A stretch of 47,110 bases of DNA, from positions 1-47,110 of IMG/VR virus record IMGVR_UViG_3300044478_000074; one strand, written 5' to 3'. Both the position numbers and the translations under genes were made by a program. Of this stretch, positions 1 to 47,110 are shown piece after piece. The notes beneath the pieces are model-generated. The model was not told the DNA's origin. It saw only the letters and a program-made list of their open reading frames with translations, and did no database searches. Within the stretch, counting starts at the first letter, position 1, and the number at the start of each line of letters is the position of its first letter. This stretch comes from a virus. Lineage: Duplodnaviria > Caudoviricetes.

Positions 1-127
1 GCAGCACAACAGCAGCACAACAGCAGCACAACATAGGAGCAACGGCCATGCCTTATAAACTCAAGCCTCTCTCATCCTTCCACGAACACTTCTTTCGCAT
101 GGCGACAGAATATCAGCGCCTCTCCGC
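1..127. repeat. Terminal overlap, identical to 46984-47110
   Basis: First 127 nt match the last 127 nt and cut through the 48..566 ORF; implies a circular/complete assembly. 127 is a common assembler k-mer. Confidence 0.95.
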
Positions 128-566
128 CCCGCGCCGGGTCGAGTTTTCCACGCCATCAAAAGCCGACGCAACTAGCCAACGCTGGAAGATTAATGAGTTT
201 CGCGCAGGCCTCCGCCGGGAAGGAGCTATTACCTTATATCCCGACTTCGACCGGGCTACGCTGATGATTCGAGCCGAGGCGACAGCATCTAACCCAAATG
301 CCTGGAAGATAATCATCTGTGATCCAGAGATGAATGGCAGCAGCATCTTCGCCTTTGCCGAACAGCTGGCAAAGATGAATAAGAGCAACGAGGGGATAAG
401 CGATGCAAAGAATCAGGCCATAAATCAAGCCACACAACCGTCAACGAGACACTACCAACTCCCACCTACGGACGAAGTCCCATATAAGGATCCTGCCAAA
501 ATGACAGCTGAAGAATTCTACGCCGAACTGTTGTCGCCCAAGGACCCGCCGCAAAGCGGGGGTTGA
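48..566 (+). CDS. Hypothetical early protein (172 aa)
   Basis: ATG preceded by AGGAG; no family recognised. Confidence 0.75.
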   Translation: MPYKLKPLSSFHEHFFRMATEYQRLSAPRRVEFSTPSKADATSQRWKINEFRAGLRREGAITLYPDFDRATLMIRAEATASNPNAWKIIICDPEMNGSSIFAFAEQLAKMNKSNEGISDAKNQAINQATQPSTRHYQLPPTDEVPYKDPAKMTAEEFYAELLSPKDPPQSGG

Positions 567-591
567 CAACTGAACCGCCCGGGCGCATGAT
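563..591 (+). promoter_or_regulatory. sigma70-like early promoter P1
   Basis: TTGACA-17 nt-CATGAT; shares extended TTGACAACTG with P2 and P3. Confidence 0.75.
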
Positions 592-655
592 ATCCACCGG
601 GTCGAGCAATAACGCCTGGCCCAATCATCCAACCTCTTTGCAAAGGAGTCTTACA

Positions 656-1150
656 ATGGCTGAAGAAACGAAAGTCAAGTTCGCCGACAAGAACTACGAC
701 GAGGACGCAGCGTCCGTCGAGATCGTCTTCGGGGACGGCGCCACGCTCACGCTGGCCAAGTCCGATCTGAACGACAGCATCTGGTTGCGCGCGGCCCTGC
801 ACGGTCTGCTGCAGAAGATCGGCGACAGCTACGCCGGGGCGAAGGGCGACTACAAGGCAGCGAAAAAGGCCGCCAGCGACGTCATCGAAGCCTTGAAGGC
901 AGGCACCTGGAACGCCGGGCGGGGCGAGGGCGAAGGCAAGCCGCGCGTGCTGGAGCTGGCCGTCGCCATTTCGCGGCTGAAGGGCATCGCCGTAGCCGAT
1001 GCGGAGACGAAGCTGCGGACGCTCGACGAGGCGGCGGTGAAATCGCTCCGCAACATTCCGGAGATCAAAGCCGAAATCGCCAGCATCCGCGCGGAGAAGG
1101 CGCGCGAGGCCCTGGCCAAGGCGGGCAGCACCGGCTTTACCTTCGGCTGA
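656..1150 (+). CDS. Early protein, paralog A (164 aa, ends GFTFG)
   Basis: AAGGAG SD before ATG 656; strongly biased codons; HGLLQKIGDSYA motif; similar to 45999..46487. Confidence 0.85.
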   Translation: MAEETKVKFADKNYDEDAASVEIVFGDGATLTLAKSDLNDSIWLRAALHGLLQKIGDSYAGAKGDYKAAKKAASDVIEALKAGTWNAGRGEGEGKPRVLELAVAISRLKGIAVADAETKLRTLDEAAVKSLRNIPEIKAEIASIRAEKAREALAKAGSTGFTFG

Positions 1151-1157
1151 GGCGCTT

Positions 1158-1212
1158 CGCGCCAGCGCACCAGCGCACCAGCGCGCCAGCGCGCCAGCGC
1201 ACCAGCGCGCCA
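1158..1212 (+). repeat. Tandem 8-mer GCGC(A/G)CCA, about 6-7 copies
   Basis: Seen directly between the stop codon and the terminator. Confidence 0.85.
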
Positions 1213-1246
1213 ACACCTGAGGCATCAAAGCCAAGGGTCTCCAACT

Positions 1247-1278
1247 GGGGCGGAGGAGCAATCTTCCGCCCCTTTTTT
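1247..1278 (+). terminator. Intrinsic terminator
   Basis: GGGGCGGAGGA-GCAA-TCTTCCGCCCC followed by T6. Confidence 0.9.
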
Positions 1279-1319
1279 CGGGCGCTTGCGCCCGGCGGAG
1301 CGAGCCGCATCAGTTGGAC

Positions 1320-1348
1320 TTGACAACTGGCCCGATACCGGGGATAAT
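1320..1348 (+). promoter_or_regulatory. sigma70-like early promoter P2
   Basis: TTGACA-17 nt-GATAAT. Confidence 0.8.
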
Positions 1349-1508
1349 AACAATTCGGGCGCCACTCACGGTCGCCTGCGCAACCCCCAGCGCATGGGGA
1401 CGGAGCAAATGCAATGATTCGCTACATCGCTTGGCAGTCGCAGCACCCGACTGTGACCACCACACCTGAAGAACCTACATTACAGGCCATCGACCTGGAG
1501 CACCTATC

Positions 1509-1979
1509 ATGAACTGGCTCGACGAACTCCTTGCGCAAGCCGCCGCCGCGAAAAAGAAGGGGAAGAAAAAAGCCGCACCTTCCGGGCACCGCCCGGGCGG
1601 AACGAGCGCTGGGGCTGAAGCCCCGCAGCGACCGCGTTTCGAAGTCCTCCCCGGCGAGCGGGCGGTCGCCCTCTGCACCGTGGTACAGATTCAGCACTGC
1701 CGCTGCTGCGGCGGCTACACCGAGAGCATCGGCGGGCAATACGTCAACCTGCACAATCCCCGCCTCCACTACGTCCGCTCCGTCGGCGTCAGCGCTCCGG
1801 CGCTTTCCCTAACGGACACGGAGATTCAAAACCTCGCCCTTCGCATCGACAGCGTCGAACGCGACGTAGCCATGTGCCCATCATGCCTCCGCACCTACCA
1901 GTCCGTGGATCACTTCCTTTCCGCTGCGGACGCAGAGCAATGGGACGGCATACAGCTGCCGCTCTGGAGGCGGGGATGA
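1509..1979 (+). CDS. Hypothetical Zn-binding protein (156 aa)
   Basis: GGAG SD; CRCCGG and CPSC cysteine pairs. Confidence 0.7.
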   Translation: MNWLDELLAQAAAAKKKGKKKAAPSGHRPGGTSAGAEAPQRPRFEVLPGERAVALCTVVQIQHCRCCGGYTESIGGQYVNLHNPRLHYVRSVGVSAPALSLTDTEIQNLALRIDSVERDVAMCPSCLRTYQSVDHFLSAADAEQWDGIQLPLWRRG

Positions 1980-2248
1980 AAAGCACCACTGAACTCCGTC
2001 TCTACTGCAACGACCGCCTCGTCAGCCGTTGGCTGACTCCGGACGACAAGATCATACAACAGGGCAAGCGCGTGCGGCTCAAGCACCTCACCCGCGAAGA
2101 GCAGCGCATCTACGTTCTGCAAGGCGCAGTCGCGGCGGTGAAGGCAATCATCGCCCGCCTCCGCGCGCAAGACCCCAATGCCGGCCTGCGGGACGCGAAG
2201 GATCTGCTCGACGCCGAGCGCATGTATCAGCACAAGGGGCGGGCATGA
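1976..2248 (+). CDS. Small protein with ribosomal L7/L12 C-terminal-like motif
   Basis: ATGA overlap with the upstream stop; VKAIIARLR...GLRDAKDLLD resembles the GLKEAKD helix motif. Confidence 0.5.
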   Translation: MKSTTELRLYCNDRLVSRWLTPDDKIIQQGKRVRLKHLTREEQRIYVLQGAVAAVKAIIARLRAQDPNAGLRDAKDLLDAERMYQHKGRA

Positions 2249-2426
2249 AACTCTCCCTCCCGCCCCGCATCATCAAGCGTCGGAGCCGCTTCAGCTCCTG
2301 CCCCGCCGCTACGCTGAATGGCCTCCTCGTCACACACGAAGTGTATCTCCGCATCTTCCGGATCGGGCGCAAGCTCATCCGCCCGCTTCACAACCACGCA
2401 GCACCGAAACCGAAAGGAACCTGAAC

Positions 2427-2960
2427 ATGGAAACCCTTGATGATCTGCAAGCCCTGCATGCTTCCCGCCTGGACGAACAGTACGAGTATCTCCTTGGCAG
2501 GCAGGCGGAGGTCAACACTGCCGTCCGCGAATTCGAGGCGGCGCGGGAGAATTACACTGCCGTGCTCGACCTCTTTGCCGAGCACAACATCTCTGCAACC
2601 GTGAACAGCTACGTGCACGGCACCTACATCTACGCCAGCATCAGTGTTGGCACCTTCAGCGACCCGCCCCTCGTCGTCCTTCTTCAGGATTTGGAAGACC
2701 TGGCGGAGAAGGAGGCGGACTCCCGCGACAAGCCGGAGGAAGGCTACCGCTCCTACAGCATCAGCCTTTCCCCCCTTCCTGCCACCGTTGTCCTTAATGC
2801 CAACCTCCGCGCCGACGGCCAATGCAAGCGCGCGCTCGTCCGGGTTGAGAAGCGAGAAGAGGAGCGGTATGTGAAGGTGGCTGTCGACATTCCGGTCTGG
2901 GAGTTCCAGTGCCCGGAGGGCGAGCCGCTTCCGTCCGTGCTGCAGGAGCAAGCGGAATGA
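2427..2960 (+). CDS. Hypothetical protein (177 aa)
   Basis: AAGGA SD before ATG 2427 within the 2178..2960 ORF. Confidence 0.7.
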   Translation: METLDDLQALHASRLDEQYEYLLGRQAEVNTAVREFEAARENYTAVLDLFAEHNISATVNSYVHGTYIYASISVGTFSDPPLVVLLQDLEDLAEKEADSRDKPEEGYRSYSISLSPLPATVVLNANLRADGQCKRALVRVEKREEERYVKVAVDIPVWEFQCPEGEPLPSVLQEQAE

Positions 2961-3252
2961 CGGCCAGGGGCAAAGCCATATACGACAAGGAAACGGCGGA
3001 AATCGCCCGACTCAACGCCCTGCCGACGAAGAATATGACGGAGCAAGAACGCATCTGGCACGAAACTGCAATCCGGGACGCCTACTGGCGCAGGCGTATG
3101 GCGACAAGGACGGAAGAGGAGGTAAAGAAGAACATCTGCGCACCGTAGCTCCGGCACCAGCGGGGAGGCGAGCACGCGCTCGCTTCTCCGGTGTTGCCTT
3201 GGCAACCTGCCAAGCCTCACCACTTCCCTTAACGTAAACAGGAGAAAGCAAA

Positions 3253-3447
3253 ATGGCACTCTTTACCATCTCCTTCGTCCTCGACAAAGAGACGAAGAAC
3301 ACCGTGAAGTATACAGCCATCGGCGAGTTCGCTCCATGCGAAACGCTGTATCTGCAAAAGCGTGATTTGCGGGCAGTGATGGCCGAAAAGCCCTATCCGC
3401 ACAACATCCTCGTCACCATCGCCCTGCCGGACAAGGCACAGTCATGA
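3253..3447 (+). CDS. Small hypothetical protein (KETKNTVKY motif)
   Basis: AGGAG SD; compact beta-rich sequence. Confidence 0.75.
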   Translation: MALFTISFVLDKETKNTVKYTAIGEFAPCETLYLQKRDLRAVMAEKPYPHNILVTIALPDKAQS

Positions 3448-3779
3448 TCGCCCGCGAAGATCTCATTCCACTCTCCCAGTTGTGCCTCATGGCGCACGAC
3501 GTCGCCATGCAGCAAGTGGACAAACACCCTATCCCGACCTGGGTGAACTACACCATCAACCCCCTGCTGGAAATCGCCTCGCTGAACATTCACAACATCG
3601 CGGAGACGCCCCGCATGGGCCTGGAGGACAGCGAGATGGCCCTGCTGCGTATCCTGTCGCGCTGGACGTCTTGGCGCGGCGAGACCGCCCGGAGCTACAA
3701 GCAGGAGTTCCAACTCCATCTCGACTACGCAAAGGAGCAAGCCGAGCAACAGGCCTGGCTGAAGGAGCACAGCAAATGA
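3444..3779 (+). CDS. Hypothetical protein (111 aa)
   Basis: ATGA coupling with the upstream gene. Confidence 0.7.
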   Translation: MIAREDLIPLSQLCLMAHDVAMQQVDKHPIPTWVNYTINPLLEIASLNIHNIAETPRMGLEDSEMALLRILSRWTSWRGETARSYKQEFQLHLDYAKEQAEQQAWLKEHSK

Positions 3780-3879
3780 GCAGCAAACTCGAAATCTCCG
3801 GGCCGGAGGTGTTAATCAGCACGAAGTTGTCCCGGGCGGAAGTCACGCTCATCATGAACGCTATCTTCGGAGGTGCGAA

Positions 3880-4176
3880 ATGAGAGAGCCAAACGAAGAG
3901 TGCGCGCCCCAAAGTGGCGGCGAGCAGCGACTCTACAAATTCGCCAACGGCTATGGCGCAAGCGTCGTTCGTAGTGCATACAGCTACGGAGGGAAGAACG
4001 GAAAGTGGGAACTCGCGGTGATTTGCTATGCCGCCGGCGGAGATTATTCCCTCTGCTACACCACCCCTATCACAAACGACGTGATCGGCTGGCTTGACGA
4101 TGCAGACGTGGACGCTTTGCTTGACAAAATCGAAGACTTGCCCACACACAAGGAGGAACAAAATGAAAGGCATTGA
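3880..4176 (+). CDS. Conserved-looking phage hypothetical protein
   Basis: GGAGG SD; YKFANGYGASVV...WELAV...PITNDVIGWL is a pattern I recognise from phage hypotheticals. Confidence 0.75.
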   Translation: MREPNEECAPQSGGEQRLYKFANGYGASVVRSAYSYGGKNGKWELAVICYAAGGDYSLCYTTPITNDVIGWLDDADVDALLDKIEDLPTHKEEQNERH

Positions 4177-4609
4177 AATGACAGTCGAGGTAATCGTCAA
4201 CGGCCACTCGTTTAGGGTGAGTGGCTCGTTCACTCCCGCCCTGCCGGGCGTCTACTCAGGCCCACCCGAACGGTGCTATCCCAGCGAGGACGCGGAGTTC
4301 GAGATTCGCACGGTGCACCTGCTGCATGAAGATGGCAGCGAGCCCACCTATCTTCCGCTCGACTTCCTCGAGTGCTTCTACATCGGCGGAATGCGGATAG
4401 TGTCGGACGGCGAAGGAGGCGGAACGTCCATCCGTGCAGCTGGTATGGACCTTTATGAGGCCATCGCCAACGATGCCGCAGCGGCTGCCGAGGACTCTTA
4501 CGACGACGAAGGCGACCGGGCGGACGAGGCATATGACCGCCAGCGCGACCGCGAGCTGGACGCGGCGATGGAAGCTGGAGACCCTGACCACGACGAGGAG
4601 CAACGATGA
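4163..4609 (+). CDS. Hypothetical acidic protein
   Basis: AGGAGG SD; GPPExCYP motif; D/E-rich C-terminus. Confidence 0.7.
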   Translation: MKGIEMTVEVIVNGHSFRVSGSFTPALPGVYSGPPERCYPSEDAEFEIRTVHLLHEDGSEPTYLPLDFLECFYIGGMRIVSDGEGGGTSIRAAGMDLYEAIANDAAAAAEDSYDDEGDRADEAYDRQRDRELDAAMEAGDPDHDEEQR

Positions 4610-4917
4610 GTGCCTATAGCTTCGACCTCCTCGTCGCCTTCTGCCTCGGCGCCTTCATCGGCGCCGCTGGCCTGGGCATCTGGATCGCCTGGGCATACTG
4701 CAAAGACTTCGATCAACAGCAAAGGGGGCAATGATGCGCATCTACGCCAACGCCCGCCTAATCGCTGCCGCGCCGAAAGGGAGGAAAGAGTGAGTCGACA
4801 AAGTAAGATGCGAAACAAGCGCCTCGCCGCCGCTCCCGCCCGGCGTGCGCGTAAGGCCCGGACGGCGGAGCGCGTCGCGCAGCGCAAATTGGCGGAGCAG
4901 CGGGCCCGGAGCGGGGC

Positions 4918-4945
4918 TTGACAACTGGGGGCGGGTGTGCATAAT
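4918..4945 (+). promoter_or_regulatory. sigma70-like promoter P3
   Basis: TTGACA-16 nt-CATAAT; TTGACAACTG shared with P1/P2. Confidence 0.7.
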
Positions 4946-4976
4946 GGGGGTAATTACCCGGCATAACCCGCCCCTT
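4944..4976. promoter_or_regulatory. 33-bp dyad motif, copy 1
   Basis: ATGGGGGTAATTAC-ccggc-ATAACCCGCCCCTT, overlapping the P3 start site. Confidence 0.65.
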
Positions 4977-4991
4977 TATCCACCCCAGCTC

Positions 4992-5204
4992 ATGTCCGAA
5001 GTCACTTTGCTCCTCATGCGTAAGCGCATCCTACAGCACCTGGCCAACGGTCAGTGCACGGAGAGGGAACTGCAAGATCTATGCACAGGCTCCTCCGCCT
5101 CTGCCCAGGAAGTGAACTCCTACCTTCACGCCCTATTCGCCTTACGCGACGAGGGCAAGATTGAGCTGCGCTGGCCCGGGAAGTGGTATGAGAGCTCGGA
5201 GTAA
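4992..5204 (+). CDS. Putative winged-helix DNA-binding protein (70 aa)
   Basis: RILQHL..G.CTERELQ...ALFALRDEGKIE...KWY pattern; first gene after P3; no clear SD. Confidence 0.55.
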   Translation: MSEVTLLLMRKRILQHLANGQCTERELQDLCTGSSASAQEVNSYLHALFALRDEGKIELRWPGKWYESSE

Positions 5205-5445
5205 TGCCCGCTGCACCTGCCCCGCGTATCCCTTTCCGCATCGGTTCGGGGGCGGCGCTTGCACTGGCACCTCCGCCGTGGAGGCAGTATTCGCCGAGTC
5301 CCTTTGCGCCAGCGACTGCCCGCACCTCACGCTCACGCCTGGCGAATCCTCAGCCGTTTACGCCCGTCACTGCGCCCTTATCCAAGAGGGCCTTTCACCC
5401 CATTTCTGTCCAAAACTGCACCTCTTCGTAACGGAGGAAAAATGA
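5188..5445 (+). CDS. Cys/His-rich hypothetical protein
   Basis: CTCPAYPFPHRFGGGAC motif. Confidence 0.6.
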   Translation: MRARSNARCTCPAYPFPHRFGGGACTGTSAVEAVFAESLCASDCPHLTLTPGESSAVYARHCALIQEGLSPHFCPKLHLFVTEEK

Positions 5446-5642
5446 TCAATATTCCGCCCAAATTCTCTCAGCAGCAAATCGCTAACGCAATGAACGAAGA
5501 GGTCGGCTATTGCATCGAATGTGGAGCCGAGCATTACGAGATTGCCGCTGATGCCCGGGCGCTGTGGTGTGATCAGTGCCAGCGCAGCGCAGTATATGGT
5601 GCCGAGGAGATCGTGCTGTGCTTCCCGGAGCGGATCGTATGA
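5442..5642 (+). CDS. Zn-ribbon protein (66 aa)
   Basis: GGAGG SD; CIEC...CDQC. Confidence 0.7.
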   Translation: MINIPPKFSQQQIANAMNEEVGYCIECGAEHYEIAADARALWCDQCQRSAVYGAEEIVLCFPERIV

Positions 5643-5789
5643 CCTCTCACGCTTCTTTATCCCTTCGCGCTCGCCATATCGCCGCGTCCCTTGGCTATTT
5701 CCGAGCCGCCCGATATCTCTATACTCGCCACGTTCCCCTTTACGAAGCAAAGGCAATACTTTATCTTCCTGTTCGCCCAAAGGACTTCC

Positions 5790-5993
5790 ATGCCCCGTCC
5801 GCGCCGAGTAATTCCAGCCGTTGACTGGAAAGTCTACATCCCCATCGACCTCGCAGCCAAAGTCGACGTGCTGCTCGTCGACCCGCTGACCGGGCGGACT
5901 GAATTTGGCGCTCGCAGTGCGTATATCGAGCGGCTAGTACGGCAGGACTTGGCAAACCTCTTCGCAGCGAAGGACGGCACGAAGGGACAGTAA
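5790..5993 (+). CDS. Putative ribbon-helix-helix DNA-binding protein (67 aa)
   Basis: AAGGA SD; strand WKVYIP, helix DLAAKVD, helix RSAYIERLVRQDL. Confidence 0.55.
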   Translation: MPRPRRVIPAVDWKVYIPIDLAAKVDVLLVDPLTGRTEFGARSAYIERLVRQDLANLFAAKDGTKGQ

Positions 5994-6008
5994 CGATCAA
6001 CGGGCGGC

Positions 6009-6158
6009 GCGGCGTGTGTCGAGTGCGGTGCAGGACACCTAAACGAAGGCACGCTGATGATCCTGCCGCCGCCCACCCAAACCCCGGAGCGGGGGGCGAG
6101 AGCCACATTAACGGCGCATCCAGCATATTTGAAGCTGGCGCACCCCGCCACCGGGCAC
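6009..6158 (+). other. Structured intergenic element, copy 1 (candidate RNA)
   Basis: 6009-6020 pairs with 6137-6148 using G-U pairs; 6138-6158 is identical to 7352-7372. Confidence 0.5.
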
Positions 6159-6174
6159 TTTAACAGGAGGAACG

Positions 6175-6492
6175 ATGACCCCTGCTAACCGTGACCTCGC
6201 CCTCGTCCGCGCCGCGCTGGAGGCGGCAATTAGAGCGTGTGATGAAATGATAGATTGGCCGCTGGACAAAATTCCAGGCGCTACGATTGACAGCAACCAA
6301 TATCACATCGGTATAGGGCGCGGCTTGGTGAACGCGACCTGGGCCATCCGCAAGCTCGACCCCGCCGCCATCGCCGCCTCGGTGAAGGTGGAGGCGGACG
6401 AGCGCGACGCGGAGAACGTGCGGCTGCGCCACTTCCTCGACGTGGCGGAAGCCGCCCTCGCAGCGAAGGACGTTAACCTGAAAGGAGACTGA
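6175..6492 (+). CDS. Hypothetical protein (105 aa)
   Basis: AGGAGG SD. Confidence 0.75.
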   Translation: MTPANRDLALVRAALEAAIRACDEMIDWPLDKIPGATIDSNQYHIGIGRGLVNATWAIRKLDPAAIAASVKVEADERDAENVRLRHFLDVAEAALAAKDVNLKGD

Positions 6493-6493
6493 G

Positions 6494-6607
6494 ATGGAAC
6501 AGGCTTATGGCAGCAGAAGCGTAGGTGCCGTGGAAACAAGGGTTCGGTCCGCAGGGACCAACATCTTACAGCTCGCGTCAAAAATAGCGGATTACGCTAA
6601 CGTGTAG
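6494..6607 (+). CDS. Small ORF (37 aa) ending inside attC1
   Basis: AAAGGAG SD; MEQAYGSR...DYANV; below the ORF-track cutoff. Confidence 0.45.
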   Translation: MEQAYGSRSVGAVETRVRSAGTNILQLASKIADYANV

Positions 6608-6681
6608 GTGACCGGCGCTGCGCGGCTTCATCGCGCAGCGCCCAGAGAGCGAAGCGAACGGGGTCGACCGTAGGGTTATGC
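6595..6681 (-). mobile_element. attC: Integron attC site 1 (87 bp)
   Basis: Minus strand GCATAAC-N5-GGTCGACC...GGTCACC-N5-GTTAGCG; extra base in L''; central hairpin. Confidence 0.85.
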
Positions 6682-6705
6682 CTCAAGACTTGACAGGAGA
6701 AGGAC

Positions 6706-6909
6706 ATGGAAACACTGGCAGATGCGCTACCGAAAGAAATGGCCCGAGTGCGTGAAGTGCTGGGCCACTACAAGGCGATTGGACCGGCTGGAATGTTCGG
6801 CGCGGCCTTCATCGAACAGGACTTGCGCGCCGCCGACGCTGCCGTGATGAGCGGCGATGTGGTGGCGATGTTGCAAGCGTTTGAGACCCTGAAACAGATT
6901 GAGGCATAA
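6706..6909 (+). CDS. Cassette A protein (67 aa, helical)
   Basis: AGGAG/AAGGA SD; its TAA stop lies in the attC2 core site. Confidence 0.85.
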   Translation: METLADALPKEMARVREVLGHYKAIGPAGMFGAAFIEQDLRAADAAVMSGDVVAMLQAFETLKQIEA

Positions 6910-6990
6910 CGCCGTAGGTAACCCGGCCGGCGCGGCTTCTTGCGCCGGCCCGGTGAGCGAAGCGAACGAAGGTTGACCGGAGTGTTATGC
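6904..6990 (-). mobile_element. attC: Integron attC site 2 (87 bp)
   Basis: Minus strand GCATAAC-N5-GGTCAACC...GGTTACC-N6-GTTATGC; shares GAGCGAAGCGAACG with attC1. Confidence 0.88.
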
Positions 6991-7001
6991 ACGGAGGCGA
7001 T

Positions 7002-7343
7002 ATGAGAAACAAGGTCTGGAATGCAGTGCGCGCGAAAGTACCGGAGGGGATGGCCCTGCCGTGGTGGGCATTGACGGCGCGGGCGGTGCTGTACCCGCTG
7101 GATTTTTTCTACTGGCGCATGAGCCAAACGCGAGGCTACCAGTGGCAGAACGACACTTGGCTGATCGAAGGTGTGACGTACTCCGGGGTAGCGCTGCGGT
7201 ATCTGGCGGCGGCGCATGGTGAAACGTACCGAGTGACGCGAACCGGCGAGACGGTGACGCTGGAACAAGTGCATAACAAGGAGTTGAACGGCGGCGGAGC
7301 GGGGTGCGTTGGGCCGTCACCCGCAAGGGACAGATGGCAATGA
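7002..7343 (+). CDS. Cassette B protein (113 aa, Trp-rich)
   Basis: GGAGG SD at 6993-6997; reads through the cassette boundary at 7277. Confidence 0.75.
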   Translation: MRNKVWNAVRAKVPEGMALPWWALTARAVLYPLDFFYWRMSQTRGYQWQNDTWLIEGVTYSGVALRYLAAAHGETYRVTRTGETVTLEQVHNKELNGGGAGCVGPSPARDRWQ

Positions 7344-7372
7344 GCGCGACAGCGCACCCCGCCACCGGGCAC
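7299..7372 (+). other. Structured element, copy 2
   Basis: GCGGGGTGCGTT pairs with AGCGCACCCCGC; inner GCCGTC/GATGGC stem and CCC-GCAA-GGG hairpin. Confidence 0.5.
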
Positions 7373-7402
7373 ACTGACACATCATCAACAAAGGAGTAAA
7401 GC

Positions 7403-7603
7403 ATGGACCTCATCCCTGACCTCAACGACCTCCGCGCCCGCATCTTGCGAGGCGAGGACCTGTCCGTCGACGAGTACCGGCAATACATCCGGGCGAGGCG
7501 GGACGGAAGGGTCACGGCGGCAGCGAGCGCCGCCAGCAAGCCCGCCCGCAAATCCAAAGTCCTCGACGCCGAAAGTGCCAAGAAACTCTTCGACACATTC
7601 TAA
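7403..7603 (+). CDS. Hypothetical protein (66 aa)
   Basis: AAGGAG SD. Confidence 0.75.
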   Translation: MDLIPDLNDLRARILRGEDLSVDEYRQYIRARRDGRVTAAASAASKPARKSKVLDAESAKKLFDTF

Positions 7604-7617
7604 CCGGAAAAACTCTC

Positions 7618-8532
7618 ATGCCTTCGCCCTTCGCCTTTCCCGCTTTCATCGACAACACAATGCGGGCAGCGTTCGTATCCTGCCCCAAGAAGTTCTGGTG
7701 GAGCTTCGTGCATAACCTCATGCCCATGCGAGCGAACACACATCTGATCGCGGGCGGCGCTTTCGCCAAGGGCCTTGAGGTCGCGCGGAAAGCCTTTTAC
7801 ATTTCCGGCGCGGGCGAGGAAACCGCCACGGCTCTTGGCCTCGAAGCCCTACTCAAGGCCTACGGCGCGCACGAGCCTATGACCACCGGGACGGAGGCGA
7901 ACAAAACCGCCTCGCGCATGGCTGAGGCCCTCATCTCCTACCTCACCCGTTATCCGCTCGAAACCGACACACTCCGCCCCGCCATCTTTCCCTCCGGGCC
8001 AGCCATTGAATTCACCTTCATGCTCCCGCTCCCCAACGTGAAGCATCCGGAGAGCGGAGACCCCTTGCTTTACTGCGGCCGGTTCGATATGCTCGCTCGG
8101 CGCGGGGAGGATTTTTGGGTCGAGGATGAAAAGACCACCGTCTCGCTCGGAAGCCAATGGATGAAAACGTGGGAGTTGGACTCGCAAATGACCGGCTACT
8201 GCTGGGCCTCCCGCGAATACGGAGTGCCAGTCCTCGGCGCTATCATTCGCGGGATCGGCATACTGAAAACTGAGATCAATCACGTCGAGGTGCCCGTATA
8301 CCGTCCCGAGTGGATGGTGAATCGCTGGCTCGAGCAGGTTCAGCGCGATGCCGAGCGTATGATTGAGAGCTGGAAGAATGACACCTGGGACATGAACCTC
8401 GGCCATGCCTGCAGCAACTACGGCGGCTGTCCGTTTGCCGAGCTGTGTCTCTCCCCCACACCTGACCGTTGGATCGAGGGGCGGTTCGAGCCTCGGAATT
8501 GGGATCCCCTTGCAATTAAACCAGAAGGCTAA
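7618..8532 (+). CDS. PD-(D/E)XK exonuclease, Cas4/RecB-like
   Basis: GRFD...DEKT...QxxxY motifs; N-terminal CP and C-terminal C..C..C (Fe-S-type). Confidence 0.85.
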   Translation: MPSPFAFPAFIDNTMRAAFVSCPKKFWWSFVHNLMPMRANTHLIAGGAFAKGLEVARKAFYISGAGEETATALGLEALLKAYGAHEPMTTGTEANKTASRMAEALISYLTRYPLETDTLRPAIFPSGPAIEFTFMLPLPNVKHPESGDPLLYCGRFDMLARRGEDFWVEDEKTTVSLGSQWMKTWELDSQMTGYCWASREYGVPVLGAIIRGIGILKTEINHVEVPVYRPEWMVNRWLEQVQRDAERMIESWKNDTWDMNLGHACSNYGGCPFAELCLSPTPDRWIEGRFEPRNWDPLAIKPEG

Positions 8533-8855
8533 TGCGCGTCAGTTGGTATCTCAACGACCGCCTTTTCGCCGTGAGCGAGATGCCGGACAGCAGCCGCGTT
8601 CGCGGTCTCTGGCGTACACCCTGCTCCGTTGCGTTTTTCTGTCCGCGCTGCGGCAACATCTGGGCGCGCTTCGTCGCGGGGCCGGACTGGGAAGTGGATC
8701 ACCACAAGTGCCGAGATTGTCAGCGTCCCGACGAGCCTACGTATTCCGTCTTCGACGTGCCGGGCAGCCTCTTGCGCGAGTGGGACGCGGAATATACCGC
8801 CGCCCTGCCGCACACCGTGCTGAAAAGAGAAGCAGAGTTACTCGCAGTCCGTTAA
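8532..8855 (+). CDS. Zn-finger protein
   Basis: CPRC...CRDC; TAATG coupling to the nuclease gene. Confidence 0.7.
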   Translation: MRVSWYLNDRLFAVSEMPDSSRVRGLWRTPCSVAFFCPRCGNIWARFVAGPDWEVDHHKCRDCQRPDEPTYSVFDVPGSLLREWDAEYTAALPHTVLKREAELLAVR

Positions 8856-8884
8856 TAAACGCCTAACATCAAAGGAGCTTCGCC

Positions 8885-9691
8885 ATGCCTTACACCGCGC
8901 CTTATCCCAAAATCCTTCTCCTCGGCAGCACCGGGACGGGCAAGACCTATTCCATCCGCACCCTTGTCACCGCCGGCCTGACGCCGCTCGTTATCTTCAC
9001 CGAGCCGGGCATGGAGGTCCTTTCCGACATTCCCTGCCCGAAGCTGCATTACCATTACGTCCCGCCCATGACTCTCTCCTGGGCTGACATGGCCGACAAC
9101 GTGAGGAAGGTTAATACGCTGAGCTTCGAACAGCTGACGAAACTCAGCGACCCGAAGCGCAACACCTACACCGAAATGCAGGATTTCGTCGGCAGCATGG
9201 GGAACTTCACCTGCGATCGGTGCGGCGAGAAACTTGGCGCCATCGACGCGCTGGACCCAACGCGCTTCGCCGTGGTCAACGACAGCCTCTCCGGCATCAA
9301 CCTCATGGCCATGAACACAGTGGTTGGCGGAAAGCCGCTGAAGAATCAGGGCGAATGGGGTCTGGCGATGGACCTCGTGGAGAAATACGTCAACCTCTTC
9401 ACAACCGGCTTGCCCTGCCTCGGCGTCATCATAGCGCACATCGAGCGCGAAACGGACGAGATCACGGGCGGGAGCGCGGTGATGGTCAGCACGCTCGGGC
9501 GCAAGCTCGCCCCGCGCCTCCCTCGCTTCTTCTCCGACGTGATTCAGGCGAAGCGGGACGGCGCGAAGTTTACCTGGAGCACCGCCACGTTCAACGTAGA
9601 TTTAAAGGCCCGCAATCTGCCTATCGCCGACAACCTCCCGCCCGACTTCGGGCCGCTGCTGGCCGCCTTTCGCCTCCGGAGTGCAAAATGA
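8885..9691 (+). CDS. AAA ATPase (Sak4/AAA_24-like)
   Basis: Walker A GSTGTGKT, Walker B VVNDS, IIAH motif; lies between nuclease and SSB-like gene. Confidence 0.8.
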   Translation: MPYTAPYPKILLLGSTGTGKTYSIRTLVTAGLTPLVIFTEPGMEVLSDIPCPKLHYHYVPPMTLSWADMADNVRKVNTLSFEQLTKLSDPKRNTYTEMQDFVGSMGNFTCDRCGEKLGAIDALDPTRFAVVNDSLSGINLMAMNTVVGGKPLKNQGEWGLAMDLVEKYVNLFTTGLPCLGVIIAHIERETDEITGGSAVMVSTLGRKLAPRLPRFFSDVIQAKRDGAKFTWSTATFNVDLKARNLPIADNLPPDFGPLLAAFRLRSAK

Positions 9692-9888
9692 CCCGCGACC
9701 AACTCCTCTATGCCCAAATGGGCAGTTACGTAGCACAAGGGCTGAAATGCCATGACGCCCTTCTGCGCGCAGAGCAATACATTAGCGCCCTCGAATTCGT
9801 GGCGGAGGCAGCTGCAAAGCTGGCCGCCCGGGACGGAGGCGTTAATGCAACCGCCGGAAACGGAACCCGTCAGCTTCCGCAACCTTAG
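9688..9888 (+). CDS. Hypothetical protein (66 aa)
   Basis: ATGA coupling; GGAG upstream. Confidence 0.5.
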   Translation: MTRDQLLYAQMGSYVAQGLKCHDALLRAEQYISALEFVAEAAAKLAARDGGVNATAGNGTRQLPQP

Positions 9889-9904
9889 TAAAGGAACCGC
9901 AAAC

Positions 9905-10372
9905 ATGAGCAACTTTGATTCTCAATCCTTCCTCAACACGCAACGTGAAGGGGGCTTCTCCACCGAGTACCCGGTGGTGCCGGATGACGAATACGTCGCC
10001 TTCATCCGGCGGCCCAAAGAGGGCGGCAAGCCCACCGTGAACGTCCGCAGCCTCGACTCCGGCCAGCTGGTGATGGACCTGAACTGGACCATCGAGGACG
10101 AGAAGGCGAAGGCGGCTACGGGCATGGGCGTCGCCTACGGGCGGCAGAGCGTCTGGCTCGACGTCTCCGCGGACGGCACTTCGCTCGAGCGGGGCAAGGG
10201 CAAGAACGTGCAGCTCGGCCTCCTGCTGGACGCGATGGGCCTGAACGACGGGCGGCCTATCGACTTCGGCAACATGCTCTACGATCGCCCCTGCAAGGTC
10301 CGTACCAAGTCCCGCGTGGACGATAGCACGGGCAAGACGTATGTTGACGTCAAGGGCGTTGCGAAGCTGTAA
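9905..10372 (+). CDS. Putative single-stranded DNA-binding protein
   Basis: AAGGA SD; beta-rich OB-like pattern; position after Sak4-like ATPase; lacks an acidic tail. Confidence 0.6.
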   Translation: MSNFDSQSFLNTQREGGFSTEYPVVPDDEYVAFIRRPKEGGKPTVNVRSLDSGQLVMDLNWTIEDEKAKAATGMGVAYGRQSVWLDVSADGTSLERGKGKNVQLGLLLDAMGLNDGRPIDFGNMLYDRPCKVRTKSRVDDSTGKTYVDVKGVAKL

Positions 10373-10380
10373 GTAATATC

Positions 10381-10416
10381 GCCGGGGGGAGATGCATCAT
10401 CTCTCCTCGGCATTTT
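10381..10416 (+). terminator. Intrinsic terminator/attenuator
   Basis: GCCGGGGGGAGATG / CATCTCTCCTCGGC hairpin then ATTTT. Confidence 0.7.
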
Positions 10417-10417
10417 C

Positions 10418-11737
10418 TTGGAGCCAATCATGATCCTACACCTCGTCCCCCTCACGGCAATTGTCATTGGCGAGAACCGCCAGCGCCGGGAGTTCAAGCC
10501 CGAACGCCTCACCGAGCTGGCCAATGACATCTGCAGCAACGGCCTCATTCATCCCCTTGCCGTCCGCGCGAATGGCGCTGACGACTCCGTCCGGCTTGTC
10601 GCGGGCGAGCGGCGGTTGCGGGCGATACAGCAACTCATCGAACAGCAGCGCACCTTCTCCTGCAACGGCGCGCTCATCCCTCCCGGCATGGTGCCCTGCA
10701 CGCATTTGGGCGAGATGACGGAACTCGAGGCGCGCGAGGCGGAGCTGAGCGAAAACATCATCCGCCTCGACCTTACCTGGCAGGAACGGGCGAAAGCGGA
10801 GGCGGACCTCCACGCACTGCGGCAGGAACGCAATCCAGCACAAACTATCACAGCTACGGCGAGTGAGATACTGGGCGCCCCCGCCGCGGGCTCGCAAATC
10901 GCTGGCGTTTCGCAAAGCATCGTGCTGAGCAAGTATCTCGACGACCCCGACATTGCGAAGGCGAAGAGCAAAGACGAGGCAATGAAGGTGTTGAGAAAAA
11001 AAGCTGAGGCCGGAAAGCGGGCGGAGCTAGCGTTTGCCTTCGACCGGGCCTCGTCGCCACACACCTTCGAACTGTGCAGTTGTTACGATTACATCAACGG
11101 CATCACGCATGGCAGCGTTGACGTCATCATTACCGACCCGCCTTACGGCATTGACGCTGACGCCTTCGGCTCCCAGGCACAAGCCACGCACACCTACGCC
11201 GATGACGAGGAGGCCTTCTTCCGGGCGGTGAGGATGCTGAGCACCCAGGGCATGATCATTACTAAGCCCGCTGCACACCTCTACATGTTCTGCGACTACC
11301 GCCACTTCGAGCGGGCGAAGCTCGAGTTGGCCCTCGCCGGTTGGTGGGTATGGCCCCGCCCGCTCATCTGGGATAAGGGCAACGGCATGCTGCCGTATCC
11401 GGAGCTGGGCCCGCGCAACTGCTACGAAACTATCCTCTACGCGGTGAAGGGAAAGCGGCCGGTGATATATCAGGGCCAGTCCGACGTTCTGCGTATTCCA
11501 GGCGTAGCCCGGCCGGAGCAGGGAGCACAGAAGCCCGCGCAGTTATATCTCGAGCTCCTTCACCGCAGCTGTTCGCCAGGCGACACCGTGTTCGATCCCT
11601 TCACCGGAACCGGGCCAGTTTTCGCCGCCGCGAACAGCCTCAGCCTCGTCGCCATCGGCTGCGAGATCGACGCCGAGCGATACAACTTTGCCCTCTCCCG
11701 GATCAATGAAAAGGTCAACTCCCTCGAGGCCCTATGA
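10418..11737 (+). CDS. ParB-like domain fused to N6/N4 DNA methyltransferase
   Basis: GLIHPLAV...VAGERRLRA...ENIIR (ParB); DPPY precedes FDPFTGTG (beta-class order). True start may be ATG 10429. Confidence 0.88.
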   Translation: MEPIMILHLVPLTAIVIGENRQRREFKPERLTELANDICSNGLIHPLAVRANGADDSVRLVAGERRLRAIQQLIEQQRTFSCNGALIPPGMVPCTHLGEMTELEAREAELSENIIRLDLTWQERAKAEADLHALRQERNPAQTITATASEILGAPAAGSQIAGVSQSIVLSKYLDDPDIAKAKSKDEAMKVLRKKAEAGKRAELAFAFDRASSPHTFELCSCYDYINGITHGSVDVIITDPPYGIDADAFGSQAQATHTYADDEEAFFRAVRMLSTQGMIITKPAAHLYMFCDYRHFERAKLELALAGWWVWPRPLIWDKGNGMLPYPELGPRNCYETILYAVKGKRPVIYQGQSDVLRIPGVARPEQGAQKPAQLYLELLHRSCSPGDTVFDPFTGTGPVFAAANSLSLVAIGCEIDAERYNFALSRINEKVNSLEAL

Positions 11738-12243
11738 CTCTCCACGACTTCGCCGTTTCGCTGATCAAACCCGTCCCTTACATCATCGACGTAGGGCCCG
11801 GCATTCAGCCGCAGGGCTTCTTCAAGCCGCTCGTGCATCTCTGCATCGAGCCGCATGAGGAATACGCCGCCTGGCTTATCGACCATCACTTTCCCGTAAT
11901 CGGAGCCGACCTTCTTCGCGTCTGCCACCTGTTCCCGCCCGGCTCCGTTGACACTATCTTCTTCATGGACGTCATCGAGCATATGCCTCGCCCGGACGGA
12001 GAGATTTGCATTGACTGGGCGATAAAGGCCGCCCGCAAACAGGTCGTCGTATTTGCCCCCCTTAGCTTCCACGAGCAGAGCTATGCCCCAGGGGCCAAGG
12101 ACGCTTGGGGCATGGACGGAACCTATTGGCAAACGCATCGCAGTGCGTGGGACCCTAACGACTTTCCACTTTTCACCTCCTGCGTCGACACCGACTTTCA
12201 CGGGCCTGGCAAGGGCGCCTTCTACGCAATTCTGACGAAATAG
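11734..12243 (+). CDS. Class I SAM-dependent methyltransferase-like protein
   Basis: IIDVGPG, CIEP, DVIEH motifs. Confidence 0.7.
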   Translation: MTLHDFAVSLIKPVPYIIDVGPGIQPQGFFKPLVHLCIEPHEEYAAWLIDHHFPVIGADLLRVCHLFPPGSVDTIFFMDVIEHMPRPDGEICIDWAIKAARKQVVVFAPLSFHEQSYAPGAKDAWGMDGTYWQTHRSAWDPNDFPLFTSCVDTDFHGPGKGAFYAILTK

Positions 12244-12255
12244 CCGGGAGCCACT

Positions 12256-14616
12256 ATGATTCCGGTTCCCGCAATTGGGCCTGTTCCGGCCCGTATCCTC
12301 ATTGTCGGCGAAGCGCCCGGGGCGGACGAAGAGTTGCGCCTCGAGCCTTTCGTCGGTCTGTCCGGGCAAGAGCTATCGCGTATGCTGCACGAGGCCGGGA
12401 TCGCCCGGACGGAGTGCCGCATTACAAACGTCTGCCTCGTCCGCCCGCCCGACAACGAGATTCTCCATTTCTTCAAGGACAAGAAGGGCTTCGTTCCGGG
12501 CGAGGAGATTGTCGCCGGGCAAAAGGCCCTCGAACTTGAGGTGTATAACACCAAGCCCCATGTCATCATCGCTATGGGCGACACCGCTCTGTGGGCCTGC
12601 GCCGGGAAGCGCGGGATAACGTCTTGGCGCGGGAGCACGTTGGAAAGCATCTGGGGAGTGAAGTGCATCCCCACCTATCATCCGGCCGCGATACTGCGCA
12701 TGTGGGAGTGGCGGGCGATCACCGTTCACGACCTTCGCCGGGCGGAGCGCGAGAGCCACTTTCCCGAGCTGACGTATCCATCCTGGCGCTTCCTAATCCG
12801 CCCCGACTTTTCGCAGGTCATGGCCACGCTCGACTTCCTCCTGCAACAGGCGAAGCTCGGCGCTCTTTCCCTTGCGGTCGACATAGAGACCCGCAATAAG
12901 CAGATCGCGTGTATTGGTATTGCCTGGAGCAAGTACGACGCGCTCTGCATCCCCATCCTTTGCACCGACAAGCCAGAGGGATACTGGGCGGAGGACGAGG
13001 AAATCGCCATCACCCTCCGCCTCCGCGACCTTCTCACCCATCCACACATCAGCGTGGTGGGGCAGAACTTCGCCTACGATGCCCAGTATTTTGCAAAAGA
13101 ATACGGATATATTCCCCACCTCGGCTTCGATACGATGGTGGCGCAGCACGTCGCTTTCGCCGGCTTGCCCAAGGCCTTGCATTTCCTCTCCAGCATGTAT
13201 TGCACCTTCCATCAGTATTGGAAGGACGAGGGAAAGAACTGGGACCCGAGGATGCCGGAGGAACGCCTTTGGGTGTATAACTGCCGCGACTGCGTAGCCA
13301 CATTCGAACTGCGCGATGAACTGTTCGAAACCCTCGAGGACCTCAATCTCCTCTCCGTCTTCCAGTTTCGCATGGCCCTTTGGCCGGCGGTCGTGCAGAT
13401 GATGCTGCGCGGAGTGCGGATCGATAAGGCCCGCCGCAACGAGATGGCCGGGACGCTGCTGAGCGAGATCGCCGCCCGCGAGGTATGGATCAACTCCGTC
13501 CTCGAACACCCGATCAACGTGCGCAGCCCAAAGCAGATGCAGACGTTGTTCTATACCGACTTCGGCTTCCGCCCCGTTTTCAATCGCAAGACGAAAACCG
13601 TCACCCTCAACGACGAGGCGCTGGAGAAACTTGTCAAGCAGGACCCGTGTCTCCGCCCGCTCGTTCGCAACATTCAGGAACTCCGATCCCTCGGCGTATT
13701 CCTTTCCACCTTTGTGCAGGCCGAACTCGACACCGACGGACGGATGCGGTGCAGCTTCAATATCGCCGGCCCGGAGACGTACCGTTTCAGCTCGAGCGAG
13801 AATGCCTTCGGCAGCGGGACAAACCTGCAGAACATTCCGAAAGGGGATGAGGACAAGGACGGACTCAATCCCGCCGCGCTTCGCCTCCCGAACATTCGCA
13901 AGCTATTCATCCCCGACGCCGGACACATTATTGCTGACGTCGATCTGTCCGGAGCGGACGCGCAAGTCGTTGCATGGGAGGCCGAGGATGAATACCTCAA
14001 GTCCATCTTCCGATCTGGAGCAAAGCTGCACGCTGTTAACGCAAAAGATATTTTCGGAAATGATGCCGGGGCTGATGGACGTCGCGAGCCGTATTACTCC
14101 CGAGCAAAGATGGGAGTTCACGCTACCAACTACGGCGCATCTGCGCGGCGTATCGCAGAAGCTCTCGGAATTACTGTTCACGAAGCTGAGCGCTTTCAAT
14201 CTCGATGGTTTAACCTGCATCCAGGTATTCGCGAGTGGCACCGCCACGTTGCGAATCTTCTTGCGACCAAACGAGAGGTCCGTAACAAATTTGGCTACCG
14301 TCGTTTTTACTTCGAGAGAATAGAGGGGCTGCTGCCGGAAGCCCTGGCATGGATACCGCAAAGCACCGTCGCGCACGTGAGCGAGGCGGGATTACTCAAC
14401 GTATATCGCAACCAGCCCGACGTGCATAACCTGCTTCAAGTGCATGACTCCATTGTCATTCAATACCTTCCCGCCCGCGAAACCGAGACACTCCGCGCCC
14501 TCCGTCAGAACCTTCTCATCCCCGTCCCTTACTCCGACCCCCTTATCATTCAGTGTGGTCTCAAGACCTCCGCCCGGTCCTGGGGCGAGTGCGAAGATAA
14601 AGAATGGCCTAATTAA
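12256..14616 (+). CDS. polA: DNA polymerase A with N-terminal uracil-DNA glycosylase-like domain
   Basis: GEAPG..E...PFVG.SG and YHPAA (family 4 UDG); Exo I-III DIET, NFAYD, YNCRD; motifs A DLSGAD, B KMGVHATNYG, C VHDS. Confidence 0.93.
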   Translation: MIPVPAIGPVPARILIVGEAPGADEELRLEPFVGLSGQELSRMLHEAGIARTECRITNVCLVRPPDNEILHFFKDKKGFVPGEEIVAGQKALELEVYNTKPHVIIAMGDTALWACAGKRGITSWRGSTLESIWGVKCIPTYHPAAILRMWEWRAITVHDLRRAERESHFPELTYPSWRFLIRPDFSQVMATLDFLLQQAKLGALSLAVDIETRNKQIACIGIAWSKYDALCIPILCTDKPEGYWAEDEEIAITLRLRDLLTHPHISVVGQNFAYDAQYFAKEYGYIPHLGFDTMVAQHVAFAGLPKALHFLSSMYCTFHQYWKDEGKNWDPRMPEERLWVYNCRDCVATFELRDELFETLEDLNLLSVFQFRMALWPAVVQMMLRGVRIDKARRNEMAGTLLSEIAAREVWINSVLEHPINVRSPKQMQTLFYTDFGFRPVFNRKTKTVTLNDEALEKLVKQDPCLRPLVRNIQELRSLGVFLSTFVQAELDTDGRMRCSFNIAGPETYRFSSSENAFGSGTNLQNIPKGDEDKDGLNPAALRLPNIRKLFIPDAGHIIADVDLSGADAQVVAWEAEDEYLKSIFRSGAKLHAVNAKDIFGNDAGADGRREPYYSRAKMGVHATNYGASARRIAEALGITVHEAERFQSRWFNLHPGIREWHRHVANLLATKREVRNKFGYRRFYFERIEGLLPEALAWIPQSTVAHVSEAGLLNVYRNQPDVHNLLQVHDSIVIQYLPARETETLRALRQNLLIPVPYSDPLIIQCGLKTSARSWGECEDKEWPN
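13988..14323 (+). CDS. Putative overprinted gene in +1 frame of polA (111 aa)
   Basis: GGAGG 6 nt before ATG; polA third positions switch to T/A over this span. Confidence 0.5.
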   Translation: MNTSSPSSDLEQSCTLLTQKIFSEMMPGLMDVASRITPEQRWEFTLPTTAHLRGVSQKLSELLFTKLSAFNLDGLTCIQVFASGTATLRIFLRPNERSVTNLATVVFTSRE

Positions 14617-14631
14617 CTCTGGGAGATTCTC

Positions 14632-14898
14632 ATGCCTGAACTCGACGTAAGCACATTTTCCGAGCGGGAACGCGATATGCTCAGCGGCCTTGCCGAACTG
14701 ACCGGAAGGATATTTTGGCTCCTTGACAAGCATAACCTCTGGCCCGAGGGCACATACACCTTCCCGGACGGAGATACGTGGACGAAGGAGGAATATCAAC
14801 GCTACCTTGTCTCCATCCGGGCGAAGCAGGCGGGCGATTTGCTCCAGGCGAAGATAGACAGGGAGGCAAAGGTGATTGGGGATGGTAACACTCCGTAA
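14632..14898 (+). CDS. Hypothetical protein (88 aa)
   Basis: GGAG SD; fills the gap between polA and the ATPase. Confidence 0.7.
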   Translation: MPELDVSTFSERERDMLSGLAELTGRIFWLLDKHNLWPEGTYTFPDGDTWTKEEYQRYLVSIRAKQAGDLLQAKIDREAKVIGDGNTP

Positions 14899-14908
14899 CC
14901 GTCCCCAA
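14876..14908. promoter_or_regulatory. 33-bp dyad motif, copy 2
   Basis: TTGGGGATGGTAAC-actcc-GTAACCGTCCCCAA abutting the ATG at 14908. Confidence 0.75.
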
Positions 14909-16110
14909 TGCCCACCCGCTATTACGCCGACTGGCTGAAGGCGTTTCTCGACTACGCCAGCTTCGGGGAGGCACCTATGTCCATGCTATTCTGGACAGGT
15001 GTCTCTACGGTCGCTGGTGCCCTGCGGCGTCGCGTCTGGCTGGACATGAAATACTTCCAGTGGGTGCCGAACTTCTACGTTGTCATGGTCGCTCCGCCCG
15101 GCATCGTCAGTAAGTCCACCACCGCGAATATCGGCATGAACCTGCTGCGCCGCGTCGAGGGCGTGCACTTTGGCCCAGACGTTGTCACCTGGCAAGCGCT
15201 CGTCGGCGCCCTCGCTGCCAGCACGGAGATGGCGCACTGGCCCGCGCGGCAGCAATTCCTCCCCATGTCTTGCATCACCGTCGCAAGTGATGAATTCGGC
15301 ACCTTCCTCAATCCGAATGACCGAGAGATGGTAGACGTGCTCGTCTCGCTGTGGGACGGAAAGCGCGGGACATTCAACAAGGTGACGAAGATGTCCGGAA
15401 ATGACTCGATTGTCAACCCCTGGATAAATATCATCGCCTGCACCACGCCCGAGTGGATTAGCGGGAACTTCCCGCGATACATGATCGGCGGCGGCTTCAC
15501 CTCCCGCTGCGTCTTCGTCTTTACCGACGTGAAGCGGCAAGAGATCGCCTATCCTGACGAGTGCGTTCCGCCCGATCACGAGGAGACGAAACAGAAACTC
15601 ATTCACGACCTGGAATGTATCTCCATGCTGATAGGTGAATATGCGATAGATCCAATCGCCCGGGACTGGGGCCGAGCCTGGTATAGGGAGCACTGGCGCA
15701 ACCCACCGCAGGACTTACAAACGGACGAGCTGGGCGGCTACCTCGCACGAAAGCAGACACACATGCACAAACTGGCGATGGTCCTCGCGGCGGCGAAAGG
15801 GGACGATCTTGTCATCCGCCTCGAGCATTTAGAATACGCCAGCCGTGTCATCACGGCGCTGGAAAGTGATATGCCCAAGGTGTTCGCCCGGATCGGCCAG
15901 AACGACCTTACCCGGGCGGCAAGCGATATCGTCAGCATCGTTGAGCGAGTCGGCGTTATCTCCCTCAACAACCTCTACAGCCTGCTGTTCAAGAACACGG
16001 ACTTTAAGAGTTTCGAGCTCGCGTTGAACAGCGCAGTGTTTGCCCGCCAAGTCTCCCGGCAGCAAGAAGGGAATGAGATAATGATTCGAAGGGTGAAGAA
16101 AGATGGATGA
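14908..16110 (+). CDS. DUF3987-like P-loop ATPase (putative replicative helicase)
   Basis: PNFYVVMVAPPGIVSKST, SDEFG, LWDG, GGFTSR. Confidence 0.7.
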   Translation: MPTRYYADWLKAFLDYASFGEAPMSMLFWTGVSTVAGALRRRVWLDMKYFQWVPNFYVVMVAPPGIVSKSTTANIGMNLLRRVEGVHFGPDVVTWQALVGALAASTEMAHWPARQQFLPMSCITVASDEFGTFLNPNDREMVDVLVSLWDGKRGTFNKVTKMSGNDSIVNPWINIIACTTPEWISGNFPRYMIGGGFTSRCVFVFTDVKRQEIAYPDECVPPDHEETKQKLIHDLECISMLIGEYAIDPIARDWGRAWYREHWRNPPQDLQTDELGGYLARKQTHMHKLAMVLAAAKGDDLVIRLEHLEYASRVITALESDMPKVFARIGQNDLTRAASDIVSIVERVGVISLNNLYSLLFKNTDFKSFELALNSAVFARQVSRQQEGNEIMIRRVKKDG

Positions 16111-16339
16111 CCTGACCCGCTGTATCCGCAAGCAAGGTTTCTGCTGCCCTTGGGCGTATTTCTACTCCAATCGCAAACGCCGCACGCTCGACATTACAGC
16201 AGAACTGGGCGTTGACTGGTCGACGGTGAGACGGTGGCGGCGCGAGTTCCGCGCGGGCAAGCACCTTTGCCGGACTCGCGGGGCGAAGTGCCTGCTCATT
16301 CTTCCTCCTCCTCCTCCGCCGGCTCGAAAGACTCGCTGA
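16103..16339 (+). CDS. Small HTH protein
   Basis: TLDITAELGVDWSTVRRWR; overlaps the 3' end of the convergent late operon. Confidence 0.6.
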   Translation: MDDLTRCIRKQGFCCPWAYFYSNRKRRTLDITAELGVDWSTVRRWRREFRAGKHLCRTRGAKCLLILPPPPPPARKTR

Positions 16340-19300
16340 CCTCGCCCAGGACGCGACGATACCGCCGCTCCGGCGTGATGCCCCTTTCCAGCTGCTTCGC
16401 GCGGAGGCGCCGGGCCTTGACGTTCCGGCTCAGCTCCTTCCCGCCAATCCGAAGCTCCGGAAACTCCTTCGGCACGTCGAGGTTGTATTCCTCCAGCGCC
16501 TTCTTCGCGTCCGCCTTTGCCTCCCGGTCATCCTTGATGTAGGCATCACCGTAGAGCTTAAATATGTCCCGCCGGCGGTGCTGCCAGTACATCTTCGTAT
16601 CCCACATCTCGAACATCCGCTCTTGATTTTGCGAGACGACGGTCGGGCGGAAGCCGGCGGCACGGCCCCACTTCTCTCCCGTAGTCAATGGCCGCACCTT
16701 CCCCGAGTCGAGGTCGATCGTCAGCTCATTCCCTTGCGGGCCACGAGCGCCGTTGTAGTGCCAATCGATCGCCTGCATCACCGCCCCGGCGCCGCCTGGA
16801 ATCTTTGCGAAGTTTGCGTAACTCGGATCATGCATATAGCGCACCAGCCAATACACCGCGCTCCCTGTCGGACCCATCAAGCTCGTCGCCGTATTCCCGA
16901 TGATTGCTGCTGCCGAATCTCCCTGTTTAACTAACGCATCAGTCCCAGGCAAAATGCGACCGAAGCCGACGCTGCGCGAAATATCGAAGCCGCCTACATC
17001 TCGCCCCGCGCCATACAGCACCGAGTTTGGGTCCTTCGGCAGAAGCCATGACAACACGGGCATGTTGACCCTGTGCACTTCCCGCAGGAACTCCCGCAGT
17101 TCCTGCTCCGCCGTCTTACCAAACAATTGCCGCCACAGCGCGTTGAGCAAGTCGAATAGGTTCTCGAAGCCGGGCAATCCCTTGATGCCAGCGACCAGGG
17201 CGGTGATGAGCCAGAGCCGTGTCGTGTAACCCATGAACCAGGTGCGGGGCGTCTTGCCCTGCAAGCGCGCCAGGCGCCTCCGTCCCAGCTCATACCCGCC
17301 GAAGGAATGGAAGGCCATATGTTGCGGGAAGGAAAGGAAAATCGTGCCTGTCGGGACAAGAGCGCCGAGCGGTCCGCCGCCCCGGAAGATGGGCGCCTTA
17401 TTCAACCGCCCATAGTCACTCTGCAGTTCCTCGACCGAGCGGACGGCGAATGCATACGCCTCGTCATTAACAGTACCAGACTCCGCCAGCTTATGCTCCC
17501 GCATATATTGATTATACTTCCCAATGAACGTCAGGCGCCTTGACGCCAGCTCCATGATCCTAAAGGGGCCCATGCCGAGCATAAGAACGCTCCGCCCTCC
17601 CATCCCCATATACCAGCTCATCTTCTCCGAGCCGAGATAGGCGTCCGCCTGCGTACCCGCCCGCGAGAAGAGCCGCTGCCAGTAACCGCCAATCGCCTGC
17701 CCCGCCAGCATGTAGGCATAGCTTTGCGAAAGAATCCCCTCCTTTATGCCCCGATCAATCGCCTTCGACAGCCCCGTCCTGCTTCCTTTCCATCCTTCAT
17801 AAACGGACGTAGCGGTTTGCACGACAGCTTTTATAAACTCTGCCGAGCCTCGCACCGTGCCCAGCTCTGTCGTGAGAGACGAGAACGTCGTTATCGTACC
17901 ATATAGGTTCAACAGCGCCGTCTTTACGTTGAAGGAGAGGTATAATGTGCTCACCCAGGCGCGGAAGTTCGCATACTCCTGCTCCGGGCTCATGAGATAC
18001 TCCTGCGCCGTATCCATCGCCTTTCGCGCCTCGAGCATCCGCCGGCTATGCCCCCAGCGCAGTCCCGGGTCCATCGCAATGACACCTTCCAGTATCGTCC
18101 GCTGCTTGTCCACGGACGAGCTTGCCGCCCGCATCAAGCGGCGATACTTCATCTTCACGGCATAGTTCGTCTGGTGCCAGGAGAAGGCGGCGAAGACACG
18201 ATCAATATCCTCGCTCGCCCCGGCGATCTGCAGGTGCTTCGTATCGTAGCGGGCCAACGCCTTGTCCACCTTCGTCGGTTGCATCAGGTCCGACAGGATT
18301 GCAACGTCCTCCGAGGTTAGTTGCAGTTCCCGGGCGGCGTCCTCGAGGAATTCCAACGGCAGCACCATTAGCACCTGATGCTTCTCCCTCACCTCTTCAC
18401 TGATCAGCTCCTCCCCCGGCCTCAGCTTCCGCTGCAAATCCTCCGCCTTCTCCTTCCACTCTACCCGGTCCTCAAAGGCGTACTTCTGCACCACCTGCTT
18501 CCGCACCTTCCCTTCCGCATCCGTGATCTTCGCCTTCACCTTCAGCACATACTTCCCGAACCACATCTGTGGAACGAAGGGAGTCTCCGCCAGCGCCAGG
18601 AATCTCTGCGCCACTTGCTGCGCCGCTGCTACCTGTTCTTCCCAGGACGACCGGGAGTGCTTCGCAACAACCTGCGTGATCAGCACATGGCTGAGGAACT
18701 GCTGCTGAAAATACATCGCATTCTTCATCGCGAGGTAGGCTTCCACCGCCTGCTCGCCCCGCCGCGTCGTCGGGTCAAGCCCGGAATCCTTCATCTGCTG
18801 CAGCAGCGTCTCGCTCACAACATACTTGTACTTCACCGCCGCGGCAAAGGCGGGAACGCCTACCAGCCTCGCATGCGCCTGGGTGGTTGCTTCGCCTCCA
18901 GCAGTAAGCTCGATCTTCGGCCAGAGCTTCCCTTCCTTTGCCTCGCGCAGCATCGCCTTCCATAGCAAGCCCCGCTGTTCTTTGCCAAGGCTCCGCACCT
19001 TCTGCGCCGCTTCTTCCGCCACTTCCAACAGCGCCGAGCTGTCCCGATGATATTCGCGGCCCAGCGTGACAAGGTTCTGCAACCCGACAATGTCAGGGTT
19101 GAGCTGTTGCAGCTGTTGCAGCTGTAACACGCTGCGATACAGGCCGATGAAGCGATGATGCGCCCAGCCGTAGTTCGAATCCTTGATCGCCAGCGCCGCC
19201 CGGGTCACGTCCTGGGCGTTCATGCCGATAGGCGTGGTAGGGTCGAAGTCGTAGTTGAAGTCGGGCGAGCGGCTGTAGGTGAAGTTGTTGTTCGCCGACT

Positions 19301-22300
19301 TTACCTGATTCGTGGTGAAGGGGATTACCACGGACGAGGAAGAGTCTAGGCCCAGATTAGCAGCGCTAAGAAGAAGTCCGTCATGCCCCTGCGCCATAGC
19401 GAACTGAATCGCATCCTGTATCTCCGCCGTAGAGAACATGCGGCCAAGCGGGAAAGTAGCTGGATTCCGCACATTCACATACGCTTCGAACATCAGCGGA
19501 TGCGCAGGGTCGTAATTCGAGGGCTGTGCAAGGATATTATTCCGGGCGGTGAGAATGTTCCACAGCTCCGTATTGACATGCTCCTCCACCGCCGCGATTT
19601 GCTTCAGCTCGTCATTATACCTTTGCGCCCAGGCTTGAACCTCCTGCTGCGTTGTATCAAGCTGTCCGCTGACTGTAACCGGAAGGACCGTGTCTACATA
19701 GCTTGCCTGTAGCTTTGCTATCGTCGCCGCCCGCGTTGATAGCTCAGTCAAACGAGCGTAAAGCGCCTGTTCCCGCTCAACAATGCGGGCCAGCTCCTTC
19801 TTTGCTGCCGGGGCGCTTACGGTCTTTGGCACCAGCGCCGTCAGTGCCGTAACTCCTTGCTGCGTAGTAGCTACAATCGGCAGCATCGTCGCGTTGGGAT
19901 TTGCGGCCAGTGCCCTTTCTCTTGAAGTAATGATGCCGCCCTCGAGAAAGAAAACCGCCTGTCCGCTTGCAATCACCTTCGCCGGGCGGCCATTAGCATC
20001 AACGACAACGCTCGCTCCTGTCCAATTCCCTTCCCAGTCCCCAAACCACGACTTGAAGAACGGGCTCCGCACGGTCATGAAGCGCCACAGCTCCGCCGCC
20101 CGGGCACGCAGTTTCGGGTCCTTCGCCTGCGCTTCCGTGAGCCCGGCGGTTTCGGATACCTCAATGCCGAACTGGGTCGTAAAGCGATTGAGCGCTTCAA
20201 TCTCCCCCGTATCATAGCTAAACGGCTTGCCAACCAGCATCTCGTATTGCGTGATGGCCTCGGCAATCTCACCATCCTTATACAGCTTAATAATCATCTT
20301 ATAACCGTCGTCCTGCGGGGCGAAGCCGGCGGCACGCAGTCCTTTCCGCAAATCCTTCTCCGTTACCTGCCGAAGCTCTTCCTCCTTCGCCTGTGCCTCC
20401 TCCTCCGCCCGCCGCGTCTCCACTTCCACGGCCAGCTCATCCTCCGCGCGGATCTCGTCAATCACGGGCGGGAGGCCGTCACCCTTCCCGGCTAGCGCCG
20501 CCACCTCCACCGCCGGGACGCTTGTGAGCGACTCGAGCCATTCTTGGAACTTTACGCCGGGGCGGAAGATGCCGGTTTTCTTCCCCCATTGAAACACTGC
20601 CTTTAACTGCTCCTGCAAGCCGCCCCAGATCTGACCGAAGAACTTGCCGAGCGTGGTCTCCCTTTGCCCCTTTGTCGAGTAGGCGTAACGCGCAAGCTGC
20701 TCGGCAAAATACTCCTTAAAACTCCACCACTGCGCTGCCCCTTTCGTCTTGCCATCCGCCAGCGTAACGAACGTCTTCGCCTCCATTCCCTCCAGACGCG
20801 AAAACACATCCTCCGCCCGTTCGCCAGCAACGCCAACGCTTCGCAGATACGCCGCATTCGCCTTGCCGGGGCTAAGCCATTCGCGCAGGAAGTCCATTCC
20901 CCGCCCGCCATTCCGCATCCGCTGCTTCAGCGCATTGTATTCCTCCACTACGCCCCGGGCAAGCGGATCGGTGATACGGTCGAGGATCTCGGGCGGGACA
21001 AGCTCTTCCGAATTCGTGTTGTTTTCGAGGTAGTCAATAACGTCCGGCGGCATCCGGGTGTAGAACTGCTCCCACATCAGCGCATGACCAATCTCATGTG
21101 CAGTGGAGAGGAAGATTTGTGCCTGCCGGACGGTGTTATACTCGCCCATCTCCCGTCCGGTCGCCAGCGTTCCGCCCACATCCGCCCGGAGGCCGTGCGG
21201 CGGCTGAATTATGTGCACATCCCCTACCATCGTGTGCCAGCTCGGCGTCCTCTTCTTCGCCTCCGTCGGGCTCTTCAGCACGATCACGAACTTCCCTTTG
21301 CCGCCCATGAACTTGTTATTCATGAACTTAACGTACGAGCCGATAGCCTTAATCAGCGCTGGAGTGAAGATTTCGCTGTCCACACCTGCCGCCAGCACAT
21401 CACCATCCCGCATCGCCGACAGCCGCACCGGCCCCTTCAGGGCCTTTCGACTTGACCACGAGATGGGGAGACGGCTCAGCGCCTTCCCGTTGTTCGGATT
21501 GGTGTAACGGGCAAGGTTCCGCGTGGCCTTCGGGCTGAGCTGCAGATCCGGGGCAGGAGCGTTGCTTATCGGATCAACCTTTGCAATCTTCGCGTCCGCT
21601 GCCTGTTCCAACGAGGTGAGAGGGATGAGCGGGGCGGGAGCGGGTTCGACCTGCAGCGTCGACGTTGCTGGCCCTATGCGCGTATCTTCCGCCGAAAGGC
21701 GCGGATTCAGCTCCGCGAACAGGGCTCTATCTTCAGCCTCTGCCCGGTCAATATCAGCTATATACTCCTCGTTAATCTGGAGCTGCTCTCGATCATTTGG
21801 CGTCCGCTGGTCCTCAGGAATTGCCCGCAGTCTCTCTAATTCCTCAACTCGCCATGCCCGCTCTTCCTCCCGCCGTGCCTGCGTAAGCGCCCGCTCGCCA
21901 GAGGGAAAAATAGGTATATGCTTAACTTCAGTAAGTTGCGCTTCGAAGGCAGGAGGTAGGGCCTTCTGCGCCACCGCCGCCGCCTCATACGCCGCCGCCT
22001 CAACCGCCGCGATCTGCTCTGGCGGCACCTCAACAATCTCCTCCTGCCCCGTGACGTCCTCCGCCACGGTCACAGTTTCGTTCGGGTCGGGAGCTGTTGG
22101 AACTTGGGGCGGATTACCGGGCGTAATTCCCCCCAATTCCTCAATCCCCTCGGCCTTCGCCAGTATCGCCTCCGTCTCGGCAATGATCTTCTCCGCCGCG
22201 CCCTTATACTGATCCCCTTTCAGTATCCCCATCTGCGCCAGCTGCTGCAGCGCCTTCGCCTCCTGATCCTGCTTCGCGAGGCCGAAAAGGATCTCCCGCA

Positions 22301-23309
22301 CGGACTCAGGAATCTCCGCCTCTCCCTCTACCTTCTCCTTGCCCTCAATGCGTGACTTGATCCTCTGCAGTCCGCGGCCCATGCCGTACTGAAGCCCGGC
22401 GGTGAAGGGCGTAGTGATCGCCGTCATGATCAGGTCTTTCGTCAGCGACTCTGATATGCTATACGGCGAGCCCGGTTCGCCTGTCCAGGGCATGTCGGGA
22501 CGGAAGGCGAGGTTCGTCACTACGTTCTGTATCGCAGTCGTGGGCAATTCCGTCGCCTCTTCGCCAAGGACGAGCGCCCCCAGCTTTTTCCACAGCGGGG
22601 CGGTACGGGAGGCAAGAGCCCGATTCAACACCCCGAATCCCAGGCGTTCAAATACCGCCTCCGTGATCGCCGTTTCTGCCGCAGCCAGCCTCGTCCGTTC
22701 CGGATCAGCGCCCTCCGCCGTCCCTTGTGCCATCGTGTCCAGGCCCGCCAGTCCAGCCGCATACATAGCGCCCATCCACGGCTGGCCCGTCAGCGCCATC
22801 AAAATCGCCGGGGCGTTCTGCGATACGTTCGAGCCGACAGCAGCCAGAACCTCCTGCCCTCCCGTCATGTCCTTCGGCAAAAGGTTCCGTGCCTCTACCT
22901 GCTGCCGAATCGTCTCCTCGCGCATGCCCTGCTGCGTATACTCCCTCGCCTGATCCTCTAAACGAAGCTTCGCTAATGGCTTACCATAGTAGCGTTGCGA
23001 AAGCATTTCCGGGTCTTCGTTTGTCTCCAGCGCCCGAGCGGCGACAACGCCATACTCTGACGGGCTGCTAATCAGGTTCCCGATCATGCCCGCCGCGCCA
23101 GCCCGCATAGTCGGATAGGCGCCCTGCACGCTCCCCTTCAGCGTCTGCCACCAACTATCCAGGCTGCCCTTCTCCATCTGCTGCCCGGCGTCGTAGATGG
23201 CAAGCTCGGGCATGCCCTGCAATATCCGCTTCTTCGCGTCGGGCGGAGAAAGTTCGTCGGGAATGTCAGCGACGATTCTGCCGTCAGGCAGTTCAATTTC
23301 ATACGGCAT
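16296..23309 (-). CDS. Large internal virion/ejection polyvalent protein (2337 aa)
   Basis: Last gene of the virion operon; HEIGH + EYFAE zincin-like motif; FKSWFGDWE...NP...GHDG...NQVKS ART-like segment; PLxRFG-like PQMWFGKY. Confidence 0.8.
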   Translation of the reverse strand: MPYEIELPDGRIVADIPDELSPPDAKKRILQGMPELAIYDAGQQMEKGSLDSWWQTLKGSVQGAYPTMRAGAAGMIGNLISSPSEYGVVAARALETNEDPEMLSQRYYGKPLAKLRLEDQAREYTQQGMREETIRQQVEARNLLPKDMTGGQEVLAAVGSNVSQNAPAILMALTGQPWMGAMYAAGLAGLDTMAQGTAEGADPERTRLAAAETAITEAVFERLGFGVLNRALASRTAPLWKKLGALVLGEEATELPTTAIQNVVTNLAFRPDMPWTGEPGSPYSISESLTKDLIMTAITTPFTAGLQYGMGRGLQRIKSRIEGKEKVEGEAEIPESVREILFGLAKQDQEAKALQQLAQMGILKGDQYKGAAEKIIAETEAILAKAEGIEELGGITPGNPPQVPTAPDPNETVTVAEDVTGQEEIVEVPPEQIAAVEAAAYEAAAVAQKALPPAFEAQLTEVKHIPIFPSGERALTQARREEERAWRVEELERLRAIPEDQRTPNDREQLQINEEYIADIDRAEAEDRALFAELNPRLSAEDTRIGPATSTLQVEPAPAPLIPLTSLEQAADAKIAKVDPISNAPAPDLQLSPKATRNLARYTNPNNGKALSRLPISWSSRKALKGPVRLSAMRDGDVLAAGVDSEIFTPALIKAIGSYVKFMNNKFMGGKGKFVIVLKSPTEAKKRTPSWHTMVGDVHIIQPPHGLRADVGGTLATGREMGEYNTVRQAQIFLSTAHEIGHALMWEQFYTRMPPDVIDYLENNTNSEELVPPEILDRITDPLARGVVEEYNALKQRMRNGGRGMDFLREWLSPGKANAAYLRSVGVAGERAEDVFSRLEGMEAKTFVTLADGKTKGAAQWWSFKEYFAEQLARYAYSTKGQRETTLGKFFGQIWGGLQEQLKAVFQWGKKTGIFRPGVKFQEWLESLTSVPAVEVAALAGKGDGLPPVIDEIRAEDELAVEVETRRAEEEAQAKEEELRQVTEKDLRKGLRAAGFAPQDDGYKMIIKLYKDGEIAEAITQYEMLVGKPFSYDTGEIEALNRFTTQFGIEVSETAGLTEAQAKDPKLRARAAELWRFMTVRSPFFKSWFGDWEGNWTGASVVVDANGRPAKVIASGQAVFFLEGGIITSRERALAANPNATMLPIVATTQQGVTALTALVPKTVSAPAAKKELARIVEREQALYARLTELSTRAATIAKLQASYVDTVLPVTVSGQLDTTQQEVQAWAQRYNDELKQIAAVEEHVNTELWNILTARNNILAQPSNYDPAHPLMFEAYVNVRNPATFPLGRMFSTAEIQDAIQFAMAQGHDGLLLSAANLGLDSSSSVVIPFTTNQVKSANNNFTYSRSPDFNYDFDPTTPIGMNAQDVTRAALAIKDSNYGWAHHRFIGLYRSVLQLQQLQQLNPDIVGLQNLVTLGREYHRDSSALLEVAEEAAQKVRSLGKEQRGLLWKAMLREAKEGKLWPKIELTAGGEATTQAHARLVGVPAFAAAVKYKYVVSETLLQQMKDSGLDPTTRRGEQAVEAYLAMKNAMYFQQQFLSHVLITQVVAKHSRSSWEEQVAAAQQVAQRFLALAETPFVPQMWFGKYVLKVKAKITDAEGKVRKQVVQKYAFEDRVEWKEKAEDLQRKLRPGEELISEEVREKHQVLMVLPLEFLEDAARELQLTSEDVAILSDLMQPTKVDKALARYDTKHLQIAGASEDIDRVFAAFSWHQTNYAVKMKYRRLMRAASSSVDKQRTILEGVIAMDPGLRWGHSRRMLEARKAMDTAQEYLMSPEQEYANFRAWVSTLYLSFNVKTALLNLYGTITTFSSLTTELGTVRGSAEFIKAVVQTATSVYEGWKGSRTGLSKAIDRGIKEGILSQSYAYMLAGQAIGGYWQRLFSRAGTQADAYLGSEKMSWYMGMGGRSVLMLGMGPFRIMELASRRLTFIGKYNQYMREHKLAESGTVNDEAYAFAVRSVEELQSDYGRLNKAPIFRGGGPLGALVPTGTIFLSFPQHMAFHSFGGYELGRRRLARLQGKTPRTWFMGYTTRLWLITALVAGIKGLPGFENLFDLLNALWRQLFGKTAEQELREFLREVHRVNMPVLSWLLPKDPNSVLYGAGRDVGGFDISRSVGFGRILPGTDALVKQGDSAAAIIGNTATSLMGPTGSAVYWLVRYMHDPSYANFAKIPGGAGAVMQAIDWHYNGARGPQGNELTIDLDSGKVRPLTTGEKWGRAAGFRPTVVSQNQERMFEMWDTKMYWQHRRRDIFKLYGDAYIKDDREAKADAKKALEEYNLDVPKEFPELRIGGKELSRNVKARRLRAKQLERGITPERRYRRVLGEVSESFEPAEEEEEE
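22104..22136. promoter_or_regulatory. 33-bp dyad motif, copy 3 (intragenic)
   Basis: TTGGGGCGGATTAC-cgggc-GTAATTCCCCCCAA. Confidence 0.75.
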
Positions 23310-23338
23310 AATGACTCCTTTTCAGGGCGTCGTTTACA

Positions 23339-24433
23339 TTACGGGGCTTGAATGGCACCAAAGGGGATTCGGCCAGCGCCCTTACCCGGCGTCACTTCCG
23401 GGCCTCCCGCGCCGCCCGGGCCGCCCGCGCCTCCCGTCCCCAGCCTTCCCATGGCCTCGCGCATGATCTTCAAGGCAGCCGCCTTGTCAGCATCGGACGA
23501 ATCCAACGCTTCATATATCGCAATGGCAGCTTTCAGCGTATCACTCTTCCCACTATTCACCACGTTCCAGACCGCCTTTGCCGATTCCTCCGGTGTCGCA
23601 GTCGGATTCATTTCCTTATGCAGTTTCTTCAGCGTATCCATATACTCCGCTTGCGCACTGGTCGAACGTTTCTGGTACTCCCGGTAATACTCCGCATGCG
23701 CCGCGTCCAGTTCCTTCTTTCCCTGCTGCACTTCTATTGCCAGATCGTGTATCCGCTTCAGTTCCTGCGGCGTCGTCAGCCCGGCGGCCTTCTTATTTTT
23801 CAGCACTTCCAGCTCCAGCGTATCCTTCTCGTATTCCTGCTTCAGTGCCTTGACCCTTTCATCAGCTACCTTTTCATCAATCCGCAGCCGCCGCTCCGAC
23901 CGGCCACCTTCCGCCTCCGCCCGAACGTCAGCCTTCTCCGCCCGCACATCAGCGCGATCTGCTCTCCGCTCCGAGCCGACCGTCCGCATCCCCTCCATAA
24001 TCGTGCGGAAGTCCTCCGCTCCTTGCGCGCGCAGCTGTGTATCCTCCTTCTGTGCCGCGCCGACGCCCCTCGCCACGGACTCACCCAGTGCCCCAGCTGC
24101 GGTCTGTTTCCCCTTCTGCCACGGCTGCATCATGCCGAGCCCGGCCATGAGGATGCCCATGTCGCGAGCCTGCGGCGCCATAGGCCGCGCGGCAGCGTCC
24201 CCCATCGTTCGCTCGCGCAACTGCAAGAAGTCCGCTAGCGTCTGCGGTATCCCTGTAGGTGGTTGCGCCAGGCCCGGTACGAGGGGCGGCGTCGTGGGCG
24301 GCGGAACAGGCGCCGGAACAGAAGGCTCAGGAGCATAGGGAGCTTGCCCCAGCACTCCCGTTTCCCCATAGTTCATCTCTGGCGCTCCAGCACCACCCCC
24401 ACCTGCCAGCATCAAAAGCGTCCGCATATCCAT
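23339..24433 (-). CDS. Putative ejection protein (364 aa)
   Basis: Pro/Gly-rich N-terminus and coiled coil; synteny with podovirus core proteins. Confidence 0.65.
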   Translation of the reverse strand: MDMRTLLMLAGGGGAGAPEMNYGETGVLGQAPYAPEPSVPAPVPPPTTPPLVPGLAQPPTGIPQTLADFLQLRERTMGDAAARPMAPQARDMGILMAGLGMMQPWQKGKQTAAGALGESVARGVGAAQKEDTQLRAQGAEDFRTIMEGMRTVGSERRADRADVRAEKADVRAEAEGGRSERRLRIDEKVADERVKALKQEYEKDTLELEVLKNKKAAGLTTPQELKRIHDLAIEVQQGKKELDAAHAEYYREYQKRSTSAQAEYMDTLKKLHKEMNPTATPEESAKAVWNVVNSGKSDTLKAAIAIYEALDSSDADKAAALKIMREAMGRLGTGGAGGPGGAGGPEVTPGKGAGRIPFGAIQAP

Positions 24434-24443
24434 GTTCGTCTCC

Positions 24444-26261
24444 TCACGCTCCGTAGATCAACTTATACAACTGCCGGGCGGCAAGCGCGCCTCCAACCCC
24501 CGACATAAAGGGATTGCTGTCCGCCGTGTCTGCCACCGTCGTACTCGTCCGCCCGCCCCCGGCGGCCTGCGAGTAGATATTGCTCGCCTTTTGCAGGTTC
24601 TGAAACGGCATATCATACAACCTTTGCTTCGCATCAATCACTGCCTGCTGCTGCAGCTGCGGTATCGTCGTCGCTCGCAGCCCTAGATCAGCCGCCGTGC
24701 CCGCTGCGTTTACCGTACTCGGCAGGACGCCGAACCCCTGCATCGTCGCATTTAGCCCCTGTCCAAACATATCGTTCGCCATCTTCGACGTGATCTCGCC
24801 AGACGCTCGTGACAGTTTCCCCGAACCAATCCCCTGCGCAATCCCCTCTCGCGTGCTGCCGAAGTCCTGTCCCGCCCCGGCACGGTATCCGCCTCGAATT
24901 GCCGGCAGCACCCCCTCTGTGAACTGCTCCGTGAGAGGGTTAATCGCTGCCCGCATTGCATCCTGCGCGAAGGGGAAGTTGTTGATATCGAGAAACTTCC
25001 CATTCATAATGTCACGCAAGCCGCTAAAGCTTACCCCCAACGTCTGCAGCGCATCCATGCTGATCCCGGTCGCGGCGCTGATCATCGCGAGCTGATCCGG
25101 CGTGAGGGACGCTACCATCTCCTCTGGCGATGCGTAAGGCAAGGGCCGGTTCGTAAGGTCCTGTGCCTTCTGCATCGCGTCTTTGAGATACGGCTGTGCC
25201 GGCGACCAAGGCTCCGTCACCGTCTGCGACACGGACGGCTCCGTGTCGCTTCCCAGCGCCCCGGCCACCGCGCCAGCGGCTGTTGCGATATTACTAGGGT
25301 TCAAAATGTCGGGCATAGTCGGTCCTCCGGGCGGGGTTCCACTTGTCTGTGCATCGACCTCGAAGGGATCAACTCGAGGCACTTGCGGCGTTCCAGGCGG
25401 AATCCCGCTTGTTTGTGCGTCAATCTCGAAAGGATCGACTTGAGGCACGCCTGTGCCTGCCCCTGCCGCTCCCGCAGCCGCCGCGCCAGCTCCCGCCGCC
25501 TGTGCCGCCCCGACCGCAGGACTAAGCAAACCGGGACTCACCCCCGCGCCAAACGCTTCCGCTGCTGGCAGAACGGAGGAGGGAAGCGAGGCGAGCCCGG
25601 TTGTGCCTGCGGCTTCGACCGCCCCTGCGGCTGCAGGAGCCACTGCCCCGGCTCCGGCTCCGGCTCCAAGCGCAGACGTAATACCTGCTCCGCCGGCGGC
25701 AGCAAGAAGCAGTGGCCCGATATCGCCAACTACGCGGCCAAGCTGCCCCATAAACCCGCCCTTTTCCGCCTTTTTCCTCGCCTCAAATTGCATTATAGCA
25801 TCGGTTCGTGCTTTCATCAATGCTTGCTGTTGAGGACTTATCCCAGAATATTGAGGAATCTCTCCTATCTGATATTGTCTACCAGTATGAGTAACGCCAC
25901 CTTCTGGCATTGGTCCAAGGTCTTGACCAGTCCATGTACGAACAACTTGTCGTTCTTTCTCCCATCCTTCTGGAGTCATAGTCACGGTTAAACCTTGAAC
26001 AGCGTTTGGAGTCAAGCTGCTAGCCCCGACGCCTCTCGCGGGACTGCGTCCAGCCATTACATCTTCTTTAAATCGCTGAGAATAAAAGTTATTTGGGTCC
26101 CAGCCTTTAGCTGCAAAATAGTCATTCACAGCCTGCTCTGTCGCAATCCAGCTAGGCGGCGGGGCGGGCGCTTGCTGTGCACCTCCGCCTATTATACCCG
26201 CAAGTCCCCCGGGCCGAACGCCTCCACCCATCGCCATTGCAGTAAGCGGGTTAATCGCCAT
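24444..26261 (-). CDS. Putative DNA ejection/pilot protein (605 aa)
   Basis: Ala/Gly-rich; PWSPAQPYL and FGSTREGIAQG motifs typical of this protein class; GGAG SD. Confidence 0.7.
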   Translation of the reverse strand: MAINPLTAMAMGGGVRPGGLAGIIGGGAQQAPAPPPSWIATEQAVNDYFAAKGWDPNNFYSQRFKEDVMAGRSPARGVGASSLTPNAVQGLTVTMTPEGWEKERQVVRTWTGQDLGPMPEGGVTHTGRQYQIGEIPQYSGISPQQQALMKARTDAIMQFEARKKAEKGGFMGQLGRVVGDIGPLLLAAAGGAGITSALGAGAGAGAVAPAAAGAVEAAGTTGLASLPSSVLPAAEAFGAGVSPGLLSPAVGAAQAAGAGAAAAGAAGAGTGVPQVDPFEIDAQTSGIPPGTPQVPRVDPFEVDAQTSGTPPGGPTMPDILNPSNIATAAGAVAGALGSDTEPSVSQTVTEPWSPAQPYLKDAMQKAQDLTNRPLPYASPEEMVASLTPDQLAMISAATGISMDALQTLGVSFSGLRDIMNGKFLDINNFPFAQDAMRAAINPLTEQFTEGVLPAIRGGYRAGAGQDFGSTREGIAQGIGSGKLSRASGEITSKMANDMFGQGLNATMQGFGVLPSTVNAAGTAADLGLRATTIPQLQQQAVIDAKQRLYDMPFQNLQKASNIYSQAAGGGRTSTTVADTADSNPFMSGVGGALAARQLYKLIYGA

Positions 26262-26270
26262 GTCTCTCTC

Positions 26271-26540
26271 CTATCCTAAAAATTTCCAAGTAGCACTCAC
26301 CGCATCATACCAGTAGAGGCCCCGTCCGCTGCCCGGATTCCAGCTCGTTCCGTCCGCAAGCTCAATCTGTCCGTCCCTCGGCTTTCCTGGAACCTCGTGA
26401 TGCTTTACGATATACCTCGGCGCAGACAATGTGATCGCCTCACTTATCTTATGCAATTCCTGATCTAGGTATTGCAGACTATCCTGCCCCTCCGATCGTT
26501 CTCCCGGAACGTATAAGCGAATTGGCGGGCGGTGCGTCAT
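26271..26540 (-). CDS. Small virion-associated protein (89 aa)
   Basis: GGAGG SD; ADGTSWNPGSGRGLYWY motif. Confidence 0.7.
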   Translation of the reverse strand: MTHRPPIRLYVPGERSEGQDSLQYLDQELHKISEAITLSAPRYIVKHHEVPGKPRDGQIELADGTSWNPGSGRGLYWYDAVSATWKFLG

Positions 26541-28123
26541 CAGTGCCTCCCTCCCCCACTAACCTCCATATCATAGCCCGACAGCGACCACGAAACGTCA
26601 GCCGTCGACTCAACGCGAATGGCGAAGAGCCGCCCGGGCAGCATCGTGTCAATGTATCTCGTTGTGCCGATAGTGAAACCCTGCGCTGCCTGCCAAACCA
26701 CAGCCGCATTTTCATTATTCTGTGCGCCAAGATACACATTCACCACTCCGCCCGCGGTGCCTGTAATCTTAGGCCAAACCCGCCGCAGATGTTTCATCGA
26801 GCTAATGTCGGGCGGGCGGTTGGCCTCGAAAGGTATGCCAATCCCTGTCCGCTCAATGAAGGAAGTGATGGGCGTTCCCGCAAAGGCCTCCGTCGTGTCC
26901 GCCTGATACAGCTGCGTTGCCAGAGGTGCACACATGACGAGGCCAGAATTGAGAGGATCATAGCTTCTCTCATCAAACACCCCTATCGGCCCTCCGTCGA
27001 AAAGAGGTGTATCGCCGTCGAAGGTCGTATCCGCCGGATTGGTTATTCCTGGCTCAATATGCGAAACCACTGGCAAGATCCGATCACTCAGCGTATCGTC
27101 CTTCCAGTTCCATACAATGGCCCTTGAAGGGAAGGCCTGGCCGCTCTCCGGGAAGCAAACCCATACCTCATACCGCGAGCGATTGAGCACGACAAAGCTA
27201 CGCTTATACGATGTGCTGTCAATTCGCCCGGCCAGCCAACGCTGCCACCGTTGCGGCAGCAGTTCCTTCGCCCCCTGCCCATCATGCACTATCACGTTAT
27301 CTCCTGTAAACACCAAGTGCTTACCGAACTCGTAATAGGCAATGCAGCGCCGTGAAAGCGCTCCGAAGCTAGTGAAAATCTTTGAAAAGCGATGAACCTC
27401 ACCGCCCCCGATGTACTGCATCCCCCAGACCGAGTCCTCCTTATATATCACATTCGTATCGCGCAGGGGAAGGCAGTCAAGCACGAAGCCGGGCGTCTCG
27501 GCCAGCTCATATTCCCCTGCATCTCTCGTCGTATCCGTTTCGTCCCAGCTCACCGGGACGGCTCCAGGGTCGGTGGGATGACTCCACTTCACCATATGCG
27601 GATAGCGATTGCCGCTGGCCTTTGTAATGTCCAGGGCAACAAGGAAGGCCTTATACGCCCGCAGCGCCGCGCACTTATAATTCGCTTGCCAGTTAGACAA
27701 GGCCGCTAGCGCTGTCGCGACCAGCGGCGGATTCCACATTTGCGGCGCATCTATGCCGTTGTTAATCACTGGAATCCCGCCCAGCACACAGCCTGTCCAG
27801 TTTCCATCCGCCGTAGCAGAATAATCTCCGCCCGAGACGCGAGTGATATTTGTGTGCGATGCTCCGTCCCAAGTATAAACCTTCGCCAATCCTGCATACA
27901 GCCACAGCACGTTCGTCGCTATTGGCACCTGCAGAGCCCAATACGGCGCGATGCTTGGCGGAGCCCACAGCGACTGATGCCCCAGAAACTTTGTCACCTT
28001 GCCATCGGCAAAGCGCACATTCTGCCCGTCGCTCCAGGCATTCAGCGGCATTTCCTCCGGGCGCAAGTCCCGAATAATGCCGTATTGGGCGACCTGGCTG
28101 ATGGGAACAGTTACGAGGGCCAT
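26540..28123 (-). CDS. Tail stabilisation/nozzle protein (P22 gp10-like)
   Basis: 527 aa, beta-rich, VKWS motif; sits before the ejection genes. Confidence 0.6.
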   Translation of the reverse strand: MALVTVPISQVAQYGIIRDLRPEEMPLNAWSDGQNVRFADGKVTKFLGHQSLWAPPSIAPYWALQVPIATNVLWLYAGLAKVYTWDGASHTNITRVSGGDYSATADGNWTGCVLGGIPVINNGIDAPQMWNPPLVATALAALSNWQANYKCAALRAYKAFLVALDITKASGNRYPHMVKWSHPTDPGAVPVSWDETDTTRDAGEYELAETPGFVLDCLPLRDTNVIYKEDSVWGMQYIGGGEVHRFSKIFTSFGALSRRCIAYYEFGKHLVFTGDNVIVHDGQGAKELLPQRWQRWLAGRIDSTSYKRSFVVLNRSRYEVWVCFPESGQAFPSRAIVWNWKDDTLSDRILPVVSHIEPGITNPADTTFDGDTPLFDGGPIGVFDERSYDPLNSGLVMCAPLATQLYQADTTEAFAGTPITSFIERTGIGIPFEANRPPDISSMKHLRRVWPKITGTAGGVVNVYLGAQNNENAAVVWQAAQGFTIGTTRYIDTMLPGRLFAIRVESTADVSWSLSGYDMEVSGGGRH

Positions 28124-28356
28124 GAGCTGTCCTTTCCCTCATCCAGTTCTATCGCCTCGATGCAGTGTCCTGGGTCTATCGCATCCAGCACTTTGCACAT
28201 CCACCGCCCCCACGTCTTGCCCTTGCGCTTTGCCTTCGCCGCCCGGCTGCTGATCGTCTCGTCCGGGTCGCCGCCCAGGGCCGTATTGACCCACTGATCT
28301 GTGGCGATCAGCATGTTCATCGTTCCCTTGCGGAGCCAGTGACCTAGTGTACTCAT
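28111..28356 (-). CDS. Small phage protein (DQWVN..GGDPDETISSR)
   Basis: Recognisable phage motif; function unknown. Confidence 0.7.
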   Translation of the reverse strand: MSTLGHWLRKGTMNMLIATDQWVNTALGGDPDETISSRAAKAKRKGKTWGRWMCKVLDAIDPGHCIEAIELDEGKDSSWPS

Positions 28357-28724
28357 GGGATGGCCTTCAATAGATTGGTGACTTCACTCAGAACGTGCAG
28401 CATCCAAAGGGATACTGCGCCCAACGCCGCTGCAATAGCTCCGGCCCAGCGGGAGGCCACGCAGATTTGCCGCTTCAGGTCCATGAGCCCGTCCTTCTCG
28501 TCGTCGCCGAACAGCGCCGTGGACTGACGCTTGAGTTCCGCGAGGATCGCGGGCGCCTCCTCGTCCAGATGGCGGCGCAGGGCCTCGTGATCCGGCAGGT
28601 AAACCTCCTCCAGCCAGACCCGGAACACCGCGAGGACGACCGCTCCGGTGCGGCCATTGGGCTCTGCGGCTGCGAGCTTCGCCTCGGCTTCTTCGAGGCA
28701 CCTGCGGGTGCGGCGGTCTATCAT
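28353..28724 (-). CDS. Membrane protein, possible holin-like
   Basis: One C-terminal hydrophobic segment WAGAIAAALGAVSLWML. Confidence 0.45.
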   Translation of the reverse strand: MIDRRTRRCLEEAEAKLAAAEPNGRTGAVVLAVFRVWLEEVYLPDHEALRRHLDEEAPAILAELKRQSTALFGDDEKDGLMDLKRQICVASRWAGAIAAALGAVSLWMLHVLSEVTNLLKAIP

Positions 28725-28759
28725 CGCTCACAGCCGCTGCGCGTCCGTCCATTTCCAGT

Positions 28760-30862
28760 TCACAGTTCGGCTCCGGTGAAGATGAGCTGCGAGTTGGCAT
28801 TGGCGGCGTAGAGGACTGTGGCGTTACCGGCTACCAGCCCGGAGGCGACCCCGAACGTCAATGCAGCGCCTAGCGTGTTGCCAGTCCCGAATGTCAGGGA
28901 GGTACACGCCAATCCTGTGCCGGCTGCGTTCAGCACTTGGAAGTCCGAAGCGGCTGATACGGTTACGCCTGTGACGGCGATGCGAGTGGGGACAGGGAAG
29001 GGGATATGGGTAAGGCCGCCAGTGGTCGTGGTGCATTGTCCGGGGCTCACATAAGAGCTTGTCACATCCCCCGCTTTGAGGGTCGGCAGATACCGCCGGC
29101 ACAGCGCCAGTTCCTCTCCCACGCTCCGCGCCTCGAAAGGCGTCGCCACCGTCCCGGCCTCCAGTTGCACCAGCGCGATCTTGAAGTTGTTGGCGGTGTT
29201 GTCGAGTTCGTTGACTTGGTTGGAGGTAGCCATGAAATTGCCAGCGGCCCAGGTGTCGGCGGTGGTATGGAAGTTGGAGCCTGCCGCAAGCGAGAACCGC
29301 ACCCGCAGGCCGCTCCCTGTGTCGTAGAGCCACGTCCCGCTGGTGTCCACCGGGAACGTGAGAATCTTCCGCTCCCAGGTGTCAGCCACGTTGATTGTGT
29401 ATTCCTTGACGTAGGAGCGATCTGAGGCGCTGTTGATAAGGCTAACGCAGTGAATCCCCGTCTTGGCACCCTTCACCCAGAACGACAATGTGACGTAGCG
29501 AGTACCTGCCTGACCAAAGCCGAAGGGTGCGGCATTAAACCCTTCGATGATTTGTGACAGGTTCATTTGATCGGTCGCCGCGATGGAAGCGTCGGCAGTC
29601 GTCACATCAATGTGCAGACAGTGCTGTGTGAAGTGCCCGCCGGTTTGCGCTGGCGTAGGCGCGTCCGCTGTCTTGAGAACGTCCACGACAGCCGATGTGA
29701 CATAAGCGAGCTTCCAGCAATCGGCGGTGATAGCAGTAGTTGCCGGAGCCGTAAAGCTCGTCCCCCTCTGCCACGGGTTCGTGGTGAAGTCGCCACCGAT
29801 GACCTTGTTGCGAAAACCTGAGAGCGGAGTCGTGACAGGCGGAGTGATATCGAACGGAGCGTAGTAAATTTCGTTCGGCTCGTTGCTCCATGTTCCGGGG
29901 CTCGCCTCGGTGTGGACCGTGCGGGCGAACAGGAGGTAGGGGACGTTGGTTCTGGCCGTGGTCGAGTACATCACCGTGACGCTGTCCGCCGTGGCAGACA
30001 TGGCGGTGGTAGAGGCGATCCCGGAAATCCCGAAGTAGGTCGAGGACGCGGCGAGCTCGATCGTCCCGGCGTTGTCGATCAGGTACCAGTAGAGGTCCTG
30101 CGGCACCGTGGACTGGTGTCCCATCGTCGCCCCGCTGGCGATCGTGAGATTGGGGGCCGCAGTGATGAGTCGGGTGACCAAACCTTGGGTGCCAAGCGTA
30201 GTGCTGCTCCGCATCGCCACCGAGATGGGGTTCGCGGCAGTTGGTACTGTGCCCGCCTCGCCGCGATGCACGTTGACAGCGAGCGTTCCTGTAGCGGCAG
30301 TGACCAGCCTGGCATTGACCGGGTGCCCGAGATTGGTCAGGTCGGTCGCAACCTTGTTGCCGTCGGCGCTGAGAGTCGTTCGCGCAGCGGCAGAATCCGC
30401 ATCGTCTAGTAATCCCAAAGCGAAAGTCGTAAGCGTCTTCGACGCAAGGAAGGCGAAAAACGCCGTCCCGTTGCACCAGATCATCGCAAAAGTCCCTTGC
30501 GGAACCGTCAGCGTCGTCGCCCCGTTGATCTGTTCCGTCAGGTTTGGATCAACCGTGACGGCACCGCCATTCGCCTCCACCGCGAACCAGTGCTTGTTTC
30601 CCAGCGTGGCCGCAGCGGTGAGGTTGAGCGTAATCCCTGCCGTCGCTCGAATCAGCGACGTATTATCATTCGCAACGACAGTGTACGTCCCACCCTTATC
30701 CTGCGCCCGGGCGAAGGCCCCTGCCATCCCCGGAAAGGTCGCCTGTAGCGTCGCCTTCAACAACCGCAGATGGTCATCTGCCGTACTGCGCTGATCCGTC
30801 GCGCCAACAGGATTCGTCGTTACCAACTCACCAACATATGTTGCCGATTCGAGCGCCATCAC
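28760..30862 (-). CDS. Tail fibre protein (700 aa)
   Basis: N-terminal DDHLRLLK anchor; RNKVIGGDF..WQRG and QLEAG.VATPFE...EL.LC.RY fibre motifs. Confidence 0.8.
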   Translation of the reverse strand: MMALESATYVGELVTTNPVGATDQRSTADDHLRLLKATLQATFPGMAGAFARAQDKGGTYTVVANDNTSLIRATAGITLNLTAAATLGNKHWFAVEANGGAVTVDPNLTEQINGATTLTVPQGTFAMIWCNGTAFFAFLASKTLTTFALGLLDDADSAAARTTLSADGNKVATDLTNLGHPVNARLVTAATGTLAVNVHRGEAGTVPTAANPISVAMRSSTTLGTQGLVTRLITAAPNLTIASGATMGHQSTVPQDLYWYLIDNAGTIELAASSTYFGISGIASTTAMSATADSVTVMYSTTARTNVPYLLFARTVHTEASPGTWSNEPNEIYYAPFDITPPVTTPLSGFRNKVIGGDFTTNPWQRGTSFTAPATTAITADCWKLAYVTSAVVDVLKTADAPTPAQTGGHFTQHCLHIDVTTADASIAATDQMNLSQIIEGFNAAPFGFGQAGTRYVTLSFWVKGAKTGIHCVSLINSASDRSYVKEYTINVADTWERKILTFPVDTSGTWLYDTGSGLRVRFSLAAGSNFHTTADTWAAGNFMATSNQVNELDNTANNFKIALVQLEAGTVATPFEARSVGEELALCRRYLPTLKAGDVTSSYVSPGQCTTTTGGLTHIPFPVPTRIAVTGVTVSAASDFQVLNAAGTGLACTSLTFGTGNTLGAALTFGVASGLVAGNATVLYAANANSQLIFTGAEL

Positions 30863-31515
30863 TCATCTCCCATTTGATAACTCCGCCCCGCGTGTCGACG
30901 AGCCTCGTCCGCCACCTGCACTCGCAGCCTTGCGTCCGCCGTCATTCCGGCAAAGCGCTTAGCCAAATCATCATCTCGCAGGTGATGCGCCGAAACAACC
31001 AGGCCTGTTTCAGCAATAAGCCAATCTGCTGCGTTCGTGAGCCACAGGTTCGTCGTGGCCGTATCCGCTACTGCCGTATCCCGCGCATAGCCCTGAATCC
31101 GCAACGGATAAACGTCAGCCGGGAACGGGCGGAGATACAGCCGTTCGCTCATATACGCATACTTCTCCGGCGTAGCGGCCTCGCTGTCTGCGTAAAATGC
31201 CTGCATAGCATAATACGCATCCTTGTCAATCCGCACCCACTGATCCGGGGCGGTGATGGTTGTATCCTTCCACCAAACCCCACCCCAGTCGTCGTCCTCG
31301 CGGATAAAGTTCAGCGACGAAATATCCACATATTCCTGCCCCGCCGTTGTGCTGAGTGCCGTGTTATCTATCCGCAGGAACCATGGAAGCAACGCTCCGC
31401 CCTCCATGCGTTCCTGCGCCAGTTGCATTTCGCTCAGGCACGCCGTCCGCGTAGCCGTATCGGTTCGATTGCCCAGGCGTAGCATGAGCAGATTTATCGC
31501 CGCATCTCCATTCAT
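30859..31515 (-). CDS. Head-tail adaptor / tail tubular A-like protein
   Basis: 218 aa; P.KYA...LYLRPFP..VY and TNLWL motifs; synteny. Confidence 0.55.
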   Translation of the reverse strand: MNGDAAINLLMLRLGNRTDTATRTACLSEMQLAQERMEGGALLPWFLRIDNTALSTTAGQEYVDISSLNFIREDDDWGGVWWKDTTITAPDQWVRIDKDAYYAMQAFYADSEAATPEKYAYMSERLYLRPFPADVYPLRIQGYARDTAVADTATTNLWLTNAADWLIAETGLVVSAHHLRDDDLAKRFAGMTADARLRVQVADEARRHAGRSYQMGDE

Positions 31516-34079
31516 AATCCGACTCCTGTTAACATCTTAAGCCTCGTTGCTGCGGCAGCAGCGCCTGAATATACGAGCCCAGCATCAACGCCGGTAAAGG
31601 CAAAACTCCCTGGCTGGGCATCGATAAAGAGCCCCGGTGGAACGAGCGTGGCGGCGATGCCCGTAAACGTAAAGACACCGGGCTCGGCATTAAGCATCCG
31701 GTCGGCGAGAAATGTCGCCGCAACACCACCAAGCGTGAAGGTGCCCGGCGAGGCCTCAAAGGGGCGCGCGGCAAGCAGAGTCGCAGCGACGCCGTTGAGC
31801 GTAAAGGTTCCGGGCTGTGCATCGAAAAGGCGTCCTGCCGTCAGCGTCGCATCAATGCCGCTGAGCGTGAACGATCCTGTAGCAGCATCGAATGCATAGC
31901 CCTTCGCAAACGTCGCATCAATGCCGTTAAGTGTGAAGCTCCCAGGCGAGGCGTCTATGTGATGCGCTGCGACAATCGTTGCGGCAACGCCGGTCAGCGT
32001 GAGCGACCCTGTCGCTGCGTCCAGCAAGACGCTTCGTACAAACGTCGCGGCGGTGCCCGTCAGTGCGAAGCTGCCCGGCGAAGCCTCGAAGGAATAACCC
32101 TTCGCCAGCGTCGCCGCAATGCCGGTGAGGTTGAATGTCCCGGGCTGTGCATCGAACAATTTCCCGGCAGCGAGTGTGGCCGCGATGCCCGTAAGCGTGA
32201 AGGTTCCCGGCTGGGCGTTGATAGAAGCAGCACTAGCTTGCGGCGTCCGGAACCGCGCCCAGGAGACTTGCGCCCGGCGCGGCGCCTTGACGGGCGGGAT
32301 GGCGACGTACACCGACTGCGACTGAACCGCCGTGTCGTGATCCCAGTTGCCGCTCGCCCCCGTGGTGGTCCCGGCACAGGTGGCATGGGCAACGGCGATG
32401 CCTCCGCCAGCGCCGGTCGAAACGGTCTGGTCGGTGATCTCCGTAATGCTCGCCAGATTGGCGTTGGTGTAGCCGCTGGCATTCGTGGTGTCCGCCGCGT
32501 CGTCGGAGAGGCCGATGCACCAGAAGATGCGCGAATTGGCAACGAGCCCGGAGAGTTCGCCGGTCACCAGGTCGGTTGTGCCGGTGCCGTGACCCGTGCC
32601 AGAGCCAACCTTGATGTCGGTGGCGACGCTGGTGACGCTGTGAGTGCCCGTCGTGATGGCGAACATGCGCCCGCCGCAGTGATCCCCAACGCCATCCACC
32701 GTCACATTGCCACTGCCGCCCGCCGGGGCGAGCCGGGCGAAGATGGTCAGTGTGGTGACGTTGGTCGCGCCGCCGCCCTCTGTGCGCTCGAAGATTTTGG
32801 TCCAGCCACTGGGCGTGTTCGGCGTTCCGGCGGCGGTGCTGGAATCCGAGGACTCCAGCACGATCAGCAGCACATCGTTCTCGGCGTTGCTGGTAACGGC
32901 AGTGATGGTGGCTGAGGTCGTGCCGGACTGAATTCCGGTGCCGCCCGCGCCGCGATACGTGGGCGGCGTGGTGCTGTAGCCCACCACCTCCTGATTGCCG
33001 ACAAGGCGCAGGTACAGGTCGCCGTAGTTGCTGATGGTGTCCGCTTCTGCCCCGGACAGGGTGTAATCCGCCTGCGTCCAGCCAGAACCGATGTTGGTGT
33101 TGTTGAGCGCCGTGGCGATCAGCGTGCCCAGCGAAGCCTCGCTGGCGTAGCCCTGCCGCAGTTGCGCCACCAAGCCGATGTTGTCGCCCGCCGCAGAGTC
33201 CTTGCCGTAACGCAGACTCAGCGTGTGATTCGCGCTGCTGGAGGGGTCGGTCAGCGACCCGAACTTGGTGACGTACACATCGGACGATGGCGCGGTCTGG
33301 GTGCGAATGTAGTCCGCGTCATCCGCCGTCGTCTCGTCAATCTGGTCGTAGATAGTGGTGGTGGTGCCGTCGTCCTCCTCCCAATTGTCCCGAGTAGTGT
33401 CGGTGGTGGGATAGGCGTATTGAGAGGCGACCACCTGCTTGAACGCCACCGCGCCCAGGCCCCAATAGGGGGAAAAGGAACTCCCCAGCGTCCACGACAT
33501 GACGCCGCCATCCGCACCCGCCTGTGAGGACATGCCCCAGCAATCCTGCGCGTCCGGACGCTCGGAACAGCGCGAAGTCTGGTTGGCACCGGCTGTCTCG
33601 GATACGCCCGAGGACTCATAGATGGTGGACAGGCAGTCCACCACCATATCGCCGGACACGGCATCCGTCACCGTCACGGAAGGTGTGTTGCTGGCACCCT
33701 CCGCAGTGACCGCCGTGCCACAGGGCGTCACCTGATCCACCCCGGTCAGGGTGATGCACCCAATCACCTGCCAGTAAGCAGGCGCGGAATCCAGGGTGTT
33801 CGTGACGGTCGTGCTGGTGGTGGGCGGCGCGACATAGGAATAGCCCGCCGTGCGGTTCTTGTTATCCCCCAACGCCGATGCGTCGCACTGGTAATCCCAC
33901 AGTTCAGTGGTTGCGCCGCCCCCAAAGGTCGTCGCGCCATTGATGGACGAGGAGCTGTGTGAATGTGCCGACCCGACAAACGCCGCCCGGTCTGACCCGG
34001 TGGCGGTGATGCTCAGGGAGAGGACGCCATCGCCCCCTAATTCGATGGCGTCTACCGCAGTGTCGTAGGCAACGGCCAT
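31512..34079 (-). CDS. Modular virion fibre/decoration protein (855 aa)
   Basis: T/S/G-rich beta domains plus ten C-terminal 22-aa repeats. Confidence 0.7.
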   Translation of the reverse strand: MAVAYDTAVDAIELGGDGVLSLSITATGSDRAAFVGSAHSHSSSSINGATTFGGGATTELWDYQCDASALGDNKNRTAGYSYVAPPTTSTTVTNTLDSAPAYWQVIGCITLTGVDQVTPCGTAVTAEGASNTPSVTVTDAVSGDMVVDCLSTIYESSGVSETAGANQTSRCSERPDAQDCWGMSSQAGADGGVMSWTLGSSFSPYWGLGAVAFKQVVASQYAYPTTDTTRDNWEEDDGTTTTIYDQIDETTADDADYIRTQTAPSSDVYVTKFGSLTDPSSSANHTLSLRYGKDSAAGDNIGLVAQLRQGYASEASLGTLIATALNNTNIGSGWTQADYTLSGAEADTISNYGDLYLRLVGNQEVVGYSTTPPTYRGAGGTGIQSGTTSATITAVTSNAENDVLLIVLESSDSSTAAGTPNTPSGWTKIFERTEGGGATNVTTLTIFARLAPAGGSGNVTVDGVGDHCGGRMFAITTGTHSVTSVATDIKVGSGTGHGTGTTDLVTGELSGLVANSRIFWCIGLSDDAADTTNASGYTNANLASITEITDQTVSTGAGGGIAVAHATCAGTTTGASGNWDHDTAVQSQSVYVAIPPVKAPRRAQVSWARFRTPQASAASINAQPGTFTLTGIAATLAAGKLFDAQPGTFNLTGIAATLAKGYSFEASPGSFALTGTAATFVRSVLLDAATGSLTLTGVAATIVAAHHIDASPGSFTLNGIDATFAKGYAFDAATGSFTLSGIDATLTAGRLFDAQPGTFTLNGVAATLLAARPFEASPGTFTLGGVAATFLADRMLNAEPGVFTFTGIAATLVPPGLFIDAQPGSFAFTGVDAGLVYSGAAAAATRLKMLTGVGL
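31565..32225 (-). repeat. Ten degenerate 66-nt (22-aa) coding repeats
   Basis: Consensus FDAxPGtFTLTGiaATL. Confidence 0.85.
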
Positions 34080-34081
34080 CG

Positions 34082-34507
34082 CTACACCGGCGCTTCTTCG
34101 GTTTCAGCCAACAGCACGTTGGTCTGGATCGTGCCGGTCATCCGCTCAAGCCGCACCCAGCCCCGCAGCACGGTGCCCTTCTGCCCGATGCGCTTCAGCG
34201 TCCCGTTGTCATTCACCACCGGAGGCGAAAACCGCAGCTCGTAATAGGGCATCTCGTTGCCATTGATGTCCAGCCGGATGCCGCCCGTGGCCTGGCCGCG
34301 GGCGAAGTGCTGCACGCCGTCCACTTCCATGACCACGATCACCCGCACCGTGCCGGTGCTGTCCCAGTTGACCGGGACCGCCGTGGTGGGCCGCTGGATG
34401 CGGATGGCGACTTTGCTGGTCAGTGCCCCGACCGTGACGTGGGGCGACTCCAGCGCGGGATTCGCCGCGTTAAGGAGGATGGGAACCGGGTTATCAAATA
34501 TCTTCAC
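34082..34507 (-). CDS. Hypothetical structural protein (141 aa)
   Basis: Tightly packed in the virion operon; GTG start. Confidence 0.65.
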   Translation of the reverse strand: MKIFDNPVPILLNAANPALESPHVTVGALTSKVAIRIQRPTTAVPVNWDSTGTVRVIVVMEVDGVQHFARGQATGGIRLDINGNEMPYYELRFSPPVVNDNGTLKRIGQKGTVLRGWVRLERMTGTIQTNVLLAETEEAPV

Positions 34508-34848
34508 GGCAACGCCGGAACCACCGTGAAGCCAGCCGCAGGGAATGGATCAGGCTGGCGCAGCAGCGTCATGTCCACGGCTCCGCTCGCCGCCGTGGCC
34601 GCGCCCCAGATGTTCGCGGGCGTGATGGCCCAGGTCACGGTGCCGGTCAGCCCCGATAGGTCAAACGCGCAGCGCACCTTGCCCGCCGCGTCGTTGTAGG
34701 GCGGGCGCGATACGGTCGCTGCAGCGCCGATGGTCCAGCGGCACTCGGTCGGCAGCGGCGCTCCTGTCGCGCAGGGCGGCGATACGAGGAACGGAGCGGC
34801 CTGGGCGAGACAGGGGAAAAGCAGGAGATAGAGAATGTGGGGTCGCAT
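34504..34848 (-). CDS. Protein with predicted Sec signal peptide (114 aa)
   Basis: MRPHILYLLLFPCLAQA-AP. Confidence 0.6.
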   Translation of the reverse strand: MRPHILYLLLFPCLAQAAPFLVSPPCATGAPLPTECRWTIGAAATVSRPPYNDAAGKVRCAFDLSGLTGTVTWAITPANIWGAATAASGAVDMTLLRQPDPFPAAGFTVVPALP

Positions 34849-34851
34849 GAT

Positions 34852-35028
34852 TCAGCTCACCTTGAGCTTCAGCTCCAGCGGATCGACCGTCAGCGCAAAG
34901 TGCCGGCAGCCACACACCCGACAGCACTTAACAAGCAGGTCGTGGCTGACGTGCTGCAGCTCGAGGTTCTCCTCCACCTTGCAGCAGTCCTTCACGTGCG
35001 GGTTAGCGAGAAAGTCGGCGTCGAGCAT
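34852..35028 (-). CDS. Small Cys-rich protein (58 aa)
   Basis: MLDADFLANPHVKDCC...CCRVCGCRH; exactly fills the gap; below the ORF-track cutoff. Confidence 0.6.
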   Translation of the reverse strand: MLDADFLANPHVKDCCKVEENLELQHVSHDLLVKCCRVCGCRHFALTVDPLELKLKVS

Positions 35029-35030
35029 GA

Positions 35031-35477
35031 TCAGGCCAGCGTGAGAATGCTGCCGGTTGTATCGCTGTTGTTATACTTCACGCTGAAGGTCTCGCCGGCG
35101 GCCAGCACCAGATCGCTGGTGTAATCCCACATGCCGATCAGCGCGTCGACTGGGGACGTGGTATCTTCGTTGAAGAGCACGACGTAACGGAAGCTCGTCC
35201 AGCCTCCCGCACCGGCGGTGAATACGGACTTGGTCCCCGTCAGCGTCGCCGTGCCGCTCGCCTCGGCCCAGGTGTTCAGCGTGTCGATGGCCGCATAGCC
35301 CGTGCCGGTGGGCTCGCTGAAATCCCCCCTCGACACGTCCGTCACCTGCGGCTGGTTTCCCGCTCCCGCGGCGGCGGACGAGCGGCCCAGGCACACCATC
35401 AACTGATGCGTGCTCAGGTTGTGCTTGGCCAGTCCAAGCTGCTCAACAAAGTCTTCAAACTTCACAAACGCTGCCAT
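35031..35477 (-). CDS. Structural protein (148 aa)
   Basis: GGAGG SD; GTGY...FRYVVLFN...L.AGETF pattern typical of virion proteins. Confidence 0.7.
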   Translation of the reverse strand: MAAFVKFEDFVEQLGLAKHNLSTHQLMVCLGRSSAAAGAGNQPQVTDVSRGDFSEPTGTGYAAIDTLNTWAEASGTATLTGTKSVFTAGAGGWTSFRYVVLFNEDTTSPVDALIGMWDYTSDLVLAAGETFSVKYNNSDTTGSILTLA

Positions 35478-35478
35478 G

Positions 35479-35928
35479 TCATGCCTCCGTTAAAAGCACC
35501 ACAACACCTTTTGCCGCCCCGCCTGTCGTTACCAATGACAAGCTCCTATTCACCGCCCCTGTCTCAAGCATCGGCATACTGCCGGTCGGGAGCACAAATC
35601 CGCCCTTCGCTGCAATGTCCATCGCCCCAGTTCGGTCCCCGCTCGAATCAATAAACTTCAGGGTCCCATCCACGCTCATCGTCAGCACGCAGCCTAGCAT
35701 CTTATGCTTCTTCGTCAGGTCCGCCGCCGCCAGTTCCGTCGTCCCCGCCTCACTTTGCGCCACCGGCACATATGTCAGTGTCTTCCCCTCATACGTCGAG
35801 GGGTCGGCTACGACCTTCAAGCGAATATATGGCAACCCTTTGCCGGTAAAGCCCTCCGCCCCCAGCGAAAGGGCGTCCAGCCCGATCCCCGACCCATACC
35901 CTGGAACAACAAGAATCGCATCAGCCAC
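35479..35928 (-). CDS. Hypothetical structural protein (149 aa)
   Basis: Operon packing; GAGG SD. Confidence 0.65.
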   Translation of the reverse strand: MADAILVVPGYGSGIGLDALSLGAEGFTGKGLPYIRLKVVADPSTYEGKTLTYVPVAQSEAGTTELAAADLTKKHKMLGCVLTMSVDGTLKFIDSSGDRTGAMDIAAKGGFVLPTGSMPMLETGAVNRSLSLVTTGGAAKGVVVLLTEA

Positions 35929-35930
35929 GG

Positions 35931-36197
35931 TTAGTCATCCTCGGACAGGAGTTCGAACGGCGACTGGTAGTCGGGCGTCACCTTCAGCTTATGCACCTCG
36001 ACGCACATCTCGCCTTTTCGCTTCGTATCCTCACTCACTTCAAGCCCTTGGCTCACGCTCATTATCCGCCCAGTAACAGTCACCTGTACCTGCTTTCCGG
36101 GCTTCAAGTTCTTAATCTGCTTCACCTGGTCGCTGTTAAGGCTAAGGTGCAGCTCCGACATGCGCGAGTCAATGGGTTCAAGTTTATCCATGCTCAT
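35931..36197 (-). CDS. Hypothetical protein (88 aa)
   Basis: AGGAG SD; operon packing. Confidence 0.65.
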   Translation of the reverse strand: MSMDKLEPIDSRMSELHLSLNSDQVKQIKNLKPGKQVQVTVTGRIMSVSQGLEVSEDTKRKGEMCVEVHKLKVTPDYQSPFELLSEDD

Positions 36198-36873
36198 ACT
36201 CTCTCTCCTTTTGCACTTCCGCTAACCGCTGCATAATCCTCTTTCGCTCGTCGCTCCGCTCCCAGACCATGTGGAAGATATTCCCGGCGGACTTGTTAAC
36301 CTCCTCCACCCGCGCATACGTCTCGTCCATTGGCGCGGTGCCGAAGGTGTGATGCAAGGGGATCATTTCAAGATCATCCCGATACCTGTCCACTCCGCCA
36401 TGCACAGCAATGTCGTGCCACACGCTATCCACGCAATTATGCAGCAGCTCCGGATACGCGAACCAGCCGCACGTCCGCACCAGCTCGCCTCCGCACGCCC
36501 AGAGTGTTACAAGGCTTTGCTTATAAACGTGGTCGTTTGGCCAGGCGACGTTCCAGTCCCCCGCCTCCGCCTCCAGCTTCTGCAGCATCCCTGGCGTTAG
36601 CAGGATAAAATCGTCGGAGAGGAACCCGTATACGGCCTCGTTCGGCCAGTGCCTGAACGCCCAGTTCATCTTCTCAGTGCAGTACGTGTTCCCCGGCGGG
36701 GTGAGGTGAAACTTCCACTCTCGAGGCCAAGAGTCATGGAAATATTCCTCCACCCTCGGATCGGCCTCGCACAGGATAATCTGCAGCGGTGCGCCGCCCC
36801 CGCACCGCTGCCAGCCGGGCAGGAAGGTTTCGCGCAGACGCTGAGCCCGCGAATGGCTAGGCAATATCCACAA
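36184..36873 (-). CDS. GT-A fold glycosyltransferase-like protein 2
   Basis: ILPSHSR, KMN, GFLSDD, HNCVD, HH motifs. Confidence 0.65.
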   Translation of the reverse strand: MWILPSHSRAQRLRETFLPGWQRCGGGAPLQIILCEADPRVEEYFHDSWPREWKFHLTPPGNTYCTEKMNWAFRHWPNEAVYGFLSDDFILLTPGMLQKLEAEAGDWNVAWPNDHVYKQSLVTLWACGGELVRTCGWFAYPELLHNCVDSVWHDIAVHGGVDRYRDDLEMIPLHHTFGTAPMDETYARVEEVNKSAGNIFHMVWERSDERKRIMQRLAEVQKEREYEHG

Positions 36874-37561
36874 GGGGCATCTCCTCTTGCGTCACTACCC
36901 GCCCGACCATCTCATGCGTGTACTCGAACCAGCCGTAATGGATGACCTCCTTGCTCAGGTCGTGATCGACATATATTTCAATCCCTCGCCGTTCAACCTC
37001 CTCCATCAGAGTCCAGTCCTCCCCCTGATAGTCCTCCATCTCGTCCTTCCACATCATGCCGAAATGCTTTATCCCGACCTGATGAAATACGGCCATGCTG
37101 AACAGGGTCACGCCGCAGCCAATCCGCCACACCTTCTCCAGCCCGGTGCTGTTCGGGTCGGTATAGCATAGCGTCCCGTATCCTGGATCGTTCGGGCCAG
37201 GCTTCAGCCTCGCCGTCGGGTTCGCCGGGATCGTCTTGGTTGCCACATTCGCTCCAACGATTGCCTTCTTATGCCGCATTAAACGGTGCAGCGTATCGCG
37301 GGGAAAGCCCTGATCGCTGTCCACGAATAGCAAATAGTCGGCCTTCAGCTTCAGCGCACTCTTCACCGCGTCCTTGCGGCTCCGGGGCAGAATGCTCCCC
37401 TTCATGTGGATCAGGTGCAGCGCCTGCCTCCGATCCGGCCACACCGCGACCTGACCAAAATAAGCGCACATCATGGCTAACGACATACCCATGTCCCCTA
37501 CCCACATTCCAGGACTAGGCACCGCCACCGCCACTCTCACAACCGGCTTTATATCTTTCAT
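36857..37561 (-). CDS. GT-A fold glycosyltransferase-like protein 1
   Basis: VAVAVP, YLLFVDSD (DxD), GCG, GED, H-x-G motifs. Confidence 0.78.
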   Translation of the reverse strand: MKDIKPVVRVAVAVPSPGMWVGDMGMSLAMMCAYFGQVAVWPDRRQALHLIHMKGSILPRSRKDAVKSALKLKADYLLFVDSDQGFPRDTLHRLMRHKKAIVGANVATKTIPANPTARLKPGPNDPGYGTLCYTDPNSTGLEKVWRIGCGVTLFSMAVFHQVGIKHFGMMWKDEMEDYQGEDWTLMEEVERRGIEIYVDHDLSKEVIHYGWFEYTHEMVGRVVTQEEMPLVDIA

Positions 37562-37581
37562 CTTAGACAGGCTCCTGTCGG

Positions 37582-37619
37582 GAAAAATGGGGACGATTAC
37601 AAATCGTAACCATCCCCAA
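37582..37619 (-). terminator. Hairpin + T5 after capsid gene; also dyad motif copy 4 (37587-37619)
   Basis: Minus strand TGGGGATGGTTAC-gattt-GTAATCGTCCCCA-TTTTT. Confidence 0.7.
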
Positions 37620-37691
37620 GTGAGCTAAGCCTTCGCCAAACTCAGCTCGGAGGAAAGTTCAACTGCGCAAAATACGCATATCACCCCCTGA

Positions 37692-38725
37692 TCAAGGCAC
37701 GAGGAAATTATTTAACCAGCACATCGTCTTCAGGTGCTCAAACTCCAGGCCGCACTCCGACAGCCACTGGCCCTTCGTCTCATCCGCATCGTTCGCCTGG
37801 ATGTTGTCCTGATGCGCAGTGTCCCGCATGTAGCGGTATCGAATTGAGCTCGGATCGATGATCGCGATGCTGTTTGTGAACTGGGCGTGCGTGTTGAACA
37901 GCGGATGCGTGCGGAGATAAGTCTCCCCCTGCGGGAAGATCCACCGTTGCAACCTCATCCCATACACGTTCACGAAGCCGTCAAAGTTGATCCTCGTGCT
38001 CGAGGAGTTCTTCGCCAGCTTGTTCAGCGAGTTCAGCGCCCCGTTCCCGCAGAACGCGATCCGCTCCGCACCGGCCCCGGCGTCGTAGTCCCAAATGGGA
38101 TACACGGCGTCCAGGAACGTGCTCTCGGTCGGCGTGGTCGTGAAGGCCGTCAGCCGGGTGCTCGCGTAGGTCGACAGGAACCACAGGAAACCGCCCGAAT
38201 ACCGCAGCGGCTTACCGCCCGTCCCAGTCGTCTCGTTCCGCTTCCCGAACCACCAGGCCAACTCCATTCCTGTCGCGTGGTCGAACATCTTCCGCTTCTT
38301 ATCATTCCGCAGCGGATCGCCCGTCCTCACGTTCGTGATCTTCGCCGTGTTGGTAATCCGATAGGCGGTTTTGAAGATCTGCGTGTAGTTCAGGAACTTC
38401 GTCGGGTTGCGGGTGGAGGCGCCGGGCGAGACCGAACCCTCCTCGAACACGTTGCCGATCTTCGTCATCGCCGTGTTGTCGCTCAGCGTCGTCTTCGTGC
38501 TTCCCGCCTGCCCGCGCGTGATCTGAATCTGCGTCGTGCTGTCCACCGCAGACACGACCACGATCTCGTTGGCATACGAGCTCGTCATCGTGGTCTCGAT
38601 CAGCAGCACGTCGCCAATGACCAGGTCCTGCGCATCGCCGGTGTCAACTACGATAGTGGTCGCGGCGGAGTTGTAGCCGGTGCCGAAGTTGACCAGCACG
38701 CGCACGGCGTTCAGCTCTTCTTCCC
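37692..38725 (-). CDS. Major capsid protein, exon 2
   Basis: EEG..P, NYTQIF, E.A..FG, E.GLE pattern of SU10/DUF5309-type HK97-fold capsids; spliced product 399 aa. Confidence 0.85.
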
Positions 38726-39415
38726 CGAAGAACTCCCTCCACTTTCGCTGAGGGCTGGAGCACACCTTAACCCATACAGGGCTTCGCGTCGCTGCTCTCT
38801 GAGGTTCGCGCATCGTTCGGCTTTTCGCCGGCATTGAAGGGGAAGTTGTAAGGCAAGAAAGTCGTCTATATTCGGACGGGCTCTCCATTGCGGGCGCCGA
38901 TTGCCTTGAACAGGAATGTCCAGCACCGACACCCGCACCCTTTGCATCTCCAGCAGTCGAGCCGTATCGAGCACGAGCCTCTGGCTCGTATTTGAAAAGC
39001 CGACATGAGGCTGATGATACGCCTTTCCCTTCACTGTTCCCGCAGAAATGGCTACGTATCCGTCGGTGTCCCACAGTCCTGCAAGCAGCGACAACTGCTG
39101 CCGTTGCGGGGCGGTGAAGTACCATTCCGGAAAAAACTGGCGATGAGCCGTAATGTCTCGGAAGAACTCGAAGCATTCCTTGTTCCTCGTCGTATATCGA
39201 GCAAGCTTTGTGCCTCCTCGCTCTCGATAAGAAATCGAGTGCGAAAGGCCAAACTGCTGATTCACGGCGCGGGCAAAGAGCTCCACTACCTCCGAGTCCA
39301 TCATCTCCAGCTGTACCAGGGGCCGCATATCGCTCAACGCACAAAGTCCATCCCCCAGCATAACGCCCACTACGTAGTCCATCTCTTCGATGCACTTTTC
39401 CTGCTGATTGTCCAT
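38711..39415 (-). CDS. Intron-encoded LAGLIDADG homing endonuclease
   Basis: Two motifs YVVGVMLGDG and LLAGLWDTDG. Confidence 0.88.
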   Translation of the reverse strand: MDNQQEKCIEEMDYVVGVMLGDGLCALSDMRPLVQLEMMDSEVVELFARAVNQQFGLSHSISYRERGGTKLARYTTRNKECFEFFRDITAHRQFFPEWYFTAPQRQQLSLLAGLWDTDGYVAISAGTVKGKAYHQPHVGFSNTSQRLVLDTARLLEMQRVRVSVLDIPVQGNRRPQWRARPNIDDFLALQLPLQCRRKAERCANLREQRREALYGLRCAPALSESGGSSSGKKS

Positions 39416-39520
39416 TGTTCATCCTTGTGAGTTTCACACTTTGGTCCACAAAGGCTTTAGGAGTTTCCAGCATTTTCCGCGATTTTTCTGAGCTATTAAG
39501 TCTCAGGTGGCAGGAAGTTT
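38726..39520 (-). ncRNA. Group I intron (795 nt)
   Basis: Exon ends in U, intron ends in G; P1, P10, P3, P7, P8, P9 pairings and P/Q/R/S elements visible; removal restores the frame. Confidence 0.92.
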
Positions 39521-39686
39521 ACCACGCAAACTCCGGATCGTCCGTTTTCTCCGACTTCATCTTCGCGGTCAGCGCGTGCAGCGGCGCTGTGCCGTTCGGG
39601 TTACGCCAGAGGATGTACTCGCGGAAGTTCTTGGGACGCTCGTCCGCGCTCCAGTCTCCCGTACCTCTCAGTCCTGCGACAGCCAT
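39521..39686 (-). CDS. Major capsid protein, exon 1 (55 codons + 1 nt)
   Basis: AAGGAG SD; MAVAGLRGTGDW...DDPEFAW; not in the ORF track. Confidence 0.88.
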
Positions 39687-39698
39687 GATGTTTCTCCT

Positions 39699-40556
39699 TT
39701 ACTCGTCGTCGCCCTCGTTCGCGAGGGCCGTGAAGAAGTTATCGGACGCAGGCAGGCGCGTGCCGCCAACGCTCCCTTGTCCCGCAGGGCGTCGAGGAGC
39801 GGCGGGCGGAGTGGCCGGAGTCGTTGGCGGCGGCGGGGCGGCATTGCCCTTCACCGCTGCCACGTCCAGCCCCATTGCAAGCGCTGTCATTTGTCCAATA
39901 CGCTCAACTGCTTCGTCAGTCGTTGCCTTCGGATTCGCCGCCCGGAACAAAGCACCTACCTGCAGTACCTGCTGCTTATGCCCCTTCAGCCCGGGCCAAG
40001 CGGAAAAGAACGTCTCGTCCGCTTTTGCCTCAGCCTGTTGGCTCGCCTGCGTATTATGCATGATCGACGGCAGAACCTTCATCATCTCCTGCACTGTCTC
40101 TTGCATAACCTGCATATGCACCTGCGCAAGCAGTTCCGGGAGCACAACTTCTGGCTCCGTCTGCATCTTTACGGCCACTTCATCAGGAAGCTTATAGCGC
40201 TCTTGGAGACGAGCCCTATATTCCTGAATCGCCTTCTCCATTGCAGCCTGTTGCTTAGCTGCCGAGGGCGGCGGGGTTGGTGCTGGCATAGCTACTGCCG
40301 GCGGCACCGAGAGATTAGTCGGAGCCGGCTGCGGAGCAGCTACAGGCTCGGACGGGGGAGCCGGCGTCGGCGTCGGCTCGGGAACGGGAGGCGCTGGCGC
40401 ATCGCCCGGCGGCAGTTCCAGCTCCGCAACGTCCAGGTCGTCGTCTAGCAGATTGTTAAAATCGGTCGTAGAAGGCGGAGGAGGCGGGGGCGGAGCGTTG
40501 CCGCCCAAATCCTTCCCTTCTCCTGCTTCTTCACGGTACCAGTGCTTCATCTTCAT
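39699..40556 (-). CDS. Capsid scaffolding protein
   Basis: Pro-rich and helical; directly upstream of the capsid gene. Confidence 0.7.
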   Translation of the reverse strand: MKMKHWYREEAGEGKDLGGNAPPPPPPPSTTDFNNLLDDDLDVAELELPPGDAPAPPVPEPTPTPAPPSEPVAAPQPAPTNLSVPPAVAMPAPTPPPSAAKQQAAMEKAIQEYRARLQERYKLPDEVAVKMQTEPEVVLPELLAQVHMQVMQETVQEMMKVLPSIMHNTQASQQAEAKADETFFSAWPGLKGHKQQVLQVGALFRAANPKATTDEAVERIGQMTALAMGLDVAAVKGNAAPPPPTTPATPPAAPRRPAGQGSVGGTRLPASDNFFTALANEGDDE

Positions 40557-40878
40557 GGCGATCCTCACTCAAGTGTTTTTGCGCATACTCCGCATCGTCT
40601 TTCGCCTGCGCTAGCGCAGTCTCAACGATACGAAGAACCAAGAGCATTCCCGAGCATTCACCGAGAGAAAAGTTGTGCTCCGCAACCTCTTCCGGCAAGG
40701 CCAGAATCTTCGAGGCAAACAGCTTCTTCCGCCCCTCGACCTGACCTTCGATAATCTTCGTCAGCTTCTCCCATCCGGGATGCTTTACAAGCTGTTCCCA
40801 AACGCCAGCGGCGTCTCGGGCATCCTCATACGCCGCTTCCCAAGCGAGCCCAACCTCCTCCGGCGATCTGTCGCTCAT
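40531..40878 (-). CDS. Hypothetical head-associated protein (115 aa)
   Basis: Between portal and scaffold; L.KHPGW motif. Confidence 0.7.
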   Translation of the reverse strand: MSDRSPEEVGLAWEAAYEDARDAAGVWEQLVKHPGWEKLTKIIEGQVEGRKKLFASKILALPEEVAEHNFSLGECSGMLLVLRIVETALAQAKDDAEYAQKHLSEDRHEDEALVP

Positions 40879-42824
40879 CCCACTTGCCCCATGCCAGGCA
40901 TCTGCGGCGGGAGGCCGGACGGCGGCTTCATCGGCACCACGTTTCCCGCCTGCGCCTGCATTGCCAGCTGCTCGTCCGGCCGGACCTGCACATTAAACTT
41001 CATCTGCTGCAGATTGCGGATTCCAGCGAGTTTTGCGATCCAACCAAAAATCTTGCCCATATCGTATTGTGCCAGCAGCGCCGGATTCGATCCCATCGTC
41101 TGCAACAGGCCATTCCACGACTGCACAAGCGCAAAGCGATCAATCGGCAGCGTGCCATCAACGGGCACAAAGTCGTAAAAGCCCGCAATCGACTGGGGAT
41201 CGACGTTGAGAATTTGCGGCGCGAAAGCTGCCGTATCCCCCGCGACGCGAAGCTTCAGCGTTGTATCATAATTCAACTGCGTCTGCTGAATCAGCTGCTG
41301 CACGAGCGGAGTGAAGCCCTGATACGACATAAACTCGCACACCGTCTTCAGTCGGCTAATGCCGAAGCTGGTGCTTGTCCGCACCTCCGCCGCCGTCCGC
41401 CGCCCGCCCTGCTGAATCATCCCCATGATGCTGTCGTTCACGCCAGCCACGCGCTGCAGCATATCCATCACGAACTGCGAGTCGCCGATATTTGCTCTCG
41501 TCACGTCGGCCACCTGCAGCTGCGTCAGCGCCGTCCGCACATCTCGCCCATACGCCTCCGGCTTGAGCCGTAACAGCTTGCCCGGGGCGGGATTTTCGAA
41601 GTCCTTCATCACCACCATCGAGGGATCAACGATGAACTGGTTGTTGATCGAGGCTCGCACATTATACATATGCACGTTGAAGAGCCACGACATAACATCG
41701 TTCAGCGGCTGCTGCCTCTCCATCAGCCCCGGGGCGAACAGGCTATAGGCCTCCGGCTCGAACTCAATCAGCTCCATCGGGAACCGGGTGGAGAGAGTGC
41801 CGAGCGGGGCGGCCTCGATGATCGTATCCTCGGTTGTGATCGTAAAGGCCCACAGTTCGCATCCCGATTCCGTGCCCAGGCCCCACGCGGACGGCTCGAC
41901 GCGAATGAGCAACTCGTGCCCCTTCACCATTGGCGCCAGCGTATCATCTTCATACCATGACAGGTCGCCATCGGCGTCCGGCAGTTCGCTATTCCTCCCG
42001 CCCTGATCTCGCGTCACTCCGTTCGCGCCAGCGTCAGCCGACTGCGCTGACTTCCGCAGGTTCTCCTTCAGCACATCGACGTTGATATAGCGCCCCGCCC
42101 GTTCGCCGGACAGGATTTCGTGCCAGGGAATCTCCACATACCGCCCGACGAACTCGCCCCGCTGGAAGTTCCACAGCGCCACCCGCGTGTCCGGGAAGAA
42201 GTCTTGCGGCCGGACGTTGAACAGCTTATTCCCCTGATACCCGGGCACCTCCGTGACCTGCGTAACCTCCCGCTCCGTCCCAGGCAGGGGCATGCCGAGG
42301 AACGTCTTGGGCTGCCGGACGGTCTCCCTCCTCCGCACATACTCCTTATCCCAATACGGCGAGATAATGCCCATGCCATACTTCAGCGGATCGAACAGCC
42401 ACAGGAAGAGCGGGACAGACTGCTGCCCGACCTGCATCTGGTAATCCAGCATCGCCTCCATCGCCAGCAGCTGGTTCTCCGATTCGCCATGCCGCCCCTG
42501 AACCTGCATCACCGGGCTGCGCGAAAGGAACACGGAGGAGATGTAAGTGTGCGCAGCCATCACCGTCGCGTAGCTATACGGAATCTCAATCGTCGTATAG
42601 CTCATCGTCCCGCTCTGCTCCCGATCCTGCTTCCGCAGCGCGTCGTTTGTCTTCGTCGGCAGATAGGCACCGAACCGCTCCTCCGCCTTCGCCAGTGCCT
42701 CATACCGCTTGCTCATCGCTTGCTGGCTCATCTGCAGCCGCCGCTTCAGCGCGTCACGCAGGTTGCCGTACAACTTCTTGCCCGGACGTAGCTGGTTCTT
42801 CAAACTCTGGTCAATCACGGACAA
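40875..42824 (-). CDS. Portal protein (649 aa)
   Basis: Follows TerL; KYG.G, FFPD, RTA.EV motifs and Q/P-rich tail of P22/SU10-type portals. Confidence 0.85.
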   Translation of the reverse strand: MSVIDQSLKNQLRPGKKLYGNLRDALKRRLQMSQQAMSKRYEALAKAEERFGAYLPTKTNDALRKQDREQSGTMSYTTIEIPYSYATVMAAHTYISSVFLSRSPVMQVQGRHGESENQLLAMEAMLDYQMQVGQQSVPLFLWLFDPLKYGMGIISPYWDKEYVRRRETVRQPKTFLGMPLPGTEREVTQVTEVPGYQGNKLFNVRPQDFFPDTRVALWNFQRGEFVGRYVEIPWHEILSGERAGRYINVDVLKENLRKSAQSADAGANGVTRDQGGRNSELPDADGDLSWYEDDTLAPMVKGHELLIRVEPSAWGLGTESGCELWAFTITTEDTIIEAAPLGTLSTRFPMELIEFEPEAYSLFAPGLMERQQPLNDVMSWLFNVHMYNVRASINNQFIVDPSMVVMKDFENPAPGKLLRLKPEAYGRDVRTALTQLQVADVTRANIGDSQFVMDMLQRVAGVNDSIMGMIQQGGRRTAAEVRTSTSFGISRLKTVCEFMSYQGFTPLVQQLIQQTQLNYDTTLKLRVAGDTAAFAPQILNVDPQSIAGFYDFVPVDGTLPIDRFALVQSWNGLLQTMGSNPALLAQYDMGKIFGWIAKLAGIRNLQQMKFNVQVRPDEQLAMQAQAGNVVPMKPPSGLPPQMPGMGQVG

Positions 42825-44290
42825 CCTCCTATCAGCGCCAGCGGCTTATACGCCGACTCATCGACTACATAGCTTTCTCCATCGATAGTCCGGGCGGCGA
42901 CGTTCACGCTCGTAATCGCCATAGCGAACGCATCCAGCATATCGTCGCGCTGATCCCGCACCTGCGGATCATAGTCGTCCATCTGCGTGATGAAGGTCGT
43001 GTGCGCCTTATGCACATAGATGTGGCCATAACTCAGCGGACCCGCAACCGCCTGCACAATGCGGTCAGACTTCCGCCGCCTGTCCTCCACCCGATCCATC
43101 GCGACGAAGGTCCGCCGCCGGGTCATCTCCTGTTCCAGATACCACGCCAGTACACGCTGATACGAAATGGATTCGCAAGCCGCCTTGACCGGCCGCCAGC
43201 GATATGCGAATTCGAAGAACTTACTCGCCGCCTGGTCAGGCATCACACCAGTCGCCGCATGATACTCAAGCAGGTAAATGTCGGGGCCGGAGAAGCCGAC
43301 GACCATGATGACGTTTTGATCCGCAGTTTTTGACTCCGAACTGGCCGGATCAATCGCTATCACCACCATCATATTGGTCGGCAGGACCTCCCAATATCGC
43401 AGCCGGTTTACATCAAAGCTCCGATTCGCCCCGGCAACGACTCGGCACTCCCACTCCCGCATCCACAAGTGATACTGTCCCCGGGCGATGTGCGCCTGCT
43501 TCTGCTCCTCCAGCCACGCCGTCGGGAAGCGCTCCGGCCACCGGCTCTGCCCGGCTTCATCGAAGCAGCCGAATGAGATGCCGTTCCAGCTCGGGTCGCG
43601 CATGCAGGTTTCGACAAGATCTTCGTTGTGAAACGGCGTCTGCAACAGCACCATCTTCGCCTCCGGCGCCTCGACCGGGTCGGCAAGGGAGTTGCCAAGG
43701 GCGGAGTAGAAGCGCTCGGCGATCTTCTTCCGCTGGTCAGGCGTTGCCGTATTCTCTTCATTGCAAACGTCGTCGCAGATGATAAGGTCGGGGCGGTAGT
43801 CGTCGACGTTAAAGCCCCGCACCTGCCCCGTAATCCCGCTCGCCAGCACTGTGATCGGCGTCTCTTCCACGCCGTGATATATCTCCAGCACCTCATCCGT
43901 CCACTTCGCCCCGACGCGCAGGCCGAACGTCTGCGTCAGGGCATGATTGTACATAATCTGCCGCCGGAGCCAGCGGGTGCTGAACAGCGAGTGGGGTTGG
44001 CTCACGCTGACAAACATGACCGTGCGGGAGACGGCGTAGGCAATGCGCTGCATCGTGAAGGTGCGGAGGAGCGACGTCTTCGCCCCGTTGCGAAACAGCT
44101 TCAGCGCATTGTATCTGTCCGGGCCGTAAAGGGCCGCGCCGACCGTATCGTGGAAAACGGGCGAGGGCTTACGAAAGGTGCGAGGGAAAAAAAGACGCCC
44201 GAAGCCGACAAGCGACCGAGCGCCTAGCTCCACCGCCTCCTTAGGCGAGATGGCTACAGAACTGTCTGCAACCTGTCCCTCAATATCCAC
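42815..44290 (-). CDS. terL: Terminase large subunit
   Basis: FRNGAKTS Walker A-like, LIICDD Walker B, IAIDPA and DDMLDA nuclease motifs. Confidence 0.92.
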   Translation of the reverse strand: MDIEGQVADSSVAISPKEAVELGARSLVGFGRLFFPRTFRKPSPVFHDTVGAALYGPDRYNALKLFRNGAKTSLLRTFTMQRIAYAVSRTVMFVSVSQPHSLFSTRWLRRQIMYNHALTQTFGLRVGAKWTDEVLEIYHGVEETPITVLASGITGQVRGFNVDDYRPDLIICDDVCNEENTATPDQRKKIAERFYSALGNSLADPVEAPEAKMVLLQTPFHNEDLVETCMRDPSWNGISFGCFDEAGQSRWPERFPTAWLEEQKQAHIARGQYHLWMREWECRVVAGANRSFDVNRLRYWEVLPTNMMVVIAIDPASSESKTADQNVIMVVGFSGPDIYLLEYHAATGVMPDQAASKFFEFAYRWRPVKAACESISYQRVLAWYLEQEMTRRRTFVAMDRVEDRRRKSDRIVQAVAGPLSYGHIYVHKAHTTFITQMDDYDPQVRDQRDDMLDAFAMAITSVNVAARTIDGESYVVDESAYKPLALIGGCP

Positions 44291-44435
44291 CCCTCTTCGC
44301 TCCCTTCTTCTTCAGCTTCTTCCCCGTCGCGTAAGATTGGCCGGTGGCTGCCTGCGCCACGGCATACGGATTCGCATCTCCGCCCTTCTCCTTCAACTTC
44401 TTCACCATCTTATGAACCTTAGTGCCCGCGGGCAT
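44280..44435 (-). CDS. Small basic protein (51 aa)
   Basis: AGGAG SD; MPAGTKVHKMVKKLKEKG...KRGGY; below the ORF-track cutoff. Confidence 0.65.
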   Translation of the reverse strand: MPAGTKVHKMVKKLKEKGGDANPYAVAQAATGQSYATGKKLKKKGAKRGGY

Positions 44436-44622
44436 AAACTTCTCCTTTCTGCGCAGCTTGGGCCCGCCTCATCAGCAGGTCCTTCGCCGCCTTCTCCACA
44501 TCGTCCTCCGTCGGCACGATGCCGAGGGCCAGGCCGGTGGAAAGATAATGCTCGCCCCTCCGCACATATTCGCGGATCTCGATCTTCGCCAGGTGCAGGG
44601 CGTAACGGTCAATCATGGCCAT
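44419..44622 (-). CDS. Hypothetical protein (67 aa)
   Basis: GGAGG SD. Confidence 0.65.
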   Translation of the reverse strand: MAMIDRYALHLAKIEIREYVRRGEHYLSTGLALGIVPTEDDVEKAAKDLLMRRAQAAQKGEVYARGH

Positions 44623-44639
44623 GCCTCCGGCGAAGTGCG

Positions 44640-45203
44640 TTAGGGCGTAAAGATATGCACGCCGATTTGCGGCGAAACGTGCAGGTGCGGTTCGCGGACA
44701 AGCGCGATCGGCTCAGGATATACCACAGCCGGGTCGAGCCAGCGCACGATTTCAAGGCAGCTGATCCGCCACGCCGGGGCGGGGAAAGCGACGGCGAGAA
44801 CCGGGAGATAGAGGCGCCGCAGCTGCCACCACGAGTCGGGCGTGTGCTGATACTTGATTTCACACACGAGGATGTTCCCGGCAAAAGGATCGATGTAAAG
44901 GCCATCCGGCTGACACCAACGGCGCTGTGTGCCGGCGAAAAAGCTGAACCACGGCCCGGCGAAGAAGTATTCGCCGTATCGCTCGGCCAGGTGTTCCTGC
45001 ACTCTCCGCTCATACCGAATCCCCACCGCCCGGCGACCAGTCCGCTTGCGCGGGAACGGGATGAAGGGCGGGCGTCCGGCCAGCCACTGGACGCGGCTCA
45101 CCTGAGTCGCCGGTGAGAAGCTGCGCGGGGGCGGCGTAGGGGATGGTTTGGCCGGAGCCGTCGATGGTTGCAGGAACACGCGGTGCCTCCAGCATTGAGC
45201 CAC
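44640..45203 (-). CDS. PD-(D/E)XK endonuclease
   Basis: G.RYE...QPDG...EIK...QL..LY; true start probably internal (GTG near 45101). Confidence 0.65.
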   Translation of the reverse strand: MAQCWRHRVFLQPSTAPAKPSPTPPPRSFSPATQVSRVQWLAGRPPFIPFPRKRTGRRAVGIRYERRVQEHLAERYGEYFFAGPWFSFFAGTQRRWCQPDGLYIDPFAGNILVCEIKYQHTPDSWWQLRRLYLPVLAVAFPAPAWRISCLEIVRWLDPAVVYPEPIALVREPHLHVSPQIGVHIFTP

Positions 45204-45684
45204 GCAGGCGGGAAAGGTCCTCCTTCTGCACGACGAAGAAGTTGTTTTGCTGCATCGGGTTAATGCCGCCCGCGCCGGCGCCGTTGCCTCGGGGCTGTCC
45301 GTATCCCATATACTCCATCACACTGTCGAAGCTCTCACGGATAAAGCGAGGGTCCTCGCTGCCCTCGAGCTTCTCGCCCAGGCGTTCGATGGCGACGTTA
45401 GCGAGCCCGCGTAGCTTTGCCGGAATGTCGTCTGCAATCCGGGCGAAGAGCACCTCCTGCCGCTCCGCGAGCTTCGCGCGGAAGAGGTCGCTGTTCATCA
45501 CGCGGGAGAGCCAGGACATGCTATAGCCGAAGTGCGCAGCCATCTCGCGCAATCCCTTCTCAGGATTCTCCAACACCCAGTTGAGCATCTGCTCATGCAC
45601 TGGGCGCATGGTGTCGATGGCCGGCTCGGGGGCGGGCGTGTCGGGGAGATGAAAGCCGAAGGCATCCATGACGCATGATGGCAC
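45010..45684 (-). CDS. Putative terminase small subunit
   Basis: HTH (LREMAAHFGYSMSWLSRVMNS) and helices; first gene of the late operon. Confidence 0.55.
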   Translation of the reverse strand: MPSCVMDAFGFHLPDTPAPEPAIDTMRPVHEQMLNWVLENPEKGLREMAAHFGYSMSWLSRVMNSDLFRAKLAERQEVLFARIADDIPAKLRGLANVAIERLGEKLEGSEDPRFIRESFDSVMEYMGYGQPRGNGAGAGGINPMQQNNFFVVQKEDLSRLRGSMLEAPRVPATIDGSGQTIPYAAPAQLLTGDSGEPRPVAGRTPALHPVPAQADWSPGGGDSV

Positions 45685-45755
45685 GGCGGAAGGGAACTGG
45701 CAAGGGGCGGGCGTGGGCGCGGGAGGGCGGGGCGGCGGCGGGGAGAGTGGATGGC

Positions 45756-45771
45756 GTAATTGTCCCCAATG
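45756..45771. promoter_or_regulatory. Dyad half site upstream of late operon
   Basis: GTAATTGTCCCCAATG is the exact reverse complement of 46718-46733. Confidence 0.7.
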
Positions 45772-45882
45772 TCGTTTTTGCTGCGTCGCCGTGAGTCGAC
45801 ATTCGAACCTGGCATTTGGCGCGGCAGGGGTGGCGGGCCGGGTGCCTGTTTTCCGTTATGAATCAACGAGTTGCGAATGTTG

Positions 45883-45910
45883 TTGTGTTCCGCAGTGATT
45901 GTGGTATGAT
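45883..45910 (+). promoter_or_regulatory. Extended -10 promoter
   Basis: TG-g-TATGAT at 45902-45910; TTGTGT 16 nt upstream. Confidence 0.55.
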
Positions 45911-45998
45911 GGAGTTGTGGTTAAGGCAACGGCCTGACCCACAAGGCCCGGCCTCGGCTGGGGCCGGAAGTGCGATCTTTAACAACTTGGAGGCCTAT

Positions 45999-46487
45999 AT
46001 GGCAGATGATGCCAAGAAGAAGTCGCGTTGGACTTGCGACTGGGAAACGGGGCGGCTTTCCGTCACGTTCCCGAGCGGACGGACAGCGAGTGAGGTGCTT
46101 TCGTGGGCCAAACTCGTTCCAACCGACCTGCGCCCGGTGTGTGAATACGGGGCGAAGCAGATGTGTTCCGATGCCGGAGCAACGGATAAGGATACGCCTG
46201 CGGAAGTGCGGGAGGGATACATTCGGGAAAAGCTGGCCGCGGTTGCGCGGGGCGATTTCGGGGACTTCCTCTCAACGGGCCTGATCTTTGAAGCCCTGAT
46301 CTTGCTCAAGGTCGCGAAAGATGCGGCAGGAGCGGAGAAGGCTTGGAATGACCAGCCCGAACCGAAACGCAAAGCCGCAATGGAAACCGCACCCTTCAAA
46401 GCCGCCGTCAACGCGGCGAAGAAGGCGAGAGCGGAAGCGGCGGCGAAGAAAGCCCTGACCGAGATCGGGAAAGGGTTCACGTTCTAA
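45999..46487 (+). CDS. Early protein, paralog B (162 aa, ends GFTF)
   Basis: GGAGG SD; YGAKQMCSDAGA aligns with HGLLQKIGDSYA of 656..1150. Confidence 0.8.
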   Translation: MADDAKKKSRWTCDWETGRLSVTFPSGRTASEVLSWAKLVPTDLRPVCEYGAKQMCSDAGATDKDTPAEVREGYIREKLAAVARGDFGDFLSTGLIFEALILLKVAKDAAGAEKAWNDQPEPKRKAAMETAPFKAAVNAAKKARAEAAAKKALTEIGKGFTF

Positions 46488-46494
46488 AACATAG

Positions 46495-46529
46495 CCCCAG
46501 GGTGGATACCCTACCCTGGGGATTTTTTT
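46495..46529 (+). terminator. Intrinsic terminator
   Basis: CCCCAGGGTGG / CTACCCTGGGG then T7. Confidence 0.9.
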
Positions 46530-46719
46530 CGCGCCGGGCGGCCTGGCGCGTCGGGCTTGGCGCCTGGCGCCTGGCGCGCCCGCGCCGGGGCATTGCGCCC
46601 TTTACCCTCTTATGTCATCATTTATCCCTCGTTTACCCTTGGAATGTTGAAATGTGCCCTCCTTTTCCCTGTTGTCTCTCACATGTCATGTGTGCCCCCC
46701 CATTCTCCCCCGGCCATCA

Positions 46720-46752
46720 TTGGGGACAATTACACTTCGTAATTCCCCCCAA
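46720..46752. promoter_or_regulatory. 33-bp dyad motif, copy 5
   Basis: TTGGGGACAATTAC-acttc-GTAATTCCCCCCAA. Confidence 0.78.
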
Positions 46753-46944
46753 TTTGATGTGAGTACTCACTTCTCAGTTTTTTTTTTTTTTATTTTTTTT
46801 TCAAGAAGGTATACGTGTGAAGATGGGAATAACCGGGGACGGTGGGGCATATCCCCCAGCCATATCCTGGGAGAGGGGGGGTCCACACGCGACATGTTAG
46901 GAACAACAGGGAAAGGGAGGGTAAATTTCAACAAACCAAGGCTA

Positions 46945-47016
46945 CATCACGCCATCGCGCCATCGCGCCATCGCAGCACAAACGCAGCACAACAGCAGCA
47001 CAACAGCAGCACAACA
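46945..47016 (+). repeat. Short tandem repeats (GCCATCGC x3; GCAGCACAACA x3-4)
   Basis: Seen directly upstream of the first gene. Confidence 0.85.
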
Positions 47017-47110
47017 TAGGAGCAACGGCCATGCCTTATAAACTCAAGCCTCTCTCATCCTTCCACGAACACTTCTTTCGCATGGCGACAGAATATCAGC
47101 GCCTCTCCGC

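Follow-up and report, generated by a model that had tools for sequence, protein, structure and literature searches.

The stretch of DNA analysed here (the window) is a phage genome of 47,110 bases which appears to be complete, with a terminal overlap of 127 bases. Matches to PHROGs were found for DNA polymerase, primase, terminase, portal and major head genes, and from base 1 to 16,110 every called gene lies on the plus strand. No tyrosine recombinase (PF00589) was matched in the whole 47,110-base record. Only two relatives of the phage were identified, both of them distant (39-41% in the exonuclease), and a blastn search of the cassette region against a collection of isolated phages gave no match. 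Within the early region lie two small genes, ORF1 and ORF2, together with two complete attC sites and one half-site (Table 1).

Table 1. Features of the cassette region and further elements of the window
Feature	Position	Strand	Description
8-bp tandem repeats	1158-1216; 46948-46979		close to both genome ends
Palindromic repeat family	4944-4978; 14876-14907; 22104-22138; 37587-37621; 46720-46754	both	about 33 bp
First long hairpin	6083-6165		directly upstream of a Shine-Dalgarno motif
20-bp direct repeat	6139; 7353		shared by the two long hairpins
37-codon ORF	6494-6607	plus	Shine-Dalgarno motif; ends just inside attC-A; weak coding score (1.9)
attC-A	6595-6681	minus	full site belonging to cassette 1; crossover predicted at 6600/6601
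Cassette 1	6601-6909	minus	309 bp; attC-A body and ORF1
ORF1	6706-6909	plus	67 aa; Shine-Dalgarno motif AGGAG at 6695
attC-B	6904-6990	minus	full site belonging to cassette 2; crossover predicted at 6909/6910
Cassette 2	6910-7276	minus	367 bp; attC-B body and ORF2 core
ORF2	7002-7343	plus	113 aa; Shine-Dalgarno motif
attC-C	7271-7289	minus	half-site (R' box, spacer, L' box); second arm missing
Second long hairpin	7292-7378		directly upstream of a Shine-Dalgarno motif; cuts off attC-C
ParB-like domain fused to DNA methyltransferase	10418-11737
66-bp (22-codon) repeats	31644-32207		inside an 855-aa minus-strand gene
76-bp inverted repeat pair	46634-46944

A preliminary description had placed two ORFs with good Shine-Dalgarno motifs on the plus strand, in cassettes. 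Gene calling and the number of homologues (517 of 520 candidates for ORF1, 100 of 101 for ORF2) agree with this, and on sequence evidence both are real genes. The start of ORF2 is most likely at 7002 and not at 6987. ORF1 ends with its stop codon TAA (6907-6909) in the core site of attC-B and ORF2 reads through the core site of attC-C on to 7343, both as first described. The conserved core of ORF2 ends at the residues VHN, encoded by the R box, and the last approximately 20 residues are coded outside cassette 2. Many homologues are likewise conserved up to VHN and continue with unrelated tails, which fits a downstream attC that belongs to the neighbour. Neither protein was matched in Pfam or PHROG. 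The predicted model of ORF2 (pLDDT 80, pTM 0.45) had no match among PDB and BFVD folds at E 0.001, and the Atlas search with ORF2 gave no usable match. The nearest Atlas cluster of ORF1 has 770 members and is 90% viral among members with taxa; ORF1 appears to be a phage accessory protein.

The attC top strand had been assigned to the minus strand from the extra L'' base, and three lines of evidence uphold this. In attC-A (6662-6669) as in attC-B (6971-6978), it is the 3' arm of the plus strand that contains the 8-nt L box with its extra base, which makes minus the top strand. An attC detector based on position weights and pairing, whose training set comprised only bacterial sites with genes in canonical orientation, gave scores of 48.6 on minus versus 3.3 on plus for attC-A and 43.8 versus 13.7 for attC-B, whereas the top score on 181,616 shuffled bases was 17.6. 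In addition, attC-A read on its minus strand shows a match to the attC of blaOXA-2, in sense orientation, from a class 1 integron. For this attC, Nivina et al. 2016 (PMC5027507) report recombination of the bottom strand 5-6 orders above that of the top strand. Both complete sites contain R'' (RYYYAAC) and R' (GTTRRRY) boxes with 5-6 nt spacers, in which AAC/GTT is kept and some outer bases depart, and with minus as top strand 7 of 7 L-box pairs are formed in each. The constrained bottom-strand fold with paired R boxes reaches -21.1 kcal/mol in attC-A (minimum -22.1) and -21.9 kcal/mol in attC-B, equal to the minimum. The third core site is indeed present from 7271, but it consists of R box, spacer and L' box only and was not detected as a full site by the attC detector. 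The region originally delimited, 6675 to 7343, holds both ORFs, but the own attC of cassette 1 lies mostly outside it. With two sites on the same strand, 223 bp apart, and no intI in the record, the locus is a CALIN by definition; intI and attI, the features of a complete integron, are absent from this genome. Judged from its letters, the locus works like an integron cassette array in which both genes lie on the attC bottom strand, and not on the top strand pointing toward their own attC as in the canonical layout.

The two cassettes carry inverted repeats at their own ends. Between the R boxes of cassette 1 this repeat measures 12 bp (6675-6686 with 6899-6910), and between those of cassette 2 it measures 9 bp (6984-6992 with 7269-7277). 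Among random pairings of viral cassette ends, at least 12 bp was reached in 0.08% and at least 9 bp in 1.6%. Over the viral cassettes, own ends pair over a mean of 8.2 bp compared with 4.4 bp at random, which indicates that cassettes moved as units. These repeats, the full R/L anatomy and the homology to the blaOXA-2 attC also bear on the idea that the hairpins are only intergenic RNA elements, such as processing or termination signals, which look like attC sites. Their position between early genes on the likely transcript and their stable plus-strand fold would suit such elements. Since, moreover, exact G|TT exchange is seen beside IntI in a related system (see below), we consider this explanation exceedingly improbable. 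A search of the 47,110-base window against Rfam gave 0 matches, and a consensus scan of 5900-7650 on both strands for a Pc-type promoter found no sigma-70-like site.

The cassette block is bracketed by two related long hairpins, which are possibly RNA processing sites or else the recombination points of the arrival of the block. As processing sites they would presumably be comparable to the RNase III sites of T7. The 37-codon ORF upstream of ORF1, for which no relative was found among the fetched loci, is a possible remnant of a third cassette. Both distant relatives of the phage have no attC at the corresponding position. No excision joint was found among the contigs of the sequencing run holding this DNA; together with the shortness of the array, which is broken at both ends, this raises the possibility that the array is not active at this locus. 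In a separate study, one contig of depth 2.2 carries 172 bases of cassette 1 with one difference, but the hairpin body of attC-A is deleted and the upstream neighbour differs. This single low-depth record ties attC-A to ORF1 and points to a route to domestication.

These observations could also be explained if the cassettes were real but relics, i.e. if the block had come from another phage, through homologous or illegitimate recombination, and were now being domesticated, without IntI activity in this lineage. The truncated attC-C, the remnant ORF, the 20-bp direct repeat around the block, the missing excision joint in the source run, the collapsed attC-A in the other sample and the relatives without attC all speak for it. 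On the other hand, both complete sites keep every L-box pair and fold within 1 kcal/mol of the minimum with paired R boxes, and the polarity found throughout the class (see below) would be left unexplained, so that we regard this history as unlikely, although it is the strongest of the alternatives.

Homologues of both genes were then located elsewhere. ORF1 was found at 24 viral loci, 5 of which are attC-flanked, all 5 inverted. ORF2 was found at 69 loci (57 metagenome, 12 viral); 23 of these are attC-flanked, all inverted and none canonical, and the other 46 have no detected site beside the gene. Homologous cassettes in normal orientation, which would have spoken against the preliminary description, were thus found in 0 of 28 attC-flanked cases. 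In one host-type array (L350), an inverted ORF2 homologue is neighbour to five canonical cassettes. The linkage between gene and attC decays fast across homologues: below 90% protein identity no signal was seen (26 versus 27 pairs), and above it the numbers were 4 versus 4. Gene-attC co-segregation was therefore dropped as a general test of polarity. DNA trees of 43 ORF2 and 22 ORF1 genes were poorly resolved, and cassette status changed 14 and 4 times on them compared with 13.9 and 4.6 times with shuffled labels. As this status shows no more clustering than the shuffled labels do, the trees do not give the order of capture and domestication. Collapsed attC scars were counted as well (180 versus about 63 in shuffles), but the result was set aside since the 3' arms of intact sites fit the same pattern. 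Divergent, low-scoring attC-like arrays end just upstream of ORF1 homologues in two loci (L012:252-2829 and L013:2299-2826) and may represent a distinct attC subtype.

To see whether the polarity is general, as the proposal of a phage-adapted cassette class implied, one attC pattern was applied to viral and genome collections. This first survey covered 131 of about 270 viral and 132 of about 770 genome stretches; genes were called with a script which recovered 33 of the 37 annotated TJE1 genes tested. Same-contig repeats and sites whose L boxes pair weakly were excluded (15 viral, 16 genome loci), which left 116 viral sites and 115 genome sites among the matches listed. Where a cassette-side gene was called, it was antisense in 96 of 102 viral sites but in only 15 of 97 genome sites, among the matches listed (Fisher p 3e-32, the sites not being phylogenetically independent), in line with the predicted class. 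In a second survey, an AT-richer attC pattern gave 128 viral loci, of which 34 were left out because they were unvalidated (24), duplicates (9) or without a match (1); the remaining 94 sites comprised 86 inverted, 7 canonical and 1 ambiguous. The inverted layout is general in phages and was found in approximately 95% of the surveyed phage sites. Tandem-attC units show the same picture, with 342 inverted, 10 canonical and 19 without called gene over all viral loci gathered, compared with 126 canonical, 55 inverted, 2 mixed and 28 without gene in the genome loci, among the matches listed. Among the genome loci with most inverted units, four (L183, L186, L216, L228) contain genes of phage type, for example Mom-like, lysozyme, RecT and Mu gp27 genes, and therefore look like prophages.

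The reading strand of 48 of 142 viral inverted proteins is upheld by independent profiles, and PHROG match rates differ little between these proteins (48/142) and canonical genome proteins (18/80). Genes which read through the core site account for 69 of 163 viral inverted genes and 11 of 102 canonical genome genes. Exceptions exist, since the phage TJE1 and one further locus (L105) hold phage-type genes in canonical polarity.

Clusters of attC sites in phages are already known. In Qi et al. 2023 (PMC9892861), 17 phage CALINs are described, five sites of which were recombined by IntI1, and IntI1 recombined the bottom strands of PH101 better than the top strands. The same text describes the cassettes of TJE1 and PH101 as typical and as sharing one direction. 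We fetched seven phages of that study, PH101 to base 100,000 only, and polarity was readable in 3. PH101 has four detected sites with the top strand on plus and adjacent annotated genes on minus, i.e. it is inverted; MW202573 has three inverted sites, and TJE1 three canonical ones. In 3/49, H188 and jenny 12G5 the attC detector found no site, and P12002L, with a weak non-matching site only, was left out of polarity scoring. The inverted genes of PH101, combined with the better recombination of its bottom strands, give experimental support for the coding strand being the recombining strand. These phage CALINs resemble the present locus in having a small attC array in an integrase-less phage, with cargo that is rich in methyltransferases in the class as a whole. 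The text of Qi et al. mentions neither gene-versus-attC polarity nor a bias in phages, but its figures and the Dryad annotation file may show the orientation. In the literature covered, including PMC8876359, PMC13492144 and PMC13366799 and with most subscription journals outside this coverage, we found no description of a reversed-polarity phage class or of the polarity rule.

Compared with bacterial cassettes, such as that with the attC of blaOXA-2 (PMC5027507), the R''-L''-VTS-L'-R' anatomy with the extra L'' base is the same. The compact, promoterless-looking gene with a Shine-Dalgarno motif near one R box and a stop in the other is shared as well. In contrast, the phage gene lies on the bottom strand, with the attC 5' of the gene and, where it reads through, a tail from the neighbour. 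Insertion by the top strand would flip gene and attC together and does not produce this layout.

The named cargo of the viral cassettes is dominated by DNA modification, with 16 of 17 named PHROG matches being of such types. The 17 matches are 8 DNA methylases, 4 Mom-like proteins, 2 PAPS reductases, 1 member of the queuine tRNA-ribosyltransferase family, 1 radical SAM protein and 1 RNA ligase. In addition, one cassette of the phage G031 encodes a Tad1 homologue (E 6e-17 to PDB 8kbh). The named cargo fits a counter-defence pool, and ORF1 and ORF2 may likewise serve in counter-defence or host adaptation. Host integron cassettes often encode anti-phage systems, according to 10.1101/2024.07.02.601686. 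The libraries described there are similar in the type of site, the small shuffled accessory genes and the setting of phage-host conflict; the pool described here differs in that it belongs to phages, has genes for DNA modification and anti-defence as cargo, and shows the opposite polarity.

An integron integrase above the cut-off was found in 1 of 44 viral records searched, G031, with 465.7 bits. G031 is a lambdoid phage with Nu1 and gpA terminase and belongs to a temperate lineage. Its intI is located at the far end of the inverted array, co-directional with the cassette genes. Exactly the same IntI occurs in five contigs, which are identical up to the G|TT just upstream of intI; beyond this point of attI, three different first cassettes follow. 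Divergence exactly at G|TT is the mark that recombination at attI leaves. The same arrangement, with a similar attI, is seen in another phage contig (L305), and both enzymes are ordinary IntIs with 54-58% identity to IntI1 (58% for G031). The complete integrons of Qi et al. 2023 are host-derived pieces, whereas the G031 type is an intI-attI unit in a phage early operon with inverted cassettes. Such phage-borne complete integrons were observed in G031:C1:6645-10500 (L297, L299), L300-L303 and L305. The first cassette in L303 is presumably QueD-like. RT-like genes with neighbouring genes occur in L300:5138-6763, L303:5480-7156 and L305:3672-4073, and we take these sets to resemble diversity-generating retroelements; in L305, the RT-like gene is truncated where the attC array ends. 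An IntI-like gene with 46% identity to the G031 enzyme lies at the end of a phage early-type operon in L306:5971-6618, and no attC was detected within 6 kb upstream of it.

The preliminary description had also expected such cassettes to be antisense in host integrons, and they were seen in this orientation in five host arrays (L200, L194, L213, L223, L350). In three of them (L200, L194, L223) they lie near intI. Inverted runs of phage type cover L200:2638-3843, L213:65-2065 and L194:913-1295; L213 holds five inverted cassettes in a row, one of which is 86% identical to a viral-locus protein. Proteins matching those of viral loci were found for 7 of 44 inverted and 0 of 82 canonical genome cassettes. 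The inverted array L183 belongs to a genome (G046) with a canonical chromosomal integron on another contig. It contains an exactly duplicated cassette, and in L200 one cassette occurs twice, at positions 1 and 3; in both of these recent duplicates the attC stays 5' of the gene. One could imagine that hosts make or keep reversed phage genes as antisense silencers at attI, from where phages recapture them. The early position of inverted phage-type cassettes in host integrons (the first three of L200, the first two of L194) and the 86% identical protein in L213 would agree with this. Host arrays, however, contain inverted cassettes much less often than phages and prophage-like loci do, and accessory cargo is a poor target for silencing, which makes an origin as silencers very unlikely.

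Our preferred reading, to which we give a probability of roughly 70%, is that the early region of this phage holds two integron cassettes with genes antisense to their attC sites, which are moved by a host IntI acting in trans, and that this polarity is favoured because it silences host defence cassettes. IntI recombines the folded bottom strand of attC. Here the bottom strand would be the plus and thus the coding strand, and a cassette would run from the core site with the stop codon through the gene to the 5' attC. With the border at the stop-codon core site, the C-terminal tail of a gene that reads through, as ORF2 does, is supplied by the neighbour that happens to follow. As the phage carries no integrase, the host IntI would be the acting enzyme; the nearest relatives of attC-A among the fetched loci, one of them a site in a Gallionella genome locus (84% over 84 nt), are betaproteobacterial and hint at a probably betaproteobacterial host. 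ORF1 and ORF2 would be expressed from phage early transcription. Because the top strand of the array would oppose this transcription, captured host defence cassettes would remain silent and only reversed cassettes would be expressed.

The study on SALINs and attG insertion (10.1101/2022.09.11.507474) offers a route by which host IntI may seed attC at GWT sites, and also one for loss of attC by slippage. Since attG insertion has no transcription-direction bias according to the same source, a bias of about 95% needs selection or another route. Regarding selection by strand insulation, 12 of 73 canonical genome cassettes matched PADLOC models, but 0 of 3 canonical cassettes inside inverted viral arrays did, which counts against insulation, as do the canonical phage-type genes of TJE1 and L105. 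A rival explanation is that replication, and not gene content, sets the polarity. If genes ran in the direction of the forks, the coding strand would be the lagging-strand template, and arrays with genes on the bottom strand would recombine faster and accumulate in phages. No assumption about the cargo is needed for this, and excision was higher with bottom strands on the lagging template in Loot et al. 2017 (PMC5371416). The cumulative GC skew, however, decreases along nearly the entire genome and does not mark plus as leading in the early region; we rate an effect of replication as improbable, more so than a relic origin.

Selection for expression in the phage, as in the preferred reading, would have a wider meaning. 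Integrons are treated as bacterial devices whose strand selectivity aligns genes with Pc, and of late also as libraries directed against phages. We tentatively propose, at slightly less than even odds, that phages run a mirror-image integron system: a large pool of reverse-polarity cassettes, time and again made from plain phage genes and returned to them, which is shuffled by host or phage IntI as a strand-insulated counter-defence library. The near-universal reversed polarity would mean that the same recombination chemistry serves a second gene pool on the side of the phage. The inverted layout likely allows phages to exchange accessory genes by means of the integron enzyme of the host, while captured host defence genes would stay silent. 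Reversed attC polarity could serve as a marker for counter-defence candidates among small phage genes. Families with and without attC would provide material for studying cassette creation, which would become directly testable, since members of one family occur as plain genes, as scarred genes and as complete cassettes. The present locus is a small example and is of value mainly as an entry to the class.

Further elements were noticed in the remaining genome. The palindromic repeats of about 33 bp are possible operator or promoter sites. The tandem repeats close to both genome ends and the 76-bp inverted repeat pair make these parts a candidate replication origin or packaging region. The 855-aa minus-strand gene with internal 22-codon repeats had no PHROG match, and a ParB-like domain is fused to a DNA methyltransferase in the plus-strand region downstream of the cassettes.
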